Assembly (NCBI GenBank): GCA_963785725.1
Contig: CAWAWS010000002.1
Span: 1 to 64,000 of the forward strand
DNA length: 64,000 nucleotides
Direction of reading: 5' to 3'
Origin: an uncultured delta proteobacterium
GTDB lineage: Bacteria > Myxococcota_A > Polyangia > Palsa-1104
Part shown: in pieces, positions 1-64,000 of the stretch
Numbering within the stretch: the stretch's first letter is position 1
How the letters are laid out: each line of letters starts with the position of its first letter
Translations under genes and position numbers: made by a program
The notes under the pieces: generated by a model
What the model was told of the DNA's origin: nothing
Databases searched by the model: none
Seen by the model: only the letters and a program-made list of their open reading frames with translations

Positions 1-107
1 CCTGGGGCGATATGCGCACTGTCGATGCCTTCGTTCGCCAGCCACTTCAGGACCGCCGATGAGACGAGCTCGGGTCCGTTGTCCGACCACAGATGCCGAG
101 GCGCGCA
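1..107 (-). mobile_element. IS3-family transposase integrase-core fragment (runs off window edge)
   Basis: Minus strand reads APRHLWSDNGPELVSSAVLKWLANEGIDSAHIAPG, matching the SDNGPEF...I.PG.P segment of IS3-type DDE domains. Confidence 0.75.
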
Positions 108-108
108 A

Positions 109-480
109 CTAGCCTCTACGCCTAGCGTCTCGTGCGCCCCACGGAAGGTGTCGTGCATTGCCGCTGCGCGTGTACTTGTCGTCGTAGTTGAGCTGACCGA
201 TGACGTCAGTCGCAGCGATCGTGGCCAGCGTGGCGAAGCCGAGGACCTGGTGCACGACGAGCAGCTTGCGCCGGAGCCGCACCGACTTCTCGAGGCGCGC
301 GAGGTGGTCGGCCGCGCGCGCCTCGTCGAGCGGTGATTTCCTCTTCTCGTCGCCGAAGAGATTGAAGTCGAGATCGCTCTTCGGCGTGACGGACGCCGGC
401 TCCGCTTGCGACTGAGCCCGAGCGGGTCCGGCGACGACCCACGTCACAGCGAGACCAACGATAAGAGGCGAATCATGTAT
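109..480 (-). pseudogene. Secreted/membrane protein, C-terminally truncated
   Basis: Signal-like LIVGLAVTWVVAGPARA and a hydrophobic segment VHQVLGFATLATIAATDVIG; the sequence then degenerates into the IS3 fragment. Start uncertain. Confidence 0.45.
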
Positions 481-502
481 CGATCGCGAAAGACCTGAAG
501 AT

Positions 503-1063
503 CTAATGGACCGGCGTATAGACTTCGTCGCGGCCACCGACCGACGGCGTGTGTGCGGCGTCGCTACCGGCGGCGCTGTGGCAGGCGACGCAGATCGTCA
601 TTGGCGTTCCGCTGCCACCGGTGCCATCGGCGACGACGCCGTTGCCGTCGTGCGGGACGGCGCTGTCCTGCGGCACGCGCTCGTACCAATACCAGTGGGC
701 GCCGTTGGCCGAGTCCGCCGCCTGCTTCAGGTAGACCGCGTAGCCGACCGGAGCCGAATCGGTGACGCTGGCGTAGAGCTCTTTGACGGCGGCGGCGCCT
801 TCGGGCCAGTTCCCGGTTCCGGTGGCGTTGTGGGCGATGAGGTCATTGGAGAAGATGCGATTGAAGCCGTGCGGTGAGGGCGACCGCGACTCATGAACGG
901 CGCTCTCCGACGCCCAGGTCTTGTAGCTCCCCGCGGACAACCAGGCTTCGATTGCCGAGTGCCCAGTGGGAGGCGTTTGGCTGACGCCATTGTTGTTGCT
1001 GCTGCCGCCGCAGCCCGCGAGCGAAACCGCGAGCATCAGCGCTCCGAGATAACGAGTCTTCAT
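503..1063 (-). CDS. Monoheme c-type cytochrome lipoprotein, cytochrome P460/c'-beta-like
   Basis: Lipobox SLAGC, YKTW, WPEGAAAVKE, WYWY and a C-terminal CVACH heme motif. ATG 1063 follows a GGAG RBS. Confidence 0.75.
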   Translation of the reverse strand: MKTRYLGALMLAVSLAGCGGSSNNNGVSQTPPTGHSAIEAWLSAGSYKTWASESAVHESRSPSPHGFNRIFSNDLIAHNATGTGNWPEGAAAVKELYASVTDSAPVGYAVYLKQAADSANGAHWYWYERVPQDSAVPHDGNGVVADGTGGSGTPMTICVACHSAAGSDAAHTPSVGGRDEVYTPVH

Positions 1064-1393
1064 AGGCTCTCCTTGATCGATACGCGACATGCGTTCGAAC
1101 CACGCGTCACCACCGACGCGATTCCGCCTACGCCGACCAAAGGTCTCGGTTACGCGCAGCTGCGACTCGAGACGGAAAAATGCTCCACCGCGAGATCCAC
1201 TAGCGCCCTCACGCCGGCGGGAGGCGCCGTGGAGAGAACGACTGAATTCACGGTGTTGGTCATCTGCCGGTCTGATGCGTCACTGGTTGTTGAACTTCAC
1301 AGCGTCCAGAGCCGCGAGGATCTGCGCCGTCACGCCGCGAATTTCATATCGATACCCGGCGCCCGCTCCGGCGTAGGCATCTCGGAGATCGGG

Positions 1394-1745
1394 ATGACGA
1401 CGAACGCCGAGGCGCCACGGCTCAAGGATCGAATCGACGAATTCCTCGCGGAGATCGCGGCGCACACACCGCCCGAGGTCGCTCGCACCTTGGCGGCGGA
1501 GCTCGACAAGCTCGCCAAGTCCGGTATCGTCGAGCAAAGCCTCCGCGTCGGCGCGCGCCCCCGACTTCACGCTTCCCGACGCGCACCAACAGCCGGTGCA
1601 GCTCGACAAGCTCCTCGCGCGCCGATCGGTCGTGCTCACCTTTTATCGCGGTGGCTGGTGCCCGTTCTGCAGCTTGCAGCTGCGCGCCTATCAGGAGATT
1701 GTGCCGACCTTGCGCGAGCTCGGCGCGGAGCTGGTGGCAACCGGT
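1394..1745 (+). pseudogene. AhpC/TSA peroxiredoxin-like protein, frameshifted and truncated
   Basis: MTTNAEAP...SLRVGAR, frameshift near 1557, then PDFTLPDAHQQPVQL...VVLTFYRGGWCPFCSLQLRAYQ...GAELVA. C-terminal half is missing. Confidence 0.8.
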
Positions 1746-1809
1746 TGAACGCGCAGCCCGGCTTTCTTCTTCTGCCTGAGCGATAGCCTGCAGACCGCTG
1801 ACGGTGCCC

Positions 1810-2001
1810 ACGACCCGTCTTCCTGCTGATGCCGAACTCGCGGCACGGGACGTCCTGCGCCAGCGCCTTCAGAACAAACTCTTTTCTCGGCTTCACGACT
1901 GACCTCTCGGCCCACGGCATCCCTTCGAGGGGAGCCGGCTGGGCGCCGAGGTGTCACCGAGGTCTTGGCGCGATTTCGTCACCTACGTCATGGCACCACA
2001 C
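1810..2001 (-). mobile_element. IS481-family remnant (element end plus transposase N-terminus)
   Basis: MPWAERSVVKPRKEFVLKALAQ..CREFGISRKTG matches IS481 N-termini (MPW...R.EFV...CR.FGISRKTG). Repeated GTCACC motifs and a TGT-starting end lie upstream. Confidence 0.7.
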
Positions 2002-2002
2002 C

Positions 2003-2058
2003 GAACAAGTCGTGCGGGTAGGCCTCGGGGTCGAGGCGGTGCAGGCGCGCCGATGCGC
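2003..2058 (-). mobile_element. IS66-family transposase C-terminal fragment
   Basis: Minus strand reads ASARLHRLDPEAYPHDLF, resembling the IS66 C-terminal SxKLHGLDPEAYLRD motif. Confidence 0.55.
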
Positions 2059-2416
2059 TCGTGGCGCAGGCGGCGTTGACGTTCGCGCCGGGCAGCTGAC
2101 GTCGGCGGGCGCCGTTCCGTTCGCGCGTTAGCGGCTCATTGGCACGCGAAGCCGCTGGCATCGAGCACCGGCGACGCGATGTTGTAGGCCTTGCAGCTCG
2201 TTCCCGTCGGGCAGCCGGTGAAACCGGGAAGACGATGCCGATCGTCGCATCGTATTCCTCATAGCAGAGGCCCTGGGTTGCGCCGGCCGCGACGAGACAA
2301 TCACGATGCTCGACTCCTCGTCCCCGATCGACAGCGTTAGCGCATCAGCATCACGATCTGCTTCGATCGTATTTCCGCACAAGATGACGGCCATCGGTCG
2401 GCCTCCGCGATTCCTT

Positions 2417-5752
<3,336 letters not shown>

Positions 5753-5769
5753 GGGTGGCGCCGCCCAGC

Positions 5770-6681
5770 TCAGACGGATAGCGCGAACTGACTAATGCTG
5801 AGGTCGAGCTCGCTGCGGATGAGGTGCGCGATGCTCTGCAGCTCAGCCCTCGGCAGGCGCAGGCGCTCACCGACGATGTGCAGCGTCAAATCCATCATTC
5901 GTTGGCGCGCGGCGCTGATCCAGCGCGTGGCCGTCGCGCGGTGCACCTGGAAGACGACGCCAACCTCTTCAGCGGAGCTACCGTCGGCGAAGTGCAGGCG
6001 TAAGATGCTGCGCTCGCGCACGGTGAGCGCGGCCCAGGCTTGGCGCAGCGCCGCTTTGTACTCATCGGCATAGCGCTTGCGCAGCAGCTGGACTTCGGGG
6101 GAGACGCGCTCGCCGAGATCGGGAACACGATCGGCGTCGAGCTGAACGCCGCTGACGCGTTGCAGGTCGAGCGCAGTGCGGGTCGCGGCCATGCGGACCC
6201 AGGCGCCGAGCGGGCCTTGACCGGCATAGCGCGCGATGCGCGGCAACGAGCCGCCGTCACCGACGAGCAGACGTGTGCGCAAACGCTGGCGTACCTCGGC
6301 GGCGAACTCGGACGCTGGATTGATGCGTGCCACGAACGCGTCCACTCGCGCCAAGAAATGCGACTCGAAAGCTCTGAGCGCACGGGGCTGCCCAGCTGCA
6401 CAGGCGCAGGCCAGATACAGGTCAGCGCCATGAGCCAGTCGATCCTCGGCGTTCCTGCCGTCGTGGTCCTGCAGGCGAGCCAGCGACTGGGCGAGCGCTT
6501 CGGCGGAGACGTCGACCTCGGACCATTCGGCTCGGCCCTTCTCGAGAAAGGCTTGGACGACGTGCTGCTCGAATACCACGCCCTCAAGATCGCATCGGGC
6601 CCCGGGGATGCCAATCAAATTTCTCGTCTTCGCCCGGATGGATGTCTGGCAAGTGCAGCTGGTCAGCGACACACCGCACAT
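5770..6681 (-). CDS. Myxobacterial-type ECF-like sigma-70 factor
   Basis: DLYLACACAAG, YAGQGPLGAWVR, sigma4-like LTVRERSILRLHF...VHRATATRW, and ELDLSIS terminus. True start is probably a GTG near 6579. Confidence 0.85.
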   Translation of the reverse strand: MCGVSLTSCTCQTSIRAKTRNLIGIPGARCDLEGVVFEQHVVQAFLEKGRAEWSEVDVSAEALAQSLARLQDHDGRNAEDRLAHGADLYLACACAAGQPRALRAFESHFLARVDAFVARINPASEFAAEVRQRLRTRLLVGDGGSLPRIARYAGQGPLGAWVRMAATRTALDLQRVSGVQLDADRVPDLGERVSPEVQLLRKRYADEYKAALRQAWAALTVRERSILRLHFADGSSAEEVGVVFQVHRATATRWISAARQRMMDLTLHIVGERLRLPRAELQSIAHLIRSELDLSISQFALSV

Positions 6682-7045
6682 CCTGGGCCACGAATCGCTA
6701 CTTCATCAGCTTCGGCACGCTAGCTCGAACACGCGGGGTCGTTGTTCGCCTCGCCTGCGCGCTTGTTCGCGCATGCCCGACGAGCTGCGGCCCAGCTCGC
6801 CAAGTCAGCTGTTTGAAGAAAGATGCGACAAAAAAGCGGGGTGACTGTCATGGGGTGATCGCAAACCACGACGGCGGGCTCCAATGATGTCTGCGGCACA
6901 GTTCCCGACTCGGTTGCTCATCTTCTGCATCTCGCTGGCAGTGCGGGCCGAGGCCGCCCCTGACGCTCGCGAAAGATCATGTCGAGCGCGCTGTCGGATT
7001 CGGTGCTGGACCTCATAGACGCGTCACGAACACGCGCGCGCCTCT

Positions 7046-7657
7046 GTGCATCGTCAACCGACGAACGGGAGACTCATGTGCAATCGAAAGAATAATGCTG
7101 CGGTCCAGATCCCGGTCGCGCCGACGCTCCGCAAAACGCCGAGCCGCCGCTGCCGCCCGGCGCTCGACGAGCGCGAGCTCATGCAGGTCCACCGTCGCTA
7201 TCGGCACCTCATCATGCGTCGCTGTCGGAGGATCCTTCGTGATAAGCACGCCGCCGAGGATGCCACGCAGACCGTGTTCCTGAAGCTGTGGCTCTACGGC
7301 GACTCGTTTCGCCTCGCCGAGTCACCGCTCTACTGGCTCTATCGCGTCGCCGACCACTGCTGCTTCGACGAGCTCAAGCGACGGAGCCCGCACTACGGCG
7401 ACGATGTCCTCGACTCGAAAGCGCCGGCACAGCATCTGGCCGACACCGTCGAGGATCGCGATCTGGTGCGCCAGTTCCTGGGCCGCTTCGACGTTCGCGT
7501 TCAGCGGATCGCAGTGCTGCGCCACTGCGAGGAGATGAGCCAGGAAGAGATCGCCGCTGAGACCCGCTGGTCGCGCCAGACGGTCTTCAAGAAGCTGGTG
7601 CTGGTGCGCAAGCGAGCCCGCGCTTTGCGTGCCAGCCTGTGCGGCGACGGCGCTTGA
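7046..7657 (+). CDS. ECF sigma factor
   Basis: AAEDATQTVFLKLW, WLYRVA..CCFD, MSQEEIA...SRQTV. Start may be downstream (7076 or 7181). Confidence 0.88.
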   Translation: MHRQPTNGRLMCNRKNNAAVQIPVAPTLRKTPSRRCRPALDERELMQVHRRYRHLIMRRCRRILRDKHAAEDATQTVFLKLWLYGDSFRLAESPLYWLYRVADHCCFDELKRRSPHYGDDVLDSKAPAQHLADTVEDRDLVRQFLGRFDVRVQRIAVLRHCEEMSQEEIAAETRWSRQTVFKKLVLVRKRARALRASLCGDGA

Positions 7658-7852
7658 GCGTAGGACCCATTCTGCGGATCGGCGACCGGCCCCACCAAAC
7701 AATCGGTGCAGTTCACGGGTCGACAATCAATCGAAGCATACTTGCCGCTTTGCCGTCCGCGGCTGGCTTACACCCGCCCGCGAAGTGGCGTCGCCGGCCA
7801 CGACCGAGGCTCGCTGCCGAGTCGTAGGCCTCGGGTCTTCGACGCTAGCGGA

Positions 7853-9001
7853 TCAGATCTCGGCGGCTCGACCGGCGCGGCCGCGCAGCGCGAACTGCTG
7901 CGCCTTCTCCTGAAGCAGCGGACCGAAGTGCCGGCGATAGGTGTTGTATGCAGGTGTGGGGGCCTGCGGATTCTCGGTGTCGTAGGCGGCGTCGATGGTC
8001 CCGACGATGTCGAACAGGCCGCTCTCGACGAACAGCTCGCGCAGACCCGTCGGCGATTGTGTGCGCGACGGCCCGAGCTTGCTCAGCGGCGGGTGATTGA
8101 AATAGCGCACCAGCTTCACGTACGCGAGTTGGTAGCACATGATCACCCACGATGAGCAGACCGCTCCGATGTTGAGCCCCGCCTTCAAGTCTCCCGTGCG
8201 CGGGTCGAAGTAGCGATGAAACTGCCCAAAGAGGCTGAACTCGGGATACTGGACATGAAAGCGCTCGGGCAGCATGCGCGAGGCGCGGGCGATGCCATAG
8301 CCCAACGCGCTCATGTCCGACGTCGATTGCTGCTTGTAGTGCGCGTCGCTGGTCCACCAACTCACCAGCGCACCCGCGCCCATCGCCGCGATCGTGGCCG
8401 GGGCCAGCCAGGACATGCCGTAGGCACACAAGCCGGTGAAGCCACCGGCCCACAGCGCCGCGCCGACGTCCACCACCGCCTTGGACGTCGAATATTTGCT
8501 GTACACGCTCGCGGCGGACGACAGGCCCAGCTTGGCGTAGTCGCTCCAGTCGTAATAGGTGCTGTTGGCGCCGAGGAAGATCTCGGCGGCGATCTGCGAG
8601 GCGCATTGAGCGAGCTTGCGATCGCGGCAGCGCAGCACCACCAACTCCTCGGCGTGCGCGCGGCCGCCGGCGCCGGGCTTGCTGCTATAGAGCTTGCTGC
8701 CGACGAGGCCACCGTGCGCGCCGGGCTCGTAGTGCAGCACATGCGCGGAGTCGAATGCGTCGTTGCTCGGCTTGGCCAGTGGGACCGTCGAGAGCGACGA
8801 CGTGATCCGCTCCGGACGCAGGTCGGTAAACAGCATCACATGGCTCTCGGCCGCGGTGGGCAGGCGAAAGTTGGTCAACTGCTGCGCGATCTCGCCGCCG
8901 CGGATCAACGGGTCGATGGGCTTGTCTTTGTCCCCCAGGTCGATGGCGACGAGCAGCGCATCGCCGTCCATCAATCCCCGGCAGATTGGATACGGTGGCA
9001 T
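7853..9001 (-). CDS. Putative permuted papain-like (YiiX/YaeF-type NlpC/P60) enzyme
   Basis: Motif order GDALL...SHV(His)...CSSWV..CY(Cys)...SP..L is that of circularly permuted NlpC/P60 proteins. Confidence 0.55.
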   Translation of the reverse strand: MPPYPICRGLMDGDALLVAIDLGDKDKPIDPLIRGGEIAQQLTNFRLPTAAESHVMLFTDLRPERITSSLSTVPLAKPSNDAFDSAHVLHYEPGAHGGLVGSKLYSSKPGAGGRAHAEELVVLRCRDRKLAQCASQIAAEIFLGANSTYYDWSDYAKLGLSSAASVYSKYSTSKAVVDVGAALWAGGFTGLCAYGMSWLAPATIAAMGAGALVSWWTSDAHYKQQSTSDMSALGYGIARASRMLPERFHVQYPEFSLFGQFHRYFDPRTGDLKAGLNIGAVCSSWVIMCYQLAYVKLVRYFNHPPLSKLGPSRTQSPTGLRELFVESGLFDIVGTIDAAYDTENPQAPTPAYNTYRRHFGPLLQEKAQQFALRGRAGRAAEI

Positions 9002-9261
9002 TGCAACCTCCCGATTGTGGTTTCAGCCGTGACGACCTTCGGTAGGCCTTGCCCCGTTAACTCTTTTTCGGCTCATGTTGCGAGTCTCGGGACCCGCAGC
9101 GTTTACATTTCCCCGAAGCGTCCCGTCGGGAAGATCGAGTGACGAGCTCCGTGCCGGGCACGAATACGAGGGGTGTTTGACAAAGCCGTCGTAGCTCCCA
9201 CTTCGGATCGCTGCTCATTTAAACCTCCATTCCGATTTCCTGACGCGTAAGCCCGAATGAG

Positions 9262-12200
9262 CTACGGAGTCGTGACCGTCACGCTGACGTTGCTGCCGGC
9301 GCTCATGTCGGACGAATCGGGTGAAAGCGCGAAGGTGCAGCTGCAGCTGGTGGTGCCGCCGTCGCTCGGGTCGCCGACCGAACACGAGTCGCAGCGGGGC
9401 ACGGACCACATGATGTTGCCGCTCGTCGCGGTGGAGGTCGCGGTCAGCGTCACCGTTGCCCCGACGGGGAGGGCTTCGATGCAGGTCTGGCCCTGCGCGC
9501 AAACGATGTCCCCTGTCGAGAACCCGGAGGTGCTCGAGCTGACCGTGTCGTTGCCATTGACGGTGACCCTGAGCAGCTGCGCGCCCACGCAAATCCGCTG
9601 AGTCGTGTCGCAGATGCCGGTCGTCGTGGTGGTACTCACGTTCGAGTCGATCGTCGGCGGTTGGCAATCGCTGTTTTGTGTGCAGCCCTGGCCCGGTGCG
9701 CACGCCACGCAGTGGCTCCCGTTGCTGGCGCCGCCGCAGTCGACGCCGGACTCGTTGCCGTTCTTCACGCCGTCGCTGCACGAGGGGGCGACGCACCTGC
9801 CGCCGGTGCAGACGTTGCTCACGCAATAAGCAGGCACGTTGCAGACCGCGTTGTTGCCGCAGGGCGCGCTGCAGACGGCGTTGTTGCCGCAGGGCGCGCA
9901 GCTGCCGCCGCAGTCGACGTCGGTCTCGTTGCCGTCTTTGACGCCGTCAGCGCACGTCGTGGCAGCGCATATCGTGAGTCCGCCGGCGAGCGTGACGCAG
10001 AGCCGGCTCGTGCAATCGCCGCTCACTGCGCAGACGAGGCCGTTGGCGCAGGGGCGGCAGGCGGCGTTGCCCTCGAACGGTCCTCCGCCGCAGTCGACGT
10101 CGGTCTCGTTGCCGTTCTTCACGCCGTCGGCGCACGTGGTGGCGCAAACTTTGTTCGCCCCGCAGGAGCGACTCTGACAATCGCTGTTCCCGTTGCAGCC
10201 GCCGCCATCGGCGCAGGGCGCGCAGCTCCCGCCGCAGTCCGTGCCGGTCTCATCGAAATCTTTCACGCCGTCGAAGCACGAGGTGGCTTCGCAGGTCAGG
10301 CGGCCACCGATCGAAACGCAGATGCTGCTCTGGCAGTCGCTGCTCTGACTGCAAACGAAACCGTTGCGGCAGCTCGGGCACGGGCCGACGTTGGTGCCGT
10401 TGCTGGTGTAAACGCCGCCGCCGCAGTCGATGTCGGTCTCGTTACCGTTCTTGACGTTGTCGCTGCACGAGGTGGCGCAGAGCTTGTTCGCCGCGCAGGA
10501 GTGGCTCTGGCAATCGCTGTTGACGTTGCAGCCGATGCCGTCGTTGCACGGTGTGCAGCTTCCGCCGCAGTCAACACCGGTTTCGCCGCTGTTTTGTACC
10601 TTGTCGTCGCACGTCCCGGCGACGCATCTGCCACCGCTGCAGACCTTGCTCGCGCAATCCGTGCTGGGCGTGGGCACGCTGCAGGCGAGGCCGCTGCCGC
10701 AGGGTGGACAGGCAGCGTTGCCCTTGAACGGTCCGCCGCCGCAGTCGACGTCGGTCTCGTTGCCGTTCTTCACGCCGTCGGCGCATGAGGCCGGGGCGCA
10801 TTTCCCGTTGCCGCTCGGCTTGGTGAGCGTCGAGTTGCACACCCCGCTGGCACAATCGCTGCCAATGATGCAGCCGCTGCCGTCGGCGCAGCTCTTCCCC
10901 GACAGCGAGCAGTTGCCGCCGCAGTCGGAGTCGGTCTCGAACCCATTTTTGACGCCGTCCGTGCAGCTCGGCGCCGCGCAGACGCTCGCAGTGCAGATCG
11001 AGCTCGCGCAGTCAGCCCCCTGGTTGCAGCCGACGCCCCCGGCGCAGTCGCCGGCAGCGCCGCCGCTCATTCCAGTGGCGATGAAGGCGGTCGACGGCGC
11101 GGTCGTGGCCATCTGCACATTGCCGACGGCGCCCGCTATCGCGTTGGTGAGCGTGAAGACGTTGTTGGTGTTGCACGACGAGCAGTCGACCGTGATGCTC
11201 AATCCCGAGCCGTTGATGGCCTTGCAGATGTTGCACGTCATCGCCGTCGCGGTCGCTGCGATGCTGATGGGCACGTTGCCGCTCGTGACCGTGCTGTTGC
11301 TGAACTCGAAGATGAGCGCGTGCCAGCCGTCGGAGAGCGTGAAGGTCTCGTGATCGGTGTATGCGCTGCCCGCGGCCACCGAGGTGATGGTGCCGGTGGC
11401 CGCAGTGAGCGTCGCCGTGGTCGCGTTCTGGCAGCCATTGGCGTTGTTGCATGTGCCGCACGCGAGCGTGTTGTGATCGTCGCAGACCTCGCCGGCGGGG
11501 TTGCCGTCGCCGCAGATGTCTCGGCACACCGACGGGCCGCCGGCTGCGGGCTGCGTGCACGAATATCCGGAGGCGACGCCCGTGCAATTCTTATTGCAGC
11601 CGGGCAAAAGGTTGCCAGTCGCATCCCTGCCGGCGTCGCAGGTCTCACCGGCGGCGGCATTGACATAGCCGTCGCCGCAGACGGACGCGTGGCACTGCAC
11701 GGCCGACGGCGCGTTTGGACCATTGCACCGCGAGGTGTCCTTGTTGGCATTCCAAGCGGTCTGGTCCGGCTCGCAAGTCTCACCGGCGGCCGCGTTGACG
11801 TAGCTGTCGCCGCAGTAGCTGATCTTGCAGCTCAACGCGCCGGCGAGGCTGCCGTTACAGAAGATGGTATTCCCGCACTTCGTCAGGTCGGAGCTTCCGT
11901 TGGTGCAAAGGTGAGCATCTATGCCGTCAGCGCAGCTCGAGCTCTGCGTGCAGCTGTCTGTGGCGCAATAATCCTGACCGCAATTGAGCGTGGTCGAGCA
12001 GCTCACCGTGCAGCTCGGCACCGGAGCGCCGCCGGGGCCGCCGTCGCACTCCTCGCCGGCGGCCATGTTGACATAGCCGTCGCCGCACCTCGACAGTTGG
12101 CACTGCACGGCCGCCAGCGCGTTCGGGCCGTTGCACGTGACGCTGTCTCTGCCGTCGTCGCACTGCTCGTTGGCTGCGGGGTTGACCCAGCCGTCGCCGC

Positions 12201-13350
12201 ACACGGGCCTCTTGCAGTTGCGGTTGCACTGTGCGGTCTGGGACGGGCAGGTCGCCTCATTGCACGTCTGGCTCAGCTGGTCGTCCCTACCGGGATCGCA
12301 GTCCTCGCCCGGGTCGACGGCGCCGTCCCCGCACTTGCCGTACGACATGCAGTCTGCCGAGCAGCCCGAGCCGGCCACGCCGTTCAGCGCGCCCAAGTCG
12401 CAGATCTCGCCCTTGCATTTGTCGACAATGCCGTTGCCGCACGTCAGATCCGACGTGCAGTCATGGGAGCAATGCTGCGTCGGGCACGAGAGCTCAGAAG
12501 GCGCATTGTCGGCGCCGTCGTCGCATTTTTCGTTACTGGCGCCGTTGACGTAGTGGTCGCCGCAGGCCGCGATGTGGCACTGCACGCCCTGGCTGATCGC
12601 GGCCTGCGTGTTCCCGTTGCAGTCGGTGGTGTCCGGGCCGCCCGTGTCGCACTTCTCGCCCGCGGCCTGGTTGAGGTAGCCGTCGCCGCACTGCGCCGGC
12701 TGGCACTGCGCGGTCACATGTTGCGCCAAATCGCTGTCGCCGTTGCAGTCGGCGGTGTCCTGACCACTGTTCGCGTCGCACTTCTCGCCGGCGACCGCGT
12801 TGACGTAGTTGTCGCCGCACTTGGACGGCTGGCACTCGGCGCTCACGGTTCGCGCGTCGGTGCTGTTGCCGTTGCAGTCGCTGGTGTCCTGGCCACTGTT
12901 CGCGTCGCACTCCTCACCGGCGGCCGCGTTGACGTAGTTGTCGCCGCACCTGGACGGCTGGCACTCGGCACCAACGACTTGCCCGAGCGGGCCGTTGCAC
13001 GTCGCGCTGTCTGCGCCGTCGTCGCACGCTTCGCCCTTGCAGGTGTCGACGATCTTATTGCCGCACTCCAGCTTCTGGCACGTGGTCGAGCAGGTCTGCG
13101 TCGGGCACGAGCCGGCGGGGCCGTCGCTGGCCACGTTGCCGGTGACGGGGTTGGTGCCGTTGTCGCAAGCCTCGTCGGGATCGACGACCTCGTCGCCACA
13201 CAAGGCGGCGATGCAGACCGCCGATCCCACTGCGCAGTGCATACCTGCTGGGCACACGACGCCGGTTGGACAATTGACGGTCGTCGGGGACGTACATGAC
13301 GCCACCAGCGGGACGAACAGCGCGACGAGGCCGATTCGACTGTAACTCAT
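9262..13350 (-). CDS. Large Cys-rich repeat lipoprotein (myxobacterial cysteine-rich repeats)
   Basis: Lipobox LVASC; about 13 CG(D/N)..VN...GE.CD repeats, then 8 DG.KNG.ETD.DCGG-type repeats. Confidence 0.9.
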   Translation of the reverse strand: MSYSRIGLVALFVPLVASCTSPTTVNCPTGVVCPAGMHCAVGSAVCIAALCGDEVVDPDEACDNGTNPVTGNVASDGPAGSCPTQTCSTTCQKLECGNKIVDTCKGEACDDGADSATCNGPLGQVVGAECQPSRCGDNYVNAAAGEECDANSGQDTSDCNGNSTDARTVSAECQPSKCGDNYVNAVAGEKCDANSGQDTADCNGDSDLAQHVTAQCQPAQCGDGYLNQAAGEKCDTGGPDTTDCNGNTQAAISQGVQCHIAACGDHYVNGASNEKCDDGADNAPSELSCPTQHCSHDCTSDLTCGNGIVDKCKGEICDLGALNGVAGSGCSADCMSYGKCGDGAVDPGEDCDPGRDDQLSQTCNEATCPSQTAQCNRNCKRPVCGDGWVNPAANEQCDDGRDSVTCNGPNALAAVQCQLSRCGDGYVNMAAGEECDGGPGGAPVPSCTVSCSTTLNCGQDYCATDSCTQSSSCADGIDAHLCTNGSSDLTKCGNTIFCNGSLAGALSCKISYCGDSYVNAAAGETCEPDQTAWNANKDTSRCNGPNAPSAVQCHASVCGDGYVNAAAGETCDAGRDATGNLLPGCNKNCTGVASGYSCTQPAAGGPSVCRDICGDGNPAGEVCDDHNTLACGTCNNANGCQNATTATLTAATGTITSVAAGSAYTDHETFTLSDGWHALIFEFSNSTVTSGNVPISIAATATAMTCNICKAINGSGLSITVDCSSCNTNNVFTLTNAIAGAVGNVQMATTAPSTAFIATGMSGGAAGDCAGGVGCNQGADCASSICTASVCAAPSCTDGVKNGFETDSDCGGNCSLSGKSCADGSGCIIGSDCASGVCNSTLTKPSGNGKCAPASCADGVKNGNETDVDCGGGPFKGNAACPPCGSGLACSVPTPSTDCASKVCSGGRCVAGTCDDKVQNSGETGVDCGGSCTPCNDGIGCNVNSDCQSHSCAANKLCATSCSDNVKNGNETDIDCGGGVYTSNGTNVGPCPSCRNGFVCSQSSDCQSSICVSIGGRLTCEATSCFDGVKDFDETGTDCGGSCAPCADGGGCNGNSDCQSRSCGANKVCATTCADGVKNGNETDVDCGGGPFEGNAACRPCANGLVCAVSGDCTSRLCVTLAGGLTICAATTCADGVKDGNETDVDCGGSCAPCGNNAVCSAPCGNNAVCNVPAYCVSNVCTGGRCVAPSCSDGVKNGNESGVDCGGASNGSHCVACAPGQGCTQNSDCQPPTIDSNVSTTTTTGICDTTQRICVGAQLLRVTVNGNDTVSSSTSGFSTGDIVCAQGQTCIEALPVGATVTLTATSTATSGNIMWSVPRCDSCSVGDPSDGGTTSCSCTFALSPDSSDMSAGSNVSVTVTTP
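9841..9900. repeat. 30-bp tandem duplication within the Cys-rich gene
   Basis: gcagaccgcgttgttgccgcagggcgcgct / gcagacggcgttgttgccgcagggcgcgca, giving APCGNNAVC twice. Confidence 0.8.
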
Positions 13351-13358
13351 TCCACCCT

Positions 13359-14593
13359 CTAGAATTTGAGAGACGCGGTCAGACCGGCCGAGCCCAGACC
13401 GATGACAGGCGTGAGCGAGAGCTTTTCGCTCTCGGGGTTGATGCGAAACATGCGCGGGCGGTTCATCACCACCAGCACGACGCCCGAGAGCACCGCTGCC
13501 CCGCCGACGCCCCAGAGCGTGAACGCGGAGTATTGCTCGCTCCGGCCCATCGTTTTCTTGTTGGTCAGCGAGCTCGACGGGATGCAGCCCTCGTTGTGGC
13601 GCGCGCTCGAGCAGCTCTCGATGCCAGCTGAATAGCGCTTGAAGCTCTCGTCCGCCTGCCAGTAGAGGATGCCGCCGATGCCACCGACGACGAGGCCGGC
13701 GCCGATTGTGGTGTACGGCAGCCAGTTGGCGAAGCGGCGCTTGTAGCGGGTCAGATCGTCGACGCTGTACAGGTTCACCACGATCGTCGTCTTCTCTCCC
13801 GCCACCAGCGTCGGCGTCTTCTGCGCCGTCAGGTAGCCCGACTTCTCACCGACCACCGTGTGCTGGCCGGCGCGCACCAGCCCCTCGTAGCGTCCCGGCG
13901 CCGTCAACACCTTCTGCCCGTCGAAGGTCACGACCGCGCCGTCGCGCTGGCACTCGATGTCGACGCGCGCCAGCTGCTTGCCGATGAGCGCGCGGTAGTT
14001 GACGGCGTGATCGAACTTGTCGCTGTCGAGCGGCTGCGCGCCGTACTTGAGCGCCTCCTCGAGCTGCGTGTAGACCTCGACCGGTTGATCGAGGTTGAGC
14101 AGCGCCAGCGCGAGGTTGTAGTGAATGCCCGGGTGATCCCAGTGACGGAGCGCTTCGCGATACTTCGCCGTCGCCTGCACGAAGAGCGACTCTTTCAATA
14201 GACCGTTGCCTTCGTGGAACAGATCGAGCGCCACCGTCTTCTCCGCCGGCGGCGCCTTGACCCAGGGATGCTCGGTGTTGCGGCTCTGCTTCAGCTCGGA
14301 CTGCGCCTCCGTCGAGACGCCGCGCTTTGGCGCCGACGTCTCGGCAGGCGTGGCCGAATTCGCTGCGGAAGCCGCGGCGGCGCCGGATTCCGACGGCGAC
14401 AGGGGCGCAGGCTCGGGCGTCGGCGCTGCCGCCGCGTCGGCGGTGGGTTCATGCTTGTGCGAGCGATGCGAATGATGCGACTTCGGCCGCGAGCCCTGCT
14501 GGTCGCTCGCCGGCGGCTCCGCCCACGCAGGCGCCGCCGCGAGCAGCACCACCGCGAGCGCAGCCGAGCGGGTCGATGGCATCGACGCGGTCA

Positions 14594-14597
<4 letters not shown>
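13359..14597 (-). CDS. TPR + PEGA-domain protein
   Basis: Signal peptide (APAWA); TPR helices (ATAKYREALRHWDHPGIHYNLALALL); PEGA-like GAVVTFDG...GQHTVVGEKSGY; C-terminal hydrophobic segments ending in F. Confidence 0.85.
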
Positions 14598-18337
<3,740 letters not shown>

Positions 18338-18543
18338 TCCCTCATCGAAGACCTCACGGCGGTCTGTTTCGTAAACCTGAAGTGCGCGGGAGTAGTCGCG
18401 ACGTAGCGGCTAGCGTTTTGCCGATGGCTGCAAGCAGACCGAGCTCGTCATCCGCCGCCGCGTCGACTGAGGCCGGCAAAGCGCCGATTCTGTTGCGCGG
18501 ATCACGCGCGGTCGCGGCGGCGCGATGGCATGCTGCGAGCCCT

Positions 18544-20865
18544 ATGCGACTTTCAGCGTTGTCGATCGTGCTCGTCATCGCGGCCGGCTGCTCGACCTCG
18601 CCCTCGAAAGGCGGCGCCGACCTCGCCGGCGGCCACGATCTCGCGGCCGCCGATCTCGCGGGCGTCGACGACCTCGCCCGCACGAGCGACCTCGCCGGCG
18701 CCGACCTCGCGAGCCAGGCTGACCTCGCCGGCAGCGCGGATCTCGCCGGCTCGGTGACGCCGACGGGCGACCTCGGCGGCGCGTGTGTCGACGGCACCAC
18801 CGACACGCAGAGCTGCGGCAACTGCGGCACGATGACGCGCACCTGCAGCGGCGGCCAATGGCAAGCGTTCGGCGCCTGCGGCGGCCAAGGCGAGTGCGCG
18901 CCCGGCGCCACCGATACGACGAGCTGCGGCTCGAGCATCGGCGCGTGCATGCCCGGCACCGCGCCGCGCACCTGCTCGGCGACGTGCAGCTGGGACGTGG
19001 GTGCGTGCGGCGGCGCCGGCTACGTCGGCCCGACGCAGGAAGTCTGCGGCGACGGCATCGACAACAACTGCAACGGCGTCATCGACGAGGGCTGCACGTG
19101 CGCGCCGGCGCCGGTCGGCCAGGGCGGCTCGATCACACTGCCGTTCCCGGGCGCCATCAACACGATGATCAGCGATCCCGGCGCCTGCCTCATCTACGCG
19201 GTCTACGTCGGGTTCGCGGCCACGGCCCAGCTCTACGTCTTCGACACGGGGAGCAAGAGCCTGCTGGCGACCATTGCGCTGCCCTACGACACCACCGACA
19301 TCGACATATCGCCGAACGGCAAGTATTTGGTCGTCGCGCACGCGGTAGCCCAGAAGATCTCGGTCATCGACAAGACGACGTGGACCATCGGCAACACGCT
19401 TTCGCTCGCGACCAACGTGCAGCGGATCGAGGTCAGCGACGCCGGCCTCGTCTATTACATCAGCGATTCTTCGTACAGCGAGACGCATCGGCTCGATCTA
19501 TCGGTGGGCGCGAGCTCGGACACCATCATCGGCACGCACGGCGAAGCGGGGCCGGACATCGAGCTGTCCCGCGACGGCAGCGCCCTCTACTCCGGCACCT
19601 CGACCATCGGCAACCTCATCAAATTCGACGTCAGCGGCCCCGGCGACGAGGTCCAGACCGACGTCAGCACGTGGAGCAACGGCGCCTCCAGCGGATTCTT
19701 CAACACCGCTCGCTGGGTGTTCTTGGCGCCGGGCGGCCAGCATGTCTACTACGCCGGTTACCAGCTCGATCCAGGCCACCTCGCCAGCGTCAACGGCTAC
19801 GTCGGCGAGCGCGTGTTGGCCGAAGACGCCGCCGGCACCTTTGCCATCGGGCAGAACGACGTGTTCGACACGAAGCTCATGCTGTCAGTGGCCAAGCTAC
19901 CGGAAGAGACGCAGGCCGCGGCGCTTACCGCCGCCGACGGCGAGGTCTGGTACGCCGGCGGCAGCGGGGTCTACTACCAGAACGTCGGCGACTTCTTGGC
20001 CGGCGTGCCGCTCGGTCAACGCGCCCGCGCGCCCGAGCCGCTCGCCAATTACACCTTTACGCGGCTCGTCGCCGATCCGGTGCGCCCGCGCGTCTACGGG
20101 CTCGACGCTACGCGCCAGCTCGTCGTCGCCATCGACACGACGACGGGCCTCGCGACCGGCGCCATCGTCACGGGCTCGCTGCCGAGCGATATCGACGTCG
20201 CGGCATCGGGTGGCACGTTGTGGGTGGCGCAGGAAGGCATGCTCGGCCTCGGCAAGATCGATCTAGCCAGCTGGCAATTCACCGGCTTCGTGTACATCCC
20301 GCGGGACGGCTACGACGTCGCCACCATCGGCGACCAGTGGGTCGTGGCCGTCGACTACGAGCAAAAGGTGACCCCGATGCTCATCGACGCCGCCAGCGGC
20401 ACCATCGTCGACTCGCTCGCAAACGTCGCCTATCAAGCCACGCTCGCCGCCGCCGGCGACGGCAAGACGCTCTTCATCGGCGACTCGGGACTCTCCACGT
20501 CCAGTGTCAGGCGCTACGACGTCTCCAGCGGCGCGTTCGTGAACATAGCCACGTCCACCGCGTTCAACGCGCCGCCGCGCGCGCTGCAGACGTCGCCCGA
20601 GGGCAGCTTCGTCTACTACGCCGGCAACGCCATCGAAGGTACGCAGCTGCAGACCATCGAGTACGCCGAGAGCGACACGATTCTCGACGTCACGCCGGAC
20701 AATCGGCTGGCCCTCTCCGCCACCGCCGTCTATCGCGCCAGCGACGGCACGAAGCTGGGCGCGCTGCCCGTGACCGCCGCCGCGCAAGCGCTCAGCCCCG
20801 ACGGCAAGTCGCTCTACGTCGTGAGCGGCGGCGCGCTGCAGACGGTCGACCTCACGACCTATTGA
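18544..20865 (+). CDS. Lipoprotein with DLAG spacer repeats, Cys-rich repeats and YncE/YVTN-like beta-propeller(s)
   Basis: MRLSALSIVLVIAAGC lipobox; DLA(G) repeats; EVCGDGIDNNCNGVIDEGC; DIDISPNGKYLVV and LSPDGKSLYV blades. Confidence 0.85.
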   Translation: MRLSALSIVLVIAAGCSTSPSKGGADLAGGHDLAAADLAGVDDLARTSDLAGADLASQADLAGSADLAGSVTPTGDLGGACVDGTTDTQSCGNCGTMTRTCSGGQWQAFGACGGQGECAPGATDTTSCGSSIGACMPGTAPRTCSATCSWDVGACGGAGYVGPTQEVCGDGIDNNCNGVIDEGCTCAPAPVGQGGSITLPFPGAINTMISDPGACLIYAVYVGFAATAQLYVFDTGSKSLLATIALPYDTTDIDISPNGKYLVVAHAVAQKISVIDKTTWTIGNTLSLATNVQRIEVSDAGLVYYISDSSYSETHRLDLSVGASSDTIIGTHGEAGPDIELSRDGSALYSGTSTIGNLIKFDVSGPGDEVQTDVSTWSNGASSGFFNTARWVFLAPGGQHVYYAGYQLDPGHLASVNGYVGERVLAEDAAGTFAIGQNDVFDTKLMLSVAKLPEETQAAALTAADGEVWYAGGSGVYYQNVGDFLAGVPLGQRARAPEPLANYTFTRLVADPVRPRVYGLDATRQLVVAIDTTTGLATGAIVTGSLPSDIDVAASGGTLWVAQEGMLGLGKIDLASWQFTGFVYIPRDGYDVATIGDQWVVAVDYEQKVTPMLIDAASGTIVDSLANVAYQATLAAAGDGKTLFIGDSGLSTSSVRRYDVSSGAFVNIATSTAFNAPPRALQTSPEGSFVYYAGNAIEGTQLQTIEYAESDTILDVTPDNRLALSATAVYRASDGTKLGALPVTAAAQALSPDGKSLYVVSGGALQTVDLTTY

Positions 20866-21079
20866 GACGCATCGCCGCCGCGGGCAGTCGTCGAGGCGAA
20901 AGGTTGGTTTTCAGAAGTGGCGGCACGGAATCGTCCGGCGCATCCGCGGGCGCGTGCGCGGCTACCAGCGTGGACGACATACGACGTTGGCCGAGTGGAT
21001 CGTACGTCGAAGCTTCGGTGGCGGCTCATGCCGGGGCCACGACCGCGAGTGTGACGATCAGGAGCTCCCGTTCATCGCT

Positions 21080-21775
21080 TCACACCCCGGCGAACCACTC
21101 GTAGCCGCGGTCCTCCCAGTAGCCTTGCGTCCGCGTCGGTAGGAAGCTCACCTCGGTGATGTACTTGACCATCTTGTAGCCAAGCTTGACGGCGGAATAG
21201 AGGCGCAGGGGCGCGCCGTGGCCCGGCTGAAGCGGCTCGCCGTTCATGCCATAGGCGAGGATCGACTGCGGGTGGAGCGCGCTCTCGCGATCCCAGCAGG
21301 AGTAATAGCCCGAATCGAACGAGCGGAACTCGAGGTACGGCGCACGCCGATCGGCGCCGACGACCTCCGCCAGATCGCGCACCCGAACGCCGTGCCACGA
21401 AGCGACCGCCGACCAGCCCTCGACGCAGTGGTGCCGCACGCGCACGTCGGTGCGTGCCATTCGCTGCAGCGCTTCGAGATTGAACGATCCCGGCCGCGCC
21501 ACCATGCCCCCGACACGCAGCGCCCATCCCGGCGGCGCGAGCGGTACGGTCGGCGAGATGTAATAGGTGGGGAACCCGCCGGGCGGCGTATTCGCCGATT
21601 CCGGAAGCTCGCGCGCTCGGCGATGGCTGCTGAAGAGCCCGCGTTGAGCCGCATCGTTCCAACGCTCGGAGAGCCCGAGCAGACCCTGACGCGGACGGTC
21701 GCTGCTGCAGGCGGCGATCGAGGCAGCGGCACCGAAGATAAAAGTGCGTCGCGACACGATGGGAGCGCTACTCAC
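21080..21775 (-). CDS. Molybdopterin-dependent oxidoreductase, sulfite-oxidase/MsrP-like catalytic subunit
   Basis: Tat-like SRRTFI; HHCVEGWS with the Mo-ligand Cys; ILAYGMNGEPL...HGAPLRL; GYKMVKY; GYWEDRGYEW. Confidence 0.9.
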   Translation of the reverse strand: MSSAPIVSRRTFIFGAAASIAACSSDRPRQGLLGLSERWNDAAQRGLFSSHRRARELPESANTPPGGFPTYYISPTVPLAPPGWALRVGGMVARPGSFNLEALQRMARTDVRVRHHCVEGWSAVASWHGVRVRDLAEVVGADRRAPYLEFRSFDSGYYSCWDRESALHPQSILAYGMNGEPLQPGHGAPLRLYSAVKLGYKMVKYITEVSFLPTRTQGYWEDRGYEWFAGV

Positions 21776-22415
21776 GCCGGCCTCCGGTGATCATCTCGCT
21801 AATGCTGCGCGGATGAAGCGCGACCAACAGCACGTGGCCGACCGTGAAGAGCGCGAACGCCCCGAGCACCAGCAGGTGCACCGCTCGCGCGGCGTCATAT
21901 CCTCCAAAGGCCGCCGCCAGCCAGTGGAGCTGCACCGGCTTGTAGATGGCGAAGCCGGAGAGCACGATCATGATCGCGAGCAGGAACGCCGCGGTGTACG
22001 CGAGTCGCTGCAGCCCGTTGTAGAGGCCCTGCCTGGGCGCGGTCTGCCGGATCCGCAGATAGTACGCGAGGGTCTGTACTGCGTTGCCTGAGTCGCGCCG
22101 GGGCGAGAAATAGCGGCGCCGCCATTCGCCGCTCAGGGCGAGATAGATGCCATAGGCGAGGCCATTGAGCACGAACAGCCAAGCGAACGCGAAGTGCCAG
22201 GCGCGCCCACCCGCCAGCCAGCCCCCCAGCCGTAGCCAATCGGGAGGTGCGTCGTTCTGGAACGGGTACCAGCCGTAGGGCGCACCCCGGGGACCGAGAG
22301 ACGGAAACGCCGCGAGGATCTGCAAGCCACTGCCCGCCATGATGACCAGGCAAGGCACGTTCACCCAGTGCGTGATGCGCACCATCCACGGCTGCGGGCG
22401 TTTTGTTGGAGCCAT
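21768..22415 (-). CDS. Di-heme cytochrome b (Ni-hydrogenase/thiosulfate-reductase type) membrane partner
   Basis: RITHWVN, AWHFAFAW, YNGLQRLAY, VHL..GHV; four TM helices; GGAGG RBS; overlaps the Mo gene. Confidence 0.9.
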   Translation of the reverse strand: MAPTKRPQPWMVRITHWVNVPCLVIMAGSGLQILAAFPSLGPRGAPYGWYPFQNDAPPDWLRLGGWLAGGRAWHFAFAWLFVLNGLAYGIYLALSGEWRRRYFSPRRDSGNAVQTLAYYLRIRQTAPRQGLYNGLQRLAYTAAFLLAIMIVLSGFAIYKPVQLHWLAAAFGGYDAARAVHLLVLGAFALFTVGHVLLVALHPRSISEMITGGRRE

Positions 22416-22581
22416 CTGTCGCACCTCCGCCGGCCGACGCAGAGAATAAGCGCGACGTTGCTCGACGCCATCCTGTGAGCCCCGCAGCCATACATCCCGG
22501 GCTCCGCTAACGCTCTTCCCGCCTGCAGAGGCGATCGACCAGCGCGCGTCGCAGCGCGGTCGGATCAGCGACCGCCGTCTG

Positions 22582-23394
22582 TTACCGGAGCCTGAGTGCC
22601 TCCTCGAGCGCCTTGCCCTCCTTGCGCGCTTGCGCCCACGTGATCGGGACGACGCGAACCTCGCCCGAATGCTCGGCGTGCTGCAGATGCTTCAATGCTT
22701 CGAGAATCATGCGTCGCTGTAGCTCGCGGTGATGGGGCACGCCGAAGTGGTGACCCATCATGAACGGCGCGAACACGACACGCGGCGGCTTGGCCATCTC
22801 GGACACGTCACGTGCGACCGACATGCTGACGGTAGGAATGCCTCGGCGTTCAATGGCGCGCTGCACGAGCGCGATCGATTGATGACAGATGGGTCAAGCA
22901 GGGCACAGAAGGACGATGTCCGCGTGCTCGCCCAAGACCGCACCGGCGATCTGCTCGGCGAGGTCCAGCTCGACGCGTTCGGGGTCCATGTTGTAGCCGA
23001 TGAAGCTGAAGAAGTGCTCGGTGAGGCCGCCGATCACGCCCTCGGTGGCCAGCTCCTGCAGCCGCTCGATCGGGAAGATAACGTTGAGGTCCTCGTGCGC
23101 GCCGAACGTCGGATACTTGATCTGGTGAATCTCGAGGTCGGCTGGCCGCGCGGTCGACGGTACGCGCCGGAAGGTGTAGTCGCCGATCGGGTGCGCCGTA
23201 TCGAGCGGCAGCGAGCCGCGCGGCTGCACGCCGGCGGTGCTGACGAAGGCCAGGCGGCATTCGGCCAGCGGCTTGCGCATGGACGCGAGGGGGACGAAGT
23301 CGCGCTTCTCGATCATCGATCCCGGATAGCGGTCGTTGATCGTGTGCCATAGCTTGGAGCGCAGCTGCGCGTGATCGTCAGAGGTCGCCGTCAT
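22582..23394 (-). CDS. Selenoprotein of the glycine/sarcosine/betaine reductase B / D-proline reductase PrdB family (Sec at codon 167)
   Basis: ORFs 22894..23394 and 22582..22866 are one frame joined by TGA (22894-22896), reading LLCPA-U-PICHQSIALVQRAIERRGIPTV. Also VSTAG, GDYTFR, DLNVIFP..RL.EL...GVIG and PPR.VF.PF..G. Confidence 0.9.
22850..22882 (-). promoter_or_regulatory. Candidate bacterial SECIS hairpin
   Basis: +12 to +44 after UGA: UCAAU-CGAU-CGCGCU-[CGUGC]-AGCGCG-CC-AUUGA, with G at the second loop position followed by U. Confidence 0.7.
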
Positions 23395-23668
23395 GGATCC
23401 ACTCTCCCGAACGCTTGACCAAGTAGAAGTGCAGCTGAAAAAAGAGATGCGCCAGGGTCGCCGGATCGTGGCGCTCGACGGTGTCGAGGATGAAGCCGCG
23501 ATCGGTCGGCGGCACGTCGAGAAGAAGCTCGAGCGCCACCGTCCACGCCTTGTCGATCTCGCGCCGTCCCGCGTTCTCGTCGCCGTCGCCGAGGTGGAGG
23601 CGAACGAAGCGGATGAGCTTGTCGCGCTCGCCGGCGGCGAGCGCTTCCTTCAGGTATGCGACCGACAT
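23378..23668 (-). CDS. Hypothetical helical protein (96 aa) in the nitrilase-selenoprotein operon
   Basis: AGGAG RBS just after the nitrilase stop; 17-nt overlap with the selenoprotein start; natural amino-acid composition. Confidence 0.8.
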   Translation of the reverse strand: MSVAYLKEALAAGERDKLIRFVRLHLGDGDENAGRREIDKAWTVALELLLDVPPTDRGFILDTVERHDPATLAHLFFQLHFYLVKRSGEWIHDGDL

Positions 23669-23677
23669 GAAAGCTCC

Positions 23678-24607
23678 TCATTCATCCTCGAAGCGCGCCG
23701 CCCGACGCCGGCGGCGATCGACGTCGACGCGGAACACGTCGGGTCGGCCGTAATGACCGGTACAGTCGAAGTTCTGTCGCTCGCGCGCGACCGCGCCAAG
23801 GTCGAGGTCGGCGACGACGAGCGTGCGCTCGTGTGCCAGCGGAGGTACTAGCCACTGACCGTCCGGCCGCGCGATCGCCGTACCGCCATCGTGGAAGACA
23901 CCGTCAGCCGGTAGGCGATCGGCGAGCGGAAAACCTGCCGGGATATCACCGCGGTGGAGGGCCGACGACGCGGACAGCACGAAGACGCGTCCCTCGAGCG
24001 CGACGAAGCGCGTGATGTCGACCGTGTTGCGCACGGATCCCGGCCAGAGCGCGACGTGAATGTCGATTCCATCGGCGTAGAGCGCGTGTCGCGCCTGCGG
24101 CATCCAGTTCTCCCAGCAGTTGAGGACACCGACGCGCGCGTCGTCCACGGCGTGCGCCCGCAGGCCATGGCCGTCGCCTGGCGCCCAGACCAGGCGCTCC
24201 TCGTAGGTCGGCACGAGCTTGCGGTGGACGCCGACCACTCCCAGGCGCGGACTGATGAACAGCGCCGTGCAATAGAGCGAGCGGGAGCCCGGGGTACGCT
24301 CGACGACGCCGAGCACCACGAAGATCCCGTGGCGCGCTGCTTCGGCCGTGATGGCGGCGACCTCCGGCCCGTCGAGCTGAACGGCGGCCGCGACGTAGGC
24401 GGCGTAGGCCTCTTTTTGGCGCGGGTCGTCGAAGCGCGCGCCGTCGGTGAGGCTGAGCCAGAACGGGTAGCCGGGCAAGAATGCTTCACCGAACGCGACC
24501 AGCCGCGCCCCGGTCGCGGCGGCGCGCCCGATCCAAGCGACGACACGCGCCGCCGTCGCCTCGCGATCGAGGAAAACCGGGGCATCCTGTACGCAAGCGA
24601 CGCGCAT
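23678..24607 (-). CDS. Nitrilase (carbon-nitrogen hydrolase, class 1-like)
   Basis: Catalytic triad E (GEAFLPGYP), K (HRKLVPT), C (LNCWENWMP); C-terminal GHYGRPDVF. Confidence 0.93.
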   Translation of the reverse strand: MRVACVQDAPVFLDREATAARVVAWIGRAAATGARLVAFGEAFLPGYPFWLSLTDGARFDDPRQKEAYAAYVAAAVQLDGPEVAAITAEAARHGIFVVLGVVERTPGSRSLYCTALFISPRLGVVGVHRKLVPTYEERLVWAPGDGHGLRAHAVDDARVGVLNCWENWMPQARHALYADGIDIHVALWPGSVRNTVDITRFVALEGRVFVLSASSALHRGDIPAGFPLADRLPADGVFHDGGTAIARPDGQWLVPPLAHERTLVVADLDLGAVARERQNFDCTGHYGRPDVFRVDVDRRRRRAARFEDE

Positions 24608-24681
24608 TCCTTGATCTACGCCAAACGTCTTTGCGACATCGTTAGAGCTTTCGCGACGAATCGATCGACGTAGGGCAACGC

Positions 24682-24888
24682 TCAGTGCCTGCCACGACCG
24701 AGCTGACGTACCGCATCGAGGATGGCTCCGAGCTCGAGGCGCGTCGTATAATTGGGATCGACGAACGCGAGACGCACCATTCCGCCCCCCAAGGTGCGGG
24801 CAACCTCCGGCGGCACATGCGCGGCCATTTCCTTGAGGAATTCGTCGATTCGGTCCTGGAGATGTGGCGCCTCGGCGTTGGTCGTCAT
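24682..24888 (-). pseudogene. Internally deleted peroxiredoxin-like paralog
   Basis: N-terminus MTTNAEAPHLQDRIDEFL, close to the copy at 1394, joined directly to a C-terminal VRLAFVDPNYTTRLE..AIL. The CxxC core is absent. Confidence 0.75.
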
Positions 24889-25101
24889 GCTGACCCCCGA
24901 GAGGCCTACGCCGGACCGGGCGCCAGGTATCGTTAGAAGTTCATCTGTTTCGTATGAACAGACCGGCCGAGTCCGTGTCGCGGCGCCGTGGTCAGCTCGC
25001 GACGAGGCGGTCGAGGCCCGCGAGCGGCCCGCCTGCTTGCTGAATTCGCCCTCCCCGAAACCAGTCCGCCGAGATCAACAGCGAAGAACCCGAAGCTCTC
25101 G

Positions 25102-25240
25102 ATGAGAGCCCTTGACGAAGGGAATGCGTTCGACCAGACGCGTCTCGCCGAGCGCACCCTCATCGGCGGCGCGGCAGCGATAGGATACGGCGTTCGCGGC
25201 GGCACAAAGGATCTCGACACGCTCACTGAGCCTGACGGGG
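25102..25240 (+). pseudogene. Nucleotidyltransferase-like fragment
   Basis: LIGGAAAIGYGVRGGTKDLD resembles the GG..A...TxDxD motif; no coherent continuation. Confidence 0.45.
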
Positions 25241-25326
25241 CTAGGGAGAGCCATCACGCTGGCTCGCGCAGAGACGGGCCTAGATATTGCGCCCGTGTCG
25301 CTCGCGTTGAGCGCGTGCGGGGCCGA

Positions 25327-25854
25327 CTACTTGCTGCCGTTGATGAACTGGATCGGCACGAACTTGATTGGCCGCACGAACGTCACCCACTGCACGTAGT
25401 GCTTGCCGAGATAGGTCACGTCGAAAACGACCGGCAAGCTGTCAGTGGTGCTCGGCTGGATCCAGACGCGCGTCGGATTTCCTTCGAGCGACGTGTCCTC
25501 GTAGTACCAGCCGTCGCTGCCCTCGGTCATCGTGTTGACGCCCCAAAAATGCGTGACCGAGCCGGTGAAGGTGAAGTCGGTGGTCGCCACGTTCAACGTC
25601 GGCAGCAGCTTGACGCCGTCGGTGATCGAGCAGATGTCGCCGCTGCAGACCTCGGTCGGATCGTCGACGCACACGGTGTCGACGGCCAAGTCGTTCATCT
25701 GATAGGAGACCTGAGATTGCGGATAATAAGGCGGCGTGCCGCTGATCACCCAACTCCCCGTGTACGGCGGAGAAACGCACAGGCCGGCGTGCGCGGGCGC
25801 GGCGGCGAGCGAGGTGATGGCGGCGACGGCAAAGGCGAACAGACTCTTGTTCAT
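25327..25854 (-). CDS. Secreted hypothetical protein
   Basis: Signal MNKSLFAFAVAAITSLAAAPAHA; AGGAG RBS; Cys-containing beta-rich body. Confidence 0.8.
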   Translation of the reverse strand: MNKSLFAFAVAAITSLAAAPAHAGLCVSPPYTGSWVISGTPPYYPQSQVSYQMNDLAVDTVCVDDPTEVCSGDICSITDGVKLLPTLNVATTDFTFTGSVTHFWGVNTMTEGSDGWYYEDTSLEGNPTRVWIQPSTTDSLPVVFDVTYLGKHYVQWVTFVRPIKFVPIQFINGSK

Positions 25855-26707
25855 TTTGAAAGGGCTCCTCACCCGGCTCTCGGTGGGCCGGCGCTCGACT
25901 GCATGAGCAAGCGATGTGCCGAGCGTCGAGGGGCGCACGCCGCCGTCGTCGCCCGTGCCTGTGGCTCGACGAGCGACAGCGGTTTGGGCTCGCGACACGC
26001 GCGCTTCCGCTAGGAGCGCCGATGGGCATGGCCCGAGCGCCGCGCGTTACGCGGAATTGGCGCGAGCAAACCGCGTTGCACGGCGGTAGCCACCCTGCAG
26101 CCGCGACGGCTACAACCGCGCGCGCCGCGCGCGAGACCGCGAATTCGCTGCTTATGGGTGCTGCTCCTCGATGCGGTCTGCGCGCGCGATCCGCAGCGTG
26201 CAGAGTGGGCACCTGATTTTTTGGCAGCCATCGGCGTTGCGCGACGTCCTCAATTGTTCGCGGATATCACCGCCGCGCTGCAAGAGCCCGGGGCCAGCCG
26301 CTCGTCGTGACCGATCATGTCACCAGCTGGTAAGACCTCGATTGGATCGACGACACGCGACGGCGCCGCAGTCACGAACCTAACGAGCACCCCGGCGACC
26401 AGCGTCTACCTCGTCGCGTGCGGCGGCAGCGGCGGCAAGCACACGCTGGTGTTCTCTCCGTATCGCGCGATCGGCGCAGAGCGATCCACGAATGTTGCTT
26501 GCTCATTAAATTTAGCTCGTACGCGCTGCGGAAGTGGCAGCGCAGGTGGCAGAAGACGATGAGCGCCGCGTGAGACGCAGGCTCATCGATTCGCCCCCGG
26601 CGTAGATTCTTGGGCTACACCTCGTCACGCATCAACAAGCGCCGCCAGCAGTCGACGCGGGCACGCCGGTTGCTTAGCAGACGCCAAACTCTGCAAGGGG
26701 AACACTT

Positions 26708-27088
26708 ATGATCAAGTCGCTCTCGACCGCCGCCGTGCTCCTGGGAACCGTCTCGTTCGGTCTGCCGGCGCTGGCCTCCCCGCCCAACGCCAACTTCAGC
26801 GTCTTCTACATTCAGAATTCGCCGGCGTCGGGGATGGGAAACCCTGGCTTCTGCCTTTTCGCCGCCCACGATGCGCTCGAACAAAACGGATTCACCAACA
26901 TCGGTGAAGACAGCACTGAGGTCTGGGGCGACAACGGCGATACGCTGGTCTATGTGAGCTGCGTTCCTTATGGGTCTGGAAGCCAGTGGGCAGGCGCGAG
27001 CGTCGTGGCTGCCGGCCCCGTCTACGCCACGACCGAGTCGTGGCGCAACAGCATCCGCAGCTACATGCAGAACATCAAGTGGCTCTGA
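26708..27088 (+). CDS. Secreted hypothetical protein
   Basis: Signal MIKSLSTAAVLLGTVSFGLPALA; GGGGA RBS; host-like codon usage. Confidence 0.8.
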   Translation: MIKSLSTAAVLLGTVSFGLPALASPPNANFSVFYIQNSPASGMGNPGFCLFAAHDALEQNGFTNIGEDSTEVWGDNGDTLVYVSCVPYGSGSQWAGASVVAAGPVYATTESWRNSIRSYMQNIKWL

Positions 27089-27528
27089 GGCACTGCCGTC
27101 GTCCATCTCGTCCAATCGATCCATAACGCGGAGCAGGCCTGACGCGTTACCGCGCGACTGACCCATGATCCGCGGCCGCGGCGCCGCCGGCTTCGCACTT
27201 CGCTTCCTCACGCTGACGCTCGCGGCCTGCGCTGGCACTCGCCCCGCTGGCCGCGCTCACGCCATCGACTAGTTCCTCTTTCCGAAACCTGCGGATCAGA
27301 GGCCATTCACAACCGATGGAAATTGCTGGCGGTGCGACCTCAAACCGATCGGCGTTCTAGGGAGCGTCCTCGATCGATTTAGCGAATCAGCGAGGCGTTT
27401 GGCAGTTGCGGCCTATTCGCCCCCGTGGTGCCCAATGTATTTTTCATTGCCTTACAAAACACGACGACCGTAGCATGGCGCTGTAAATACGTTGGTAGCT
27501 GCGCTAGGCTCGCGTCGAGGAGAACGCA

Positions 27529-27735
27529 GTGCCGCGCAAACGGAAGGACTTAGAGCCGGGCCAGAGCTTGCACTTGTCGATTCGTCTCGAGCCAGAGCTG
27601 GCAGAGCGCCTCGACGCTATTCTCGCCAACTTCATGCGCTCGACCGGGTTGAACATCAACCGCACGGACGTGGTGCGACTCTTGTTGAAAGAAGCGATCG
27701 ACGCGCGTGAGGCGCGTCCGAAGCACAAAAAGTGA
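27529..27735 (+). CDS. Ribbon-helix-helix (CopG/Arc-like) DNA-binding protein
   Basis: LHLSIRLEPELAERLD...NRTDVVRLLLKEAI; AGGAG RBS before GTG. Confidence 0.75.
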   Translation: MPRKRKDLEPGQSLHLSIRLEPELAERLDAILANFMRSTGLNINRTDVVRLLLKEAIDAREARPKHKK

Positions 27736-27750
27736 AAGCGGCCCGTCAGC

Positions 27751-28173
27751 GTGCGCCAACACGACGGCGGACCTGACCCCACGATGGAGGACCACCGTGG
27801 GAGCTGGCCGGAAGTTACCCGAATTACGTCCTGCGAGCGAAATTGCGACGCGCGAACGGAGTCACCGATGACGTGGTCCTCGCCCGAGGTGATCGCGCAC
27901 GTCGACGAGTTGGTCGCGAAGCTGGACGAATCAGAGCAGCACGAGCGCTACGCTGCGCTGGCCACGTCGAGCTACGCCACAATCCTGACCGTGTGGGACC
28001 GCTTCAAATCGCTCGTCGACGGTCTCGATTCGGCGCTGGCGCATCCAGTGAACGGGTCGTCCGCAAGTGTTCTGCGCGGCGCCGAATCGCTGGTAGGCCA
28101 CGACGCCCATCGTCTGGCCTTCTGGCTCGTTCATGTGAGCCGGGCACTTGAACGCGCCCCGCTCCACACCTGA
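27751..28173 (+). CDS. Hypothetical protein
   Basis: Follows the RHH gene; plausible helical composition from MTWSSPEV onward; start uncertain. Confidence 0.45.
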   Translation: MRQHDGGPDPTMEDHRGSWPEVTRITSCERNCDARTESPMTWSSPEVIAHVDELVAKLDESEQHERYAALATSSYATILTVWDRFKSLVDGLDSALAHPVNGSSASVLRGAESLVGHDAHRLAFWLVHVSRALERAPLHT

Positions 28174-28366
28174 TCGCTACCCTTAGCCCCCAAGGCAGCG
28201 CTGCCGGTCTACGCGGCGGTGCCGCTCCTGTTCATTTTCCGCGGCTGGGTCGATCGCTTGTTCGATCGGTCGCTCGAGGGAACCGAGCGGTCGGCCGGGC
28301 CTCACGAGTTGTAGCTGCGGAGCAGCGCCGACAAGGTGTTGGGGGGCGTTTTATCGTCACCGCGAG

Positions 28367-28455
28367 TAGCGTCTCGTTCGACCTGCCGAACGGCGTGGGC
28401 AAGACGTGCCTCGCGCGGCTGCTCGCCGGCGAGGTCGCACCGACGCGCGGCGCAG
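28367..28455 (+). pseudogene. ABC ATPase (ABC-F-like) N-terminal remnant
   Basis: SVSFDLPNGVGKTCLARLLAGEVAPTRG: a Walker A tail with the intervening strands missing. Confidence 0.55.
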
Positions 28456-28589
28456 CAGGTCGACTGAGGCGTCCCCGGGGCTACTCTCTCGACGGCGCCG
28501 TCATCGACCGGCGCGCAGCGCAGACCAAGGGCGAGGCCGTGAAATGGGTGCGACCAAACGTCGCACCGCGACGTGGGTCGCGTATTCGT

Positions 28590-29507
28590 TTATGGCGATG
28601 GCGACGCTCCGTGGCACGGGAGATCACCCGGCTGATCGGCGGTTACAGTGCGGTAGAACTCGGCTGCGGTGACGGTGGCGGGGACGCCGAGCTCGGCGGC
28701 GACCGCGGTGATCGCGTCGGCGCCGACGGCGAGGTCGGCTTGGCCGTCGGTGGTGAAATACGGCGCGATGAACGTCTCGTAATGGGCTCGGGCTTCGTCT
28801 ACGGTGTGTCGGCCGAGGAACGTCTGGATGTACCGCACCGTGGTGTCGGGTTCGTTGTGGATCACCTGCAAGGCGCGCCGGTGGGCTCGTACGACGGCCT
28901 GGACCGCGGGGCCGTCCGGGTGGATGTAAGTGGGGTCGACGACCACGCCGACGGTGGGGATCTGGAAGTGGTCGCCGACCCAGGCCAGCACCTGCCAGCC
29001 GTGCTCGGCGGCGATCGCCTCCGGTGCCATGGTGCTGCCGACGAAGGCAGCGTCGATCCTGCCGTCGTGCAACCAGCGCAGGTCCATGCCGTAGTCGCCG
29101 GGCGAGCGGACGACGGTGTGGACGTCGCGGTCCGGGTCGAGGCCGGCCTGGCGCAGCACGATCCGGGCGAAGCACCCGGGTGCGGTGTGGGGGGCGTGTA
29201 CCGCGAGGCGTTGGCCGGCCAGGTCGGCCAGGGAGGTCAGGCCGGCGCGGGCGAGGAACCAGAACAGCGGGCGGTCGGTGTTGACATCGAGTGCGACCCA
29301 GGGGATGCCATGGGTCAGTCGGGACAGCAGTGTCCGGCCGAGCCCGATGGTGGCGCCGTGGCGCAGCCGCTCCTCGTCCCAGGAGCAGCCGTCGTGCAGC
29401 GCGACGTGGACGCCCTCGTCGGCGTAGTAGTCCTGCTGGTCGGCGACGTAGGCGACCAGCTCCTCGTGCAGGCCCCGTCCGACGTAGGCGAGATCGATCG
29501 TGTGCAT
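28590..29507 (-). CDS. NMT1/THI5-like substrate-binding-fold protein without signal peptide
   Basis: YYADEGVHV, SLADLAGQRLAV, LRQAGLDPDRDV, GRIDAAFV, AVVRAHRRAL..I...P. Confidence 0.8.
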   Translation of the reverse strand: MHTIDLAYVGRGLHEELVAYVADQQDYYADEGVHVALHDGCSWDEERLRHGATIGLGRTLLSRLTHGIPWVALDVNTDRPLFWFLARAGLTSLADLAGQRLAVHAPHTAPGCFARIVLRQAGLDPDRDVHTVVRSPGDYGMDLRWLHDGRIDAAFVGSTMAPEAIAAEHGWQVLAWVGDHFQIPTVGVVVDPTYIHPDGPAVQAVVRAHRRALQVIHNEPDTTVRYIQTFLGRHTVDEARAHYETFIAPYFTTDGQADLAVGADAITAVAAELGVPATVTAAEFYRTVTADQPGDLPCHGASPSP

Positions 29508-29576
29508 GAGCGTTTTTCCTTTCTCGCGTCACCGTCGCGCGGCGCGCGTGCCGCAGTCCCGGTGTGCGAAGGCGCG

Positions 29577-30335
29577 TCAGTACATGGACATCCCGCCGTT
29601 GACCGCGGCCGTGGTGCCGGTCATGAAGGCGTTGTCCTCGCTGGCGTAGAAGGCGACTGCCTGGGCGACGTCGCCCGGTTGTGCCAGGCGGCCCATCGGG
29701 GTGGCGGCCACCTGCCGCTGCTTTTGCTTCTCGTCGAGCACCGCCGCCGCGATGTGGGTGTCCTCCACCGGGCCGGGCTCGACGACGTTGACCGTGATGC
29801 CTCGCGGGCCCAGCTCCTGGGCGAGGTACCGGGCGAACTCCGTCAGTGCGGCCTTCGCCGTGCCCAGCGCGATCATGCCCGCCCGGGGCCGGCGGCTGGG
29901 ACCGGCGCTGAGGTAGATGATGCGTCCCCAGCCCTGTTCGGTCATGGCGGGCAGCACGGCTTTGGTGACCACGAACGCCGCGCGCATCTCGTCGTCGACC
30001 TTGCCGCCCAGCTCTTCCCACGTCATGTCCTGGAACGACTTGACCACATACGGGGTGAGCGCGTTGTGGACGAGCACGTCGATGCCGCCCCATGCCGCCT
30101 GACCTGCTCGATCATGCTCCGCAACCGCCGCTGGCTCGCGCACGTCGGCCTGCACGGCCATGGCCTGGCCGCCTGCGGCCTCGATGTCGGCCACGACCTC
30201 CTCGGCCGCCGTGCCGCTGTGCAGGTAGTTGACCACCACGCGCATCCCTCGCGCGGCCAGCAGGCGCGCGGTGGCCGCACCGATTCCGCTGCTGGCCCCT
30301 GTCACCAATGCCACCCTTGCTCGCATCTTCGCCAC
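29577..30335 (-). CDS. Short-chain dehydrogenase/reductase (FabG-like)
   Basis: VALVTGASSGIG, IDVLVHNA, GITVNVVEPG, TPMGRL..P.DVA, NGG. Possible compensating indels near 30100-30125. Confidence 0.9.
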   Translation of the reverse strand: MAKMRARVALVTGASSGIGAATARLLAARGMRVVVNYLHSGTAAEEVVADIEAAGGQAMAVQADVREPAAVAEHDRAGQAAWGGIDVLVHNALTPYVVKSFQDMTWEELGGKVDDEMRAAFVVTKAVLPAMTEQGWGRIIYLSAGPSRRPRAGMIALGTAKAALTEFARYLAQELGPRGITVNVVEPGPVEDTHIAAAVLDEKQKQRQVAATPMGRLAQPGDVAQAVAFYASEDNAFMTGTTAAVNGGMSMY

Positions 30336-30762
30336 GCTCCACCTCCCGCCTCATTCCAAAGCAAGAATCGCGCGAGCGCCGGACCAGGCAAGAAGACCGT
30401 GAACGATCTGGGACACGCCGTCTCGAAGGGGAAGCTCGGCCTCGATGGTGGTCTCGATGAGGGCCTGCTCCCCGTCGAGAAGATCGGTCCGCCGAGTCCT
30501 CGCATCCTCCGCTCTCGATCCTAGCCTCTCCATCGAGACGGACGCGACAGCAGCGATCCATGGGACCGGCGAAACGAGGCGCCTTGAACGTGCCGGTCAT
30601 ACCGCCGACCGCGTTTCCTTCGGTCATCGAGCATCTCGCCCAGTCGCAGTGCGCCGAGCAGGCGCGAGTCGCGGTGGAGAAGCCGTTCGGACGAGAGGCC
30701 TTGCTGAACACGGTCGTTCTGCTCGGCGGCTGATGGGTGCGTCTCTTGCACCGTCTAGCGAC

Positions 30763-31249
30763 ATGAAAAAGCTCATCGACGTCGCAGCTGGGCTGGCGGG
30801 CGGCATGCTCGGCACGTTCTTCATGCAGAAGGTAGTGCTGACCGTGGTGTCGAAGCTGCCCACACAGCAACAGACGCGCTATCACGGAAACCCCGCGGAC
30901 GTCGTCCTCGACAAGATCGAGGACCTGACCGGTCGCAAGCTGCCCGATCAGTTGCGCGAGAACATGCAGCCCGTGTTGCGCTTCCTCTATGGCGTGAGCG
31001 GTCCGATCGCCCTGTCGACTCGTCGCCGATCGGGTCGGTCACCGCTCAATTGGGCGCGTGCTCGCTGCTGGCGCGATCATGGGCGCGCTCGTTTGGGGTG
31101 TGGGCTATCTCGGTTGGATGCCGCTGACCGGTGTCGCCGAGCCGTTGAATCGTCAGCCGCCGCTGGCGACGGCGACCGAGTTTCTCGGCCACACGGCCTA
31201 CGGCGTGGTGAGCAGCTTGCCGTTGGCGCTGGCCGAGCGGTACGCCTGA
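30763..31249 (+). pseudogene. Membrane protein (DUF1440-like), frameshifted
   Basis: MKKLIDVAAGLAGG...LRFLYG, frameshift at about 31020-31060, then GALVWGVGYLGWMP...GHTAYG. Confidence 0.65.
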
Positions 31250-31346
31250 GGTTATCGCTTGCCGCGCGCACGAGATGCCCGCCGGCTCGCCGCATGAGCG
31301 TGGGAAGACAGTGCTTCAACCTACGCAGTTACGACGTTCAGGAATT

Positions 31347-31640
31347 TCAACCTCGATTTGAGGAATGCTTCGACTCACGTATCTTGAGGGATGAAACCGG
31401 GGAGACCAGTGTCGACCCCGGATTGAAGCGATAGCGCTTGCTGATGCCATTGAGCTGCGCGATCGCGTCATCGGGAATCGGCGACACGTCGAAGTTCTCG
31501 CGAATGCGGGTCGGTGCCTTCGCCGTCGTCAACAACGCGGTTCCACGCTGCACCGCCCACGCCAGCAGCACCTGCGCAGGCGTCTTTCCGGTGCGCCGGG
31601 CGAGGTCAGCGACGATTGGATCATCGAGGACACGCGGCTT
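31347..31640 (-). pseudogene. Aldo/keto reductase C-terminal fragment
   Basis: LARRTGKTPAQVLLAWAVQRG....T.....RIRENFDV. Confidence 0.8.
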
Positions 31641-31849
31641 GACGCGTGACCGAGAGCGCGAACGCGAGGAACACAACGCCAAGCGTCAATCCAAACAAGC
31701 CCATGGTCTTGAGCGCGTGACCGTTGAGCAGACGGGCAATGACTATGGGGCGAGTCGAGAGAACGCGGAGCGCTTCTCAGCTTCCAAGACAAGCATGCGA
31801 TCGGGAGGAGCTGACGAAAGACAACGTCCCAAGCCGGAACGAGTCGCGC

Positions 31850-32330
31850 GCTCACCCTCGATCAGGTTGAGCTCATCGACTTTGGTGCAACGATCGAGGC
31901 CCAACGTCAACGACAGCGAATTGACCGTGGCAAAGCCGCTGCCGATCTCCACTTGTCGCGTCTTCGTCAAGCCGCACGCTTTGGCGGTCACGTGCTCGTC
32001 CACCGCTTGCGCCTGCCGCGTGTCTTCGATACGCAGTGCGACAAAATGCCCTAGCTACGCTTGACCGACTTGACTGTGATAGACGCGCAAGAGCGGCACA
32101 TTGCGATTGACGACAATCAAGTCACTAAAGCCGTCGCGATCGAGGTCGGCCACGGCCATCGCCCGCGCGTCTTCGACCCATCGGCCCCCGACAGATACGA
32201 GAGTTCGACGACGTCTTTGGCCGCGCGCGACACGAACATGCGATCGCGCTCGCGCCCCGACAAATCCATACGCGACGCCGCGCACGGACCGTTACCCATA
32301 TCCGCGTCTACAATGCCGGCCAAATGACGA
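31850..32330 (-). pseudogene. FG-GAP/ASPIC-UnbV (CRTAC1-like) remnant
   Basis: DLSGRERDRMF, RAMAVADLDRDGFSDLIVVN and RQVEIGSGFATVNSLSLTLGL occur in different frames, with an internal stop. Confidence 0.7.
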
Positions 32331-32769
32331 CGACCGAAGTTCACGCGCCGCCCTATGCGCCTTGCTGGAGCCGCGATGACACGAATGACAGCGGCGTCAT
32401 GCACGTGTGCATCGGCAATCAAGTCGCATTGTCGATACGCCGACGAGAGCTAATGTCGCCGTGTATTCGGCGAGCATGATGATCGGCCAGCCGGGCGCCA
32501 TGCAGCCGGGGTGGACGCCGATTGGTACGGCGGCGTCATTTACCGCCCCGCTGACGCGTCAAGGTTATCGCGGTTGGAAGAGCGAGCTCTTCACCGGCAT
32601 CAAAGTCAGCGAGACGGTCACTGGCGGCGGCCTACCGACTGCCGCGTTGCACGACATCACGCTCAACGATCTTCCCTTCCAGGAAGGCGCGACGTCGACT
32701 GCGCGCGTGGTCGATCTGTCTTACTAAGCCCCATTAAGAGCCGCGTCGAGGCCTGTCAGGGCGCGCTGC

Positions 32770-34287
32770 TTACCAACTCCCTCTCGCCCACTCCAGGAAC
32801 GTCAAATCAGCGCCGAAGACTGCCTTCAGTCGCGCGCGGCTATTGCGGAAGAGGCTGAACGTCGCCGGCGCGATCACAATGAGCCCCTCGGACACGTGCA
32901 GCAGCGCCCAGTGCCCGATCTGCCCGCCATCGGCGCAGCTCCAAGCAACGTCGACCGGATAGTAGGCAACGAGCGAGATGAGGAAGATTCCCGCCGGCCG
33001 TCGCAGCGCCGGGTGCAAATAGGGCAGGAGCGGCAAGAGCGACAGGAGGTACCACGACTGCGAGAACGCGTGCAGATAGAGGTAGTACAAAAACAGGAAC
33101 GCCCCCGCCCAGCCGAGATAGCGACGGTCGCTGGCGGCGCGCCACGCGACATAGCCGAGCCAGAGGACGGCGGCGGCGCGGAAGGCGAGGTTGATCGCGA
33201 ACGCGGCCGTCGGCAGGTGCAGCAGCCAGAAGAGAAGCGCGCGCGGTAGACACTCGACCGAGCGCACGCAGACCTCGCCGCTGCTGGTTTGAGTCAAGAG
33301 CCTGCGCACCGTCGGCGAGCGGCGGACGATGGCTGGCAGGAGCGCGGCGCTGGCCGCGGCTCCCGCGGCCAGGACGCCGAGGACGATCGCCAACCGTGCC
33401 CGACGTGTACGCTCGCCGAGGCGTAAGGCGACGGCGAGCCAGGTCAAGCCGAGCAGCAAGAGGAGCAAGATCGCCGAGTCCTTGACGAGCAGGCCCGACG
33501 CGAGGGCCACAACGGCCCAACCGTGCCGCCGCTCGGCTCGGGCCAGCGCGGCCAGGGCGACAGAGACAGCCAGCAAGGCATCGTTATGCCCGCTCAGCGT
33601 CCCTTCGACGACGGCGAGCGGGCAAAAAAGCACGAGCGCAGCCGCGCGGGCCCCGGCGCCGGCGCCATCGGGCGTTGCCAGCCGGGGCGACTCGCCGTTA
33701 TCGCGAGCGCGCTCCACGGCGCGAGCCGTCAGCGCAGCCGTCGCCAGCATGCAGGCTGCGCCAAGGAGCTGATAGAGCCGCAGCGCGCGGCCAAGCTCGT
33801 CGCCGGCGAGCCGATCGACGACGGCCGTCAGCGCGTCGAAGCCGCGCTCGTAGGCGCTCGGCAGGTCGCGCCACGCCGGCTGCACGTGCTGCAAAAACGG
33901 ATCGCCCGGTGGCAGCGCCGCGCTCAGCGGCAGGCGCGGATCGCCGTGACGTGTCGTCCGCGCGTGGCCGAGCGCCGCGTAATACAGCGGATCTTCGGAC
34001 AAGAACAGCGGGCTCGCGCACGCGATGACATGCGGCAGGAGCCCAGCCACGAGCAGCGGGCCTAGCCGGCGGGCGCTCGCGGCTAGGCGCAGCCAGGCTA
34101 TGGTGAGGAGCGCGATGCCCGCCAGGTAGCCGATCCACAGCGGCCATGTCGTCCACGGCGAAGGCCACTCGGCGCAGCGCACGGCATCGATGCGATAACG
34201 CTGAGCCGGCAGCGTCACCAAAAGCGCACCACAACCACTCATCAAGACATAGGGCCAGACGGCCGGTCGTGCGTCGCCGCGAGTCAT
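32770..34287 (-). CDS. GT-C polyprenol-phosphate-sugar-dependent glycosyltransferase (MptB/GT87-like)
   Basis: Polytopic; FLSEDPLYY, SAY, PLAVVE...GHNDAL, K, WYL motifs. ATG 34287 overlaps the GT4 stop (ATGA). Confidence 0.8.
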   Translation of the reverse strand: MTRGDARPAVWPYVLMSGCGALLVTLPAQRYRIDAVRCAEWPSPWTTWPLWIGYLAGIALLTIAWLRLAASARRLGPLLVAGLLPHVIACASPLFLSEDPLYYAALGHARTTRHGDPRLPLSAALPPGDPFLQHVQPAWRDLPSAYERGFDALTAVVDRLAGDELGRALRLYQLLGAACMLATAALTARAVERARDNGESPRLATPDGAGAGARAAALVLFCPLAVVEGTLSGHNDALLAVSVALAALARAERRHGWAVVALASGLLVKDSAILLLLLLGLTWLAVALRLGERTRRARLAIVLGVLAAGAAASAALLPAIVRRSPTVRRLLTQTSSGEVCVRSVECLPRALLFWLLHLPTAAFAINLAFRAAAVLWLGYVAWRAASDRRYLGWAGAFLFLYYLYLHAFSQSWYLLSLLPLLPYLHPALRRPAGIFLISLVAYYPVDVAWSCADGGQIGHWALLHVSEGLIVIAPATFSLFRNSRARLKAVFGADLTFLEWARGSW

Positions 34288-35408
34288 CGACGAGAGCTCG
34301 CAAGGCGACCGGCGCTCACGACAGCGCGCGCGTACAACGCTTCGTGCCGCTCGAGGCAGCGCGGCCAGGTGAAGCGATCGAGGTTGCGCGGCGCTGCCTC
34401 CGACATGCGACGGCGCAGCTCGGCATCCGCGATGAGGCGAACGATGGCGGCAACCAGCTCCTCCGAGCTGCGCGCGTGGAGGCCATGCACTCCATCGTCG
34501 ACCACCTCGGCGACGCCGCTCGGAACCCGCGCGACAACGGGCAGACCGGCGGCGCGCGCCTCGATGGCGACGATCGACAGCGCCTCGCGCGCGCTCGGCA
34601 CGACGAAGAGCGCGGCGCGCGTCAGCAGCTCGGCGATGGCCGGTCGCGGCAGAAAGCCGGGCAGCTCGACGTGCTCGCCGACACCCAGCCGCGCCACCTC
34701 GCGCTCGACGCGCCGCCGCTCGGGCCCGTCGCCGACGAGCGTGAACTTGGGCCACGACGCCCGCGGCAAGCGCGCGAGCACCTCCGGCACGAGGCGCACC
34801 AGCGCCGTCGGCTGCTTGCGCAACGTGAAGCGCATGGCGCTGACCACACGCAGCTCACCTTCTGGCGGGCGCGCATTGCGCCAGCGATCGAGGTGAGCGG
34901 CGTTGAGGATGACCTCGACGTCGTTGCGCCCCGTCACCTGCGCCAGCTCGGCCGCGACGTACTCGGAGACCGCGCTCGTGATCGTCGGCCAGCTGCCCCA
35001 GCCGCACGCGCGGTTGAGGAGCGACAGCATCACGCCGCCCACGCCATGCAGCACCGAATGCAGCGTGAATAGGCTGGCCACACCGAGCTTGTGCGCCAGG
35101 AACGTGGCCGCGTGCGCCAGCGGCGAGAAGATGCAGTGCGCGTGCACGAGGTCGAAGCGCCCCGCCCGCAAGATGGCCTCCAGCCGACCGACGGCCAGCG
35201 GGCTCGCCGCGCGATACAGGACCCGCGGCGTCGCGATGCGATGCACGGTGAAGATCTCGTCATCAGGCGCGCCGGGAGTGGCGCAGATCACGTGCACCTC
35301 GTGTCCGCGCAGCGTCAGCTCGTGCGCCAAATCATGCAGGTAGAGCTCGAGGCCCCCGAAAATCGGCAGGTACTTATCGGTCACCAACGCGATCCGGTAT
35401 TTCGTCAT
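34284..35408 (-). CDS. GT4 family glycosyltransferase
   Basis: YLPIFGGLE, GHEVHV, DLVHAH, AVSEY, VGDGPER, EALSIVAIEARAAGLPVVA. Confidence 0.92.
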   Translation of the reverse strand: MTKYRIALVTDKYLPIFGGLELYLHDLAHELTLRGHEVHVICATPGAPDDEIFTVHRIATPRVLYRAASPLAVGRLEAILRAGRFDLVHAHCIFSPLAHAATFLAHKLGVASLFTLHSVLHGVGGVMLSLLNRACGWGSWPTITSAVSEYVAAELAQVTGRNDVEVILNAAHLDRWRNARPPEGELRVVSAMRFTLRKQPTALVRLVPEVLARLPRASWPKFTLVGDGPERRRVEREVARLGVGEHVELPGFLPRPAIAELLTRAALFVVPSAREALSIVAIEARAAGLPVVARVPSGVAEVVDDGVHGLHARSSEELVAAIVRLIADAELRRRMSEAAPRNLDRFTWPRCLERHEALYARAVVSAGRLASSRR

Positions 35409-35434
35409 CGCCGGGCCTCGGGCATGATGCACGC

Positions 35435-36412
35435 ATGTTCGAGCGGCGCGCGGCGGACGGCGGCGAAATCCCGCGGCTGGTCGCGATCGAGACGACGAGT
35501 CGCTGCAACGCTTCCTGCTCGTTCTGCCCCTACCCGGCCAAGGAGACGGCCAAGAGCGCGATGGATCAGGCGCTCTTCGAGAAGATCATCGAGGACTGCC
35601 GCGCCTTTCCGCTCGCGAAGATCGAGCCGCTGCTCAACGGCGAGCCCTTCGTCGACCCGCGCATCGTCGAGCGCCTCGAGCACATTCGTCGCCGCTTGCC
35701 CAAAGCGACGCTGCACCTCGTCACCAATGGCAACGCCATGACGAAACGTCGCATCGACGAGCTGGTGGCGATAGGCGGCGTCGATCGGCTCATCGTCAGT
35801 CTCAACTGCCTCGACGCGGCCACCTATCGCGCGGTGATGGGCCTCGACCTCGAGCGCACGCTCGAGCATCTGCGGTACGCGCTCGATCCGGCGCGGCGCC
35901 AACGCGTCGCCGGGCGCATCTACGTGCGCATGGTGCGGCGGCCGGAGTCGACGCTGGCCGAGCAGAATCGCTTCCTCGACTTCTGTCGCCAAGCGCGCGT
36001 CCGCCCGCTCATCGTCGGGCAGCACAACTACAAGGGCGACATCGACTCCGACTTGCCCGTGCCCTCGTATCCCTGCCAGATGCTCGATCGTCTCGACATC
36101 TTGCACGACGGGCGCGTCGCCTTGTGCTGCTCCGACGCCGAAGGACGTCACTCGTGGGGCGACGTGCGCACACACTCTGTGCTGGAGGTCTTTCGCGGTG
36201 CCGTCGCCAGCCGCTACCGCGACATGCATCGCAGCGGGCGCCGGCGCGAGATCGCGCCCTGCGGGGATTGCAACCTCGTCTGGCCGGGGCTGACCGGCAT
36301 GCCCGTCGGACGCACGCTGGCGTCGGCCGCCGAGTTCGCCGGCTACCTCGTGCGTCATCGTCCGCTCGGTCGCCGCGCGCCGGCCCGCCATCGCCTCGCC
36401 GTCATCGATTAG
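35435..36412 (+). CDS. Radical SAM protein with SPASM/Twitch-type C-terminal domain
   Basis: CNASCSFC, GEPF.D, TNG; C-terminal PC......I..DG.V.LCC.D....WG...PCGDC. Confidence 0.92.
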   Translation: MFERRAADGGEIPRLVAIETTSRCNASCSFCPYPAKETAKSAMDQALFEKIIEDCRAFPLAKIEPLLNGEPFVDPRIVERLEHIRRRLPKATLHLVTNGNAMTKRRIDELVAIGGVDRLIVSLNCLDAATYRAVMGLDLERTLEHLRYALDPARRQRVAGRIYVRMVRRPESTLAEQNRFLDFCRQARVRPLIVGQHNYKGDIDSDLPVPSYPCQMLDRLDILHDGRVALCCSDAEGRHSWGDVRTHSVLEVFRGAVASRYRDMHRSGRRREIAPCGDCNLVWPGLTGMPVGRTLASAAEFAGYLVRHRPLGRRAPARHRLAVID

Positions 36413-37020
36413 TCGCGCCATTCCTCGGCGCGTGTTGGCGACCGCCAGGCGAGCTCGGGGCTGCGGAGCCGCCACAGCCGCGCCGCCGAGAAGAGCTTGA
36501 CCACGCTCAGCGCCAGCGTCGCCGCGATGGCACAGCCCGGCGCGTGGCTCAGAATGAGGCAGGTCACCAAGCCCGTGTTGACGAGCTTGGCCGGCAGCGA
36601 CCAGTTGAGCCGCCAGATGAGGCCATCGACGCAATGGAAGTCGTTCGGCGAGACGATGTCCCAGCGCAGAAACTGATTGGACAGATATTGATCGAGCAGC
36701 ATGAACTGCAGGAAAAAGAGCGCGATCGGCCAGACCAGCTCGTGATGCCAGGACAGGTAGTTCATGTAGAAGAGCGCGACCAGGAGGCGGTCGGACAGGA
36801 TGTCGAACTGGGCGCCGAGTCGCGTCTCCTGGTGCAGCCGGCGCGCCAGGTAGCCGTCGAGCACGTCGAGCAGCCAATAGGTAGCGAGGCCGGCCAGGTT
36901 CCAGCGCGCGCTTTGCCGGGTCGCGGCCACCGAGAAGAGCGCGACGCAGACGAGCGTGCGCAGCGCGGTGACGGCGTTGGCCCAGGTGGCGACGGACTCG
37001 GGATGGCGCGGCGAGGTCAT
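36409..37020 (-). CDS. CDP-alcohol phosphatidyltransferase family protein
   Basis: ANAVT..R and the signature DVLDGYLARRLHQETRLGAQFDILSDR. ATGA overlap with the upstream gene. Confidence 0.92.
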   Translation of the reverse strand: MTSPRHPESVATWANAVTALRTLVCVALFSVAATRQSARWNLAGLATYWLLDVLDGYLARRLHQETRLGAQFDILSDRLLVALFYMNYLSWHHELVWPIALFFLQFMLLDQYLSNQFLRWDIVSPNDFHCVDGLIWRLNWSLPAKLVNTGLVTCLILSHAPGCAIAATLALSVVKLFSAARLWRLRSPELAWRSPTRAEEWRD

Positions 37021-37925
37021 CTGGGCGTGTCCTGCGCGCGCCAGCCGTCGAGCTGGCTGGCCGAGCGCACGCAGCCGAGCGTACAGGCATCCTGACACGA
37101 CTTGTAGGCGTAGAACTGCGTGCGCAGATCGGCGAGCGTGTACTGCACTAGCGGCTTGGCGAAGGCGGCGCGCGTTTGCGAGCACCAGCTGACGAGGCCC
37201 TCTTCGTCGACGTAGAGATAGCGGCTACCCGCGCGGCATTTGAACGGCGCAGCGCCCTCGCGGATGAGCTGGGCGCGATAGTCGCCGAAGTCCATCCAGG
37301 TGCGCGGCAAGGTCGCGGTGACCTCGTCGAAGACGCGGCGCTCGTCGGCGCCGAGCTCGAGCCGGCCGTCGCCGGCGTGGACGAGCAGCACGCGCGGCGT
37401 GAAACCGAGCTGCCGCACGTAGTCGATGACGGCAGCCACTTCCTCGGGCGGGCACGCGCCGATGACGCCGCTGACGGTGACGTGGAATCGGGCGTGCTCG
37501 CGCAGCCAGCCGAGCCGCTTGCGCAGCCGATCGAGGACCTTCTCCGTCGTGGCGTTGGCGTGGACGCCGTCGATCGAGATCTGCAGCTCTTGCAGCCCAG
37601 CGTCGTCGAGCGACTGAATGAGCGCCGGCGTCAGGAGCAGCCCGTTCGAGATGATTCCCGTACGCACGAAGCCGAGCTGACGGCAGCGACGGACGATCGC
37701 CGGCAGATCGGGATGCAGCGTCGGCTCGCCGCCCGAGAGGCTGATGCCGAAGGTGCCGAGCGCGCGAAGCTGCGTCAGCCGCTCGTCGAGCAGCGCCCGC
37801 GGGACCGGAGCGCTCGTGCGGTCGTATTCGTTGCAGTAACCGCAGGCCAGGTTGCAGCGACGGGTGACGATGACGTTGGCGACGAAGGGGCTATAGCGCA
37901 GGCGCGTCAACAGGCTCACCGGCAT
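37017..37925 (-). CDS. Radical SAM protein with auxiliary Cys cluster
   Basis: CNLACGYC, SGGEPTLHP, SNG, QISIDG; C-terminal CRAG..YLYVDEEG.V.WCSQ...CQDACTLGC. Confidence 0.92.
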   Translation of the reverse strand: MPVSLLTRLRYSPFVANVIVTRRCNLACGYCNEYDRTSAPVPRALLDERLTQLRALGTFGISLSGGEPTLHPDLPAIVRRCRQLGFVRTGIISNGLLLTPALIQSLDDAGLQELQISIDGVHANATTEKVLDRLRKRLGWLREHARFHVTVSGVIGACPPEEVAAVIDYVRQLGFTPRVLLVHAGDGRLELGADERRVFDEVTATLPRTWMDFGDYRAQLIREGAAPFKCRAGSRYLYVDEEGLVSWCSQTRAAFAKPLVQYTLADLRTQFYAYKSCQDACTLGCVRSASQLDGWRAQDTPR

Positions 37926-40480
37926 GCGCGCCTCCGCGCCAGCAGCGGCAGGACGACGAGCGCGGCCAAGAGGCAAGCGGCCTCGCCCAGGTCGGCGACG
38001 AGCCCGAACGACCGCAGCGCGCGGTTCCGCGACAGGAGCAGCGAGCTGTAGCCGATGATCGTGGTCAACGAGCAGAGCGCGACGGCCGAGCCAGTGTCGC
38101 CGAGAATCGCCGCCGCGCAGTCGGGCCGGAGGCGCAAGCGCGCCCACAAGTTCGCCGCGTAGTCGGCGCCGACCCCGAGCGTGATCGGCAGCGCCACGAA
38201 GTTCATGAAGTTGATCTTGAGCCCGAGCGCACCGCCGGCACCGCCGAGCCAGACGAGGCCGATCACGAGCGCGAGCGCGACGGGCGCGACGTCACGCGGC
38301 CCGAACGACAAGAGCAGCACCAGCGCCACGCCGAAGAGCGCGGCCAGCGTCACGCGCGGCCCTTGAGCGATGACGCTTTCCATCATGCCGGCGAACACCG
38401 TGACCGCGGAGGCCGCGACCCAGTGACGACCGAGCGCGTCCACTTGCAGCGCGCGCGCCAGCCGCAAGATGTCGTGGCCATTCCAGTCGTAGTACGTCGC
38501 GCGATCGACGTCGATGCCCACGAGTCGCCCGCGCTGGCCGTCGCGCTCGGTAAAGGCGTCACGAATCTGCCGTGGCAGATCGTCGACCGTGAGCAGCCGC
38601 AGCGTCTCGGGTGGACGCCACGCCGCCAGCTCCGTCCCGAGGGCGTCGCGGTGGCGATCGAGCGTGCGCCGAATCTTGGCCAGCAGCGCCAGCTTGGCCG
38701 GCTGATCGGCAGGCAGCATCGAGCTCAGCGTGCGCACCGCGGCCAAGACGTGCGCCGGCCCGAGCGCGGCGTCGGCTGCCTTCATGGCCGCGGCCACGGC
38801 GTCGGCTTGCGCCGGCTCGTCGACGAGCAGCACGCCTTTGTTGCCGATGTAGCCGGCGCTGACGTCGCCCAAGCCCAGCGCTTCCATCTTGGGCCATAGC
38901 CGCTGCGACGGAGTCGCCTCGCTGCGCAGCCGATCGAGGTTCCACTCGAGCGGATCGCGCGCGACCCGGATGAGCGGCCCGAGCGCCGCCGCCAGCAGCG
39001 CCGCCACGACGAGCGCCGTCAGCGCCGAGCGACGTTGCACGGCGGCGCCCAGGGCCGCGAACGGACGGCGCCACGCATTGCGCCGAGGTGTAAGTCGACC
39101 CGGCCAGCGACGCTCGCCAAAGAGCACGAGCGGCGGCACGAGCGCGAACGTCGCCAGCCAGACCAGCAGCATGCCGCCGCCACCGATGATCCCGAACTGA
39201 TTGAAGCCGCGAAAGCTCGTCAACGTGAGGCAGCCGTATGCGACCGACGCCGCCGCCATCGCCGTCAGCGTGCCCACGAACGTCTCCTCGAGCGCCGTCG
39301 TCAACGCCGTGGTGACGGCAACCGTCGCCCCCCGCCGCTCTTCGCCATATCGCGCCAACAAGACAATCGGCGAGTTGATGCCGTTGCCGAGAATGATCGA
39401 GATGAGAAACGCCGTGTTGAGGTTGAGATAGCGGATACCGATCGAGGCCAATGCCAGCGCCAAGAGCAGGCCCAGCACGGCCGGCGCACCGATGACGACG
39501 AGCAGCGCCCAGCGGCGAAAGTAGAGTTGGATCGCGAGCAGAACCAGCGCGAAGCAGACCACCGTGGCCAGCGTCAGGTCGGCGCGAATGCCGTCCTGCT
39601 CGTCGATGGCCTGGGCGATGCCGCCGCTGAATTCGACGACCATGTGTGGATCGAAGCGGCGTGGATCGACGGCAGCCACGGCGGCCTGCACGGCGCGCAG
39701 CGCCTCGCGGTCGCCGCTGGAGGCGATGCCGCCGAGGCCGCGCCACAAGAGGGCGCCGAGGTAGCGCTGGCCATCGATGGTGCGCTCGAACCAGCTCGAC
39801 TGCGGCAGCGCGGGTAGCCGCTGCTCGCGCTCCTGGCGCAGTCGCTCGAGCTCGGCCGCGGGGTCGCCGTCCAAGTCGAGCGCCAGCGGGTTGAGCCGGC
39901 GGGCGACGACGCGATCGAGCAGCTCATCGGCGCGTCGGAGGTCGGCGAGGTCGGCATAGAGCCACTTTTGCTGCGCAGCGAACTCCGGCAGCTCGCGGTC
40001 GGGCCGCCACTCGATTTCGGAGAACGTCGTCGGCACGAGCTTCTGCAGCCGGGGCGCCAGCTCGCGAACAAAGGCGCGGTCTGCCTCGGCCGACGGGCTG
40101 CGGACGAGCAGCACGAGGTTGGAGGCGCTCTTTTGATGGGCGGCCATCTCCCGCAACGCCAACACGGCCGGGTGATGGTCGGGCAGTAGCTCGGTCATGT
40201 CGGTGTGCAGCTCGAGACGCAGGGCGAAGGCGAGCGATAGTAGCGCCAACAGTCCGAGCCCGGCGAGCAACGCTACGTCGTGGCGCGCCGCGAAGGCGAC
40301 GTAACGCGCGAACGGCCGGCTCGGCAGAGATGGGCGGCGCGACAATGTAGACGCACCGTCGCACGAATGGGCCCAACGGCCAAGGTCGCCGTGCACATCG
40401 AGCGTGCGTTCGCGCACAAGCGCGACGACGTGCCTCCGGCGGAGGTTGTCGACCTCGTGCTGCAGACCAAGCTGACGCAC
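37916..40480 (-). CDS. MMPL/HpnN-like RND lipid transporter
   Basis: Two repeats of periplasmic domain + 5-6 TM; IILGNGINSPI and ITLGVGADY motifs. Start likely somewhat downstream. Confidence 0.88.
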   Translation of the reverse strand: MRQLGLQHEVDNLRRRHVVALVRERTLDVHGDLGRWAHSCDGASTLSRRPSLPSRPFARYVAFAARHDVALLAGLGLLALLSLAFALRLELHTDMTELLPDHHPAVLALREMAAHQKSASNLVLLVRSPSAEADRAFVRELAPRLQKLVPTTFSEIEWRPDRELPEFAAQQKWLYADLADLRRADELLDRVVARRLNPLALDLDGDPAAELERLRQEREQRLPALPQSSWFERTIDGQRYLGALLWRGLGGIASSGDREALRAVQAAVAAVDPRRFDPHMVVEFSGGIAQAIDEQDGIRADLTLATVVCFALVLLAIQLYFRRWALLVVIGAPAVLGLLLALALASIGIRYLNLNTAFLISIILGNGINSPIVLLARYGEERRGATVAVTTALTTALEETFVGTLTAMAAASVAYGCLTLTSFRGFNQFGIIGGGGMLLVWLATFALVPPLVLFGERRWPGRLTPRRNAWRRPFAALGAAVQRRSALTALVVAALLAAALGPLIRVARDPLEWNLDRLRSEATPSQRLWPKMEALGLGDVSAGYIGNKGVLLVDEPAQADAVAAAMKAADAALGPAHVLAAVRTLSSMLPADQPAKLALLAKIRRTLDRHRDALGTELAAWRPPETLRLLTVDDLPRQIRDAFTERDGQRGRLVGIDVDRATYYDWNGHDILRLARALQVDALGRHWVAASAVTVFAGMMESVIAQGPRVTLAALFGVALVLLLSFGPRDVAPVALALVIGLVWLGGAGGALGLKINFMNFVALPITLGVGADYAANLWARLRLRPDCAAAILGDTGSAVALCSLTTIIGYSSLLLSRNRALRSFGLVADLGEAACLLAALVVLPLLARRRACR

Positions 40481-40719
40481 GCGGGGAAGCAGGATTTGGC
40501 GGCTTATTTTGCGCGCGCTCTCGCCGAGCCTGCTCGGCGCGCGTCACAGCGCAGGCAGGACCAGCGACGCGAGCGGTCGTCGAACGCGCAGAGCGGCAGC
40601 GGCGCGTCGTGGCCGAGGAAACTCACGAAGCGGCAGCTCCGCCGCAGCCTCTGGCTCTCAGCGAGCGCGAGCGCGAGCGCGAGCGCAGCGGCGCGCGACT
40701 TCTCCTGACACTGCCGCTT

Positions 40720-40988
40720 CCGGAAGAACACTGCGACGACGGCGGCATATCAGTCGCCATAAGATCAGGCGAGGGTCCGTTTAGATCCGACTCGATCGCG
40801 GCGTCCGCGATTGCCAGGTCGGCTCGCACGGGACTACCTGATGAATTCATAAGATCGACTAACATTCCGGCGTCGGATGCAGCAGGATTCCCCAGATCAG
40901 CGCGGCCAACATCCGAGGCGCTCGGGAACCGGAGCGGACGATCGGCGCATCCCATCACGACAAGAAGAACCAATAATCTTGGAAACAA
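40720..40988 (-). pseudogene. Truncated lipoprotein N-terminus with DL/DM spacer repeats
   Basis: MFPRLLVLLVVMGC lipobox, then ADLG/DAG/ADLA/PDLM repeats like the gene at 18544; degenerates into a microsatellite. Confidence 0.5.
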
Positions 40989-41034
40989 GGGAACTCCAGT
41001 GAGGCTGCGCGGCCTATACGGCTAGATTCGGAAT

Positions 41035-41658
41035 CTACGCAGGCGCGATGCCGAACACACTCGGAACAGCCGCCCGCGCACGTTCACGCAGTGTGGTCAA
41101 ATGAGGTCTCAAAGAATCTGTTCGAATCTTCACGAGATCAGCCAAATCCTCTTCCTGCCTACCAATCTCAGCCTCATGAAGAGGGTGATCAACAGCCTTG
41201 TCTTTGTCTGCCTTGGTTATTCTGAAAACGCCGGTTTCCCCTTTCAGAACGACGTTGGCCACAATGTATTGAAAAACAGCGTCAGAGATTCGCATGCCAG
41301 CCCAAGCCGCATCGGCTGCTTCGTTAGAACGAACGGCCAACAGCCCGTAGGCCACACTAGCCACGCAGTCGTTCGCAGCGTTAGCCCACCTGTGCTCCCA
41401 ATTACTATCGATTTGAGTTTCACATCTCTTCAGCACAGCGGCCACAGCGATGTCGTCGCGATGGCCCTGCTCTGCATAGTCCCACGTCAAACGAAGTCCC
41501 TCGCTCACAGAGATTGGATCTGGGAGAGACATCTCTTTCGTCACCAAATCGAACCATGGCAACAACCGTTCGGCGCACAGGGCAGCAAAAACGCAACGTA
41601 GGTCGGGTTGAACCTCGCTCAACTTCTTAACGACGTGATCGACCTCGAAGTTCATCAA
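41035..41658 (-). CDS. DUF416/YjaG-like putative immunity protein
   Basis: FAALCAERLLP, LTWD, HPL..AEI.RQ.EDL..L; directly downstream of a toxin-like ORF in AT-richer DNA. Confidence 0.7.
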   Translation of the reverse strand: MMNFEVDHVVKKLSEVQPDLRCVFAALCAERLLPWFDLVTKEMSLPDPISVSEGLRLTWDYAEQGHRDDIAVAAVLKRCETQIDSNWEHRWANAANDCVASVAYGLLAVRSNEAADAAWAGMRISDAVFQYIVANVVLKGETGVFRITKADKDKAVDHPLHEAEIGRQEEDLADLVKIRTDSLRPHLTTLRERARAAVPSVFGIAPA

Positions 41659-41665
41659 AAGCCCT

Positions 41666-42043
41666 TTATCGCCTGCTCTTGGTTATAACATCAAAATCCG
41701 ACTCGATAAGTCTAGGGATACAAAGCCACCAGCAGAACGGGCGCGAGGTTGCAATTGCGACTCGCTCTAACTCGCCCGCGCCGCTTAAGACGACCTCCAG
41801 TATCTTACCTTCACCGTGGTCTTCGGGCAGTCTAATTGCCTGTAGACCGAGCGACTCGGCTTCCTCAATTTGAGCGGCCGTAAGATTTGAATTGCTGCCG
41901 GCGGCGACAACACCAATCTTTTGCCCCGTCCGCTCGCCGAGAAGAGTGAAATAAGCCCGGCTGCTGTTAAGAAGCCCGCTCGATTGCGCAGTTTTGCCTT
42001 CACCGTGCCACTCCCTTCGAACCAGCCGTCCCAGGCTGCGCAA
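41666..42043 (-). CDS. Orphan deaminase-fold polymorphic toxin C-terminal domain
   Basis: VVAAGSNSNLTAAQ...LPEDHGEGKIL...IATSRPFCWWLC: HxE plus SRPxC..C zinc-deaminase pattern; no delivery domain upstream. Confidence 0.6.
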   Translation of the reverse strand: MRSLGRLVRREWHGEGKTAQSSGLLNSSRAYFTLLGERTGQKIGVVAAGSNSNLTAAQIEEAESLGLQAIRLPEDHGEGKILEVVLSGAGELERVAIATSRPFCWWLCIPRLIESDFDVITKSRR

Positions 42044-42292
42044 AGACGGCTGTCGACATCGGCGAGCACTCGACGCGAACTGGGGAGGATATGGACAGGC
42101 TCGAGACCGAAATAGCGATGTTCGCTGGCGTTCTAATTCGCAAGGTCATCCCCCGGTTATGGCCAATGAGAGCCAGCTGCTGAGCTCGATTCGGCCTCCG
42201 CTTGCACAGACCGAACCATCAGCAAACTTCGCGATGGAGTCCACGGCGTAAATCGCTTTGGTGTTTCCAATTACCGGTTAGTGAAGAGCTTA

Positions 42293-43624
42293 GGGCCCGC
42301 GAATGCACAAGTCGACCGTTCAACCTTGTGCGTCGCGCGGCTTGATCACGTAGTTCCAGTCACCGTGGAAGTCGTGCCTGTCGATCTTGATCTCCCGCAG
42401 TTCCTTCGCCGTGACCTTCTTGCCAATTGGATAGTTGCGACGATCGAGCCGCGCACTCACCACGAGCCCGCCGACGTTCGTCGTGTTACCGATGAGGTTG
42501 ATGATCGTCTCGTACGACCGCAGCGGTCGCCCTCGCCAGTTGATCGATATGAACGAAAACAGTCGGTGCTCGACCTTGTTCCACTTGCTGGTGCCCGGCG
42601 GAAAATGGCTGACGTGGACTGCCAACCCGATCTTATCTGCCAGTCGCTGCAACTGCTGCTTCCAGACGTGTGACCGATAGCTGTTACTGCCGCCAGAATC
42701 GGCGGTGATAAAGATGTCTCGCGCCTTCGGATATCGCTTCTGGCCGACGCGGTTCCACCATGCCTCAATGGAAGTCACCGCGAATACCGGCGTGTCGTGG
42801 TCGACTCCCACGCTCACGAAGCCATCGTTGGCGGCCACATCGTAGACGCCGTACGGGATCGCTTTGCCCACCGCGTCCGAGGGAAAGTCGTGTACGTCCA
42901 CCAACTCCGGTTCTCCTTTGGGCTGCCATTCGCGCCCGCCGTTCTTGAAGTTGCCGACCAACTCTTTCTTCTTCGTGTCGACGGAGATCACCGGCACGCC
43001 ACGCTCGACGCACGCTCGAGCCTTCGCGTTGATGTGCTCGAACTGCGCGTTGCGGTCTGGATGCTGCGCTCCCTCGACCGATTTGTTCGGTGCCTGCAGG
43101 CTATAGCCGTGGCTGCGGAGCAATTTAGCCACGGTCCGGTCACTGACCCGAATCATGTGTTGGGCGAACAACTCGGCTGACAGCACTTGCGTACTTTTGC
43201 TCGTCCACCGCAGCGGCGACTCCGGATCGCCCCGCGTGACCGGATCAATGAGCCTTTCGAGCGCTGGCCATACCGTCGGATGCGCGACTTCGAACGGTCG
43301 CTTCCCGTTGCTGCGCCGGACCTTGACCACGTCTTCTGGGCGCGCGCCGGCGCGGGCTTCGTCGCGACCCTTGCGCACGGTGCTGATCGCCATTCCCGTC
43401 GCCCGCGCCACAGCGGCCACACCTCCGTAGCCAATGGCGCCTCCCTCGGGGCCGGCCCACAGTCGACGCGCCCGCTCGTCCATCGTCGGCTTCAACAGTC
43501 GCCACTTCTGACGAACCAGCTCTTCGGTGCCCACCCTGAAGGTAGATCACGCCCGGTTGTCCTTGTCGATCCTTCGCGCGACCTTTATTCGCACAACTCG
43601 ATCGACTCAGCCATTCGCGGGCCC
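42293..43624 (-). mobile_element. Intact ISAzo13-family insertion sequence
   Basis: TIRs GGGCCCGCGAATG-N4-AGTCGA at both ends; flanking TTA duplication at 42290-42292 and 43625-43627. Confidence 0.92.
42320..43534 (-). CDS. ISAzo13-family transposase
   Basis: TRGDPESPLRWTSKS, HPDRNAQF, ISVDTKKKELVGNFKN, KAIPYGVYD, PPGTSKWNKVEHRLFS, FHGDWNY. Confidence 0.95.
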   Translation of the reverse strand: MGTEELVRQKWRLLKPTMDERARRLWAGPEGGAIGYGGVAAVARATGMAISTVRKGRDEARAGARPEDVVKVRRSNGKRPFEVAHPTVWPALERLIDPVTRGDPESPLRWTSKSTQVLSAELFAQHMIRVSDRTVAKLLRSHGYSLQAPNKSVEGAQHPDRNAQFEHINAKARACVERGVPVISVDTKKKELVGNFKNGGREWQPKGEPELVDVHDFPSDAVGKAIPYGVYDVAANDGFVSVGVDHDTPVFAVTSIEAWWNRVGQKRYPKARDIFITADSGGSNSYRSHVWKQQLQRLADKIGLAVHVSHFPPGTSKWNKVEHRLFSFISINWRGRPLRSYETIINLIGNTTNVGGLVVSARLDRRNYPIGKKVTAKELREIKIDRHDFHGDWNYVIKPRDAQG

Positions 43625-43717
43625 TTAGTCGGGCCGATCGCGCTCTTTGTGCTGCTCGGCGCTTCCGGCATCGCCGTCATGCACTTCTATCGGCAGCCTT
43701 GGCGTCTCTGACGACCG

Positions 43718-44356
43718 CTATTCCTGACTAATGAGCCCGCGCCGCAGCGCAAAGCGCGTCAATGCCGCGGCGCTGTGCAAGTCGAGCTTCTTCATGAGGC
43801 TCGTACGATGCACGTCGACCGTCTTGGCCGCGATGCCGATGCGCTCGCCGATCTCGCGATTGGTGAACCCTTCGGCGACGAGCTGCAGCACCTCGCGCTC
43901 GCGCGGCGTCAAGCGCTCCAGGTCGTCGGCCGACTCCGGCTCGAAGTCCTCGTTCAGCGACGATGCGTTGGCCTGCGCGTCGAGGAAGCGCTCGCCGGCA
44001 GCGACGGTGCGAATCGCCGTCACCAAGTCGTCGAGCCCGGCGCCTTTGACGACGTAGCCGAGCGCGCCCGCGCGCAACGCCGGCCGCACGAACTCGGGCG
44101 CCGCGTGCATCGACAAGACGAGCACCTTCGTCGTCGGCGACAGCGTGCGCACGCGGCCTATCGCCTCCATCCCGTTGAGCTCGGGCATCGTCAGGTCGAT
44201 GACGAGCACGTCGGGACGATGCTGCGCCACCGCGTCCAGCGCCGCGCGGCCGTCGGCGGCCTCGGCAGCGATGGTGACGTCGCCCTTGGTCGACAAGATG
44301 GCGCGCACACCCGCGCGCACGATGGCGTGGTCGTCGGCGATGACGATGCGAATCAT
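43718..44356 (-). CDS. NarL/LuxR-family response regulator
   Basis: ADDHAIVRAG, DLTMP (phospho-Asp), GALGYVVK, LTPREREVL...KTVDVHR. Confidence 0.95.
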   Translation of the reverse strand: MIRIVIADDHAIVRAGVRAILSTKGDVTIAAEAADGRAALDAVAQHRPDVLVIDLTMPELNGMEAIGRVRTLSPTTKVLVLSMHAAPEFVRPALRAGALGYVVKGAGLDDLVTAIRTVAAGERFLDAQANASSLNEDFEPESADDLERLTPREREVLQLVAEGFTNREIGERIGIAAKTVDVHRTSLMKKLDLHSAAALTRFALRRGLISQE

Positions 44357-45207
44357 GACGGCAGCTCCTCGAACGGCAGAGTGACACGAATGCGCGTGCC
44401 GGGCCCGGCATCGTCGACGACCGCGAGCGCGCCGCCCGCGACCTGCGCGCGCTCGCGCATCGAGCTCAGCCCGAAGCCGCGCTTGGCCTGGTCGCGAATG
44501 CCGGCGCCGTCGTCGCCGACTTCGAGGCGCAGCTGGTCGTCGACGACGGCGAGCCGCACCCACGCCTGCTTGGCGCCGCCGTGCCGAGCCGCGTTGTGCA
44601 GCGCCTCCTGCATGCTGCGATAGAGCGTCGTCTCGACGTACGCCTGCAGCCTAGGCAGCGTCGGCGGCAGCTCGCAGTGCACGACGAGCCCGGCCGCGCC
44701 CGCGAACGTCTCGCAGTGCCGCTTGATCGCGCCGAGCAGGCCCAGCTCGGCCAGCGCCGGCGGTGCCAGCGCCGTCGTCGAGCGGCGCACCTCGTCGATG
44801 GCCTCATCGACGCAGCTCACGATGCCGGCGATCTCGGGCTGCTTGTCGCTGAGCGTCTCGCGCAGCGCGATGAGCTGGAGGCGCGCCGCCGTCAACGCCT
44901 GGCCCGCGCCATCGTGCAGCTCGCGCGCAATGCGACGGCGATCTTCCTCTTGCAAGGTCAAGGCGCGCTCGCTCATGGCGCTTTCGACGAGCTTCTTGGT
45001 CGCCGCCGCCGCCCGCGCCGGCGCGGCGTACAAGAGCAGCGCCAGCAGCATCGCGACGAGCGCGAAGCCTCCCGCCACCAGCTTGGTCTCGAGCAAGAGC
45101 GGCCCGGTATCCGACGGCAGCGCGCGTGCCGGCTCGAGCGCCCAGGCCATCGAGCACGGCAGCATCACGAGGAGGCCGAGCAACCACTGTCGCCACACGC
45201 TGCGCAT
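44353..45207 (-). CDS. HisKA_3 sensor histidine kinase, copy 1
   Basis: RRRIARELHDGAGQ, QEALHNAARHG, DDGAG, GFGL.SMRER. Signal-like N-terminus plus one TM; ATGA overlap with the regulator. Confidence 0.93.
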   Translation of the reverse strand: MRSVWRQWLLGLLVMLPCSMAWALEPARALPSDTGPLLLETKLVAGGFALVAMLLALLLYAAPARAAAATKKLVESAMSERALTLQEEDRRRIARELHDGAGQALTAARLQLIALRETLSDKQPEIAGIVSCVDEAIDEVRRSTTALAPPALAELGLLGAIKRHCETFAGAAGLVVHCELPPTLPRLQAYVETTLYRSMQEALHNAARHGGAKQAWVRLAVVDDQLRLEVGDDGAGIRDQAKRGFGLSSMRERAQVAGGALAVVDDAGPGTRIRVTLPFEELPS

Positions 45208-45298
45208 CGGTTCGCGCGCTCGAGTATACGGCCTGCGCGTCCAATATCGTGGCCATCGGGCTTGCAATCGCCGGCGGCAAACTGCACGCTTCGGCGAG

Positions 45299-45769
45299 AT
45301 GGACGCGACCGTCTTCGCCACGATCGCCCGGCCGCTGATCCTCGTGCACAGCGTCTGCGCCATCCTGCTCGTCGTCGCCAGCACGCGCCACGCGCTCGTC
45401 GCCATCGACTACGGCCGCGGCCGCTACAAGGTCCACGTCGGCCACGTCTTCGCCGCCACCGTCGCCGCGCTCTACGTCGCCACGATGACGCTGGGCGCGC
45501 TCGTCTATCCGACCTATCGCTACTACGTGCGCGGGCTCTTCCTCGATCGCCACGCGCCATGGGCGTCGAACCTGTTCTCGATCAAGGAGAACCTGGCGAC
45601 GATCGGGCTGCCGCTGGCGCTGGGCGCGTTCGTCTTGAGCCGCGTGCTCGATCCCGAGCGCGATCGCGTCATGCTGCCAGGCTATATCGGCCTCGTCATC
45701 CTGCAGACGGCGATCGTCTGGTTCAACCTGCTGGCCGGCTTGTGGGTCACGATGATGCGTGGCGTCTGA
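45299..45769 (+). CDS. 4-TM membrane protein
   Basis: Four hydrophobic helices; LVH..C, YPTYRYYVR, F.IKEN motifs. Confidence 0.75.
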   Translation: MDATVFATIARPLILVHSVCAILLVVASTRHALVAIDYGRGRYKVHVGHVFAATVAALYVATMTLGALVYPTYRYYVRGLFLDRHAPWASNLFSIKENLATIGLPLALGAFVLSRVLDPERDRVMLPGYIGLVILQTAIVWFNLLAGLWVTMMRGV

Positions 45770-45770
45770 C

Positions 45771-46154
45771 ATGGAGCGGCGCGACACGCTCTACTTCGCC
45801 TGGTGCATCAGCGTCGTCGCCGCCAGCGTCGCCTTCGTCGTCCCGGCGTTCACGGCCGTGCGCATCTTTTGGTACTACCCATTGCGCCATGCTTGGGCTT
45901 TCGAGACGCATCCGAGCGCGTTCGCCGTCGATTGGTACGGGCGCTCGGTGTGGGCCTTGGCTGCCGGCGGCATCGCCTTCGCGCTCGCGTCTTTCGTGCT
46001 GCCGCGACTGCGAAAGCCGTCGGCGCGCGCTTATCGTTTGTGGGCGGCATGGGCGCTGACGGCGACAGTGCTGGCGATCGCCGTCTACAGCTATCAGCTC
46101 GCACGTCGCCATCCGATCCCCGAGCCGCTGCCGTCGTGGTACGTCCCGCGCTGA
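45771..46154 (+). CDS. 3-TM membrane protein
   Basis: Directly follows the previous gene; three hydrophobic helices; WYYP and WYGR motifs. Confidence 0.75.
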   Translation: MERRDTLYFAWCISVVAASVAFVVPAFTAVRIFWYYPLRHAWAFETHPSAFAVDWYGRSVWALAAGGIAFALASFVLPRLRKPSARAYRLWAAWALTATVLAIAVYSYQLARRHPIPEPLPSWYVPR

Positions 46155-46164
46155 CCGCTTCCTG

Positions 46165-46806
46165 TTAGACCGACGACCAGCGCTGCACGAGCTCGGCAAT
46201 CTCGGCCGGCGTACTCACGAGCGCATCCGGCGCCGCCTCGCGCAGCCGCTCGGGATCATCGGCGCCCCAGGTCACGCCGATGAAGCGGATGCCGACGGCG
46301 CGGCTGGCCTCGATGTCGCGGTGCTCGTCGCCCACGTAGACGACTTGCGTCGGCTCGGCGTGCGCGCGCCGCAAGATGCCGCGCAAGAGGTGCGCCTTGC
46401 CGAAGAGTCGGCTGCTGCAGGAGATGCTCGTCATCAGCGTGTCGAGCCCATGCCGCGCCAGGATCGCGCGAATGTTCTCCTCGCGGTTCGTCGACGCGAC
46501 CGCCAGCGTGAGACCGCGCTCGTGCAGCGTCTGCAAGAGTTCCGGCACGCCGTCATGCACGCGCACGCGCTCGGTCGCGTGGCGCAACAGGCGACCGACC
46601 TCGACAATGAGGCCCGGCAGACGACGCGCCGGCACGCCCAAGCGCCGGCAGCGCTCCAAGATCGACAGCGTTCGCAGCTCGGCGAGGTTGTGCTTCGTGA
46701 TCTTCGTGTAGCCACGCTCGTCGGCGAGGCCATTGTACAGCTCGACGACCACGTCCAGCGAATCGACCAGCGTTCCATCGAAGTCGAACACGACGTGCGA
46801 AATCAC
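46165..46806 (-). CDS. HAD-family phosphatase
   Basis: FDFDGTLVDS, ASTN, GK, YVGDEHRDIEA, GVTWG. Confidence 0.92.
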   Translation of the reverse strand: MISHVVFDFDGTLVDSLDVVVELYNGLADERGYTKITKHNLAELRTLSILERCRRLGVPARRLPGLIVEVGRLLRHATERVRVHDGVPELLQTLHERGLTLAVASTNREENIRAILARHGLDTLMTSISCSSRLFGKAHLLRGILRRAHAEPTQVVYVGDEHRDIEASRAVGIRFIGVTWGADDPERLREAAPDALVSTPAEIAELVQRWSSV

Positions 46807-46841
46807 GGCTCGGCACTTTAGCCGGAAGAATCGTACGCGTC

Positions 46842-46857
46842 TAAGGCAGGCACCTTA
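46842..46857. promoter_or_regulatory. TAAGG-N6-CCTTA box 1
   Basis: TAAGGcaggcaCCTTA, 35 bp upstream of the ATG at 46893; same arms at 55713, 56013 and 56051. Confidence 0.8.
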
Positions 46858-46892
46858 TGGGGTCGCGCCGTCGACGTCGTCATCCTGGCAGC

Positions 46893-47081
46893 ATGAAGAT
46901 CAGGTTGAGCCTTCTGTTTGCCGTCGTGCTCGCCGTCGGATGCGGCACGGCAGCGCCCATCAAGACGGCGCGTCTCGCCACCGATGACCAGTGCTGGTCC
47001 GACGGCACGCAGTGCACGCGCTCGAGCGACTGCTGCAGCATGTGGTGCGTCAATTCCTACTGCGAGCGGAGGGAGCCGTGA
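46893..47081 (+). CDS. Small knottin-like (C-C-CC-C-C) lipoprotein, copy 1
   Basis: Lipobox LAVGC; CWSDGTQCTRSSDCCSMWCVNSYCERREP; paralog at 55789. Confidence 0.85.
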   Translation: MKIRLSLLFAVVLAVGCGTAAPIKTARLATDDQCWSDGTQCTRSSDCCSMWCVNSYCERREP

Positions 47082-47518
47082 AGCGGACCCTGCTCGCGCT
47101 CGTGCTCGCCGGCGGCTGCGCGCACTTTGCCGACAGCGAGCTGCGCCCGCCCGACGCGCGCATCGTCGACGAGTATGCGGCTGTGCGCGCCGGCGCGGCC
47201 GCGAAGCGGTCGGACCCGGCCTACTGCTTCGTCCGCGACGGCAAGGGCGTCAAGGTGACCGCGCAATGGCCGCGCGTCGTCGACGAGGAGGCTTACGTCT
47301 TCGCCGACGACATGATCGCCGACAACGTGGCCACGCGGCTCAGCGGCGACAGCGAGCTCGTCGGCGCCGGCCTGCGCTCGCGCGTCGTCAACCGCGTCGT
47401 CTACTTGAACGGCCGCGCCAGCGACGCCGCCGGCGCGCGCGCGATCTACGACGCCTTGAGCATTCCCGCCGTCAGCGCCGTCTACGCCGAGCTCGAACGG
47501 CCCGCGGCGTCGCACTGA
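47078..47518 (+). CDS. BON-domain lipoprotein
   Basis: GTGA overlap; LAGGC lipobox; DDMIADNV..RL...V.NRVVYLNG...V.AV..EL. Confidence 0.78.
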   Translation: MKRTLLALVLAGGCAHFADSELRPPDARIVDEYAAVRAGAAAKRSDPAYCFVRDGKGVKVTAQWPRVVDEEAYVFADDMIADNVATRLSGDSELVGAGLRSRVVNRVVYLNGRASDAAGARAIYDALSIPAVSAVYAELERPAASH

Positions 47519-47520
47519 AC

Positions 47521-48929
47521 GTGACGGCAACGCACACGCGCATGCACAGCGCGTCTCGGCTGCTCGGCGGTCTCGTCGTCCTCCTCGTCGCCGGCTCGGC
47601 CCGCGCCGACGACACGTCGAGCCCGGTGCGCGCGATGTCGCTGGCCGAGGCGCTCGCGTATGCCGAGGCGCACGCGCCCGACCTGCGCGCCGCACGCGCC
47701 CGCGTCGAAGCCGTGCGCACGCAGCGCGACGTGTCGCAGGCGCGCTGGTACCCGACCGTCACCGGCGCCGTCGAGCTCTTCGCCGGCACCGCCAACAACA
47801 GCACCGGCTCGTACGTGCCAGTCAGCGGCTTCGACAACCCGCGCGTCAGCGCCACCGCCGCGCGCAACGCGTCGGACAACGCGTGGTCGCCGCACGCGAC
47901 GTCGCTCCTCGGCCTCGGCGCGCGCCAAGAGGTCTACGACTTCGGCCGCATCAGCCAGCAGAGTGCCGCCGACGCGCTGCGCACGGACGCCGAGCGCATC
48001 TCGGCGACGGGCGTCAAGCTCGTCGTCGACGAGGCGATCGAAGAGGCCTACTTCGCCGTCTACGCGGCCAAAGCGGTGGTGCAGGCGGCGCAGAGCGCGA
48101 TGGCGCGCGCGCAGGTCCATCGCGATCAAGCCAAAGCCGCGGTCGATGTCGGCATGCGGCGGCCGATCGATCTCACGCGCGCGCAGGCCGTGCTCGATCG
48201 TTACGAGCTGGCCGGCATTCGCGCCCGTGGCAGCGTCACCGTCGCCCAAGCGACGCTCGCGGCGACGGTCGGCGTGCCCGATCGACTGCTCGATATCGCC
48301 GCGACACCGCCCACGCCGTCGGAGCTGCCGTCGCTGCAAGCGGCGATTGAGGCCGCCGATCGCAACCCCGAGCTGCGCAGCGTGGTCACGCTCATGCGGG
48401 CGCAAGAGAAGCAAACGCAGGCCATCGCGCGCCGAGCTGCGGCCGAATCTCTTCGCGTCGGGCGCCATCTCCGGCAACGCCGGCGGGGCCACGCCGTCGA
48501 GCGGCGAGCGCGCCGAGTACGACGGCTTCTTGCCGGTCGTGCCCAACTGGGACGTCGGGCTCGTGCTGTCGTGGCCGCATCTTCGATCAGACGGTGCGCG
48601 CGCGCGCCAACCAGTCGCGCGCGCAAGTGGCGCTCTATCGCGAGCAGGCGGCGGCGGTGCAGCGTCGCTTGGCGGGCGCGATTCAGGTCGCGTACACCGA
48701 GGTCGTCGTCGCGCGTGATGCGCTGCCCGTCCTGCAACGGACCTTGAGGCGGCGGTCGCCAACTACAACCAGGCCAACGCGCGCTTCGACGCGGGCATGG
48801 GCAACGCCGTCGAGCTGGCCGACGCCGAGGAGCTGCGCACCACGGCCGAGATCGAGCTGGCGCGCGGGCAATTCGAGCTCGCGCGTGCGCGCGCCGTCGC
48901 TCGGTCGATTCATTGCGGAGGGACTGTGA
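47521..48929 (+). CDS. TolC-family outer-membrane efflux protein (several apparent frameshifts)
   Basis: MSLAEALAYA, EEAYFAV, IDLTRAQ, RFDAGMGNAVELADAE, spread over shifting frames after about 48430. Confidence 0.85.
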
Positions 48930-50128
48930 CCGAATCTGTCGCCGGACGACGCGCTCGGAAGCTGCGTATCTCGCTCATCATCGTCGCCTTGGCGGCGACG
49001 GCGCTCGCTCTTGGCGCTGGGCATGATGCTGCGCGCCGAGGCGCACGTGAACAAGGTCGCGCTCGCCGACGCGCCGCGCCCGGTGTCGGTCGTGACGGCG
49101 CGCGCCGAGACCTACCGCAAGCCGCGCCATTACGTCGGCACGCTTCGCCCGTGGGTCGAGGCCAACGTCGGCCCGCAGTTCGTCTCGGCCTACGTCGACA
49201 CCGTGCTCGTGCGCCCGGGCGCGCACGTCAAGCGCGGCGAGGTGCTCGCGACGCTCGACTGCCGCAACGCGAGCACGGCGAGCGCGCGCCGTCGCGATCG
49301 CAGGCGCGCGCCATCGAGGCGCGGCAGAAGGCGATCGCCGACGAGTCGCAGCGGCAGTCGAAGCTGCTCGACGGCGGCTTCGCGTCGGCCAACGAGGTCG
49401 AGCAGGCGCTGGCGCAGAGCGGCGGCCGAGGCGGCGCAGCTCGAGGCGCAGAAGGCGCACGCTCGCCCGCTCGACGCTCGAGGTCGAGCGACTGCGTCCT
49501 GCGCGCGCCCTTCGACGGCGAGGTCGGCGACCGCTTCGTCGACCCGGGCGCGTTCGTGCGTCCGGGCACGGCTATCGTCTCGGTCGTCGATCGCAGCACG
49601 GTGCGCTTCGTCGCCGACGTGCCCGAGGTCGGACTTCGACGTCGTCGCGCCGAAGACGCGCCGTGCACATCCACGTCGACGCGACCGGCCAGCAGCTCGA
49701 CGGCAGCATCGCGCGCCGCGCGCCGCACGCCGACGCCGACGCGCGCACCGTTCACTTCGAGGTCGACCTCCCCAACCCCGGTCGCGACGATTCCCGTCGA
49801 CACCACGGGCGAGGTCACGATCGGCTTCGGGGCGCCGATCGCCGTCACCGCGATCCCGCTCTACGCCGCGACGGTCGCGCAACGGCAAAGCCACCGTCTT
49901 CAGCGTCGACGGGCGACATCGCGCACGCGACCAGCGTTCGTCGTGCTCGGCGAAGCCGGCGGCACGCTCTTCCTCGAGCCGACGCTCGCGCCGGGAACGC
50001 GCGTCGTCACCGAAGGGCGCGCGCTCTTGAACGACGGCGACGCGTCGCCGCCGGCATCGACCAACTCGCCGAGCAGCAGCTCGGGCAATCGACGGCCGCG
50101 CCCGCGCCACAGCGGTGGCGCGCGATGA
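48926..50128 (+). CDS. RND periplasmic adaptor (MFP; several apparent frameshifts)
   Basis: VLVRPGAHVKRGEVLA, VLRAPFDGEV, VDPGAFVRPG, RTVHFEVD, VVTEG. Confidence 0.85.
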   Translation: MTESVAGRRARKLRISLIIVALAATALALGAGHDAARRGAREQGRARRRAAPGVGRDGARRDLPQAAPLRRHASPVGRGQRRPAVRLGLRRHRARAPGRARQARRGARDARLPQREHGERAPSRSQARAIEARQKAIADESQRQSKLLDGGFASANEVEQALAQSGGRGGAARGAEGARSPARRSRSSDCVLRAPFDGEVGDRFVDPGAFVRPGTAIVSVVDRSTVRFVADVPEVGLRRRRAEDAPCTSTSTRPASSSTAASRAARRTPTPTRAPFTSRSTSPTPVATIPVDTTGEVTIGFGAPIAVTAIPLYAATVAQRQSHRLQRRRATSRTRPAFVVLGEAGGTLFLEPTLAPGTRVVTEGRALLNDGDASPPASTNSPSSSSGNRRPRPRHSGGAR

Positions 50129-53100
50129 CCTGGCTGTCGCTGCGCAACCCGATCGCGATCCTGATGCTGTGCGTCGGGCGTCATCGTCTTCGCGTGCGTC
50201 GTCACGCCGCGCATGAGCGTCGACACGTTCCCCGAGCTGACGCCGCCGGTGCTCATCGTCGGTGAGGTCGCGCCCGGGCTCGCGGCCAAGGACGTCGAGA
50301 AGGCCGTCGCCTGGCGCATCGAGCGCTACGTCGCGGCCACGCCCGGCGTCGACCACGTCGAGAGCCTGTCGCGCAACAACTTCGCGCTCATCTACGTGTG
50401 GCTCAAGTGGGGCACGGACCTCAGCGCCGCGCAGACGCTCGTGCAGTCGGAGGCGGCGTTCGCGATGGCCGGCGCGCCCAAGTCGCTCGGGCTCTTGCCG
50501 CCGTTCGTCCTGCAGTACGACCCGTCGAACGCGCCCGTCTGCCAGATCGTCATCACCGGCGCGGGCTACAGCGGCTCGCAGCTCTACGACTACGCGCAGA
50601 ACTACATCGAGCCGCAGATCGAGGGCATCGACGGCGTCGGCAGCGCGCCCGTCGACGGCGGGCGCCCGCGGCAGATCAACGTCGTCGTCGACCCGGTCAA
50701 GGCGCAGGCGCGGCACGTCACGGCCGAGGACGTCGCCGCCGCGGTCGGCCAGCGCCAACGCGCTCCTGCCCTCGGGCGAGTTCATCGCGCCGAAGCTTCG
50801 ACGCCAACGTCTACACCAACGGCGTCCCCAAGGACGTCGCGACCATCGGCGAAGGCACGGTCAAGGTGGTCGACGGCAAGCCGGTCCTGCATCAAGGACG
50901 TCGCGCGGCGTCGAAGACGGCGGCATGCCGCAGACGCAGGTCGTCTCCGTCAACGGCCGGGACGCCGTCTACCTCAACGTCCTGCGCATTCCCGGCGGCA
51001 ACACGATCGCAGATCGTCGACGCCGTCAAGGACAAGGTCGCGCACCTGACAGCCTGCCGCCGGGCATGCACGCGGCAGGTCTACTTCGATCAGTCGACGT
51101 TCGTGCGCACCACGTACGACGGGCTGAAGCGCGAGATCGTCCAGGCGCTCGTCCTCATCGCCATCGTCATCCTGATCTTCCTGCAGAGCCTGCGCGGCAC
51201 CCTCATCGTCTCCGTCGCCATCCCGCTGTCGTTCGCGATCACGCTCATCGTCCTCTACGCCAGCGGGCCAGACGCTCAACGCGTTCACGCTCGGCGGGCT
51301 GACCTGGCGATGGGCCGGCTCGTCGACGACGCGGTCGTCGTCCTCGAGTCGATCCACCGCCACCGGCAGCGCGGGCATGGACGCCGCGACGGCCGCGCTC
51401 GAAGGCGCGAACGCCGTGGCGCTGCCAGTGCTCGCGTCGACGCTGACGACGATGGCCGTGCTCTTGCCCGTGCTGCTGCTCGCCGGCCTGGCAAAGCGGC
51501 TCTTCGCGCCGCTCGCGCTGACCGTCGCCGTGGCGATGATCGCGTCCTACTTCGTCAGCCTCGCGGTCACGCCGGTCGCCTGCCGCTACTTCCTGGGCCA
51601 CGGCCGAGCCGGGCGGCCTGGCGCGCACGTTCGAGCGGCTCATCGACCGACTCGCCGACGGCTACGCGAGCGCGCTCGGCCGCGTGTTGCACGCGCGGCC
51701 GGCCATCGTTCTCGCGTCGCTGGCGCTCGTCGTCGTGCAGCGTGTGGGCGGCGGCGCGCCTGCCGAGCACGTTCTTCCCCGAGATCGACGAGTCGATGGA
51801 GATGCTCTACGTCCGCTTCGCGCCCGGCATCTCCGTCGTCAGACGCGGCCGAGCGAGCTGTCGGCGATGGGCGCGACGCTTGAAGCGCGAGCTGCCGCCG
51901 GGGACGATTCGCGATGATCGTCACCAACATCGGCATGCCCGCAGGAGCAGCGCAGCCTCCTCGCGAGCCCGAACGTCGCGCCCAACACCGGCTTTCTGCG
52001 GCTCGCCTTCGCGCCGCCCGAAGATCGCACGCTGTCGCAAGGCGAGATCGTCGTCAAAGCGCGCGAGATCCTCACCCGCGAGTTCCCCGGCGTCGAGGTG
52101 CTGCAGTATCCGGGCGGCCTCGTCGCCAGCGTGTTCGCCAACGGCTACACCGCGCCGCTCGTCGTCGAGCTGCAGAACGAGGACCTCGGCGCAGCTCGAC
52201 GCCGAGGCGCGCGCCGTCGCCGCCGTCGCGCGCAACACGTGCCCGGCGTGCGCGACGTCAAAGAGTCGATGCAGATGGACTACCCCGAAGTGCGCGTCGA
52301 GACCGATCGCGAGCGCTCGGGCTTCGTCGGCAGCTCACTGCGCGACGCGGCGCAGGCGACGCTCGAAGCGACCACCGGCAACATCAACACGCCCGGCGTC
52401 TGGGTCGACGCCAACAACGGCCGCGCCTACTACGTCGTCACTTACTACGACGGCAAAGTGGTCACCGACACGCAGTCGCTCGGCGCGCTGCCGGTGCACT
52501 ACAGCAAGGACAAGCGGCCGGTGCTGCTCGGCGCCTACGGCAACGTGCATCGCACCGTCGGCGCTGTCGCCGTCGAGCGCAGCCGCATGCAGCGCGTCGC
52601 GCACGTGCTCATGCAGACCGAGGGGCGCGACCTCGGCTCGGCCGCCGGCGAGCTCGACCGCCGCCTCGCCGCCGACCCGCGCACGCGCCACATTCGCTAT
52701 CGCTTCGTCGGCCAGGTCGACCTCATGCGCACGACCTTCTCGGGCCTCGGCGCTCGCGCTTGGCGCTGGCGGTGATGGTCGTGTTCATGATCATGGCCTC
52801 GCAGTTCAAGTCGCTGCGCTTGCCGTTCGTCATGCTGTTCACGATTCCGGTGGCGCTCTTCGGGATCGTCTTGGCGCTGCTCGCCGCCGGTCAGGGCTTC
52901 TCGATCACCGCGCTCATGGGCGTGCTGATGGTCATCGGCATCGCGGTGTCGAACGGCATCCTGCTCGTCGACGACGCCAATCGCCGCCTCGTCGAAGGCG
53001 CGCCGGCGGAAGTGGCCATCGTCGAAGCGGCGCGCTCGCGCTTCGTGCCCATCCTCATGACGACGCTGGCGACCATCATCGGCCTCATTCCGACGGCGAT

Positions 53101-53263
53101 GGCGCTCGAGCACGGCTCGGAGGCCAATCAGCCGCTGGCGCTGGCCGTCGTCGGTGGCCTCACGTCGTCGACGGTCATCTCGCTGTTCCTCGTGCCGGTG
53201 ATGTTCCTCTTCTTTGCCAAGCGCGGCGGGCAGCCGATTCCGGGCGAGACGCACCACGTCTAA
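50125..53263 (+). CDS. AcrB/AcrD/AcrF-family RND permease (many apparent frameshifts)
   Basis: LRNPIA, VDTFPEL, AIPLS, GRLVDDAVVVLE, F.PLALTV, GIAVSNGILLVD, R.VPILMT, PLA.AVVGGL across frames. Confidence 0.9.
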
Positions 53264-53270
53264 CGAGCCG

Positions 53271-54986
53271 CTAGAAGTTGATCTGCAAGCGGAACAGCAG
53301 CTCGTGCTCGTAACGGTGGAAGAAGAGGTTCTTCTCGATCAGCGCCGACGTCGCGTGTGAATCGCCGCCGCCGACGTAGTTGAACCCGTAGTTGGCCATG
53401 AGGCGCGCGTTGCGCGTGACCCAAAAGTTGGCGCCGGCCAAGAGCGTGTCGAGCTGATAGTGCCCTTGCGCCGGGTCGAACGCGGCGTGCGTCGTCGCCG
53501 TGGGCGGCAGGTCGATGATGCCGAGCTCGTTGTGCTCGTAGCGCAGCGCGAGCTGCACGGCCCAGCGCGGCAGCGGCGGCGGCGAGTAGCCCTTCCAGTG
53601 CGGCACCGTGTACAAGCCGGGATGGTCGACCTCGAGCGGCCCGCCGATCCACGCGTAGACCTCGGCGTAGCCACCGTAGCCGTCGAGAAAGCCGCGCGGC
53701 CCGGCGGTGCGCGCCGTCGTCGTGTCGTCGTAGCGGCGCACCTGCTGCGACTCGTGCAGGAATTCGCCGCGCAGACCGAAGCGCTCCGTCAGCGGCACGT
53801 TGAGCTCGATGGCGTACTTCAGCGTCGTGCCGTCGGGCGCCAGGTGCGAGCGGACGGCGTTCTTGCTGGCGTCGGTGCCGTTGCCGTAGTTGCTGCTGAA
53901 GATCGAAAAGCCGCTCTCGGTCGATAGGCCGCCGACGTCGCCGGCGGTGGCGCCCGTCGTCGATGGCGCGCTCGATCCGCCGACGTTGTCCGAGCGCTGC
54001 CACCAGAACGACGCGCCGATCCAAATCTCCTCCATCCAGCGCGCGTGATTCGGCACGAGCGAAATCGGCGCGACGAAGCCGCGACCCAACACCGCCGGCT
54101 GGTTATCGAGGTTCTTGAAGCCCTGCCCTTCGCCGTTAAAGATGCCGACGTAGTAATGGCCGAGATGACGCGGCAAAACGCCGTGCACCATCGCGCCCGT
54201 GTCGCGCGTCTGCGGCACGGCGAAGCGAATCGGCGACGCCTTCTCCAAGAAGTCGGTGTAGTTCTCGGTCGTCATGTTCTCGAGCGAAAACGGCGGATAG
54301 AACTGCCCGACTTGCAGCTGCAGCCACGGCACGATGTTGATGTCGGCCTCCGCAATGGCCGCCGTGCTGTATTGGCCGCTCGACGGCACCGTCGCCAGCT
54401 CGGCCTCGATGCGGAAGTCGATGACCTTGACGAACGTGCCGGCCATGCCGAGTCGCGCGCGGCGAATGAAGACGGTGTCGCGCAAGGTAGCCCGCGGATC
54501 GGCGGCGCTGTTGGGCACGACGCCGGCGGGCGGCGCCGGTCGATTGAGGAAGTTGTACCAATCGATGTTGATGCGCCCCTTCGGGATGAGCACGAACCAG
54601 CTATGGCGATCGCGCAGGAAGAAGCTCTTCTCCGAGTAGCCGGCCAGCGGCGCCAGCAGCTCGGGATCGTCGCCGCGCGTCGACAAGGCGGGCACCGCCA
54701 GCGTCGTGCGCGAGCCGAGCGACGGCGGCGGCGCGTCGGCGGCAGGTAGACCGGACGCCCGTTGCAGTCGCTGAATCTCGACGCGCTGCTGCTGCACGAC
54801 CTCTTCGAGCTGCTGCTGCCGCCGTAACACCTCCGCGAGCGTGTCGGTGTCGGCGGCCTGGACGTCCGTCGCCGTGACCGCGGCATCGGGCGCGCCTCCG
54901 TCAGGCGTGACGACGTCCGAATCCGCCGACGCCGCACGCCCAATACCGAGCAGCAGCAGCACGAGCAACACGCTTCGCAACGACAT
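53271..54986 (-). CDS. OprO/OprP-like (phosphate-selective-type) porin
   Basis: Signal peptide, coiled coil, IRRARLG, GQF.PPFSLE, RDTG.M, G.FNG.G, terminal RLQINF. Confidence 0.82.
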   Translation of the reverse strand: MSLRSVLLVLLLLGIGRAASADSDVVTPDGGAPDAAVTATDVQAADTDTLAEVLRRQQQLEEVVQQQRVEIQRLQRASGLPAADAPPPSLGSRTTLAVPALSTRGDDPELLAPLAGYSEKSFFLRDRHSWFVLIPKGRINIDWYNFLNRPAPPAGVVPNSAADPRATLRDTVFIRRARLGMAGTFVKVIDFRIEAELATVPSSGQYSTAAIAEADINIVPWLQLQVGQFYPPFSLENMTTENYTDFLEKASPIRFAVPQTRDTGAMVHGVLPRHLGHYYVGIFNGEGQGFKNLDNQPAVLGRGFVAPISLVPNHARWMEEIWIGASFWWQRSDNVGGSSAPSTTGATAGDVGGLSTESGFSIFSSNYGNGTDASKNAVRSHLAPDGTTLKYAIELNVPLTERFGLRGEFLHESQQVRRYDDTTTARTAGPRGFLDGYGGYAEVYAWIGGPLEVDHPGLYTVPHWKGYSPPPLPRWAVQLALRYEHNELGIIDLPPTATTHAAFDPAQGHYQLDTLLAGANFWVTRNARLMANYGFNYVGGGDSHATSALIEKNLFFHRYEHELLFRLQINF

Positions 54987-55024
54987 TCGCGATCTCCAGG
55001 CGCACATGACGCCGGATCGCGTTG

Positions 55025-55058
55025 TCCGTTATAACGGATAAAATGTCAATATAACGGA
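55025..55058. promoter_or_regulatory. Palindromic operator TCCGTTATAACGGA plus adjacent half-site upstream of the porin
   Basis: Perfect 14-bp palindrome at 55025-55038; TATAACGGA again at 55050-55058; TTGACA on the minus strand at 55044-55049. Confidence 0.7.
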
Positions 55059-55675
55059 TGCGCGTGCTGGTGCGAATGCGGCAGGAACTGCGCGACCAGA
55101 TACAGGCGCGCTTCGACGGAGGCGCGATTGATGAAGGCGTGCGGCGAGTCGGAGAGGAAATGGATGGCATCGCCGAGCTCGAGCTGCTGGAGCTGCGAGT
55201 CCCACTCGATGTCGAGCGCGCCCCCAGCGACCACGAGGTTGACGAGCGTGCCGGGCGGATGCGCCTCCGACCGCACGATCGCGCCGGGCTGCAGCGTCAG
55301 CTCGTAGGTCTGCACCGCGGTCGTCCGCTCTTGCGGACGCAACGGCCGCGACGCGATTAAGGAGTCGCGCGACCGCACCCAGCGCGCCGTCTCTTTGCGC
55401 ATGATGACCGTCGGTGAGCGCGGCTCCGCGAGCAGCGCGCTGGTGGTCGTGCCGAGCGCGCGGGCGATCGCCGGCACGATGTCGAGGGACGGCCACTGCA
55501 GCCCGAGCGAGAAACGGCGCAAGGTCTTCACGTCGACGCCCGAACGCTCGGCCAGCGACTCCAAGGTCAGCTTGCGCTCGCGTCGCAGCCGCTCGAAGTT
55601 TTCACGCCAGCGTTCGCACAGCTCCTCGTCGCTCTCGCGCAGAGGTCGCATGGCCGTGGGCGATGGCGTGGACAC
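55046..55675 (-). CDS. XRE HTH + cupin transcriptional regulator
   Basis: LRRERKLTLESLAERSGV...PSL..IARALG; cupin EAHPPGT...L.LGDAIHF.SDSPHAF.N. Confidence 0.9.
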   Translation of the reverse strand: MSTPSPTAMRPLRESDEELCERWRENFERLRRERKLTLESLAERSGVDVKTLRRFSLGLQWPSLDIVPAIARALGTTTSALLAEPRSPTVIMRKETARWVRSRDSLIASRPLRPQERTTAVQTYELTLQPGAIVRSEAHPPGTLVNLVVAGGALDIEWDSQLQQLELGDAIHFLSDSPHAFINRASVEARLYLVAQFLPHSHQHAHPLY

Positions 55676-55712
55676 CTCGTCCAGAGCTACCGGAAGCGGC
55701 CGACTCAGTCCC

Positions 55713-55728
55713 TAAGGCATCCACCTTA
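55713..55728. promoter_or_regulatory. TAAGG-N6-CCTTA box 2
   Basis: TAAGGcatccaCCTTA upstream of the XRE-cupin gene. Confidence 0.75.
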
Positions 55729-55763
55729 GACGCGGCGATAGCACTCGGCGACGCCCGACGTTA

Positions 55764-55777
55764 TCCGTCATAGCGGA
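55764..55777. promoter_or_regulatory. Second copy of the TCCGT-N4-(A/G)CGGA operator
   Basis: TCCGTCATAGCGGA, 12/14 identical to 55025-55038, upstream of the XRE-cupin gene. Confidence 0.6.
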
Positions 55778-55788
55778 CGCAGGTGCGC

Positions 55789-55977
55789 TTACGGCTCGCG
55801 GCGCTCGCAGTAGCCGTTGACGCACCACTGGCTGCAGCAGTCGCGGCTGTGCTGACAGACGGTGCCCGAGTCGATGCACATCTCTTCAGGCTTGACCAAG
55901 GAGAACATGCGCTCGCGCTCGGCGCCGCAACCCGCCAACAGCGCCGACGCCAAAACCAGAGACGCGAAAAGCTTCAT
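55789..55977 (-). CDS. Small knottin-like lipoprotein, copy 2
   Basis: Lipobox LLAGC; CIDSGTVCQHSRDCCSQWCVNGYCERREP; same length (62 aa) as copy 1. Confidence 0.85.
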   Translation of the reverse strand: MKLFASLVLASALLAGCGAERERMFSLVKPEEMCIDSGTVCQHSRDCCSQWCVNGYCERREP

Positions 55978-56012
55978 AAGGCGAGCATGAAGTCGTCGAC
56001 GCGCTGACCCCA

Positions 56013-56066
56013 TAAGGCCGTGACCTTAGGCGGTAACGATTTCGTCTAGCTAAGGTCACTGCCTTA
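56013..56066. promoter_or_regulatory. TAAGG-N6-CCTTA boxes 3 and 4 in a divergent promoter region
   Basis: TAAGGccgtgaCCTTA (56013-56028) and TAAGGtcactgCCTTA (56051-56066). Confidence 0.8.
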
Positions 56067-56141
56067 TAGGGCGCGCACACGCGAGCCATCAGACTTCGGG
56101 CATCACGCAGCGGCTGCCTTGCCGGCGGCGGCGCGACCCCG

Positions 56142-56999
56142 ATGAGAATGCTGACAGCGACATTGCTAAAGTTGCCGATGGCGATGCTGCTGACGTGCTC
56201 GACGTCGGCGTGGGCGGCGCCGGTGCGGGCGCTCGCTGCCGATACGGGACCGCCGCTCGTCGCGACCAAGTGGGCGGCGGTCGGGTTCGCGGTGCTGGCG
56301 GTGCTGCTGGCGACCCTGCTTTACGCGTTGCCGACACGCGCGGCGGCCGCCACCAAGCGTCAGCTCGAGCTGGCGCTCGGCGAGCGCGCGCTCACGCTGC
56401 AAGAGGAAGATCGCCGTCGCATCGCGCGCGAGCTGCACGACGGCGCGGGTCAGGCGCTGACGGCGGCGCGATTGCAGCTCATGGCGCTGCGCGAAGGCGT
56501 GACCGCGGCGCCGCGCGAAACTATCGGCGCCATCGTCGGCTATGTCGACGAGGCCATCGACGAGGTGCGGCGATCGACGACGGCACTGACGCCGCCGGCC
56601 TTGGCCGAGCTCGGGCTCGTGGGCGCGATCGTGCGGCACTGCGACACGTTCACGGCCAGCGCTCGACTGAAAGTAAACCGCGAGCTGCCGACCGAGCTGC
56701 CGTCGCTGCCGTCGTACGTCGAGACGACCATCTACCGCAGCGTGCAAGAGGCGCTGCACAACGCCGCGCGCCACGGCGGCGCCACGCAAGCGTGGGTGCG
56801 CCTCGCCGTCGACGGCGGACAGCTACGGCTCGAAGTCGGCGACGATGGCGCCGGCATCGCCGACCAGGCGCAGCGCGGCTTCGGCCTCGGCTCTATGCGC
56901 GAGCGCGCCCAAATCGCCGGCGGCGCGCTCACGGTCGTCGACGACGCCGGGCCGGGCGCGCGCATTCGCATCACAGTGCCGTTCGAAGTAGTCGCCTGA
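56142..56999 (+). CDS. HisKA_3 sensor histidine kinase, copy 2 (no adjacent regulator)
   Basis: Close paralog of 44353..45207; ERALTLQEEDRRRIARELHDGAGQALTAARLQL is identical. Confidence 0.93.
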   Translation: MRMLTATLLKLPMAMLLTCSTSAWAAPVRALAADTGPPLVATKWAAVGFAVLAVLLATLLYALPTRAAAATKRQLELALGERALTLQEEDRRRIARELHDGAGQALTAARLQLMALREGVTAAPRETIGAIVGYVDEAIDEVRRSTTALTPPALAELGLVGAIVRHCDTFTASARLKVNRELPTELPSLPSYVETTIYRSVQEALHNAARHGGATQAWVRLAVDGGQLRLEVGDDGAGIADQAQRGFGLGSMRERAQIAGGALTVVDDAGPGARIRITVPFEVVA

Positions 57000-57253
57000 T
57001 TCGTGCTTCCCTCGCGCACAAGACGAAGGGCAGTCGACCTCGCCGCGTCGTCGGCCCGTCATCCTTCGCCGGCGGAGCGTCTAGGGTGCCTATCTTATCG
57101 AGCTGACGATCGTTCGCCTCTAGCCTGATCCGGCGATGACTCGGCAGCGGCGACAGCGCGACCACTCTGCGGCGAATGCTGTGGCGAACCCGGTCGACTG
57201 CTACAATGCCGTGCGTGAGCAGCCGATCCAACGAACGGCTCGCCGGCCGTGCG

Positions 57254-57481
57254 ATGCGCCGCTCCGGCGAATACGTCGCGCAATGGAAGAAGGCGGCCAA
57301 GAAAGAGCGCGGCTGCAAGGTGTGTGGCGCGTCGCGATTGCGCAAGAAGGAGCTGGGCGAAATGCTCGACCTGACGCCGCGCAAGGACGTCAAAGCGCAG
57401 CGCAAGGCGATTCGCTTGGCGGCCGCGCAGCTAGCGGGATATTGCAGCACCAAGTGCCGTCAGCTCACCGAGCAGGCGTGA
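57254..57481 (+). CDS. Small basic protein with CxxC...CxxxC (possible Zn finger)
   Basis: CKVCG...YCSTKC; Lys/Arg-rich; precedes the Sel1 gene. Confidence 0.6.
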   Translation: MRRSGEYVAQWKKAAKKERGCKVCGASRLRKKELGEMLDLTPRKDVKAQRKAIRLAAAQLAGYCSTKCRQLTEQA

Positions 57482-57503
57482 CGCGGTATCGCGCGACTGA
57501 CGC

Positions 57504-58148
57504 ATGATGCGCGGTCGCAGCACCGCCGGCTTCGTATGCGTCGTGCTGACACTCGCTGCTTGCGCCGGCACTCGACCCGCCAGCCGCGCTGACCCCATCG
57601 ACACGTGCACGCCGGGCAACGCCGCTGCCTATCACGAGCGTGCCCGCGAGCTCGAGCAGCGCGACCCGGCCGCGAGTCTTCGCGCGCTATCTTGCGCGTG
57701 CGTGCTGGAGCACGCCGAGTCCTGCTACGACCTCGCCGTTTACGAAGCGGACCACGGCGGAATCTCCAGCGCCGTCACCCACTACGAGCTCGCGTGCCGA
57801 CTGCGCCACGCGCCAGCCTGCTACAACCTCGGCACTTGTCTCGTCAGCGGTCCGTGCCCGAGCGACGCCACGCGCGGCGCGCAGTTGCTCCGTCAAGCCT
57901 GCGAAGGCGGCGTACCGCACGCCTGCCTCAATCTCGGCAACAGCTACGTTCTCGGCCGCGGCGTCGAGCGCCGCCCCGACGAGGGCGTGGCGCTTCTCGC
58001 GCGCACCTGCGACGCCGGCGTCGCCCTCGCCTGCTACAACTTGTCCGTCCTCTTGACCACCGGCCCGGTCGCGCACGACGAAGCACGCGCCGCCGAGCTG
58101 CGTGAGCGTGCGTGCCGCGGCGGCGTCGAAGGCGCCTGCGCACCGTGA
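57504..58148 (+). CDS. Sel1-like repeat lipoprotein (Cys-rich, Hcp-like)
   Basis: LAAC lipobox; repeated AC.....AC.NLG....G.GV.....A units. Confidence 0.88.
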   Translation: MMRGRSTAGFVCVVLTLAACAGTRPASRADPIDTCTPGNAAAYHERARELEQRDPAASLRALSCACVLEHAESCYDLAVYEADHGGISSAVTHYELACRLRHAPACYNLGTCLVSGPCPSDATRGAQLLRQACEGGVPHACLNLGNSYVLGRGVERRPDEGVALLARTCDAGVALACYNLSVLLTTGPVAHDEARAAELRERACRGGVEGACAP

Positions 58149-58174
58149 GACTCGTTGCAACCTTGGGAGAAGAG

Positions 58175-59179
58175 ATGCTCCGCCCGAAGATTCACTCGAT
58201 GCCGCGGCTCGGCCGCTTGCTCGCCGCGGTCTGTCTCTGCACGTCCATGGTCGCGCGTGCCGCCGACCCGACTCCGCCGCCGCCCGTTCCCAAAGTGGCG
58301 ACGCGAGCGCTCGTCATCTCCATCGATGGGCTGCGTCCCGATCTCTTGCTGCGCGCGAACACACCGAACATTCACGCGCTGCTCGATGCGGCGAGCTTCA
58401 GCTTCTGGGCGCGTACGACTGAGCTGTCGATCACGCTGCCGTCGCATACGAGCATGCTCACCGGCGTCGTCCCCAAGACGCACGGCATCCAGTTCAACAA
58501 CGACGGCGGCCCCGACGATCCGATTGCGCCTTCGGTGCCGACGCTGTTTCAGCTCGCCCATCGCGCCGGCTACTCGACTGCGCTCGTCGCCGGCAAGAGC
58601 AAGTTTCACATCCTCGCGAAGGACACGACGTACAGCCAATATCCGCCGCGCAAGCACGAGTTTACGGACGACGAGACGGCGACGCGTGCGGCCGAGCTCA
58701 TCCTCGCGCACGCGCCGGACGTCATGTTTGTGCACTTCGGCGACGTCGACGCCGCGGGCCACTCGGTGGGCTGGGGCAGCGCCGAGCAGATGGCCGCCAT
58801 CGCCCGCGCCGATGCCGCCGTCGGCATGGTCCTGACGGCGCTCAAGATCAAGAAGCTCTATCAGTCGACGGTCATCATCATCTCGGCCGATCACGGCGGC
58901 ACAGGCCGCTGGCACGGTCCGAACGACCCGCGCGCGCGAACGATTCCGTGGATCGCGCTTGGCCCCGGCATCAAGGCGAACAACGACCTGTCGGCGATTC
59001 GCGACCTCTCGATCAACACCGAAGACACGTTCGCGACGGTGTGCGCGCTGCTCGGCATTACCGTTCCAGGCGCGATCGATGGCAAGCCCGTCTGGCAGAG
59101 TCTACAGCCACCGACGCCGACCGCCGGCGCGACGTTCCCGACTCAGTCGGCATCAGCGCCGTTTACGCCCCCCAAGTAG
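58175..59179 (+). CDS. Alkaline-phosphatase-superfamily (NPP/phosphodiesterase-type) enzyme
   Basis: ISIDGLRPD, SITLPSHTSMLTG, D.AGH..GW, SADHGG..RWHG. Confidence 0.88.
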   Translation: MLRPKIHSMPRLGRLLAAVCLCTSMVARAADPTPPPPVPKVATRALVISIDGLRPDLLLRANTPNIHALLDAASFSFWARTTELSITLPSHTSMLTGVVPKTHGIQFNNDGGPDDPIAPSVPTLFQLAHRAGYSTALVAGKSKFHILAKDTTYSQYPPRKHEFTDDETATRAAELILAHAPDVMFVHFGDVDAAGHSVGWGSAEQMAAIARADAAVGMVLTALKIKKLYQSTVIIISADHGGTGRWHGPNDPRARTIPWIALGPGIKANNDLSAIRDLSINTEDTFATVCALLGITVPGAIDGKPVWQSLQPPTPTAGATFPTQSASAPFTPPK

Positions 59180-59247
59180 ACGGCTCGTCGACAACCTTTG
59201 ATGCGGCAGACCTTCGCCACCAAGAATCGATGTAAAGATACGCTCTC

Positions 59248-60243
59248 GTGAAAAGACGCCCTCTTATTGACCGTCGCTTTGGAAGAACAGATTCTGACGG
59301 CATGGACAGGAAGCGTCGCCGCGAATCCGGTTCCGCGAAAGCGACTCTCACGGATCGCGAAATGATGTTGCGCGCCGTTGCGCTCGCTCGAAACTGCAGG
59401 AGTGAGAAAGGAAAGACATCCCCAAAGGTCGGCGCGGTCGTCGCCCGCGATGGCCGAGTCCTCGGCGAGGCTTTCCGGGGCGAGCGCAAGCCAGGACAGC
59501 ACGCGGAGTTCACGCTTCTCGAAGGAAAGCTCTCGGAAGAGCTGCTCGCCGGCGCGACCCTGTTCACGACGCTCGAACCCTGCACATCGCGTAATCACCC
59601 GAAGATCCCGTGCGCAGAACGGATCGTCGAGCGGCGCATCGCACGAGTCTTTATCGGAACCCTCGATCCGAACGACCGAATTCGTGGCCGCGGCGAGCTG
59701 CGGTTACGGGACGCGGGCATTCACATCGCGCGGTTCGACTCCGATCTGATGGCAGCGATCGAGGAGATCAACCGCGAGTTCACACGTTCCCAACGCACGG
59801 GTCCGATGGAACGAAGCCCGTCCCAGACCCATGACCCCGTTTCACCGGATGAAGTCGGTCCGAATGGTCACCGAATCGGCTACACGAAACGTGGCGACAA
59901 GGTCGAATGGATTCCAGACGAGGAGCATCCGAATCGGGAATGGCCTCTTCTGCTCAGACGCAACGACAAGTCGATCCTTAAGGAATACAAAGAGCATTGG
60001 GACAAGGTTTGGTGGAACAGGCATCAGAACTGGGTCCATCGAATAAAGACGGGCGAAGAGCAGCTTACGGCGGAGCAAAAGCCCGTATTTGAGCGAGCGC
60101 GCAAAGCTGCAAAGCGAATCGAGAAAAAATACGGGCGGAAGAATCTGGGCTGGGACGACTTCGAGTGGGGCCTGTTGAGCGGACGGTTGTCTGCTCTGTC
60201 GTGGGTACTCGGATCTGAATGGAACGAGTCTCTCGACACGTAA
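59248..60243 (+). CDS. Zn-dependent deaminase (RibD-N/dCMP-type) fused to an unassigned Trp-rich C-terminal domain
   Basis: [30 protein letters not shown]-terminus WDKVWWNRH...[26 protein letters not shown] is not a RibD reductase. Start may be 59302. Confidence 0.85.
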
Positions 60244-60519
60244 GATCATTGCATACGTCACTGTAATTGAGCATGACGGATTGCGCCGAAAATGCCGTTC
60301 GCTGCTAATTGTGAAGATCGCTGAGCTTTCCTTTTTACGCGGGTAATTCGCGACAAAATCGCAGCACTATTATTCGGCTAAGCGCGCAGAACTATTGAGT
60401 CGGTTTTTGAGACTGGCGAGAATTTATATCGCCAATGAGCGCGGACAGTTAACCGATTGGGGCAGGAAAATCGCGCCGCGCGCCCCCAAAACGACGACTC
60501 CTCATCGTTAAAGCCGTCT

Positions 60520-61439
60520 TCAAATAAGGATTTCGTCGACTAATAGCGCCCACGGATGCGGCTTCGATCGCCTGTTGTCCGCCTTCTCTTCTATCTGCTC
60601 GAAGCCGGTCCAGATCTCGTCGCGGTAACGACGTGGCGTCGGCTCGCTGCTGACCGCGTTCGGCAAGCCCGCAATGACTACGAGCCCCTCATCTTTTCGG
60701 TCGTCAATCGCAGCGACCACGCGAACGACAACACGAATTGGCGTACCATTTGACGCGTGGACTTGGAGCGCGCGCGTCTGGGCGGCGTCCATCGTGATGA
60801 CGGTGAGCAAGAAGGGCCTCGGCAACGTGCCAATGCGACGGCCAATCTCGAAACGAGCGCCCGTTGCGTGCGGGATTCCAAGGACGAGGCAATCCGAGTA
60901 CCGCAGGCCGCGTTGGCTCGTGACCTCGCCATCGACGTAGTAACGCTCGCCGGCGTGGGCCGCGTAAGCAGTGAAGACCTCGACCAACTGCGCCGGGCCG
61001 AAGGGCGGAATAGGGCCGTTCTTAGTCGACACCGACGGTCGCTCGCCCGCCTTTCGTTCCGCGGCAACGAAGACGTCTAAGCTGGAACGGGGTGGCAGCT
61101 CGTCGGCGATGCGTGACGCCTTGGCGGGAGCCGCAGGCGCCTCGGTCGCCTGGAGCTCCATCCAGTCAACCTCGCTCGTGCCAAGCGCTGTGAGCGCAGC
61201 GCGATGTTCTTGAGCGTCTTTGGGTACACCCAGGACCGCCGACCATGCTCGAGATCGATGATGGTTTTGGCGTCGACCTCGGCTTCGGCAGCCAGATCGC
61301 GAATCGAAACTTCGACGTCGTTCCGAAGCTCGCGCAGACGCTTGCCGTTACAGGCGATTCTCTGGCCGCGCGTCACTTCGACGGTTCTACCAAAGACACG
61401 ACGGGTCGGCCAGATGATGGAGTCCGCTGGAGAGTCCAC
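60520..61439 (-). CDS. XRE-HTH protein with C-terminal domain, split by one apparent frameshift near 61200
   Basis: NGKRLRELR...SIRDLAAEAEVDAKTIIDLEHG..YPKTLKNIA continues in another frame as AALTALGTSEVDWMELQ into ORF 60520..61161. Confidence 0.65.
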
Positions 61440-61496
61440 CGCGCACCACCGGGCTCTATCCTTGCCGCACCATGCGCCACGCTAAACCCTCACGTA

Positions 61497-62126
61497 ATGA
61501 GCGAGAGCGAGCTCGACGATCAGCGGCTGCTGGAGCAAGTCTGCAACCGCAACCCGCGCGCCTGGTGCGTGATGGTTCGCCGCCACGAGTCGCGGCTGCG
61601 CGAGGCCATCCGCGAGGCTGCCGACGCGGATGCGCCGCTTCGCACCGACCAAGTGGACGACGTCGTCGGCGACCTGTGGCTGCTCTTGCTGGAAGACGAT
61701 CTGCGACGGCTGCGCAGCTTTCATGGCGACGACCTCGGCGCATGGTTAGCGATGGTCGCTTGTCAGGTCGCCATGAACCGCATTCGCGAGCTGGCGCGCG
61801 AACCGCCGACCGAGCCGCTCGACGAAGAGCTTCACGCTCATGCAGCGTCCGATAACGAGAAACGAATTATCGTAAATCATTCAACTCGACCGAAAGTTGA
61901 ATATGTCACTGTATCCGAGGCTGCTCGCGCACTGAGCGTCTCGCCCAAGACCGTCTATCGCCTGGTCTGGCGCGGCGAGCTGCCTTCGAGGCGGGTCGGC
62001 CGAACCCTCCGCATCGCTTCCTCCGCGCTCACCGTCGCTGGCGGGTCGGCTCCCAGGGCTGGAATTGGTCGGACCAGCATGATAGAGTCCAAGCGTAGGT
62101 CGCGTTCCGGCATGGGAGCTCGATGA
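61497..62126 (+). CDS. ECF sigma region-2-like domain fused to an excisionase-type HTH
   Basis: DDQRLL...AW..MVRRH...DDVVGDLWLLLLEDD.RRLRSF.G..LGAWL..VA...AMN.IR, then YVTVSEAARALSVSPKTVYRLVWRGELPSRRVGRTLRI. ATGA overlap with the integrase. Confidence 0.8.
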   Translation: MSESELDDQRLLEQVCNRNPRAWCVMVRRHESRLREAIREAADADAPLRTDQVDDVVGDLWLLLLEDDLRRLRSFHGDDLGAWLAMVACQVAMNRIRELAREPPTEPLDEELHAHAASDNEKRIIVNHSTRPKVEYVTVSEAARALSVSPKTVYRLVWRGELPSRRVGRTLRIASSALTVAGGSAPRAGIGRTSMIESKRRSRSGMGAR

Positions 62127-63325
62127 TGCCGGCGTACAAGGACGAACGAGATGGTCAATGGAGATGGCGGCGCATAATTCGATATTGGGACGGCCGAAAA
62201 GTAAGGGAAAGAGGTACGCCCCAAATCAACACGAAGGAAGCCGCGATTGCGGACGAGACGCGCGCAATCCGCGAAGCGGAGAAGCCGCCGGCCGCCAAAC
62301 CGAAGGAGGTGCCGACACTACGACAGTGGATTTGGGGCGCGGTCGATCCTGAGCCGCGCAGCGCAAAGCCGAAGGGACGTTTCTGGATGGAGTGGGTGTT
62401 GTCGAAGGAGAACAAGGCGAGCGAGATGGAAGCGAGGCTGTCGATCTATCGGCACCACCTCGGGCCGGCGTTCGGCGACACGACGCTGGACGAGATCGAC
62501 ATTCCTGCGATTGCTCGCTTCCGCACGTCGCTGCGGCAGGACAAGCAGCTCACCAAGAAGACGTGCAACAACATCCTCGCCGTCCTCAGCAAGACGCTGC
62601 GGTACGCGGCGGACGCGCAGGTCATCACGCACGCGCCCAAGGTCGGTCTCTTCAAGCTCGAGCGTCCCGAGATCGAATATTGGGACTATCGGCAGTACGC
62701 GCGCGTTCTCGAAGCCGCGCGGCGCGAAGGCGCCGAGTGGTACGCGGCGGTCTGCTTGGCTGGCGAGGCAGGCTTGCGCGTCGGCGAGGTGCGAGCGTTG
62801 CGCTGGCGTGAGGACGTCGACCTCGTCGCCGGAACGATCACGGTCAACGAGCAGACGCGTCATGGTGTCACGGGCACGCCGAAGGGCGGACGGCGACGCA
62901 AGATTCCGATGACGCAAACACTCGTCGCGGCGCTCAAGCGGCTCGACGTCGTTCGCAGCGGTCTCGTCGTCCGCAATCTGGACGGCTCGCCCAAGAGCGA
63001 TGGCGAGACGACGCACGCCATCCGTCGAGTCTGCCGCGGGGCAGGCTTGCCGGAGACCGGCTGGTATCGCCTGCGACACACCTTCGGGACGCACGCAGCG
63101 CTGCTCGGGCTCAACCCGTTCCGGCTGCAGGCGTACCTCGGGCATCGCTCGATGAACGAGACGATGCTCTACGTGCACCTGGCCGAGGCGCACTCGCGTC
63201 CGACGCCGCCCGAGATCCTGCGAGCAGCCGAAGGCGAGACCGACCCCGATCGACGCGTCCTGGCCATGCTCGGTGGCCGCATCGGCGTGCCGCGTGGCCA
63301 GGAACAGGAGCTCGCCATGGCGTAG
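62123..63325 (+). CDS. Tyrosine recombinase/integrase
   Basis: GLRVGEVRALRW (R), TPKGG (K), YRLRHTF (HxxR with H>Y), LGH, TMLYVH (Y); arm-binding-like N-terminus. Confidence 0.93.
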   Translation: MMPAYKDERDGQWRWRRIIRYWDGRKVRERGTPQINTKEAAIADETRAIREAEKPPAAKPKEVPTLRQWIWGAVDPEPRSAKPKGRFWMEWVLSKENKASEMEARLSIYRHHLGPAFGDTTLDEIDIPAIARFRTSLRQDKQLTKKTCNNILAVLSKTLRYAADAQVITHAPKVGLFKLERPEIEYWDYRQYARVLEAARREGAEWYAAVCLAGEAGLRVGEVRALRWREDVDLVAGTITVNEQTRHGVTGTPKGGRRRKIPMTQTLVAALKRLDVVRSGLVVRNLDGSPKSDGETTHAIRRVCRGAGLPETGWYRLRHTFGTHAALLGLNPFRLQAYLGHRSMNETMLYVHLAEAHSRPTPPEILRAAEGETDPDRRVLAMLGGRIGVPRGQEQELAMA

Positions 63326-63334
63326 CCCGATCGC

Positions 63335-63355
63335 CGTGGCCACAGCGTGGCCACA
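63335..63355 (+). repeat. Direct repeat CGTGGCCACA x2 (candidate integrase arm site)
   Basis: 11-bp period; related GTGGCACC x2 at 63591-63609. Confidence 0.6.
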
Positions 63356-63384
63356 ACTCGTTTTCGACCAATAGGCCCAAAACG

Positions 63385-63416
63385 AAAAAGCCCCAAGTCC
63401 GAGAGGACTTGGAGCT
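63385..63416 (-). terminator. Rho-independent terminator downstream of the tRNA fragment
   Basis: AGCTCCAAGTCC-TCTC-GGACTTGGGGCT followed by TTTT on the minus strand. Confidence 0.8.
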
Positions 63417-63425
63417 GAAAAGCAA

Positions 63426-63453
63426 TGGAGCGGGAGACGGGACTTGAACCCGT
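63426..63453 (-). mobile_element. att core: 3' fragment of a tRNA, probably tRNA-Gly
   Basis: ACGGG-TTCAAGT-CCCGT T-arm, CTCCCGC acceptor strand, U73 and CCA; no D or anticodon arms upstream. Confidence 0.85.
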
Positions 63454-63590
63454 CAAGGCAGGAAATCGAAAACCGGAGGCGCGACGCTGGCTTGCGACGT
63501 ATCCTCTGATTTTAACTGCCGATTTCTCCTTGGGTACGGTCCATTTCACTCCGGCTCAAACCGCCTCGGAACCTTCAAATCCGGAGCGCT

Positions 63591-63609
63591 GTGGCACCCG
63601 CGTGGCACC
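63591..63609 (+). repeat. Direct repeat GTGGCACC x2 (candidate arm site on the other side of the core)
   Basis: 11-bp period, same orientation as the 63335 repeats. Confidence 0.55.
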
Positions 63610-63789
63610 GGCTTTCGCACAGCCGAAGCTCACGTCTCGACTGCGGAATACATTGAGCGCTTCCGCGAGGGCCTACGCAAGCTGATGTTGCGTGGAACAT
63701 GCGAGGCACTCGAGCCCAGGAATTCGTCAACCGAGCGCGCCCGCGACCTCAAATCGACCAACGCTGCCATTCGCGCCAACCGCACCCGC

Positions 63790-63960
63790 CGCCCCGTGAC
63801 GTAGAGCCCCATCGCCCGTCTGCGCTCGGGCCGGCCCATGCCATCGACCATCGAGTCGATAAAGCCACCAAACTCGCAATCCAGTCGATCGATCTCTCGC
63901 TTCATGCTGACGGTAGATCACATTATCGGATCGCGAGCAACAAGTGAGCAGGTAGTACTA
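63790..63960 (-). mobile_element. IS701-family remnant (transposase N-terminus)
   Basis: MKREIDRLDCEFGGFIDSMVDGMGRPERRRAMGLYVTG resembles IS701 N-termini (GR.ERR....Y..GL); truncated after it. Confidence 0.65.
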
Positions 63961-64000
63961 TGACGTCCAATGCTGCAGTGTTTCTCTTGACTCCGGATGA

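Follow-up and report, generated by a model that had tools for sequence, protein, structure and literature searches.

PrdB, GrdB, GrdF and GrdH are the closest described relatives of the selenoprotein reported here, with which they share a homologous catalytic domain, the UxxC motif and an in-frame UGA with a SECIS element. In a table of a 2026 review, PrdB and GrdB are given as UxxC proteins with one selenocysteine (PMC13188914). As far as the accessible part of another paper goes, GrdB-family members act without the pyruvoyl group where the substrate has a good leaving group (PMC10838667). From the same part of that source, FarB/FarE resembles the module described below in that a GrdB-family selenoprotein has been repurposed for a substrate with no need of a pyruvoyl group, but FarB keeps a full GrdE-like partner, feeds GrdA/GrdC in anaerobes and lacks the resolving Cys motif, which in the present selenoprotein is kept or turned to Sec (PMC10838667). 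Counts of stand-alone PrdB-like selenoproteins in oxic metagenomes go back to 2008 or earlier. The Global Ocean Sampling survey lists 'Proline reductase PrdB' UxxC selenoproteins, abundant in oxic habitats (235 sequences, 38 samples), whose function was not established; the accessible part of that report names no partner gene, nitrilase link or UxxU form for this family (PMC2398784). Nit1C (TIGR04048), in the accessible part of its description (PMC1199592), resembles the present locus in that a nitrilase stands with small hypothetical genes, there in a conserved cluster of seven genes, but its GNAT and AIRS-like genes are not conserved near the module, and the nitrilase found here scores below the Nit1C model (189 against a cut-off of 503).

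Layout of the locus

The window, that is, the whole stretch of 64,000 nucleotides analysed (contig CAWAWS010000002.1, from an uncultured delta proteobacterium), contains the following features, numbered from its first letter.

24682..24888, minus strand: peroxiredoxin-like (AhpC/TSA) remnant, 68 aa, whose central part, redox motif included, has been lost by deletion; probably a pseudogene
24607-23678, minus strand: nitrilase, 309 aa; PF00795, E41-K130-C164 triad, CWE motif
23668-23378, minus strand: 96-aa ORF, after a 9-bp gap from the nitrilase
23394-22582, minus strand: PrdB-like selenoprotein ORF, 270 aa with TGA read as Sec; 17-nt overlap with the 96-aa ORF
22896-22894, minus strand: in-frame TGA (UGA), predicted Sec167, in the motif U167-P-I-C170
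22850..22878, minus strand: predicted SECIS hairpin (core stem-loop 22857-22873), from its fold and silent-site conservation
22415-21768, minus strand: cytochrome b561-type membrane protein ORF, PF01292; 166-bp gap after the selenoprotein ORF
21775-21080, minus strand: Mo-enzyme ORF of the sulfite oxidase family, MsrP-like, PF00174

The tight spacing of nitrilase, 96-aa ORF and selenoprotein, on which the initial annotation had relied, agrees with these coordinates. One terminator-like site was found (22470-22453), fewer than expected by chance, and the promoter scan returned none; a look for RNA runs also turned up none.

The last two genes had been taken for an MsrPQ-like pair, an assignment which was not upheld. 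As in MsrPQ, a membrane cytochrome b is followed by a sulfite-oxidase-family Mo enzyme, but the latter reaches 88 bits against the 207-bit cut-off of the MsrP model (NF003767), while the cytochrome is of the PF01292 type and is not recognised as MsrQ. The N-terminus of the Mo-enzyme bears what we take to be a twin-arginine-like motif. Among the 128 module loci counted, 38 of them long (L038, a 20-aa match, was left out), cytochrome b lay near the module in 5 and the Mo-enzyme in 7, and both are thus occasional neighbours. The pathway of five genes suggested earlier was rejected on the neighbourhood counts, given that the nitrilase occurred in 17 and the cytochrome b/Mo pair in 4 of the 38 long loci.

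The selenoprotein and its 96-aa partner

Judged from its sequence, the PrdB-like ORF very probably encodes a genuine selenoprotein. The TGA is kept in all 81 main-clade alignments covering the site; it aligns with the L202 PrdB Sec and, in four sister-clade genes, with Cys, and selA, selB, tRNA-Sec (selC) and selD are all above cut-off in the genome. Moreover, the silent sites of the predicted SECIS are near-invariant across 84 non-redundant genes (background mean 0.52), with Ala175 encoded by GCG (75/75), Ile174 by ATC (56/56), Gln178 by CAG (84/84) and Arg179 by CGC or CGT only; the folding energy z is only -0.6, which is not significant alone. Among full-length relatives, 35 of 99 carry UxxU, with two Sec predicted. 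This form is new for the PrdB-like family, being absent from the listing of the 2026 review (PMC13188914), and it was not found for the family in the accessible portions of the literature searched.

The protein belongs to the GrdB/PrdB superfamily (PF07355, 32.5 bits against a cut-off of 22), but it falls below all equivalog cut-offs: 133 against 300 bits for PrdB (TIGR04483), and 49 against 65 bits for TIGR01918, the glycine/sarcosine/betaine reductase B subunit of about 430 aa. In the tree it forms a separate clade with 99% support, and an N-terminal extension of the QLRPGLW..ERYPG type is specific to it and missing from two paralogs. It is barely conceivable that the protein belongs to a canonical Stickland reductase for D-proline or glycine and that gaps in the assembly hide the remaining subunits; the genome is 88% complete and the protein does match TIGR04483 and PF07355, but its score lies far below the PrdB cut-off and its identity to PrdB from an intact prd operon is 30%. 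Furthermore, PrdA/GrdE (PF09338) gave no match in any of 20 carrier genomes, this one included; the same model exceeded its cut-off in a Clostridia-type control group (4 of 61 genomes), and tblastn returned no match for PrdA, PrdD, part of PrdE or PrdF. The PrdA proprotein, PrdC and proline racemase were not found together with the module in these incomplete assemblies. Gene content supports the earlier proposal that the selenoprotein, for which no PrdA/GrdE match was found here or in 19 other carriers, is repurposed. A canonical prdA/grd partner set was likewise looked for in this genome, which is 88% complete, and neither prdA/grdE nor grdA gave a match. As to adjacent genes, the claim that none is of thioredoxin type needed a small correction, since a peroxiredoxin-like remnant lies near the nitrilase.

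Where PrdB and GrdB have PrdA/GrdE/GrdA, the present module has a fixed 96-aa partner. In all 96 of the loci where 150 nt or more follow the small ORF the two genes are adjacent, in seven named phyla, and their start and stop overlap by 14-17 nt in 17 of 18 loci read. The small ORF is a real gene and the fixed partner of the selenoprotein gene; its product is 96 aa long in 35 of 35 aligned members, with 25 invariant columns, and 507 relatives were collected. It is modelled as all-helical with five helices (pLDDT 92.8). No Pfam or NCBIfam model matched it above cut-off (HAAS only below threshold), no PDB sequence matched with substance, and in fold searches Foldseek found nothing, VIA a best Z of 3.2 and Atlas no usable match, a null result that does not show a new fold. 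By contrast, 15 further PrdB-like genes with a TGA, which belong to other clades and show 34-39% identity, have no small gene alongside. The divergence of the two proteins is correlated (r 0.63), as expected from co-inheritance alone. One record of a natural fusion of the two (P0214) was not accepted, being a single member with frameshift signs. Of the five genes, only those for the 96-aa protein and the PrdB-like selenoprotein make up the conserved unit.

The partner also bears on a catabolic reading, in which the small protein would replace GrdE/PrdA as a non-pyruvoyl substrate-binding subunit, the nitrilase would make a halo- or onium-acid, and the selenoenzyme would cleave its alpha-carbon bond, as in fluoroacetate or betaine reductase. 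FarB/FarE and GrdH/GrdI offer a precedent (in the accessible part of PMC10838667), and the small protein has invariant His, Asp and Glu residues. Nevertheless, this reading is very improbable: GrdA has no match in the genome, in a search without a positive control, the surroundings of the module contain no conserved gene for transport or catabolism, and the small protein shows no homology to PrdA, PrdC, part of PrdE or the CBO2463 protein.

Nitrilase and redox neighbours

The nitrilase is a true member of the CWE branch (PF00795, E 1e-39; Glu-Lys-Cys triad and CWE motif), whose best solved relative is plant NIT4 (E 6e-55). Of the 128 loci, 43 have a nitrilase near the module, and of the 38 long ones only 17 have it within 4 kb, with variable order and orientation; of the three genes, the small-protein/selenoprotein pair is fixed elsewhere and the nitrilase is not. 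The nitrilase is a frequent accessory. Its link to the module is genuine and came about with two distinct clades of nitrilase: these are split by a 100% branch, each stands beside the module, in many loci within about 250 bp, and in one family a nitrilase is found in 21 of 25 carrier genomes against 20 of 126 others. This bears out the nitrilase-selenoprotein link postulated earlier. A selenonitrilase was rejected because the flagged stops lie at or past the C-terminal end of the nitrilase in re-aligned loci. In the literature, no paper combining nitrilase, selenoprotein and glycine reductase was found.

The same counts bear on the reading as a mobile stress island in which genes merely collect, the nitrilase and the module having no pathway in common. 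The spread is patchy, the module being absent from all 400 other genomes of the phylum sample and all 14 of the same family, transposase genes lie near several loci, and order and orientation vary. Nevertheless, the close adjacency of two unrelated nitrilase clades and the genome co-occurrence make this reading quite unlikely.

A cyanide or thiocyanate route would follow the substrate idea of the initial annotation (cyanide, thiocyanate or selenocyanate): the selenoprotein would reduce S- or Se-cyano adducts, the cyanide set free would become beta-cyanoalanine and the nitrilase would hydrolyse it. The kinship with NIT4 speaks for this; in NIT4 numbering (R95, L169, S224, D317, with an R95-D317 lock; PMC6637149), R58 and a Ser align with R95 and S224, and rhodanese (2/128) and SufS-type genes (4/128) occur at some loci. 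However, L169 is replaced by Glu and D317, the partner of R95, by Asn; a second, larger clade of adjacent nitrilases lacks the NIT4-type Arg; L136, which among the bacterial sequences compared comes closest to NIT4, lies away from the module; and no cyanoalanine synthase or cyanase family was among the scanned neighbours. This route is consequently regarded as unlikely.

Taken more broadly, the neighbouring genes speak rather for redox repair of thiols and methionine. Of the 38 long loci, 18 have Msr/Prx/Trx/DsbD-type genes within 4 kb, compared with about 2% of random own-genome windows, a contrast inflated by gene-class queries drawn from the same loci, many of which are kin; 11 of the 38 have neither these genes nor a nitrilase within 4 kb, and the module has no constant reductant gene among the loci surveyed. 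In 9 loci neighbouring Prx-like and TlpA-like genes themselves have an in-frame TGA. DUF417, the RclC family (PMC12096828), occurs in 2 of 128. In the present window, the Prx-like remnant is co-oriented, 74 bp upstream of the nitrilase; its N-terminal 41 aa share 73% identity with another Prx-like copy, which is frameshifted and runs from window position 1394 onward (PF00578 match at 1551-1739), its C-terminal 32 aa share 59% identity with the intact PF00578 gene that stands upstream of the L054 module, and a plasmid search with the remnant gave one weak match. Msr and Prx genes mark oxidative stress of a general kind, not halogen stress.

A protein-repair reductase keeping catalytic cysteines reduced, with the nitrilase as one client, is a further candidate. 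UxxC/UxxU motifs are of the redox type, catalysis by the nitrilase requires Cys164, and a sister clade (Pyrinomonadaceae) likewise stands alone, has UxxC and has a redox-gene partner, lying behind a one-Sec TxxU peroxiredoxin in 27 of 30 loci; it differs from the module in its clade, in that peroxiredoxin and in having no 96-aa gene. Against this view, some carriers of the module (4 of 25 and 3 of 19 genomes) have no nitrilase match, and nitrilases occur without the module in 20 of 126 genomes, which leaves such a role with a low likelihood.

Proposed function and distribution

The explanation we favour, at a probability of about 45%, is that the pair is a two-subunit cytoplasmic selenol reductase for oxidant or electrophile damage, with the nitrilase clearing nitrile by-products; its role is likely the clean-up of oxidant-damaged molecules, not amino-acid fermentation. 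The Sec167 selenolate would attack an activated bond (N-Cl in chloramines, S-CN, oxidised thiols or halogenated carbon) and, since the bond would already be activated, no pyruvoyl subunit would be needed. Cys170 or Sec170 would then form a Se-S or Se-Se bond, resolving the adduct and releasing the reduced product, thioredoxin-type neighbours would recharge the selenoprotein, and the small protein may be a dedicated subunit shaping the substrate site.

As a specific link, reactive-halogen stress is preferred, tentatively and at rather low odds. N-chloramines decay to nitriles, according to the accessible part of PMC12164213, which would tie the nitrilase to the Msr genes. The widest formulation, a new aerobic class of two-subunit selenoenzymes in which a PrdB fold would have exchanged its pyruvoyl partner for a helical small subunit with a new fold, would cycle through a natural diselenide (UxxU, gained at least twice) and would form with the nitrilase an undescribed pathway of defence against reactive chlorine or cyano-stress in soil and desert bacteria, is similarly doubtful as a whole.

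The clade offers three handles, namely the fixed partner, which matches no known family, the repeated nitrilase link, which narrows the substrate, and the natural UxxC/UxxU pair, which allows Se-S and Se-Se chemistry to be compared; moreover, the same pair lends itself to asking how a single SECIS serves two UGA codons separated by nine bases. Stand-alone PrdB-like selenoproteins are near-universal in one soil acidobacterial family, where they occur in 150 of 151 genomes and in at least four clades. Genetic tests may be possible because the cultured Lysobacter korlensis has a small protein 76% identical to that described here.

Gene pair and distribution

The cluster comprises five minus-strand ORFs, in the layout described in the initial annotation.

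Features of the cluster (coordinates in the window)
24607–23678, minus: nitrilase (PF00795; Nit6803 189 bits, NCBIfam cut-off 503)
23668–23378, minus: 96-aa ORF, no family match
23394–22582, minus: PrdB-like selenoprotein ORF (PF07355; NCBIfam PrdB 133 bits, cut-off 300)
22896–22894, minus: in-frame TGA, motif U167-P-I-C170, inside the PrdB-like ORF
22415–21768, minus: cytochrome b561-type ORF (PF01292)
21775–21080, minus: Mo-enzyme ORF (PF00174; NCBIfam MsrP 88 bits, cut-off 207)

A 9-bp gap separates the nitrilase from the 96-aa ORF, which overlaps the PrdB-like ORF by 17 nt; the cytochrome b561-type ORF follows after 166 bp (about 165 bp had been estimated), and GC3 is 0.82–0.85 across the five genes. 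The MsrPQ-like pair proposed at first was not confirmed by NCBIfam, the MsrP score lying well under its cut-off. A deleted Prx-like remnant (24682–24888) lies ahead of the nitrilase, and a second, frameshifted peroxiredoxin-like gene (1394–1900, plus strand) shares 82% identity with it over 163 nt. Beside the cluster (9262–20865) lie a large cysteine-rich repeat protein (1362 aa), a Ser/Thr-kinase-like ORF of 1247 aa and an 827-aa beta-propeller-like lipoprotein, which seem to have no connection with it.

The 96-aa protein has 507 relatives. Its neighbourhood was analysed in the window, in genome loci (20 collected, 19 full-length; L038, a 20-aa match, was left out) and in 80 of 460 metagenome loci. 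The selenoprotein gene came directly after the small gene in all 96 loci whose downstream flank reached 150 nt; in four loci with shorter flanks it was visible in two, the sequence ending too early in the others, and it was also found behind the small gene in three more divergent carriers. The unit conserved across loci is this pair of genes. Of the three-gene unit first proposed, the pair held, whereas a nitrilase lay within 4 kb in only 17 of the 38 long loci (flank of at least 5 kb); the five-gene grouping was not supported either, cytochrome b and MsrP-like genes occurring together in 4 of these 38 (about 35% identity). The small gene was absent from 15 TGA-bearing PrdB-like genes outside the module, picked among the matches listed in a 151-genome search, which belong to other clades (34–39% identity).

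Named hosts belong to Myxococcota, Acidobacteriota, Gemmatimonadota, Planctomycetota, Actinomycetota and Vulcanimicrobiota, a seventh phylum being represented by a Lysobacter record at the protein level only. The distribution is patchy: the module is carried by 4 of 40 relatives, with none among the 14 from the same family, and by none of the 400 other genomes sampled from the phylum, whereas the family of genome G002 has 25 carriers among 151. That the genes simply hitch-hike in islands is of low probability. Unpublished G016 (L034, L120) contributes one row to the loci, alignments, trees, PF09338 and neighbour counts; unpublished G452, G547 and G562 make up 3 of the 25 carriers, 3 of 21 nitrilase co-occurrences and 3 of 12 same-contig cases, with rows in the UxxC/UxxU, silent-site and neighbour tallies; unpublished G437, G529 and G562 enter the 150/151 PrdB-like count, and G437 and G562 the 30 sister-clade loci. 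No conclusion rests solely on unpublished genomes.

The small protein of the window lacks Cys. Its alignment has 25 invariant columns, including H25, D28, E37, H74, H80, W90, H92 and D93, although the ribosome site and start codon that overlap its C-terminal part may account for some of the conservation there. Among 1.84 billion representatives, a profile search picked out 91 proteins, the 19 inspected all being apparent members or fragments. The structure model (pLDDT 92.8) has five helices, and fold searches with it gave no clear match. The only apparent fusion with the selenoprotein, P0214, was rejected as a single, frameshift-like record.

Some loci have particular settings. L132 (genome G004, which also has an intact module) is a decayed copy with nitrilase, small gene with an internal stop, and selenoprotein fragment. 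In L023, L100 and L208 the module is inserted into an Fe-S assembly cluster, with a SufS-type gene on one side and a SufU-type gene on the other; in L215 and L216, with a divergent 95-aa small protein, a HEAT-repeat cyclophilin precedes it and DsbD-like and redoxin genes directly follow.

Selenocysteine and the search for partners

The PrdB-like ORF is, judging from its sequence, a genuine selenoprotein gene with a predicted Sec167, as had been claimed. The TGA is retained in all 81 main-clade alignments spanning the site, and selB, selA, tRNA-Sec and selD each score above cut-off in the genome. The hairpin 3' of the TGA folds no better than shuffled sequences; its silent sites, in 84 non-redundant genes, are almost fixed (Ala175 GCG 75/75, Ile174 ATC 56/56, Gln178 CAG 84/84; Arg179 only CGC or CGT), against a mean of 0.52 over 66 other conserved degenerate sites, which matches expectation for a SECIS.

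Among 99 full-length main-clade genes, 64 are UxxC and 35 UxxU. In the latter, the reading frame and 65–73% identity continue past the second TGA. The form occurs in both assembled genomes and metagenome contigs, and requires four changes on a quick tree, two forced by well-supported branches. In the table of a 2026 review, GrdB and PrdB each have a single Sec in a UxxC motif, and UxxU is given for three other families (PMC13188914), while the available text of the GOS paper reports UxxU for a Prx-like family only (PMC2398784). Stand-alone PrdB-like selenoproteins are already catalogued (PMC2398784; PMC5029168, table). No description of the UxxU form, the fixed small partner or the nitrilase link was found in the literature searched, which for UxxU was main text.

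The selenoprotein ORF is the sole PF07355 match in the genome. A canonical prdA/grd partner set, which the initial annotation had left to be checked, was not found in this 88% complete genome: PF09338 (PrdA/GrdE) gave no match there or in 19 carrier genomes, while as a positive control the same search, run on 61 genomes of the class around L038, scored above cut-off in 4. With tblastn, PrdA, PrdD, part of PrdE, PrdF and the CBO2463 protein from L202, a locus with an intact prd operon, had no match in the source genome, and PrdC a single weak one (27%). GrdA was likewise not found, in a search run without a positive control. Together with the PrdB score of 133 against 300 bits, the lack of PF09338 makes a Stickland enzyme extremely improbable.

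Nitrilase, other neighbours and proposed role

The association with a nitrilase was borne out, as an accessory gene frequently found with the module. Of 128 loci, 43 have a nitrilase gene within 4 kb, compared with 0.2% of randomly placed windows in the source genome; it occurs on either side of the module and in divergent as well as convergent orientation. Within the family of G002, a nitrilase match is present in 21 of 25 carriers and 20 of 126 non-carriers (Fisher p 7e-11, overstated because related genomes are not independent); nitrilase and module share a contig in 12 of the 25 carriers, at most about 3.5 kb apart by coordinates. For nitrilase subfamilies 4–6, the available text of PMC1199592 describes no conserved cluster.

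Module-adjacent nitrilases form two clades (about 40% identity, 100% branch on a quick tree), the window's grouping with Actinomycetota nitrilases, so the link either formed on two or more occasions or is ancient and deeply diverged. The closest solved relative is NIT4, whose specificity positions (PMC6637149) are only half kept in the window's nitrilase, and the second clade lacks the Arg. The cyanide or thiocyanate route first suggested appears unlikely.

Msr, Prx-like, Trx-like or DsbD genes lie near the module in 43 of 128 loci and 18 of 38 long ones, against a background of 1.9%, a contrast inflated because the queries were drawn from these very loci. Further neighbours among the 128 are nitroreductase (14), MsrP-like (7), cytochrome b (5), SufS-type (4), rhodanese (2) and DUF417 (2) genes. 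Such neighbours point to damage clean-up, to which we would give a probability of about 0.45; that the selenoprotein is a cysteine-repair reductase seems improbable. MsrPQ responds to hypochlorite. Since nitriles are decay products of N-chloramines (PMC12164213) and RclC belongs to DUF417 (PMC12096828), reactive-halogen stress would, more economically than any other single link, connect the nitrilase with Msr genes. This reading is of low probability, and Msr and Prx genes mark plain oxidative stress too.

Catalysis by GrdB/PrdB enzymes involves selenolate attack on a carbon that a pyruvoyl Schiff base has activated, and members acting on betaine or fluoroacetate work without the pyruvoyl group (PMC10838667). 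Since no PrdA/GrdE was found, the selenolate would most likely act on an already activated bond, the adduct most likely being resolved via residue 170 and the protein recharged, again most likely, by thioredoxin-type proteins. Far-like catabolism is a quite improbable alternative to damage clean-up.

Related selenoprotein genes

An in-frame TGA within a redox motif was seen in nine neighbours, six TlpA-like/TPR and three Prx-like. The former, in L041, L047, L049, L054, L058 and L059, lie just 3' of the module with TGA in a UxC motif, that of L054 having another in-frame TGA four codons earlier. Of the 151 genomes in the family of G002, 150 contain PrdB-like genes of some type, none of which exceeds the PrdB cut-off. 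The top-scoring sister clade (L172–L201) follows a peroxiredoxin with TGA (TxxU) in 27 of 30 loci, the order in this two-selenoprotein operon being TxxU peroxiredoxin, UxxC/CxxC PrdB-like gene and an ORF we take to be phosphofructokinase-like. A paralog with Ser replacing Sec (SxxC) lies behind a DUF4149 gene (L023:9217–10005; L208:12121–12909), and many of the 151 genomes contain stop-free PrdB-like matches with comparable scores. L219–L232 contain another stand-alone UxxC PrdB-like clade, several members of which adjoin ORFs that presumably are 2-oxoacid dehydrogenase E1-like or pyridine-nucleotide disulfide oxidoreductase-like.

Follow-up and report, generated by a model that had tools for sequence, protein, structure and literature searches.

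The window, by which we mean the whole 64,000-nucleotide stretch of DNA that was analysed, carries on its minus strand a single frame of 270 codons that is closed by a TAA stop and whose sole interruption is a TGA (23394 to 22582, by translation of the window). The question raised by this locus is whether that TGA ends a gene or is read as selenocysteine (Sec) and, if the latter, what kind of selenoprotein is made. Under translation table 11 the region was split into two open reading frames, one of 166 residues (22894 to 23394) and one of 94 residues with a GTG start (22582 to 22866). An earlier examination of the letters without database searches, termed here the sequence-only reading, had joined the two into a single selenoprotein gene of the GrdB/PrdB type. 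Re-translation and mapping of the hairpin reproduced its coordinates, codon number, product length and loop position, and the two open reading frames, described there as parted by TGA alone, did form one frame with homology on both sides of the TGA. The gene, which is defined by its read-through translation, a match to the Pfam GRDB family and the identity of its relatives, has the following features.

22582 to 23394, minus strand: PrdB/GrdB-like putative selenoprotein gene
22903 to 22905, minus strand: codon TGC for Cys164, the upstream Cys of C-P-A-U, at a variable position
22894 to 22896, minus strand: UGA codon 167, predicted to be read as Sec
22885 to 22887, minus strand: codon TGT for Cys170, the presumed resolving partner in U-P-I-C (TGC, TGT or TGA in related loci)

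The product of read-through runs ...DIVLLCPA-U-PICHQSIALVQRAIERRGIPTVS..., the local protein sequence at Sec167 being DIVLL-C-P-A-U-P-I-C-HQSIALVQRAIERRGIPTVS. The motif around codon 167 is C-P-A-U-P-I-C, within which U167-P-I-C170 constitutes a UxxC. Several lines of comparative evidence indicated that UGA-167 very probably encodes Sec.

Related loci were obtained by scanning one genome per species; 131 loci with a relative were detected, and the best 80 of these 131 were used. The 80 loci were from Myxococcota, Gemmatimonadota, Acidobacteriota, Armatimonadota, Bacillota, Actinomycetota, Verrucomicrobiota and Thermomicrobiota. Alignment of homologs at codon 167 had been proposed in the sequence-only reading, and all 80 loci had a TGA at this position. 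A full-length identity of 65 to 78% was observed between the window product and 27 read-through relatives, and downstream of the TGA residues P168, I169, H171, Q172 and S173 were invariant, as was MMGHHFG at 212 to 218. Codon 170 was TGC in 56 loci, TGT in 5 and TGA in 19. Position 164 was C in 14 of the 80 loci and A, S, T or V in the remainder; the proposed CxxUxxC motif is, therefore, present in the window, upstream Cys included, but is not a feature of the family. A sample of 301 genomes from the phylum included 50 with PrdB-like matches, and each of the 99 matches carried an in-frame TGA. The matches other than that in the window were only 26 to 40% identical and, hence, were assigned to paralogous subfamilies. 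No homolog with Cys in place of Sec at codon 167 was detected among the 80 loci or the 99 phylum matches, and a weak search, in which the C-terminal part was compared with longer proteins, yielded only a form with W (P0068) and no Cys form. The argument from Cys/Sec exchange rests on the alternation at position 170 and on the count published for the wider family (see below).

When the read-through product was used as the query in a protein search, 1684 relatives were detected. Among the best 120 of these, 118 were 159 to 183 residues long and contained only the part before the TGA (58 to 61% of the query), in accordance with the prediction that standard gene callers would split this gene. Three such fragments were inspected and all stopped at ...PA, one being from a RefSeq complete genome. 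As so many of the best matches are stored in this truncated form, counts of selenoproteins in soil bacteria are too low, and the database entries lack the active site. Two of the best 120 proteins had W at the Sec site. Since the flanking residues of these entries were unchanged (APA-W-PICHQS), the W was read as a translation of TGA by callers using another code; these two were the only database proteins with W there, a residue that the sequence-only reading had said would count against it.

That all of the gene callers read the TGA as a stop is what would be expected if it were a genuine one, either in a decaying gene or between separate proteins of 166 and 94 residues, and the hairpin considered below is, by itself, unremarkable. 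This explanation was nevertheless judged to be very improbable. A nonsense mutation is not expected to be fixed at one codon in every one of the related loci across eight phyla, the sequence after the TGA is under protein-level constraint, and the carriers possess the Sec machinery. Furthermore, the second open reading frame starts at 22866, which leaves the invariant PICHQSIAL uncoded.

Sec insertion at UGA-167 was also indicated by a conserved RNA structure immediately downstream.

22857 to 22873, minus strand: SECIS-type hairpin with a 6-bp stem, starting 20 nt after the UGA

The 5′ arm (22873 to 22868) is CGCGCU, the loop (22867 to 22863) is CGUGC and the 3′ arm (22862 to 22857) is AGCGCG. 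The stem-loop spans nucleotides 21 to 37 after the UGA and its loop opens at the 27th base; the range of UGA-to-loop distances in the description of bSECISearch is reportedly 16 to 37 nt. A 91-nt stretch of the window folded no better than shuffled versions of itself (z = +1.18; 176 of 200 shuffles were at least as good). An RNA alignment was, in addition, analysed that began at the UGA and covered 65 nt of each of 81 sequences (79 distinct rows), gap-free and made up of sequences that are related, not independent. One helix was predicted by RNAalifold for the 81 sequences, formed by columns 24 to 29 with columns 35 to 40. The 6-bp stem was kept in 81 of 81 sequences, four of the pairs being invariant, and G31 and U32 of the loop were likewise invariant. 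Pair 25-39 was GC in 61, GU in 10, UA in 4 and UG in 4 of the 79 distinct rows and was unpaired in none. A seventh pair (30-34) was formed as G-C in 27 of the 79 rows; the other 52, including that of the window, had a C-C mismatch. The proportion of paired cells was 90.4%, compared to a maximum of 63.8% when the 3′ partners were slid. Covariation was thin, with both sides changing in one of seven pairs, and the covariation score of 0.085 was similar to those of slid controls (0.136 for a slide of −1 and 0.088 for +3).

Constraint on synonymous codon choice was then considered for the codons that contain the hairpin. Normalised codon entropy, calculated among sequences with the same amino acid, was 0.25 for codons 174 to 179, the lowest value of any 6-codon window in the gene; 177 other codons averaged 0.81 (sd, 0.15). 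Ala175 was encoded by GCG in 71 of 71 sequences, Gln178 by CAG in 81 of 81 and Ile174 by ATC in 60 of 61, this fixation extending over genomes that range from Bacillus to those of 67% G+C. Where Ala175 is replaced by Ser (GCG to TCG), the codon for Arg179 changes from CGC to CGA or CGG and the base pair is maintained. Synonymous constraint thus appears to be a stronger argument for the hairpin than covariation, and in these comparisons it is conservation, not the folding of the window's own sequence, that places the hairpin beyond chance. The claim of a SECIS-like hairpin was, accordingly, upheld by the stem, by the invariant GU of the loop and by the strongest synonymous constraint of the gene falling on its codons.

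A search for the Sec genes had been suggested in the sequence-only reading. The source genome (G000; 8.9 Mb in 47 contigs, 88% complete) was found to contain selD (332.7 bits), selA (557.5 bits), selB (303.0 bits) and a tRNA-Sec (73.4 bits), all of these scores being above the curated cut-offs, and the anticodon of the tRNA-Sec was identified as TCA by ARAGORN. Both selA and selB were present in five of five Bacillales genomes with the cassette (this gene together with the partner gene described below).

The family to which the protein belongs was examined with profile models. Pfam GRDB (PF07355) gave 32.5 bits (cut-off, 22), residues 28 to 163 being aligned with positions 208 to 344 of the 347 in the profile. 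The best NCBIfam match was the PrdB equivalog model TIGR04483, which was covered from position 21 to 234 of 238 with an E value of 1.2e-38; the score of 132.9 bits was below the cut-off of 300. The score for the selenoprotein-B subfamily model TIGR01918 (49.1 bits) was similarly below its cut-off (65.45 bits). Another genome of the same phylum (G248) has a true glycine-reductase locus in which the gene for a 440-residue GrdB is flanked by grdE (PF09338, 458 bits) and grdA; the GrdA, encoded on the opposite strand, contains CFVU. The motif in this GrdB (G248:C182) is ...ILTST-U-GTC-TRC-G.... A local alignment placed Sec167 on Sec355 of GrdB, Cys170 on the first Cys and Ser173 at the second Cys; because of this correspondence, Sec167 was assigned to the catalytic position of the family. 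The two proteins share a core of strand-U-x-x-C-helix-'IERxGxP' but have an identity of ∼26%, and the long N-terminal part of GrdB is missing from the window's protein. The GrdB motif is given as UxxCxxC in the available part of a recent review (PMC13188914), whereas the window's protein has Ser173 for the second Cys and an extra Cys upstream of the Sec.

An AF2 model of the PrdB-like protein (pLDDT, 86.1) contained a strand at 160 to 164 and a helix at 168 to 182, so that Sec167 was predicted to be located where a beta-strand gives way to a helix, with Cys170 three residues further on. Foldseek searches of the PDB with this model and with that of the partner detected no match at an E value of ≤0.001, VIA-align matched the PrdB-like model to nothing more specific than generic alpha/beta folds (9kpr_B ranking first; Z, 9.1; rmsd, 3.5; 146 residues), and the best E value in a search of PDB sequences with the PrdB-like protein was 0.36. 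The structural matches of the predicted models would, hence, neither name nor exclude any family.

The name of the best NCBIfam model, and the label 'D-proline reductase (dithiol) PrdB' given to relatives by JGI, would be accounted for if the gene encoded the PrdB subunit of a canonical Stickland-type D-proline (or glycine/betaine) reductase whose partners are located elsewhere in the genome, and in a genome that is 88% complete a partner gene could be unassembled. The similarity to the D-proline reductase PrdB, for which the enzyme of Clostridium sticklandii and Clostridioides difficile serves as the type in the review (PMC13188914, available part), extends over nearly the whole model (270 residues against 238 positions) and includes a Sec in a UxxC. 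Several results were in conflict with this explanation. Both of the relevant scores fell short of their cut-offs by the margins given above. The PrdA/GrdE family (PF09338), to which the proprotein PrdA with its pyruvoyl group belongs, was not found in the source genome, in 49 of the 50 genomes of the phylum that have PrdB-like genes or in any of five Bacillales carriers (two of them represented by complete-chromosome records). The single match in the 301 genomes was in G248, where grdE was found by the same search. A GrdA (PF04723) match was similarly absent from the source genome, though the control for this search matched nowhere either. The constant neighbour of the window's gene is, instead, a 96-residue protein with no Cys, the position of GrdB's second Cys is occupied by Ser, and among the carriers of genes of this type are aerobic soil lineages as well as strains of Bacillus or Planococcus. 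The description of the protein as PrdB/GrdB-like, therefore, held in the wide sense of an aligned Sec but not in the narrow one, with both scores below cut-off and no PrdA/GrdE found. On these comparisons the gene is not that of a D-proline or glycine (Stickland) reductase, 'proline reductase' is probably the wrong name for its subfamily, and the explanation as a canonical reductase was regarded as close to refuted and very unlikely indeed.

Least probable of all, and only barely conceivable, was a reading of the UGA by a route other than Sec, either through a reassigned code (Trp or Gly) or by near-cognate suppression, as the two W entries that might speak for it share their flanks and fit the caller's choice of code, TGA ends many well-supported genes of this window of 67% G+C (it is the normal stop of the partner gene, an nSTAND kinase gene and a molybdoenzyme gene), the UxxC redox motif aligns with the Sec of GrdB, and the locus has a dedicated hairpin in a genome with the complete Sec machinery.

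The best explanation of the whole locus, and one that we consider highly probable, is a single gene for a non-Stickland selenoprotein of the GrdB/PrdB superfamily with a probable partner subunit. The candidate for this subunit and the other neighbouring genes are as follows.

23378 to 23668, minus strand: partner gene, for a His-rich protein of 96 residues with five predicted helices; its last 17 bases overlap the start of the selenoprotein gene
23678 to 24607, minus strand: nitrilase (CN_hydrolase) gene (PF00795, 136.6 bits), ending 9 bases before the partner gene
21768 to 22424, minus strand: gene for a cytochrome b561-type membrane protein (MsrQ-like; PF01292, 90.6 bits), 157 bases downstream of the selenoprotein gene
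21080 to 21775, minus strand: gene for a molybdopterin oxidoreductase (MsrP/YedY-like; PF00174, 113.2 bits), overlapping the end of the cytochrome gene

A homolog of the partner was located directly upstream, and overlapped likewise, in 79 of the 80 related loci, with an identity of 62 to 81%; in the exception (L029) only about the last 13 codons of the partner remain. The mean column identity of the partner across the phyla was 84%, and its invariant residues were H25, H74, H80, H92, D28, E31, D93, W42 and W90; the protein contains no Cys. The conservation of the overlap with the selenoprotein gene is suggestive of translational coupling and of a complex and, from the 17 bases shared, the PrdB-like protein and the 96-residue protein probably form a two-subunit enzyme.

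Comparison of the partner with Pfam and NCBIfam detected no family at cut-off. A weak match to HAAS (12 of 27 members; best E value, 0.00066) was under the 27-bit cut-off and was distrusted. Among the best 120 of 507 database matches all were annotated as 'hypothetical protein', and a profile search of 1.84 billion representatives detected 90 proteins, none of which was a credible fusion of the partner with the enzyme; one apparent fused form (P0308) looked like the product of a frameshifted, error-laden contig. The AF2 model of the partner consisted of five helices (pLDDT, 77.7). The best E value for the partner profile against PDB sequences was 0.21, and the ESM Atlas contained no usable match.

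The predicted product of the gene upstream of the partner is a true nitrilase. Of the relatives with a solved structure, plant NIT4 scored best (190 bits), ahead of bacterial nitrilases and cyanide dihydratases. A nitrilase homolog was present in 36 of the 80 loci; in 31 of these it was an immediate neighbour in the same orientation, located downstream in 25 and upstream in 6. In the window the nitrilase gene would be co-transcribed with the partner and selenoprotein genes. Membership of the operon is uncertain for the cytochrome b561 gene. Homologs of the latter were found in 6 of the 80 related loci and homologs of the molybdoenzyme in 8, in each case in addition to the window. A promoter scan detected no promoter-like site, and a terminator scan found one terminator-like site (22470 to 22453), which is no more than in shuffles. 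No Rfam family was detected over 22000 to 25000, the lone match, to an lncRNA, being one expected by chance (E value, 3.5). Other neighbours within 4 kb in the related loci were MsrB (SelR; 12 of 80), TlpA-like thioredoxin domains (10 of 80), SufS (9 of 80), SufU (8 of 80) and Mn catalase (1 of 80). These are raw counts with no background frequency, and the oxidative-repair flavour that they lend to the neighbourhood is only suggestive. The neighbours point in two directions, to nitrile metabolism and to oxidative repair.

A mechanism can be outlined for the proposed two-subunit selenoenzyme. SelB and Sec-tRNA(Sec) would bind to the conserved hairpin 20 nt past UGA-167, such that Sec would be inserted and termination avoided. 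By analogy with other UxxC selenoproteins and with GrdB/PrdB, Sec167 would be the attacking nucleophile, and Cys170 would resolve the resulting adduct to give a selenenyl-sulfide that a thiol system would then re-reduce. The His-rich helical protein of 96 residues, made from the overlapping upstream gene, would be the second subunit in place of PrdA/GrdE. Our best guess from the gene neighbourhood, offered tentatively, is that the enzyme reduces a small molecule related to stress or detoxification. The adjoining of nitrilase, MsrB, TlpA-like, MsrPQ-like and SufS/SufU genes led to the proposal that, if the two-subunit reading is true, this substrate could be, for example, a nitrile- or cyanide-derived or an oxidatively damaged metabolite.

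The PrdB family itself is not new. In the available parts of the published surveys, a 'Proline reductase PrdB' (pfam07355, UxxC) has been catalogued since 2005, with 42 genes in the Sargasso Sea (PMC1088965), and the GOS survey of 2008 contains 235 Sec forms and 110 Cys forms (PMC2398784), PrdB being among the most abundant selenoprotein families in both (PMC1088965, PMC2398784). D-proline reductase with UxxC is present, likewise in the parts available, in reviews of 2022 and 2026 (PMC9312934, PMC13188914), a table in the second of which adds one Sec. This metagenome family resembles the window's protein in its match to Pfam GRDB, a Sec in UxxC, a frequent occurrence in aerobic environmental bacteria and routine truncation in databases. 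As the family was already catalogued, the core finding is of a real but known kind of selenoprotein. The surveys, in those same parts, supply only a family name and a motif, and neither a 96-residue partner nor a neighbouring nitrilase nor UxxU forms are mentioned there; what goes beyond the catalogue is, hence, the partner gene, the nitrilase neighbour and the UxxU relatives. A literature search, with subscription journals outside its coverage, found no publication on the partner, on 'PrdB-like' together with 'selenoprotein' or on UxxU in PrdB. A larger claim, to which we would give somewhat less than an even chance, is that the cassette specifies a distinct and undescribed two-subunit selenoenzyme, in which a short PrdB-like catalytic subunit is combined with an obligate 96-residue subunit that replaces the pyruvoyl protein, which has spread horizontally between soil bacteria belonging to eight or more phyla, whose chemistry would be new for the family, and in which Cys and Sec alternate at the second redox position. 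The constant partner, the frequent nitrilase and the existence of cultured and harmless carriers (Bacillus and Planococcus) make the real reaction testable.

The relatives in which codon 170 is also TGA (19 of 80) have a U-P-I-U motif (UxxU) and include four Bacillus strains, one of them with a complete chromosome record. In these forms the first UGA is 20 nt and the second 11 nt before the stem, the two being 9 nt apart. If the two-subunit reading is true, some cultured Bacillus would make a U-x-x-U diselenide enzyme from two UGAs and one hairpin. The UxxU relatives are a natural system for studying how one bacterial SECIS serves two UGAs and what a diselenide adds to catalysis. Prokaryotic UxxU selenoproteins have been tabulated only for a Prx-like family, a putative mercuric reductase (NF041115) and the FmdB family, according to the available parts of the two reviews (PMC13188914, PMC9312934). 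These share with the 19 relatives the presence of two Sec two residues apart, whereas the window's own gene has UxxC. In a quick tree, built after the columns of the motif had been taken out, at least three changes of the UxxU label were needed, two of which were forced by well-supported branches, indicating that Cys and Sec have been exchanged more than once. The window's gene paired with that of a Polyangia MAG (SH-aLRT, 96), and every one of the 19 UxxU forms fell in the same region of the tree. Cys164, upstream of the Sec, was observed in 13 of the 19 UxxU loci, compared to 1 of the 61 UxxC loci.

The window's PrdB-like selenoprotein gene (minus strand, UGA at codon 167) is directly preceded by a small partner gene, with which it forms a cassette. 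Two features flank or make up this arrangement:

23378..23668, minus strand: partner gene for a 96-residue, His-rich protein of five predicted helices
21080..22424, minus strand: cytochrome b561 and molybdopterin-oxidoreductase pair (MsrQ/MsrP-like)

The partner gene overlaps the start of the selenoprotein gene by 17 bases, and a homolog was present in 79 of the 80 related loci (mean column identity, 84%). No Pfam or NCBIfam family was found for the partner protein, and a profile search of 1.84 billion representatives returned only 90 matches. The sole locus lacking the gene was L029, from an Armatimonadaceae MAG, in which a remnant consisting of the last ∼13 codons (RSGGWI...HDGTL; L029:3950-4017) was joined to an upstream frame with no relation to it. 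At this locus, the partner gene has apparently undergone deletion or replacement.

In a Pyrinomonadaceae/Chloracidobacterium group, the cassette is located within an Fe-S cluster assembly operon, being flanked by sufS (TIGR01979, 605 bits) and sufU (TIGR01994, 170.6 bits), with an alpha/beta hydrolase gene also lying between them. This arrangement was detected in L060 (L060:1005-5667), L064, L066, L074, L076, L087, L089 and L098. Within the window, the MsrQ/MsrP-like pair follows the selenoprotein gene on the same strand after a gap of 157 bases, in which the region's only terminator-like site (22470..22453) is located.

A second in-frame TGA, converting the motif to U-P-I-U (UxxU), was detected in 19 of the PrdB-like relatives among the best 80 of 131 loci, four of these being from Bacillus strains:

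L027, L028, L029, L030, L034, L035, L036 (example site, L036:4496-4507), L041, L050, L058
L065, L068, L081, L084, L090, L094, L095, L099, L100

These forms have a single SECIS-type hairpin, situated 20 nt 3′ of the first UGA and 11 nt 3′ of the second. On a quick gene tree built with the motif columns removed, the distribution of UxxU required at least three changes. UxxU is not listed for PrdB in the selenoprotein tables, as far as these were available, of two reviews (PMC9312934, PMC13188914).

A classical glycine-reductase cluster was detected in the same phylum as the window:

G248:C182:2400-6338 (locus L102): grdE, a 440-aa GrdB with UxxCxxC and, on the opposite strand, GrdA with CxxU

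Among the 301 genomes sampled from the phylum, a match to PF09338 was obtained solely in the carrier genome, G248.

Elsewhere in the window, 14594..18337 (minus strand) encodes a 1247-residue fusion protein that combines a Ser/Thr kinase domain with a novel STAND NTPase 1 domain (PF20703, 386.8 bits).

Follow-up and report, generated by a model that had tools for sequence, protein, structure and literature searches.

Positions 43718..56999 of the window, the 64,000-nucleotide stretch of DNA analysed, were found to hold a gene cluster that may constitute a lineage-specific, self-contained envelope regulon around one TolC-MFP-RND subtype and an OprO/P-like porin. We assign this reading a probability of about 0.45, a value covering the whole explanation, i.e., the palindromic boxes, the ancestry of the kinases, activation by a NarL-type regulator and small lipoproteins as regulon outputs. 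All genes named in the first-pass annotation were present in the orientations given there.

The left end of the cluster is formed by a NarL/FixJ-type response regulator (43718..44356, minus strand; 212 aa; REC plus GerE HTH; Pfam Response_reg 91.7 bits, GerE 70.1 bits), the start of which overlaps the stop of kinase 1 (44353..45207, minus strand; 284 aa; HisKA_3 plus HATPase_c) by 4 bases. Divergent from kinase 1 are memA, coding for a small polytopic membrane protein (45299..45769, plus strand; 156 aa), and memB, coding for a small membrane protein (45759..46154, plus strand; 131 aa); memA matched no Pfam or NCBIfam family, and none is known for memB. A paralogous memA/memB pair is located on contig C7, after the ORF for an FtsZ C-terminus and not beside a two-component system. 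Past a HAD-family hydrolase (46165..46806, minus strand; 213 aa; Pfam HAD_2 117.7 bits), the plus strand carries knottin-like lipoprotein 1 (peptide 1; 46893..47081, open frame from 46857), a BON-like-domain lipoprotein (47078..47518; 146 aa; lipobox LAGGC; Pfam BON 26.5 bits at a cut-off of 27), a TolC-family outer-membrane channel (47542..48929), an RND membrane-fusion (adaptor) protein, MFP (48926..50128, both ends approximate), and an RND permease of the AcrB/ACR_tran type (50125..53274). The minus strand then carries an OprO/P-like porin with an N-terminal extension (53271..55007; 578 aa; Pfam Porin_O_P 57.7 bits), an XRE-family HTH plus cupin regulator (55046..55675; 209 aa; Pfam HTH_3 35.8 bits, Cupin_2 29.9 bits) and knottin-like lipoprotein 2 (peptide 2; 55789..55977, open frame to 56013). 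For the porin, a 62%-identical paralogue was seen on contig C17. The cluster is closed by kinase 2 (56142..56999, plus strand; 285 aa), an orphan that is paralogous to kinase 1 and equally short in architecture. The mirror layout described earlier holds for the outward-pointing kinases and the inward-pointing peptides but is imperfect, with memA, memB and the HAD hydrolase, which the first-pass annotation had left out, lying between kinase 1 and peptide 1. Kinases and peptides occur in just these two copies each in the 8.9-Mb assembly.

A search for the 18-bp palindrome CTAAGG-N6-CCTTAG revealed four copies in the 8.9-Mb genome, all within the locus. One box each faces peptide 1 and thus the peptide 1-BON-TolC-MFP-RND unit (CTAAGGCAGGCACCTTAT, 46841..46858, plus strand), the XRE/cupin-porin unit (CTAAGGTGGATGCCTTAG, 55712..55729, minus strand, the sole perfect 18-mer), peptide 2 (56012..56029, minus strand) and kinase 2 (56050..56067, plus strand), the latter two boxes being contained in a common 128-bp control region. 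The core TAAGG-N6-CCTTA gave 4 exact matches in the genome, again all in the locus, whereas control spacers of 2-11 other than 6 gave 0 to 1 match each. For the window, 4 matches compare with 0.12 expected, and none of 100 shuffles reached 4. Neither an exact match nor a cluster of the 18-mer was seen in any of the order's 41 other genomes. A -10-like hexamer (CATCCT, CATGCT, CAGACT, TAGCTC) follows all four boxes at equal distance, and in three of the four units the start codon lies 6-7 bases past it. Common control of the efflux and porin genes is plausible and, as a prediction from sequence, well founded, because the same genome-unique palindrome is present at the pump, XRE-porin, peptide 2 and kinase 2 units. 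The earlier idea of a joint efflux and uptake regulon thus stands as to common control, by the locus-confined boxes, with NarL as their binder kept as a proposal.

In the mechanism we propose, kinase 1 and the regulator would be made constitutively, since no box lies upstream of their operon. When a cue arises from the membrane or in connection with the pump, phosphorylated NarL would occupy the boxes as a dimer; by the predicted transcription starts, the box centres fall near -44 in promoters that are leaderless or have a short leader. Binding would activate the units that carry a box, inducing the two peptides together with the BON lipoprotein and the pump, XRE-porin, and kinase 2, and induction of kinase 2 would give positive feedback. 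The peptides would be regulon outputs, i.e., envelope lipoproteins acting together with pump or outer membrane, rather than conserved sensors of the kinases.

Equally, the XRE/cupin protein, the gene of which has the sole perfect copy, could use the box as its operator. As a full alternative, this protein would be a ligand-responsive local repressor acting on the palindrome and controlling its own expression as well as that of porin, pump, peptides and kinase 2, with NarL acting elsewhere or indirectly. Autoregulation is typical of XRE-family repressors, and it is the XRE gene that has the perfect 18-mer in its upstream region; the Cupin_2 domain could bind a small molecule, the lack of a box at the regulator-kinase 1 operon suits this alternative as well, and at 9 of 12 related loci such boxes do not accompany the orthologous regulator. 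Against it, the boxes would lie near -53 to -36, upstream of the promoter core, if the predicted -10 elements are right, which is an activator-like position. The box of kinase 2 fits two-component autoregulation, and the TAAG/CTTA half-site resembles the boxes of NarL/FixJ-family regulators, e.g., GacA and RcsB. We consider control by the XRE/cupin protein rather unlikely.

Analysis of the kinases (70% identical to each other) showed HisKA_3 plus HATPase_c as the only Pfam domains in both. Each has two hydrophobic stretches, at about residues 7-24 and 37-68, with an outside loop of at most 18 residues. The first-pass annotation had both kinases reduced to a signal-like segment and one transmembrane segment; they are indeed reduced in their sensing part and have no periplasmic domain, but possess two hydrophobic segments joined by a short loop, which now is the topology of intramembrane-sensing kinases. 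Around the phospho-accepting His, the pair differs in 1 of 38 residues, and no other paralogue of the NarL regulator in the genome exceeds 47% identity. From this near-identity and the distance of the best other paralogue, the suggestion that both kinases share one NarL regulator appears plausible.

Of the 41 other genomes in the order, 12 contain an orthologue of the kinases, with the kinase core being 45-57% and the regulator 56-64% identical. In all 12 loci a PBP_like_2 lipoprotein gene lies directly upstream. Up to the position preceded by 32 residues in the short kinases, the orthologues have 109-118 residues (10 of the 12 loci; the remaining two alignments begin too late for an N-terminal comparison), kinase 1 lacking about 95 residues relative to them. 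Both forms have the same juxtamembrane segment and second membrane helix. No PBP homologue was found in this genome at E <= 1e-5. These comparisons indicate that the kinases descended from a PBP_like_2-linked form in which about 110 residues make up a periplasmic domain, that this genome lost both domain and partner, and that the short form arose recently through loss of the domain. The 'DTGP.L..TK' stretch, which had been noted as a conserved kinase motif, is what remains of the lost domain next to the membrane, its juxtamembrane segment.

The two peptides are 49% identical, each having, behind the lipobox Cys, a six-Cys domain with the invariant end C-x6-C-x5-CC-x3-C-x4-C..ERREP, and the mature protein has 45 residues. 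Translation most likely starts at the second Met (46893 and 55977), predicting 62-aa precursors, because homologues begin there and the part upstream is promoter DNA. Structure modelling yielded a confident C-terminal hairpin, and nearly all best structural matches were knottins (rmsd 0.8-1.7 A over 25-30 residues), with scores not significant by themselves (Foldseek E >= 0.6; Z <= 2.5); Pfam matches were sub-threshold as well (19.5 vs 24.3 bits). The lipid-bearing Cys is followed by Gly, which, by general lipoprotein sorting rules, suggests an outer-membrane location.

To place the peptides in their genomic context, other loci were compared. At L016, which together with L015 and L017 represents one locus in three samples, TolC-MFP-RND is followed by two tandem peptide genes and adjoins an NtrC-type regulator with a 504-aa kinase; at L013, two peptide genes follow an RND C-terminus. 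Identity to the L016 RND is 82% for the window (read through) and 74% for L013, whereas the 29 RND matches listed, in 23 of the 41 other genomes of the order, are all 60-69% identical, and the knottin motif was absent from the five loci with such pumps that were examined. Peptide genes thus flank 3 of 3 loci with this pump subtype, one of them beside an unrelated NtrC-type system, the link being drawn from three related loci. Peptide loci of more distant relationship (L019, L060-L064; five to six in number) had neither pump nor kinase nearby. A HisKA_3 kinase of this type was found in none of 10 other distinct peptide loci within the DNA examined (four of them short, 1-6.5 kb), and peptide genes in none of the 12 other loci with kinase orthologues. 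By these neighbourhoods, the small lipoproteins appear to travel with the pump and not with the kinases. The expected co-occurrence of peptides and kinases across genomes was thus absent from these 10 and 12 loci, and the proposal that the peptides are ligands or co-sensors of the kinases is not supported, in view also of the pump neighbour in L016; linkage of peptide homologues was confirmed for the RND pump in the three close loci, but neither for kinases nor for the pump in distant loci.

In one Polyangia assembly, the records of a short kinase (77% identical to HK1, i.e., kinase 1), a peptide (71%) and TolC (76%) all give a longest contig of 13,301 bases; the 76% refers to the in-frame N-terminal 300 aa of the window TolC against the relative's TolC, P0158. 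We read this contig as probably the same whole locus in a relative, reflecting shared ancestry and no independent kinase-peptide link. This co-occurrence fits a kinase-peptide partnership equally. A joint duplication of the kinase and its divergently oriented peptide neighbour (HK1<- ->pep1, mirrored in pep2<- ->HK2) seems to have taken place, which fits a partnership, too.

Such a partnership would make the knottin lipoproteins accessory sensors replacing the lost PBP lipoprotein and periplasmic domain, with HK1/peptide 1 and HK2/peptide 2 feeding one NarL regulator. The 16-residue tether of a peptide predicted by the sorting rules to sit in the outer membrane is too short to reach the inner membrane, and the conserved loop motif of the kinases is, by the alignments, juxtamembrane sequence inherited from the longer form rather than a newly gained site for binding. 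The L016 peptides accompany the same pump, yet the kinase of their NtrC-type system has its own sensor region; the counts of 0/10 and 0/12 given above speak likewise against a partnership. In its favour are the joint duplication, the 128-bp region shared by peptide 2 and kinase 2, the 13,301-base contig and the lipoprotein partner gene adjoining the ancestral kinases in 12/12 loci and missing here. A precedent is SaePQRS, where the intramembrane-sensing kinase SaeS is reported to have the lipoprotein SaeP, together with SaeQ, a membrane protein, as its accessory sensor (PMC3748130, PMC5083920). Overall, a sensor role of the peptides is distinctly unlikely.

Frameshift-aware alignment revealed about 35 breaks in the pump frames, missed in the first-pass annotation: about 4 in TolC (past residue 300), 11 in MFP and 20 in RND. 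Thirty of the 35 frame changes are single-base insertions, and in-frame stops are absent; after correction, identity reached up to 82%, the value obtained for the read-through RND against the intact L016 protein. The breaks are probably assembly errors, since a second RND operon in the same assembly (contig C7) and the RND of the few-contig assembly G002 (9 contigs, 53% 'complete') are broken likewise, while RND genes elsewhere are mostly unbroken (27 of the 29 matches listed from other genomes without internal stops). Decay of the operon into an array of pseudogenes, with the locus now a functionless relic, might be suggested by the number of frame changes, the window TolC database copy called at 401 aa (433-473 aa in relatives) and the absence of the extra bases from close relatives' contigs in four soil runs, but is improbable given this indel pattern and the intact boxes, peptides, kinases, porin and XRE gene. 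Pump function at this locus is assumed, the frames being broken in the assembly.

Compared with known systems, the putative regulon shares its kinase core, regulator, juxtamembrane segment and second helix with the PBP_like_2-HisKA_3-NarL module of related Polyangia, which has the periplasmic domain of about 110 residues and the upstream PBP gene (12/12) that the window genome is without; no boxes, peptides, or pump or porin of this subtype were found near those loci. The RND gene at one of them, L039, reaches just 26% identity to that of L016. RcsF (Rcs) and NlpE (Cpx) are enterobacterial outer-membrane lipoprotein sensors, to which the peptides had been likened as small envelope lipoproteins informing an inner-membrane signalling protein; the peptides have no sequence or fold relation to them, with a 45-residue mature form and a knottin-like domain, belong by prediction to the regulon, are pump-linked, and their kinase linkage is not conserved beyond close relatives. 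Knottins such as squash trypsin inhibitors and spider or cone-snail toxins are matched in Cys spacing, hairpin and structural hits; in contrast to them, the peptides are bacterial, with a lipoprotein signal peptide and a conserved ...CERREP C-terminus, and are knottin-like by spacing and model only.

The kinases resemble the Firmicutes intramembrane-sensing kinases (LiaFSR/VraTSR, BceRS-BceAB, GraXSR, SaePQRS) in having two helices connected by a very short external loop and lacking any further input domain, and LiaS/LiaR and VraS/VraR in the HisKA_3 core with a NarL-type partner; the NCBIfam LiaS match is weak (59 bits, cut-off 450). Like those systems, the regulon would be small and comprise mostly its own locus. 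The Firmicutes kinases are reported to need lipoproteins, transporters or accessory membrane proteins to receive their input. The locus has no LiaF, VraT, BceAB or SaePQ homologue. It further differs in its host, a diderm soil myxobacterium, in kinases that were apparently shortened recently from a PBP-linked form, in two paralogous kinases per regulator and in its presumed outputs, an RND pump and a porin.

Two-component-controlled RND loci with a small periplasmic companion include CusRS-CusCFBA with CusF, CzcRS-CzcCBA with CzcI and BaeSR-MdtABC. The locus shares with them a TolC-MFP-RND operon beside a two-component system and a small exported protein in or next to the pump operon, conserved with the pump. 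The permease scored 548 bits with multidrug-type models and 354 bits with CusA/CzcA, all below curated cut-offs, and instead of a CusF-type beta-barrel, the companion is a lipid-anchored, six-Cys knottin-like domain.

The gene layout proposed by the first-pass annotation, with two kinases pointing outward and two knottin-like genes pointing inward at the head of an efflux run and a porin run, was borne out by the ORF listing and Pfam, apart from three overlooked genes that separate peptide 1 from kinase 1. On the minus strand, a regulator gene (43718–44356) encodes a receiver domain and a C-terminal GerE/LuxR-type helix-turn-helix, as in the NarL/FixJ type (Pfam Response_reg, 91.7 bits, and GerE, 70.1 bits, both above the cut-offs), next to kinase 1 (44353–45207, minus strand). 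The overlooked genes encode two small membrane proteins, memA (45299–45769, plus strand, 156 aa) and memB (45759–46154, plus strand, 131 aa), which belong to no Pfam or NCBIfam family and whose stop and start overlap, and a HAD hydrolase (46165–46806, minus strand). On the plus strand follow the open frame of peptide 1 (46857–47081), a BON-like lipoprotein (47078–47518; Pfam BON 26.5 bits against a cut-off of 27, E = 8e-6) and TolC, membrane-fusion protein (MFP) and RND genes (47542–53274). A Porin_O_P protein (53271–55007), an XRE/cupin regulator with HTH_3 and Cupin_2 domains (55046–55675) and the open frame of peptide 2 (55789–56013) lie on the minus strand, and kinase 2 (56142–56999) on the plus strand. 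The kinases are 70% identical to each other and the peptides 49%, with an invariant six-cysteine C-terminus; tblastn against the whole 8.9-Mb assembly revealed these two copies of each and no others.

Several observations concern the neighbours. The regulator gene adjoins an ISAzo13-type transposase gene (42320–43534, minus strand; Pfam DDE_Tnp_ISAZ013, 443 bits), and the element looks recently active, as a 100%-identical copy is present on contig C13 of the same genome and an 88%-identical copy on contig C3. The memA/memB pair has one paralogous pair in the genome (C7:188076–188950), directly 3' of an ORF with an FtsZ C-terminal domain. By Pfam, the porin is of the OprO/OprP type (57.7 bits against a cut-off of 20.9, the match spanning profile positions 28–165 of 370 alone), and its anion selectivity is at most predicted. 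A 62%-identical porin paralogue (C17:4018–6468) lies beside a DUF2325 protein, a GNAT acetyltransferase and an ABC1 kinase, and its locus is without box, peptide or pump. Downstream of kinase 2, Pfam revealed a Sel1-repeat lipoprotein-like protein (57504–58148) and a type I phosphodiesterase/alkaline-phosphatase-superfamily protein (58112–59179). A loose phosphate theme may connect these two proteins with the HAD phosphatase, with the OprO/P-like porin and with the PstS-like binding protein of the ancestral kinase module.

Intramembrane-sensing kinases have two transmembrane helices joined by an extracytoplasmic linker of less than about 25 residues. This pattern was found by hydropathy in both kinases, with hydrophobic stretches at about 7–24 and 37–68 in kinase 1 and at 3–18 and 38–66 in kinase 2, separated by a short loop. 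Pfam returned HisKA_3 (residues 90–152) and HATPase_c (residues 192–280) and nothing else, so that, the membrane anchor aside, no input domain was detected. Three database relatives show this hydrophobic pattern as well, and three database proteins share the short form: identity to kinase 1 is 94% for P0152, 85% for P0153 and 77% for P0154.

Kinase orthologues with 45–57% identity were found in 12 of 41 other genomes of the order and in none of four same-genus genomes, and they align from residue 31–33 onward. Directly upstream of the kinase, all 12 loci carry a gene for a PBP_like_2 lipoprotein, and nine carry an orthologue of the regulator (56–64% identical). Ten of the orthologues have 109–118 residues between the N-terminal hydrophobic start and the position of kinase 1 residue 33, the alignments of the other two starting too late for this length comparison. 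A four-way alignment revealed that kinases 1 and 2 are without approximately 95 residues of the orthologues' periplasmic domain and that their 'DTGPLL.ETK' stretch corresponds to the orthologues' juxtamembrane segment D(L/M)APL(I/L)..T. No homologue of the binding protein was detected at E ≤ 1e-5 in the window's genome (assembly rated 88% complete). Given the loss of these residues and of the binding protein, together with the two hydrophobic stretches and short loop, the topology of the kinases is of the intramembrane-sensing type and recently derived. The peptides, the memA/memB pair and the pump are candidate accessories for signal input, and at the loci compared none of them showed linkage to the kinase beyond close relatives; membrane state or pump activity would be the default cue for a kinase of this topology.

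A palindromic box of 18 bp, CTAAGG-N6-CCTTAG, precedes four units of the locus. Its core, TAAGG-N6-CCTTA, has exactly four matches in the whole genome, at 46842, 55713, 56013 and 56051, and every other spacer length between 2 and 11 gave 0 to 1 match. The four matches in the window compare with 0.12 expected, and four were reached in none of 100 shuffles. The extended form reads CTAAGG-N6-CCTTA[T/G][G/A]GG, and one copy each is oriented toward peptide 1, the XRE gene, peptide 2 and kinase 2; no box was found upstream of the regulator–kinase 1 operon. Across the 41 other genomes of the order, the 18-mer had neither an exact match nor a cluster, and scattered one-mismatch matches were fewer than for a reversed control pattern.

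When the four regions were aligned on the box, a -10-like hexamer was seen 21–22 bases past it in all of them, followed after 6–7 bases in three by a start codon, at 46893 and 55977 (the second Met of the peptides) and at 55675 (the GTG of the XRE gene). This spacing suggests leaderless transcripts with the box centred near -44, an activator-like position, and the same promoter reading would give kinase 2 a leader of about 40 bases. If the peptide transcripts are leaderless from the second Met, the conserved 'MGS.RRR.H' at the peptides' N-termini would be promoter DNA; the peptide homologues begin at the second Met. Matches to a short sigma-54 consensus motif were at chance level in the window and in L016, a metagenome locus with an intact pump. 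A sigma-70 scan of 55000–56200 returned a sole site (55076–55048, minus strand, TTCGCA-17-TATATT) within the 3' end of the XRE gene, and no terminators were found in this interval; with this site directly upstream of its start, the porin gene may also have its own promoter.

Two encoded regulators come into question as readers of this putative operator. The XRE/cupin protein has in its favour that the sole perfect copy of the box sits at its own gene. It is ranked behind the NarL regulator, which we put ahead because of the activator-like position of the box and the presence of a box upstream of kinase 2.

The pump genes are of the AcrAB-TolC type, with adjacent outer-membrane, membrane-fusion and ACR_tran genes, and the GC3 plot revealed repeated phase changes across them. 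The intact L016 proteins (OEP, 154 bits; HlyD_D23 and RND_mfp, 58 and 170 bits; ACR_tran, 678 bits) were taken as the reference in a frameshift-aware alignment, in which the window's TolC, MFP and RND aligned over their full length once frame changes were permitted, with 284/487, 256/378 and 832/1014 identical positions. None of the three genes runs in a continuous frame in the window's genome; the number of changes was 4, 11 and 20, respectively, to be read as approximate. The 35 changes comprise 30 single extra bases and 5 missing bases, with zero in-frame stops. A three-phase Viterbi segmentation of the window was left out, being noisy and flipping phase even within intact ORFs of 1100–1360 aa.

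Soil-metagenome contigs from four runs of two studies (word share at most 0.16) displayed one-base omissions or insertions over the pump stretch, and of the 12 rows shown (from 97), six lay within two bases of predicted break sites, at 48577, 48899, 51303, 51734, 52753 and 52758. Across the order, 27 of the 29 RND matches listed have no internal stop, and the RND genes of genomes G003, G004 and G010 gave single full-length matches. The frame breaks are probably indel errors of the assembly rather than decay. Since a second TolC-MFP-RND operon of the same genome (C7:56300–62100) and the RND gene of genome G002 (9 contigs, rated 53% complete) are likewise split over several frames, while the pump genes are intact in short-read-like assemblies of relatives, we suspect that such errors are assembly-wide, and other genes and the completeness figures may be affected.

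Both peptides consist of a lipoprotein signal with a lipobox cysteine, a linker of about 16 residues and a C-x6-C-x5-CC-x3-C-x4-C-ERREP domain. The lipoboxes, ...LAVGC and ...LLAGC, are preceded by a hydrophobic stretch, and their cysteine is kept in at least 90% of 31 aligned members; the peptides accordingly have the features of bacterial lipoproteins, and lipidation is predicted. Knottins follow the consensus C-x(3-7)-C-x(3-8)-CC-x(0-7)-C-x(1-6)-C. The spacing C-x6-C-x5-CC-x3-C-x4-C, which falls within it, is invariant across the 31 members.

The Pfam families Toxin_18, Omega-toxin and Conotoxin remained below their gathering thresholds (19.5 against 24.3, 18.2 against 22 and 18.8 against 25.1 bits). 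An AlphaFold model from a 10-row alignment contained a beta hairpin, with pLDDT values of 81–92 for residues 31–60 and 73 for the last two. Foldseek with this model gave nothing at E ≤ 1e-3; its best rows (E ≥ 0.6) were nearly all knottins, among them EETI-II, spider toxins and omega-atracotoxin, with an rmsd of 0.8–1.7 Å over 25–30 residues. In VIA-align, seven of ten rows with Z ≥ 2 were small toxin peptides (best Z 2.5), and a protein atlas gave weak leads to eukaryotic cysteine-rich peptides (scores 0.77–0.83). With sub-threshold Pfam scores, a confident model core and knottin matches short of significance, 'knottin-like' is a reasonable prediction, and fold and disulfide connectivity are to be regarded as predicted.

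A profile search of 1.84 billion representatives returned 625 cluster representatives at E ≤ 1e-3, 53 of them at E ≤ 1e-10, and none of the 625 reached a Pfam threshold. Among 29 matches that were read, 25 were 60–84 aa long with a hydrophobic N-terminus, a lipobox-like cysteine and one six-cysteine domain; the other four were larger, three of them carrying several repeats. The domain thus also exists as repeats, as four tandem units stand behind a signal or lipoprotein leader in P0008 and P0012. P0002 looks like a eukaryotic secreted repeat protein. A full-text literature search, within the texts that it covers, retrieved no paper on this lipoprotein family.

A word-based search of 5.8 billion proteins gave one homologue of the peptides, P0001 (71% identical), and a six-frame search of 40 relatives, judged by score and frame length, gave weak matches alone, the best (E = 8e-5) inside a 534-aa frame. 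Scanning genome contigs with three peptides gave no match; the metagenome scan gave seven loci (L013–L019), of which L015, L016 and L017 are one locus from three samples and L014 and L018 are too short for a neighbourhood call. The gene order in L016 begins with an NtrC-type regulator, a 504-aa kinase and a 146-aa lipoprotein and continues with TolC, MFP and RND; a tandem pair of peptide genes comes next, and behind it lie genes for an aspartyl protease, a protein resembling purple acid phosphatases and a porin-like protein. On the 1.8-kb L013, two peptide genes stand behind an RND C-terminus that shares 74% identity with the L016 RND. L019 (20 kb) has a peptide but none of these kinds of pump, kinase or regulator. 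A six-frame profile search across the phylum, covering 400 other genomes with 15 candidates scored in each, yielded one convincing match, in genome G265, with no pump or kinase nearby. The species-genome scan, run with a narrower alignment than the 31-row one, yielded five loci (L060–L064, L062 being the G265 locus), none with a pump or HisKA_3 kinase of this type or with the box. In one Polyangia assembly, the peptide P0001, the short kinase P0154 and the TolC protein P0158 each gave a longest contig of 13,301 bases; from this equal figure alone, they presumably represent an orthologous whole locus.

Three loci, namely the one in the window, L016 and L013, are known to carry the RND subtype with at least 74% identity to the L016 protein, and peptide genes are present at all three. 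The other RND matches of the order (29 listed) are 60–69% identical; no knottin motif was found in the five loci of this group that were examined, three of which adjoin NtrC-type systems. Pump–porin adjacency also occurs in G003, in L016 and in the C7 copy. By gene neighbourhood, the closest peptides are conserved with the pump, not with the kinase, and they appear to have remained with the pump across a swap of the regulatory system. The locus looks like a pump–porin module in which a NarL system comprising domain-less kinases and a private operator has taken the place of the usual NtrC-type control.

The proposal that the knottin lipoproteins are co-sensors of the kinases fared less well. 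Within the sequence available, the kinase was found at none of ten other peptide loci and the peptide at none of 12 kinase-orthologue loci, and the lipoprotein gene is therefore not kept beside the kinase across these genomes as expected of an SaePQRS-like or RcsF/NlpE-like accessory. Kinase and peptide occur together in one further case, the presumed orthologous locus of the Polyangia assembly, which points in the opposite direction. A complex prediction of kinase 2 residues 1–95 with mature peptide 2 scored 0.00, which, without controls, weighs neither way. Two points still lend the co-sensor idea a measure of weight, namely the duplication of kinase and peptide as a divergent pair and the lipoprotein partner gene of the ancestral kinase, which the window's genome has lost. 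As kinase accessories, memA/memB were set aside, their sole paralogues having no two-component system nearby and the pair being absent at all 12 kinase-orthologue loci.

In its full form, the mechanism would be that a PBP-dependent periplasmic sensor kinase became an intramembrane-sensing kinase fed by a lipid-anchored knottin, that kinase–knottin pairs were co-duplicated, and that one NarL regulator serves a four-promoter, locus-confined efflux-pump/porin regulon; we give this combination a probability of roughly one in six. If true, Myxococcota would have a multi-component sensor resembling SaePQRS, and a bacterial cystine-knot lipoprotein family with hundreds of clusters would gain its first assigned function. 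The locus also offers a compact regulatory circuit, with four putative operators absent elsewhere in the 8.9-Mb genome, one regulator and two kinases. As a recent natural conversion of a periplasmic-sensing into a membrane-only kinase, it is a useful case for the origin and sensing of intramembrane-sensing kinases.

The analysis further brings out a family of small bacterial lipoproteins, so far uncharacterised, that carry a knottin-like domain. Its closest members are constant partners of one RND pump subtype, and efflux systems may therefore have an accessory component or product not recognised before. Knottins are a fold found in protease inhibitors. At L016:10109–13035, the tandem peptide genes are followed by a retropepsin-like aspartyl protease (Asp_protease_2) and a purple-acid-phosphatase-like metallophosphoesterase, and a possible protease link may be of interest.

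The nearest known counterparts include the Firmicutes systems with intramembrane-sensing kinases, among them SaePQRS, in which a lipoprotein and a membrane protein act as auxiliaries. Two-component-controlled RND loci with small periplasmic companions are also close. The window differs from these in that its host is a myxobacterial diderm, the short form of its kinases is a recent derivative of a PBP-linked kinase, its putative operator is private to the locus and its companion proteins are knottin-like lipoproteins. We class the locus as a variant of known systems to which an uncharacterised peptide family is attached.

Follow-up and report, generated by a model that had tools for sequence, protein, structure and literature searches.

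A RibD-like deaminase joined to a recurrent C-terminal module: a candidate single-protein anti-phage gene beside an integrase

The window analysed here is the first 64 kb (64,000 nucleotides) of contig 2 of an uncultured delta proteobacterium, and the gene under study is an intact reading frame in which a RibD-type deaminase domain is followed by a module without a family name (Table 1). Translation from ATG 59302 (313 aa) or ATG 59362 (293 aa) is more likely than from GTG 59248, because homologs are 293, 301 or 312 aa long and the first 19 residues of the frame are poorly conserved; the 312-aa homologs match the ATG 59302 start, and the database entry P0001 was called from ATG 59362 (293 aa). 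Column conservation in the linker between the domains averages 0.60, against 0.79 for the two domains themselves. As the original prediction had stated, the gene is AT-richer than its left neighbours, with a GC content of 0.592 and a GC3 of 0.685 against GC3 values of 0.83-0.90, and GC3 is 0.69-0.81 in the four genes that follow on the right as far as the integrase. Directly upstream on the same strand lies a gene for an alkaline-phosphatase-superfamily phosphodiesterase, which ends at 59179 and has a host-like GC3 of 0.843; its translation shows an apparent secretion signal. Promoter and terminator scans around the deaminase gene were uninformative, and the Rfam miRNA matches in the window were discarded as chance.

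Table 1. Features of the deaminase gene and of the adjoining integrase element, in window coordinates.
Feature	Position	Strand	Remarks
Whole ORF	59248..60243	+	331 aa from GTG; stop TAA 60241-60243; uninterrupted reading frame
RibD-type CDA-fold zinc deaminase domain	59353..59802	+	residues 36-185 of 331-aa ORF
H-A-E catalytic/zinc motif	59500..59508	+	read in sequence
P-C-x9-C zinc-binding motif	59578..59613	+	read in sequence
Linker between domains	59803..59856	+	poorly conserved; low model confidence
C-terminal module without family name	59857..60240	+	beta unit, then three-helix bundle, ending ESLDT-COOH
Last long helix, predicted homodimer interface	60154..60213	+	module residues 118-132, 134-137
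213-aa ORF of the same low-GC3 element	60520..61161	-	convergent with deaminase gene; no family match
Small XRE-type helix-turn-helix regulator	61077..61439	-	HTH_19/HTH_31/HTH_3, all under Pfam cut-offs
Sigma-70-like region fused to excisionase-type HTH_17	61245..62126	+	Pfam, NCBIfam
Tyrosine integrase	62123..63325	+	Phage_integrase E 5.4e-23
27-nt copy of tRNA-Gly(GCC) 3' end	63426..63452	-	att-type junction of two tandem islands

The gene is low-GC3 cargo at the far end of an element of ~4.2 kb (~59.2-63.45 kb) that carries an integrase, as the island origin proposed for it had implied. The integrase, placed about 2 kb away by the same proposal, lies at 1.9 kb. An att site had been expected at ~3 kb, and the 27-nt tRNA-Gly fragment does lie 3.2 kb from the gene, with no intact tRNA anywhere in the 64-kb window. 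The intact tRNA-Gly(GCC) is found beyond the window, at contig position 87239-87313, and is adjoined by a second integrase with 71% DNA identity to the first. The tRNA-Gly fragment together with the second integrase at the intact tRNA therefore indicates two islands in tandem at tRNA-Gly, and the deaminase gene belongs to the distal, small member of the pair. Neither a search of positions 55000-63600 for direct repeats nor one with the 17-nt core, allowing up to 3 mismatches, found a second copy near the element, whose left boundary is placed by GC3 only, between 59179 and 59302.

The N-terminal half of the protein is a complete deaminase, as had been read from its HAE and PC-x9-C motifs. Pfam PF00383 (dCMP_cyt_deam_1) matches residues 36-137 (E 1.1e-12, 48.2 bits against a 25-bit cut-off) and, with the zinc and catalytic motifs, places the protein among the CDA-fold zinc deaminases; H67 and E69 of HAE and P93, C94 and C104 of P-C-x9-C (313-aa numbering) are invariant in 58 sequences. 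Two NCBIfam RibD models match by the deaminase half only (residues 36-185, model positions 1-145, E 6e-22), with scores of 75-78 bits (best 77.8) against cut-offs of 156 and 500. Among solved structures the closest sequence is that of E. coli RibD (2g6v, E 4.1e-20), with about 40% identity over the whole deaminase domain and an alignment that spans P.VG.V, HAE, TLEPC..PC and DPN..GRG..L..AGI. We take the DPN..GRG stretch to hold the ribose-phosphate of a small-molecule substrate.

This likeness notwithstanding, the window gene is evidently not the riboflavin enzyme of the cell, because the genome has a separate, complete ribD, the window protein has no reductase domain, its tail has no listed match in 30 related genomes and no riboflavin genes turned up among the neighbours surveyed. 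The bifunctional ribD is encoded on contig 5, with deaminase and RibD_C within one 500-aa frame. RibD_C is absent from the window protein in both Pfam and NCBIfam, and the tail proved to be as unrelated to the RibD reductase as had been proposed. Of 30 genomes related at the level of genus, family or order, 29 match the deaminase domain at 32-43% identity, over query residues up to 167, and in none of the 30 does a listed match extend past residue 167 into the module; the window gene is thus not a single housekeeping copy kept in relatives. Pfam found no riboflavin-synthesis family among 142 neighbouring ORFs of homologs, which agrees with the lack of nearby rib genes first noted at this locus.

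The last ~146 residues of the frame match no family in Pfam, NCBIfam or PADLOC v2.0. A HMMER scan of this 146-aa tail against 1.84 billion cluster representatives nevertheless returned 1010 matches at E<=1e-3, 444 at E<=1e-10 and 80 at E<=1e-30. The 150 module matches listed are proteins of 75 to 509 aa, most of which end with the module at their C-terminus. An alignment of 32 short versions gives the conserved stretches GPNG..GY...GDKVEW, LRRND, DKVWWNRHQ, RIE.KYG..NL and DFEWGLL.GRLSALAWVLG.EW.ESLDT-COOH; the three-stranded beta unit corresponds to GPNG..GY..GDKVEW and the helix bundle to the part from DKVWWNRHQ to ESLDT-COOH; residues G127 and W134 of the module are invariant in the alignment and S130 and A131 nearly so. 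A protein Atlas query with the module returned 'hypothetical protein' clusters only, and PADLOC matches, when the window protein, the module and its fused relatives were scanned, were confined to the effector halves of fused relatives.

It had been suggested that the tail is a swappable module, and the proteins that match it show a range of partners. Pfam was run on 50 representatives, comprising 48 fused forms and 2 in which the module stands alone. The N-terminal partner is a dCMP_cyt_deam_1 deaminase in 16 of the 50, and in one each it is DUF4062 (P0123; 22.2 bits, under the 24.7-bit cut-off), TIR_2 (P0145; E 3.9e-29) and radical SAM with sigma70_r4 (P0196); the other 31 have no Pfam match. 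Module-only matches, with no deaminase, account for 21 of the 80 genome loci fetched. All four tested loci of the 355-459-aa class match DUF4062, above the Pfam cut-off in L061 and L073 and just below it in L074 and L078. The module protein of L065 carries Mrr_cat (E 4.5e-9), those of L062 and P0121 have two-helix membrane N-termini, and module proteins also occur alone.

PIN-like partners, which the original prediction had named, were recovered as well. On plasmids the module matches 27 records, mostly annotated 'PIN domain-containing protein'. One of these, from Aeromonas, has PIN_12 at residues 4-181 (E 1.3e-28), and its residues 234-335 align with the helical part of the module (hhalign probability 99.6%, E 8.9e-25); the beta sub-domain does not align in this version. 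Of 46 plasmid records that match this protein, 41 do so over at least 80% of its length, and PIN_12 with the helical module is therefore the standard architecture of the family of this protein. Between the NIR domain of the module-bearing L061 protein and that of a DUF4062 protein from E. coli, identity is 43% over 161 residues, and a relationship between the module and the C-terminus of the E. coli protein was rejected (hhalign probability 0.1%). One effector clade thus pairs with alternative C-terminal domains, which is the domain pattern expected of interchangeable sensor or regulator parts.

The AlphaFold2 model of the module, built from 150 aligned sequences, has a mean pLDDT of 94 and shows three short strands and then a three-helix bundle. 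Structure and profile searches produced no convincing relative of this predicted fold: the best Foldseek match in the PDB has an E of 0.85 and the best PDB profile match an E of 0.35, VIA-align over 48,161 chains gave a best Z of 5.8 for helices only in unrelated proteins, and BFVD yielded one borderline row. The full-length model (313 aa) has a pLDDT of 86.2 and a pTM of 0.53; linker residues 160-180 have a pLDDT of ~62 between two confident domains, and the mutual arrangement of the domains is therefore not predicted.

That the tail might serve oligomerisation, as was originally suggested, is supported by modelling. A two-copy prediction of the module scored 0.80, against 0.01 for the best of 3 controls; this mark is reached by 20 of 30 proteins whose solved structure is a pair of one chain and by 1 of 23 solved as single chains. 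At least 69% of contacts are shared between runs, with a partner pLDDT of at least 82. The prediction supports a symmetric homodimer formed through the WDDFEWG..G.LSAL.WVLG helix, with an interface of the last helix (module residues 118-137) and residues 50-61, and a helix interface of this kind would account for the conserved small residues G127, S130 and A131. The DKVWWNRHQ helix is conserved too and lies outside the named confident interface residues, which makes it a candidate surface for contact with a ligand, a trigger or the effector.

The full-length protein is widely distributed. A word-indexed search with the whole sequence found 2698 proteins at E<=1e-3; the best 120 of these, the window's own 100% entry aside, are 68-78% identical over 88-97% of the query, and full-length relatives overall are about 57-78% identical and come from more than ten phyla. 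Of the relatives in species-representative genomes, 124 were confirmed, and 80 were kept as loci. They include Terriglobia (Acidobacteriota), Chloroflexota, Binatia, Verrucomicrobiota, many Actinomycetota, Gemmatimonadota, NC10, Myxococcota, Pseudomonadota (Burkholderiales), Planctomycetota, Latescibacterota and others. Identity does not track taxonomy: other Myxococcota are 69-73% identical, no closer than distant phyla, and the median identity is 0.74 for deaminase and module alike. High identity across phyla, independent of taxonomy, points to horizontal spread under strong constraint. A phage origin of the gene was rejected, tblastn of 50,697 phage records having given no module match and an IMG/VR pattern scan a single module locus.

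Both the patchy, horizontal spread of the family and its mobile- and defence-rich surroundings are plain from the genomes. All-against-all clustering of 3716 ORFs from the 80 loci recovered nothing beyond the gene, ORFs antisense to it and neighbours restricted to particular clades; there is no conserved neighbour and so, as far as these loci go, the organisation is that of a single gene. The nearest two ORFs on each side, 142 in all by crude ORF calls, were surveyed for 38 of the 59 deaminase-type loci (L044-L060 were left out, L018 and L020 were dropped as they repeat the L009 neighbourhood, and L016 has no left ORF). Pfam places mobility genes in 7 of the 38, namely integrases (L008, L025, L032), a resolvase (L022), relaxases (L008, L019), a transposase (L039) and TniQ (L043). 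Other Pfam neighbours include Abi_C, Shedu SduA_C, HEPN and OLD-type ATPases, and plainly housekeeping genes occur too.

The association with defence that had been proposed for the gene is borne out to the extent that, in counts made without a matched control, defence and mobile-element genes are frequent neighbours, 10 of the 38 loci having a match judged specific for defence no more than two ORFs away. These are L011 (HmaA), L015 (type IIG R-M), L023 (PDC-M24A and B), L024 (LmuB), L028 (Old/AriA-like), L029 (CBASS cyclase and phospholipase), L034 (IetA), L039 (Shedu SduA and PDC-S02), L040 (PDC-S13) and L041 (PDC-S15 and PDC-S06). A further 8 loci have generic matches (methylases, a helicase, HTH-peptidase, a dCMP-deaminase domain, a cyclase, TniQ and similar), so that PADLOC matches at E<=1e-10, from single HMMs, occur in 18 loci and none in 20. 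A chance expectation of 3.9% for defence systems within ten genes has been reported, by another method (10.64898/2026.09.04.749371). On the Aeromonas plasmid pMCR5_045096 the PIN version is cargo of a Gamma-Mobile-Trio between matches to PDC-S31 and PDC-S06, and such islands have been reported to be rich in defence genes (10.1101/2023.03.28.534373). GAPS1, 2, 4 and 6 of these islands are set apart by the domains described for them in that report (10.1101/2023.03.28.534373).

The explanation towards which we lean is that the gene is a stand-alone, single-protein anti-phage gene of abortive-infection type whose effector deaminates nucleotides. Since the tail is attached elsewhere to known immune effector domains, the protein probably acts on its own against phage and represents a family not yet described. 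We infer a defence role and, with it, autoinhibition, a trigger and a substrate along the following lines. The RibD-like zinc deaminase would be the effector, and the ~130-aa module, dimerising through its conserved last helix, would be the regulatory or sensing half, which may keep the enzyme switched off until it meets a cue of infection. Once released, the deaminase would convert a nucleotide-type small molecule, at best guess a cytosine or guanine-type ribo- or deoxyribonucleotide, and so starve or poison phage replication. Rapid divergence is usual for sensor domains whose ligands are phage proteins; the ~74% identity of the module across phyla argues for a structural or conserved-ligand role over recognition of variable phage proteins.

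A bolder possibility, which we think an unlikely one, is that the tail is the founding domain of an unrecognised pan-bacterial superfamily of one-gene immune proteins that sense a conserved small molecule or host-state cue and not a phage protein that evolves quickly, and that the RibD-like effector depletes nucleotides by a new chemistry, taking the 2-amino group off a guanine-type nucleotide where other effectors would deaminate cytosine. RibD itself removes the 2-amino group of a GTP-derived substrate. Such a superfamily would span at least seven effector types (deaminase, NIR, TIR, Mrr, PIN_12, membrane and radical SAM), and a conserved cue of this kind would explain both the ~74% cross-phylum identity and the conserved polar DKVWWNRHQ face off the dimer interface. 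Similarly improbable is a defence role in which the effector acts not on free nucleotides but on bases within DNA, mRNA or tRNA, so that polynucleotides of phage or host are mutated or inactivated. The deaminase domain does match Inv-AAD (AID/APOBEC-like, E 1.3e-10), MafB19-deam (E 1.7e-6) and TadA (E 1.7e-7 in NCBIfam, ~3e-7 in the PDB), but the RibD match is far stronger (E 4e-20 against 3e-7) and takes in the whole domain, including DPN..GRG.

We give still less weight to a selfish or other conflict role, for instance as an addiction toxin of the element or as a factor in anti-plasmid or inter-element competition. The DNA around the family is indeed mobile or variable, with integrases, relaxases and transposases close by, and PIN, Mrr, TIR and membrane effectors are also typical of toxins; however, the 80 loci show no conserved antitoxin-like neighbour, NIR and TIR partners are documented in phage defence, and CBASS, Shedu and Lamassu-type genes are among the neighbours. 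Least probable of all is an ordinary metabolic deaminase of riboflavin, pterin or pyrimidine salvage with the tail as its dimerisation or regulatory domain: the similarity to RibD with all catalytic motifs kept, the predicted dimerisation of the tail (CDA enzymes being oligomers) and the homologs beside thyA and DHFR (L037) or a dCMP-deaminase-like gene (L030) would suit it, but the tail is also fused to TIR, NIR, Mrr, PIN and membrane domains, 29 of the 30 relatives have a RibD-like deaminase-domain match and none a match that reaches the module, the 142 neighbouring ORFs include no rib genes, the distribution is patchy and horizontal, and the GC3 is foreign.

Were the anti-phage reading to hold, a single ~130-aa module would tie together thousands of orphan proteins as single-gene immune systems, and annotations as disparate as 'DUF4062', 'PIN domain-containing' and 'pyrimidine deaminase RibD-like' would become one family. 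A RibD-type deaminase would join the known defence effectors, together with a compact and highly conserved sensor or dimeriser. Members of the family are concentrated in phyla of soil and sediment, to which E. coli-centred defence catalogues give poor coverage. What is new here is the undescribed effector clade and the module without a name; the plan of a single-protein defence system composed of effector and sensor is already known.

Action of CDA-fold zinc deaminases on phage via nucleotide pools is an established principle of defence, exemplified by dCTP deaminase and AvcD. These belong to a clade other than the RibD-type one found here: PADLOC models of dCTP-deaminase defence gave no match to the window protein at E<=0.01, and its deaminase is RibD-like and not a member of that defence family. 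Unlike AvcD, the window protein has no P-loop kinase-like domain in Pfam or NCBIfam, and its deaminase is of the RibD clade. It shares HAE, PC..C and DPN..GRG with RibD itself, but not RibD_C or the rib context. The natural reaction of RibD is biosynthetic and not toxic, which counts against the defence reading. Among the matches listed in a search of the phage-defence literature, there was no occurrence of a 'RibD-like' deaminase, and no literature was found that joins DUF4062, deaminase, TIR and phage.

Among PIN proteins, the DUF4935 family is close to the one in the window. The ~350-aa DUF4935 proteins are described as the products of mono-cistronic genes, with a C-terminal region left unexplained (Matelska et al. 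2017, PMC5499597). The ~335-aa DUF4935/PIN_12 proteins share the helical part of the module and differ from the window protein in their effector. Cosus/Brc24, a single PIN_12 protein from a mobile integron, is reported to block phage T7 (10.1101/2024.07.02.601719); the residue numbering of two plasmid PIN_12 proteins does not match that of the Brc24 mutants as given in that source, numbering alone having been compared.

In Vesta, VstA consists of NIR and an uncharacterised C-terminal domain and acts with VstB, an alkaline phosphatase (10.64898/2026.09.04.749371), and Metis is described as a nucleotide-sensing effector with a phosphatase (10.1101/2025.11.05.686725). The window protein resembles both in that its effector is coupled to a putative ligand-binding domain, and a phosphatase-superfamily gene adjoins it. 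The upstream phosphodiesterase was rejected as a Vesta-like partner, given its host-like GC3 and the lack of a homolog in the flanks of the 80 loci; unlike Vesta, the window family has no conserved phosphatase operon.

DUF4062 (NIR) has been described as the TIR-like NADase effector of Avs, Swarozyc, Vulcan and Vesta, and NIR and TIR are both reported as experimentally shown NAD-depleting defence effectors (10.64898/2026.05.01.722283; 10.64898/2026.09.04.749371). A close parallel to the window protein in overall plan is Swarozyc. The effectors are not alike, the one in the window being a deaminase with no DUF4062 match and DUF4062 occurring only in its sister module proteins; the module shows no similarity to the C-terminal part of the E. 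coli DUF4062 protein compared above, which may or may not be the published EcSwz. The C-terminal auxiliary domain of Swarozyc is reported to bind the phage portal and to be needed for defence, and the system spreads horizontally and is found in defence islands (10.64898/2026.05.01.722283). With its module on alternative immune effectors, its single-gene organisation and its defence- and mobile-rich neighbourhood, the window family has the features of a single-protein effector-plus-sensor system and, like Swarozyc (KpSwz), appears to place an enzymatic effector at the N-terminus and a non-catalytic domain at the C-terminus of one polypeptide (10.64898/2026.05.01.722283).

The tRNA-Gly(GCC) gene is the site of two integrative islands lying in tandem (window 62123-63452 and contig 2 86197-87313, the latter in locus L002). 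A 27-nt fragment of the tRNA gene lies in the window, and the intact gene is found, together with a second integrase sharing 71% DNA identity with that of the window, ~24 kb further on. Because window 54700-62300 has no syntenic DNA match in four same-genus genomes, while the efflux pump genes at 48971-53226 are matched at 72-75% in the same-genus comparison, the strain-specific stretch may begin to the left of the compositional island.

Positions of features discussed in the text
Feature	Location	Strand	Remarks
Alkaline-phosphatase-superfamily phosphodiesterase	window 58112-59179	+	Pfam Phosphodiest E 1.2e-28
213-aa ORF	window 60520-61161	-	within low-GC3 element
Sigma-70/ECF-like region fused to excisionase-type HTH_17	window 61245-62126	+	sigma part: NCBIfam partial hits
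27-nt tRNA-Gly(GCC) fragment	window 63426-63452		
Intact tRNA-Gly(GCC)	contig 2, 87239-87313	minus	
181-aa dCMP-deaminase-like gene, separate, adjoining homolog	L030:6533-7075		PADLOC dCTPase model E 3.7e-30
Thymidylate synthase and dihydrofolate reductase adjoining homolog	L037:475-2402		
Gamma-Mobile-Trio element (GmtY, VPA1269-family, GmtX)	L083, Aeromonas hydrophila plasmid pMCR5_045096, 1213-11536		

Within the low-GC3 element, the gene directly 5' of the integrase, which overlaps the integrase start, unites sigma-70/ECF-like and HTH_17 regions in one protein, an unusual fusion. The 213-aa ORF, convergent with the deaminase gene across an AT-rich spacer of 276 nt, had no match in Pfam, NCBIfam or PADLOC.

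Elsewhere, at the Solirubrobacterales loci L009, L012 and L021, as also at L018 and L020, the next gene 3' of the deaminase gene, after a gap of about 20 nt, always encodes a YaaC-like protein of 335 aa (Pfam E as low as 5e-20); this partner is confined to that clade, with none seen at the other loci. At two further loci (L030 and L037) the homologs have nucleotide-metabolism neighbours. The cargo of the Aeromonas plasmid element comprises a DUF2971 protein with PDC-S31 hits, a protein joining PIN_12 to the module, and an 865-aa ATPase matching PDC-S06 at 1118 bits. For the module itself, a single protein came close in structure, a 92-aa entry from Siphoviridae sp. ct6d71 (BFVD A0A8S5R321; Foldseek E 2.9e-3, target TM 0.72, 25% identity across 102 columns). 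Encoded by a phage and resembling the helices predicted to dimerise, it could represent the module on its own or else a mimic interfering with the module.

The immediate upstream neighbour of the deaminase gene, on the same strand, encodes the phosphodiesterase, whose N-terminus looks like a secretion signal. Its matches in 30 related genomes of the same genus, family and order reach only 35-41% identity, and a second match lies on contig 17 (39% identity). Its placement here is reminiscent of the position of the alkaline phosphatase VstB in Vesta, but the phosphodiesterase is not kept next to homologs of the deaminase gene and its GC3 is host-like.

Follow-up and report, generated by a model that had tools for sequence, protein, structure and literature searches.

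Toward its end the window, that is, the whole stretch of 64,000 nucleotides analyzed here, holds the decayed 4-kb remnant of an island at a tRNA-Gly site (island A). The source genome belongs to a soil myxobacterium and is an 88%-complete assembly of 8.9 Mb in 47 contigs. Within the remnant, one gene combines a domain resembling region 2 of ECF sigma factors with an excisionase-type winged helix and runs into the gene of a tyrosine integrase. A paralog of this fusion gene is located 24 kb away in the next island of the same genome (island B), and copies are also present in related genomes. The GC content drops from about 0.66-0.70 to 0.50-0.63 from about 59.0 kb on, and the deaminase-family gene found in this stretch is probably cargo of the remnant. 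The genes, and the parts of the fusion protein, are the following.

59248..60243, plus strand: gene for a 331-aa protein of the cytidine/dCMP-deaminase family (dCMP_cyt_deam_1, 1.1e-12), in the lower-GC stretch
60520..61161, minus strand: 213-aa ORF, C-terminal part of a broken repressor-like gene (44% identity across 215 columns with the C-terminal portion of a single island-B ORF)
61077..61439, minus strand: 120-aa XRE-type HTH ORF, N-terminal piece of the same frameshifted gene (HTH_19, 8.6e-6; 26 bits, below the cut-off of 30.2)
61497..62126, plus strand: fusion gene (P0001), 209 aa, stop included (ORF, start taken from homolog N-termini, junction spanned by independent contigs)
61497..61799, plus strand: residues 1-101, helical domain like ECF sigma region 2 (AF2, Foldseek, sigmaE profile match, sub-threshold NCBIfam matches)
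61800..61901, plus strand: residues 102-135, linker, predicted to be disordered (pLDDT below 50 for 109-133)
61902..62042, plus strand: residues 136-182, excisionase-type winged helix, HTH_17/TIGR01764 (Pfam, NCBIfam, AF2, Foldseek)
62043..62123, plus strand: residues 183-209, basic disordered tail (pLDDT below 50 for 181-209), kept among the closest homologs (..SGRRSRSGIGGR)
62123..63325, plus strand: tyrosine integrase, 400 aa (Phage_integrase 5.4e-23; phrog_1 integrase 9e-51)

The reading frame of the fusion gene is open across 61245-62126 on the plus strand, and its start was placed at 61497, yielding 209 residues, because close homologs begin with MSESDL or MNDTDL. The integrase ATG at 62123 overlaps the fusion TGA at 62124-62126 (ATGA). 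The initial annotation had described the two genes as translationally coupled; the overlap is confirmed, and it is from this overlap that we infer the coupling.

A divergent switch with an XRE-HTH gene on the opposite strand had also been proposed. The minus-strand ORF exists, but its family match is sub-threshold and it is a fragment of a frameshifted gene, an HTH-plus-C-domain gene that is intact in the neighboring island. In island A the frame shifts between about 61173 and 61200, leaving the HTH and the C-terminal piece in different frames. The HTH piece shares 45% identity with the N-terminus of its intact island-B counterpart, for which HTH_31 is above the cut-off (32.5 bits versus 27), and the 213-aa ORF matches no Pfam, NCBIfam or PHROG family. 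Elsewhere the source genome has at least one more apparent frameshift, in rpoC.

Most other loci contain two further genes between the operon start and the fusion gene. The genes upstream of the fusion were assigned to no family, and no anti-sigma-like gene was recognized among them. A hydropathy scan for transmembrane segments picked out a single marginal one, in one of the two geneY homologs, and nothing in geneX, and the products are therefore not regarded as membrane proteins. No conserved promoter-like motif was found upstream of the operon in five aligned loci, a scan for sigma70-type promoters returned 0 sites here, and Rfam matches on 60000-64000 were at chance level only.

Downstream of the integrase gene lies a set of short elements around the junction of the two islands.

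63336..63354, plus strand: pair of GTGGCCAC boxes, 11 bp apart, on the integrase-proximal arm of island A, where they form a candidate arm-type site (motif search)
63389..63416, minus strand: hairpin with a 12-bp stem followed by a T-run, between the integrase gene and the att core, with an equivalent in the arm of island B
63427..63453, plus strand: 27-nt att core at the A/B island junction, identical to the 3' end of tRNA-Gly(GCC) at C2:87239-87265
63483..63499, plus strand: conserved motif GACGCTGGCTTGCGACG, some 30 bp into the integrase-distal arm of island B; candidate winged-helix site
63591..63609, plus strand: pair of GTGGCACC boxes, 11 bp apart, on the arm of island B that is distal to the integrase gene (motif search)

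The 8.9-Mb genome has the pattern GTGGCMMC-N3-GTGGCMMC at just 4 positions, each of them in an island arm (reversed control, 0). Since GTGGCAYC boxes are present on both arms, they fit integrase arm sites rather than Xis sites. The motif GACGCTGGCTTGCGACG is found at five places of the genome with at most 1 mismatch (control, 0), and in three arms its distances to the core and to the GTGGCAYC boxes are identical; that it might be the target of the winged helix is our guess from this arm conservation. For the left end of island A, the window contains no second copy of the 27-nt core with up to 3 mismatches, and the search for a left arm found neither a copy of the arm 19-mer nor useful repeats. 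The remnant has no left arm, a disrupted repressor gene and an operon short of two genes; given this decay, the copy in the window may be idle or may act in trans on island B.

Two domains in one reading frame

The N-terminal domain resembles region 2 of a sigma factor, as judged by modeled fold and by profile. In the AF2 model residues 8-101 are helical, with a block pLDDT of 79-94, and Foldseek superposes the domain on region 2 of sigmaE (4lup_A) with a TM score of 0.81 and an rmsd of 2.0 A over 97 columns; the second match is 2map (TM 0.78). Because Pfam Sigma70_r2 gave no match to the fusion protein itself at E<=1, sigma2 is assigned here from profiles, fold and paralogs. Over residues 2-120 the NCBIfam sigma models score far below their cut-offs (PRK11922 2.7e-7, TIGR03001 1.1e-5, TIGR02937 2.7e-4), the sigma70-ECF model TIGR02937 at 20.6 bits against the required 42.9. 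A profile of seven family sequences matches E. coli sigmaE chains over residues 5-106 (E 1.5e-3), and one member of the family, P0035, carries HTH_17 and also clears the Pfam threshold for Sigma70_r2. A sibling ECF sigma factor of the same genome (C14:148 kb) is 34% identical to the N-domain and passes TIGR02937 at 61.9 bits. The domain also carries the sigma2 motif pattern DDVxGDxWL ... F ... WL. The best matches in the ESM Atlas are short sigma-70 region-2 clusters, which at 0.84-0.86 stay under the 0.9 level and serve as leads only.

The C-terminal domain is recognized by family models directly. HTH_17 matches residues 136-178 (E 1.4e-12, 48.1 bits, cut-off 27) and the NCBIfam 'excise' model TIGR01764 reaches 41.3 bits (cut-off 28.8), while PHROG matches of the fusion protein fall in excisionase/RDF families. 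Its topology in the AF2 model is beta-alpha-alpha-beta-beta-alpha. Pukovnik Xis (4j2n_A) superposes with a TM score of 0.82 and an rmsd of 1.7 A in Foldseek and is also found by hmmsearch with the family profile (E 1.5e-4); the fold of BldC (6ama_A) fits as well, with a TM score of 0.84. Between the two domains, the linker begins with a conserved stretch, P103..L108, of which P103 and L108 are kept in at least 76% of 29 sequences. Sigma70_r4 and r4_2 gave no Pfam match at E<=1, and region 4.1 is absent. The initial annotation had seen one unbroken ORF with an ECF region-2-like domain and an excisionase-type HTH in place of sigma4, a description borne out by the intact 209-aa ORF, the fold and profile matches and the missing sigma4.

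By family and position, the C-domain is most likely the directionality factor (RDF) of the island, because the corresponding position in a related island is taken by an 82-aa Xis that stands alone. This protein (locus L030) is 46% identical to the C-domain, and its gene overlaps that of an integrase 52% identical to the one in the window. When the 415 six-frame ORFs of islands A and B were compared with the winged-helix profile, the two fusion genes alone matched (E 2e-21 and 6e-23, with the next ORF at 0.048), leaving no other RDF candidate in this set.

A conserved architecture beside integrases

The joining of a sigma2-like and an excisionase-type domain is a genuine, conserved architecture and no accident. 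Full-length homologs share 42-68% identity with the fusion protein. The combination of N-domain and HTH_17 is found at E<=1e-3 in 24 of 49 distant cluster representatives, drawn from the best 150, and 20 of these 24 are over the cut-off. In all eight distinct loci with downstream sequence, the one-ORF fusion is directly followed and overlapped by an integrase gene, the setting in which the initial annotation had proposed to look for full-length homologs; five of these are of type 1 (L001, L003, L015, L016, L070) and three of type 2, with another integrase family (L002, L017=L036, L072), and a ninth fusion locus, L069, stops at a contig end. The domain junction at 61800-61900 is spanned by contigs from three soil runs that differ from the window by substitutions only (X1 61664-62006, X2 61747-62369, X4 61735-62154), and no insertion or deletion against the soil-run contigs is listed before 63369.

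These observations bear on the explanation that an assembly error, an indel or a chance deletion joined two genes in the source genome only, with homologs encoded separately. An 88%-complete assembly in 47 contigs with apparent frameshifts in rpoC and in the neighboring repressor gene would make such an event conceivable. It is already refuted, and we give it next to no weight, given the full-length homologs, the paralog in island B and the copies in related genomes, the 24 distant representatives with the same architecture, and the independent contigs that cross the junction free of indels.

A quick tree separates all 32 HTH_17-bearing N-domains from the 12 sigma4-bearing ones by a branch whose SH-aLRT support is 98%. 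The N-domain is also joined to unrelated, non-HTH C-termini (P0011, P0012, P0031, P0042, P0075 and others), and for this reason it could be a general interaction module. A search with the seven-row profile found just 2 loci in genomes, of which one, L037, is an ordinary ECF sigma factor with a zinc anti-sigma, and 9 in metagenomes; the same search of viral contigs returned none. A phylum-wide search of 401 genomes at E<=1e-22 gave matches in 16 genomes, which outside the source genome cover only profile positions of about 5-160. No clear full-length fusion was seen outside the source genome in this sample, in which 8 candidates per genome were scored and which says little about range.

Predicted docking on RNA polymerase and possible roles

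Co-folding of residues 1-110 with the genome's own beta' clamp-helix fragment, based on a 29-row alignment, gave a score of 0.82, against 0.00 for the best of 3 controls. This mark is reached by 116 of 157 solved complexes and by 2 of 215 mismatched pairs, counts that hold only roughly here as an alignment of our own was used. The runs agree in at least 96% of contacts, the partner pLDDT is at least 86, and the predicted beta' contacts involve W23, D54, D55, W61 and L62. Conservation is higher at the predicted interface than elsewhere (2.82 versus 2.29 bits; one-sided Mann-Whitney p 0.004, a value that is overstated because the sequences are related). The N-domain is thus predicted to dock on the clamp helices of the host beta' subunit, with a score to which resemblance to solved sigma2-beta' structures may contribute. 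Contact with the beta flap, used by canonical sigma factors and by sigmaI, is not predicted, since HTH_17 is without sigma region 4.1.

Our working proposal, which we hold tentatively and put a little short of probable, is that the fusion protein occupies the RDF slot of a tRNA-Gly island and is either an excisionase tethered to RNA polymerase or a sigma-like factor without sigma4. Upon derepression of the island operon, it would be made together with the integrase. Its winged helix would bind island DNA, with candidate sites in the integrase-distal arm such as the GACGCTGGCTTGCGACG box about 30 bp from the core, and would act with the integrase as an RDF, as the stand-alone 82-aa relative presumably does. 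The N-domain would dock as sigma2 does, on the clamp helices of the beta' subunit in core RNA polymerase. Core enzyme could then be recruited to island DNA beside the binding site, in the way of a sigma4-less initiation factor, or the excisive complex could be tethered to the transcription machinery. With N-domain docking and co-production with the integrase, the protein would link excision control to RNA polymerase. The two functions that the initial annotation had considered, a coupling of element-specific transcription to excision and a sigma factor whose -35 reader has been exchanged, both agree with these observations.

One might instead see an unorthodox but true sigma factor, in which sigma2 binds core enzyme and the -10 element and the winged helix replaces sigma4 as a -35-like reader, switching on island genes with no role in directionality. 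The sigma2 fold and the conserved sigma2 motifs and linker start speak for it, as do the predicted beta' docking and an N-domain lineage that is old and diversified along with the C-domain rather than arising by recent accident. We nevertheless consider it unlikely: in the same slot, the nearest relative of the C-domain is a free-standing protein of excisionase size in front of a 52%-identical integrase, islands A and B would be left without an RDF of Xis type, as they have no other Xis-type gene, and no conserved candidate promoter was found. We also know of no flap-tip-binding surface in HTH_17, which in this respect differs from the C-domain of SigI. That domain provides a precedent for the idea, being a non-sigma4 domain that reads the -35 element by winged-HTH-like DNA binding (PMC10575876). 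An equally doubtful reading keeps the excisionase and lets the sigma2-like domain lose its polymerase contact, to serve as an anti-sigma-binding mimic, as a multimerization domain or as a contact for the integrase or the products of the upstream genes. The occurrence of the same N-domain on several unrelated HTH-free C-termini fits such a portable module, two conserved genes always precede the fusion gene in intact loci, and sigma mimicry of the PhyR type is an established principle. Against this, the positions of sigma2 that face the beta' clamp helices are the best conserved and the complex model passes its controls; no anti-sigma-like gene is recognized beside the fusion genes, and the upstream genes belong to no family and show one marginal hydrophobic segment. 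PhyR-like proteins, whose sigma-like domain binds an anti-sigma factor, retain a degenerate sigma4 and a receiver domain. Both are absent here, a response-regulator receiver being missing from the Pfam and NCBIfam matches of the fusion protein.

Still less probable, in our judgment, is a plain DNA-binding regulator of the integrase operon, a repressor or activator of int that is neither RDF nor sigma-like and whose position reflects regulation only. Many small HTH_17/MerR-like proteins do regulate transcription, among them BldC, whose fold fits the C-domain, and RDFs such as P2 Cox and TorI double as regulators. Such a role would leave unexplained both the conserved sigma2 domain and the stand-alone, Xis-size ortholog in the same slot. 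A bolder extension of the working proposal, which we consider unlikely, is that the family represents a lineage of sigma4-less sigma factors of mobile islands, with the excisionase domain as upstream promoter reader. The same att-arm contacts would then set directionality and load core RNA polymerase, making excision and island transcription one event. If so, the other C-terminal partners of the N-domain would be signs that Myxococcota have a broader range of modular initiation factors, of a 'sigma2-plus-anything' type.

Relation to known factors

Excisionases and sigma factors are each well understood separately. A conserved single polypeptide that joins an excisionase domain to a sigma half predicted to dock on core polymerase is not described in the literature searched; the initial annotation had not recognized the architecture as characterized either, and our searches found no paper on a sigma2-HTH_17 protein. 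If the N-domain binds core RNA polymerase, this would be the second natural case, after sigmaI, of sigma2 combined with a non-sigma4 DNA reader, and it would connect site-specific recombination directly and physically to transcription in mobile islands. The question is directly testable, as the proteins are small and the att sites of the islands are defined here.

With the HTH_17 (TIGR01764) RDFs, such as Pukovnik Xis (4J2N), L5 gp36 and lambda Xis, the fusion protein shares the family thresholds and a fold that superposes at 1.7 A, as well as a gene position at the tRNA-proximal island end, immediately before a tyrosine integrase gene and overlapping it. RDFs of this type are small, with a single domain and about 55-130 aa, whereas the 209-aa fusion has a 100-residue sigma2 domain and a 34-residue linker in front, and its RDF activity is putative. 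With group IV (ECF) sigma factors, including E. coli sigmaE (PDB 1OR7, 4LUP, 6JBQ) and the sibling at C14:148 kb, it has in common the modeled sigma2 fold, the motif pattern and the predicted seat on the beta' clamp helices. It differs from them in having no sigma4 (regions 4.1 and 4.2) and no recognized anti-sigma gene beside it, and in sitting in the integrase operon of a mobile island. PhyR-type mimics fuse a sigma-like domain to a receiver, in contrast to the fusion described here. The arrangement of genes resembles that in Tn916, whose regulatory region consists of orf9 for an HTH repressor, the sigma-like orf7, orf8, xis and int. In both, sigma-like and excisionase coding regions lie together ahead of int, with an HTH repressor gene on the opposite side; Tn916 keeps them as separate genes, and here they make one polypeptide.

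In principle the architecture is not without precedent, since sigmaI of Bacilli and Clostridia pairs sigma2 with a -35 reader other than sigma4. In the SigI1 and SigI6 open complexes, a sigma2 domain is combined with a C-terminal domain that is unrelated to sigma4 and binds DNA like a winged HTH (PMC10575876), which is the principle common to sigmaI and the fusion protein. The SigI C-domain is larger, has a different fold, grips the beta flap-tip helix and is controlled by RsgI anti-sigma factors (PMC10575876); the fusion has HTH_17, belongs to an integrase operon and bears no sequence relationship to it. No sigmaI model is among the sigma matches of the fusion protein in Pfam and NCBIfam. A two-part logic of the same kind, an HTH part reading a DNA site and another part engaging RNA polymerase, is found in DNA-loaded accessory factors of RNA polymerase such as the phage Q proteins and AlpA of P. 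aeruginosa, a Q-like factor that inserts into the RNA exit channel (PMC9371919). AlpA as described there differs from the fusion in having no sigma2 domain, no HTH_17 excisionase and no link to an integrase.

Architecture and conservation of the fusion protein

The fusion gene lies within an open frame at 61245-62126 (+). Because the N-termini of its closest homologs (MSESDL and MNDTDL) map to the ATG at 61497, we take the gene as 61497-62126, encoding a protein of 209 amino acids, P0001. Residues 136-178 match Pfam HTH_17 (E 1.4e-12, 48.1 bits, cut-off 27), and the C-terminal part scores as the excisionase-family domain TIGR01764 of NCBIfam (41.3 bits, cut-off 28.8). Sigma70_r2 gave no match to the single sequence (Pfam, E≤1); residues 2-120 align to NCBIfam sigma-factor models, all well under their cut-offs (PRK11922, E 2.7e-7; TIGR03001, 1.1e-5; TIGR02937, 2.7e-4). 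A family profile of seven full-length homologs matched Pukovnik Xis in its C-terminal part (4j2n, E 1.5e-4) and residues 5-106 of Escherichia coli sigmaE in its N-terminal part (6jbq_F, 1.5e-3; 1or7_A, 3.2e-3).

In an AlphaFold2 model from the same alignment (mean pLDDT 71.5), residues 8-101 form a helical domain predicted with confidence, residues 109-133 fall under pLDDT 50 within a disordered linker, residues 136-182 adopt a β-α-α-β-β-α fold, and the basic tail is disordered. Foldseek against the PDB placed the N-domain on region 2 of sigmaE (4lup_A; TM 0.81, rmsd 2.0 Å over 97 columns) and the C-domain on Pukovnik Xis (4j2n_A; TM 0.82, rmsd 1.7 Å) and BldC (6ama_A; TM 0.84). P0001 has no sigma4: the region 4.1 helices are absent, and a β-hairpin wing follows the HTH.

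The architecture is conserved. A word-indexed search returned full-length proteins at 42-68% identity (P0003, P0004, P0005, P0009 and P0010) and two further proteins matching by the N-domain only, while an exhaustive profile search returned 321 cluster representatives at E≤1e-10. Among the 49 of the best 150 representatives that were scanned with Pfam, 24 join the N-domain to HTH_17 (E≤1e-3), 20 of them over the HTH_17 cut-off; the 25th HTH_17 match, P0071, has tandem HTHs and lacks the N-domain. One relative, P0035, exceeds both cut-offs, Sigma70_r2 (30 bits) and HTH_17. In the genome itself (8.9 Mb in 47 contigs, 88% complete), another full-length fusion lies 24 kb downstream, and a third copy, whose winged helix is a variant one, is on contig 20; the N-domain also shares 34% identity with a bona fide ECF sigma factor of this genome, which has both sigma2 and sigma4 (TIGR02937, 61.9 bits). 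The linker region at 61800-61900 is spanned by contigs assembled from three soil runs that come from different studies, two of the three also covering the fusion-integrase overlap; they differ from the window by substitutions only, with no indel listed before 63369.

The initial annotation had described one frame joining a sigma2-like domain to an excisionase-type HTH in place of sigma4, which the HTH_17 and TIGR01764 matches and the sigmaE fold match bear out. It had also considered that the fusion might be unique and born of an indel, and had proposed a read check of the linker and a search for homologs beside integrases. The linker is intact in all three soil runs, and the full-length relatives, the further genomic copies and the indel-free contigs argue against such an origin; we regard an artefact as extremely improbable. 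A quick maximum-likelihood tree of 85 N-domains (98 columns), poorly resolved and with its careful search unfinished, sets all 32 HTH_17-bearing proteins on one side of a branch (98% SH-aLRT), with the 12 sigma4-bearing proteins and 18 others opposite. This pattern, in a tree that is midpoint-rooted only, fits an old fusion lineage over repeated accidents.

Integrase linkage and tandem islands at tRNA-Gly

A tRNA-Gly(GCC) gene lies at C2:87239-87313 (contig 2, which continues the window numbering), and its 3' end recurs without a mismatch as the 27 nt at 63427-63453, indicating two tandem islands at one tRNA gene (63427-63453 and C2:63454-87313; loci L034 and L035):

Island A, ending at 63453: carries the fusion and integrase genes under study
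Island B, 63454-87238: closes with a fusion gene of its own (200 aa) that an integrase gene overlaps

The island B integrase (411 aa) is about 60% identical to that of the window. At the junction of the two islands, the right arm of A, the 27-nt core and the left arm of B together have an attP-like layout. Cargo of island B in L034 includes a 2584-aa Rhs/YD-repeat protein (YD-shell, teneurin-like; C2:64573-72327 (-)) and a Ser/Thr kinase domain split across two adjacent ORFs (C2:72450-73910 (-)); no phage structural or transfer genes were recognised in this island.

The initial annotation had the window integrase gene (62123-63325; Phage_integrase, 5.4e-23) translationally coupled to the fusion gene; its ATG at 62123 overlaps the fusion's TGA. 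The search for full-length homologs extended this arrangement: an integrase gene overlaps the 3' end of the full fusion ORF in all eight distinct loci with downstream sequence, one further locus, outside this count, ending at a contig end. In the five type 1 loci the integrases share 34-60% identity with the window's and the overlaps measure 4-10 nt; the three type 2 loci have a variant form of the winged helix, and their integrase belongs to another subfamily. At locus L030 the gene for a stand-alone 82-aa excisionase-family protein, 46% identical to the fusion C-domain, lies in front of an integrase gene and overlaps it in the same manner; that integrase shares 52% identity with the window's. 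Since a C-domain profile, run against the 415 ORFs read in six frames from the two islands, found no domain of that kind beyond the fusions, the C-domain is, by sequence, the only recognisable candidate recombination directionality factor (RDF) of its type there.

In a Myxococcales MAG, L036 (PNAM01000009.1, 4233-7514) holds a tRNA-Gly-like gene with integrase genes on both sides: on the 5' side a type 2 fusion and its integrase, on the 3' side an integrase 59% identical to the window's, where no Xis gene was recognised.

Two genes, geneX (about 200 aa) and geneY (286-381 aa), always stand upstream of the fusion gene in intact loci. The order geneX-geneY-fusion-integrase occurs in island B, L016, L069 and L036/L017, and partly in L071. 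Neither gene matched any family searched; their products might act with the fusion protein as partners, or regulate it. Their regions are:

L035, 252-1970: geneX and geneY
L036, 2509-3971: geneX and geneY
L069, 1898-3432: geneX and geneY
L016 and L071: also with a geneX/geneY region

The sigma2-like domain and possible functions

Tentatively, and with somewhat less than even confidence, we infer that P0001 is an excisionase in the RDF slot tethered to a sigma2 domain. Fusion protein and integrase would be produced from one operon, the winged helix would bind island DNA, and the N-domain would bind core RNA polymerase.

The N-domain is strongly conserved in family alignments, its commonest conserved positions including W23, D54, D55, W61, L62, D68, L72, R73, W83 and L84. 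Residues 1-110, represented by a 29-row alignment, were folded together with a 137-residue piece of the genome's own β' that includes the clamp helices; the predicted complex scored 0.82 vs 0.00 for the best of three controls. Of 157 solved complexes, 116 reach this mark, as do 2 of 215 mismatched pairs, counts that are rough here, our own alignment having been used. Runs agreed in at least 96% of contacts, with partner pLDDT of at least 86. The predicted contacts involve the helix with D54, D55, W61 and L62, together with W23 and the conserved linker start, and predicted-interface positions carry 2.82 vs 2.29 bits elsewhere (one-sided Mann-Whitney p 0.004, a generous value since the sequences are related). 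As sigma2-β' complexes have already been solved, the score may reflect likeness to these in place of retained binding.

In other proteins the same N-domain precedes several different C-termini, none of them sigma4 or an HTH, including regions without a Pfam match (P0011, P0012, P0031, P0032, P0042, P0075, P0086 and P0091), which suggests, from domain composition, a modular set of sigma2 plus variable C-domain. This variety keeps alive the view of the domain as a portable interaction module, and thus of P0001 as an excisionase whose sigma2 relic serves regulation or interaction, which we nevertheless judge unlikely. Equally to be weighed is a pure sigma factor without sigma4. We consider this reading rather improbable for P0001. 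Its precedent is SigmaI, in which sigma2 works alongside a reader other than sigma4 whose DNA binding resembles that of a winged HTH; the SigmaI C-domain, however, also grips the flap-tip helix (PMC10575876). A plain regulator of int is less probable still. AlpA and Q proteins offer a two-part logic in unrelated proteins, a DNA-site reader joined to a part that engages RNA polymerase (PMC9371919). A full-text literature search, with subscription journals and domain-architecture databases outside its scope, found nothing on a sigma2-excisionase protein.

Decay of island A and motifs of the island arms

Island A looks like a remnant, given that the GC drop toward it begins only near 59.0 kb, that the window holds no second 27-nt core copy or left-arm motif for it, that the two genes found upstream of the fusion elsewhere are absent, and that its divergent gene appears broken. 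The initial annotation had read the latter as an XRE-HTH gene. The HTH ORF is present (61077-61439 (-)) but represents, with a 213-aa ORF (60520-61161 (-)), two frames of one HTH-plus-C-domain gene, intact in a single frame in island B (C2:82581-83396 (+); N-terminus passing HTH_31). The apparent frame change falls between ~61173 and 61200, beside an inverted repeat at 61185-61202. In rpoC (L078, G000:C6:189400-189650) the frame is lost in the N-terminal part, where a stop separates its two Pfam matches, probably through an assembly error in the MAG; single frameshifts in this assembly need read support. The low-GC stretch of remnant A also encodes a 331-aa deaminase-family protein (59248-60243 (+); dCMP_cyt_deam_1, with a weaker Inv-AAD/APOBEC-like match) whose 150-residue C-terminal extension belongs to no family.

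Pairs of GTGGCMMC boxes at 11-bp spacing are confined to four places in the whole genome, all island arms (reversed control, 0), and those on both arms are, judged by sequence, probably arm-type sites of the integrase:

63336-63354: island A right arm
63591-63609 and C2:87151-87169: both arms of island B
C14:412178-412196: one arm, contig 14

The genome has five occurrences of the 17-mer GACGCTGGCTTGCGACG (control, 0); wherever the arm was readable, the 17-mer sits about 30 bp into an integrase-distal arm:

Window 63483-63499
C14:412287
C24:187452
C4:53089
C39:772206

This matches the placement of Xis sites in lambda and L5, and by position the 17-mer is a lead as a candidate Xis-type site. 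Five such arms stand against only two integrases of the window's type found in the genome, and several may be orphan remnants or have unassembled partners.
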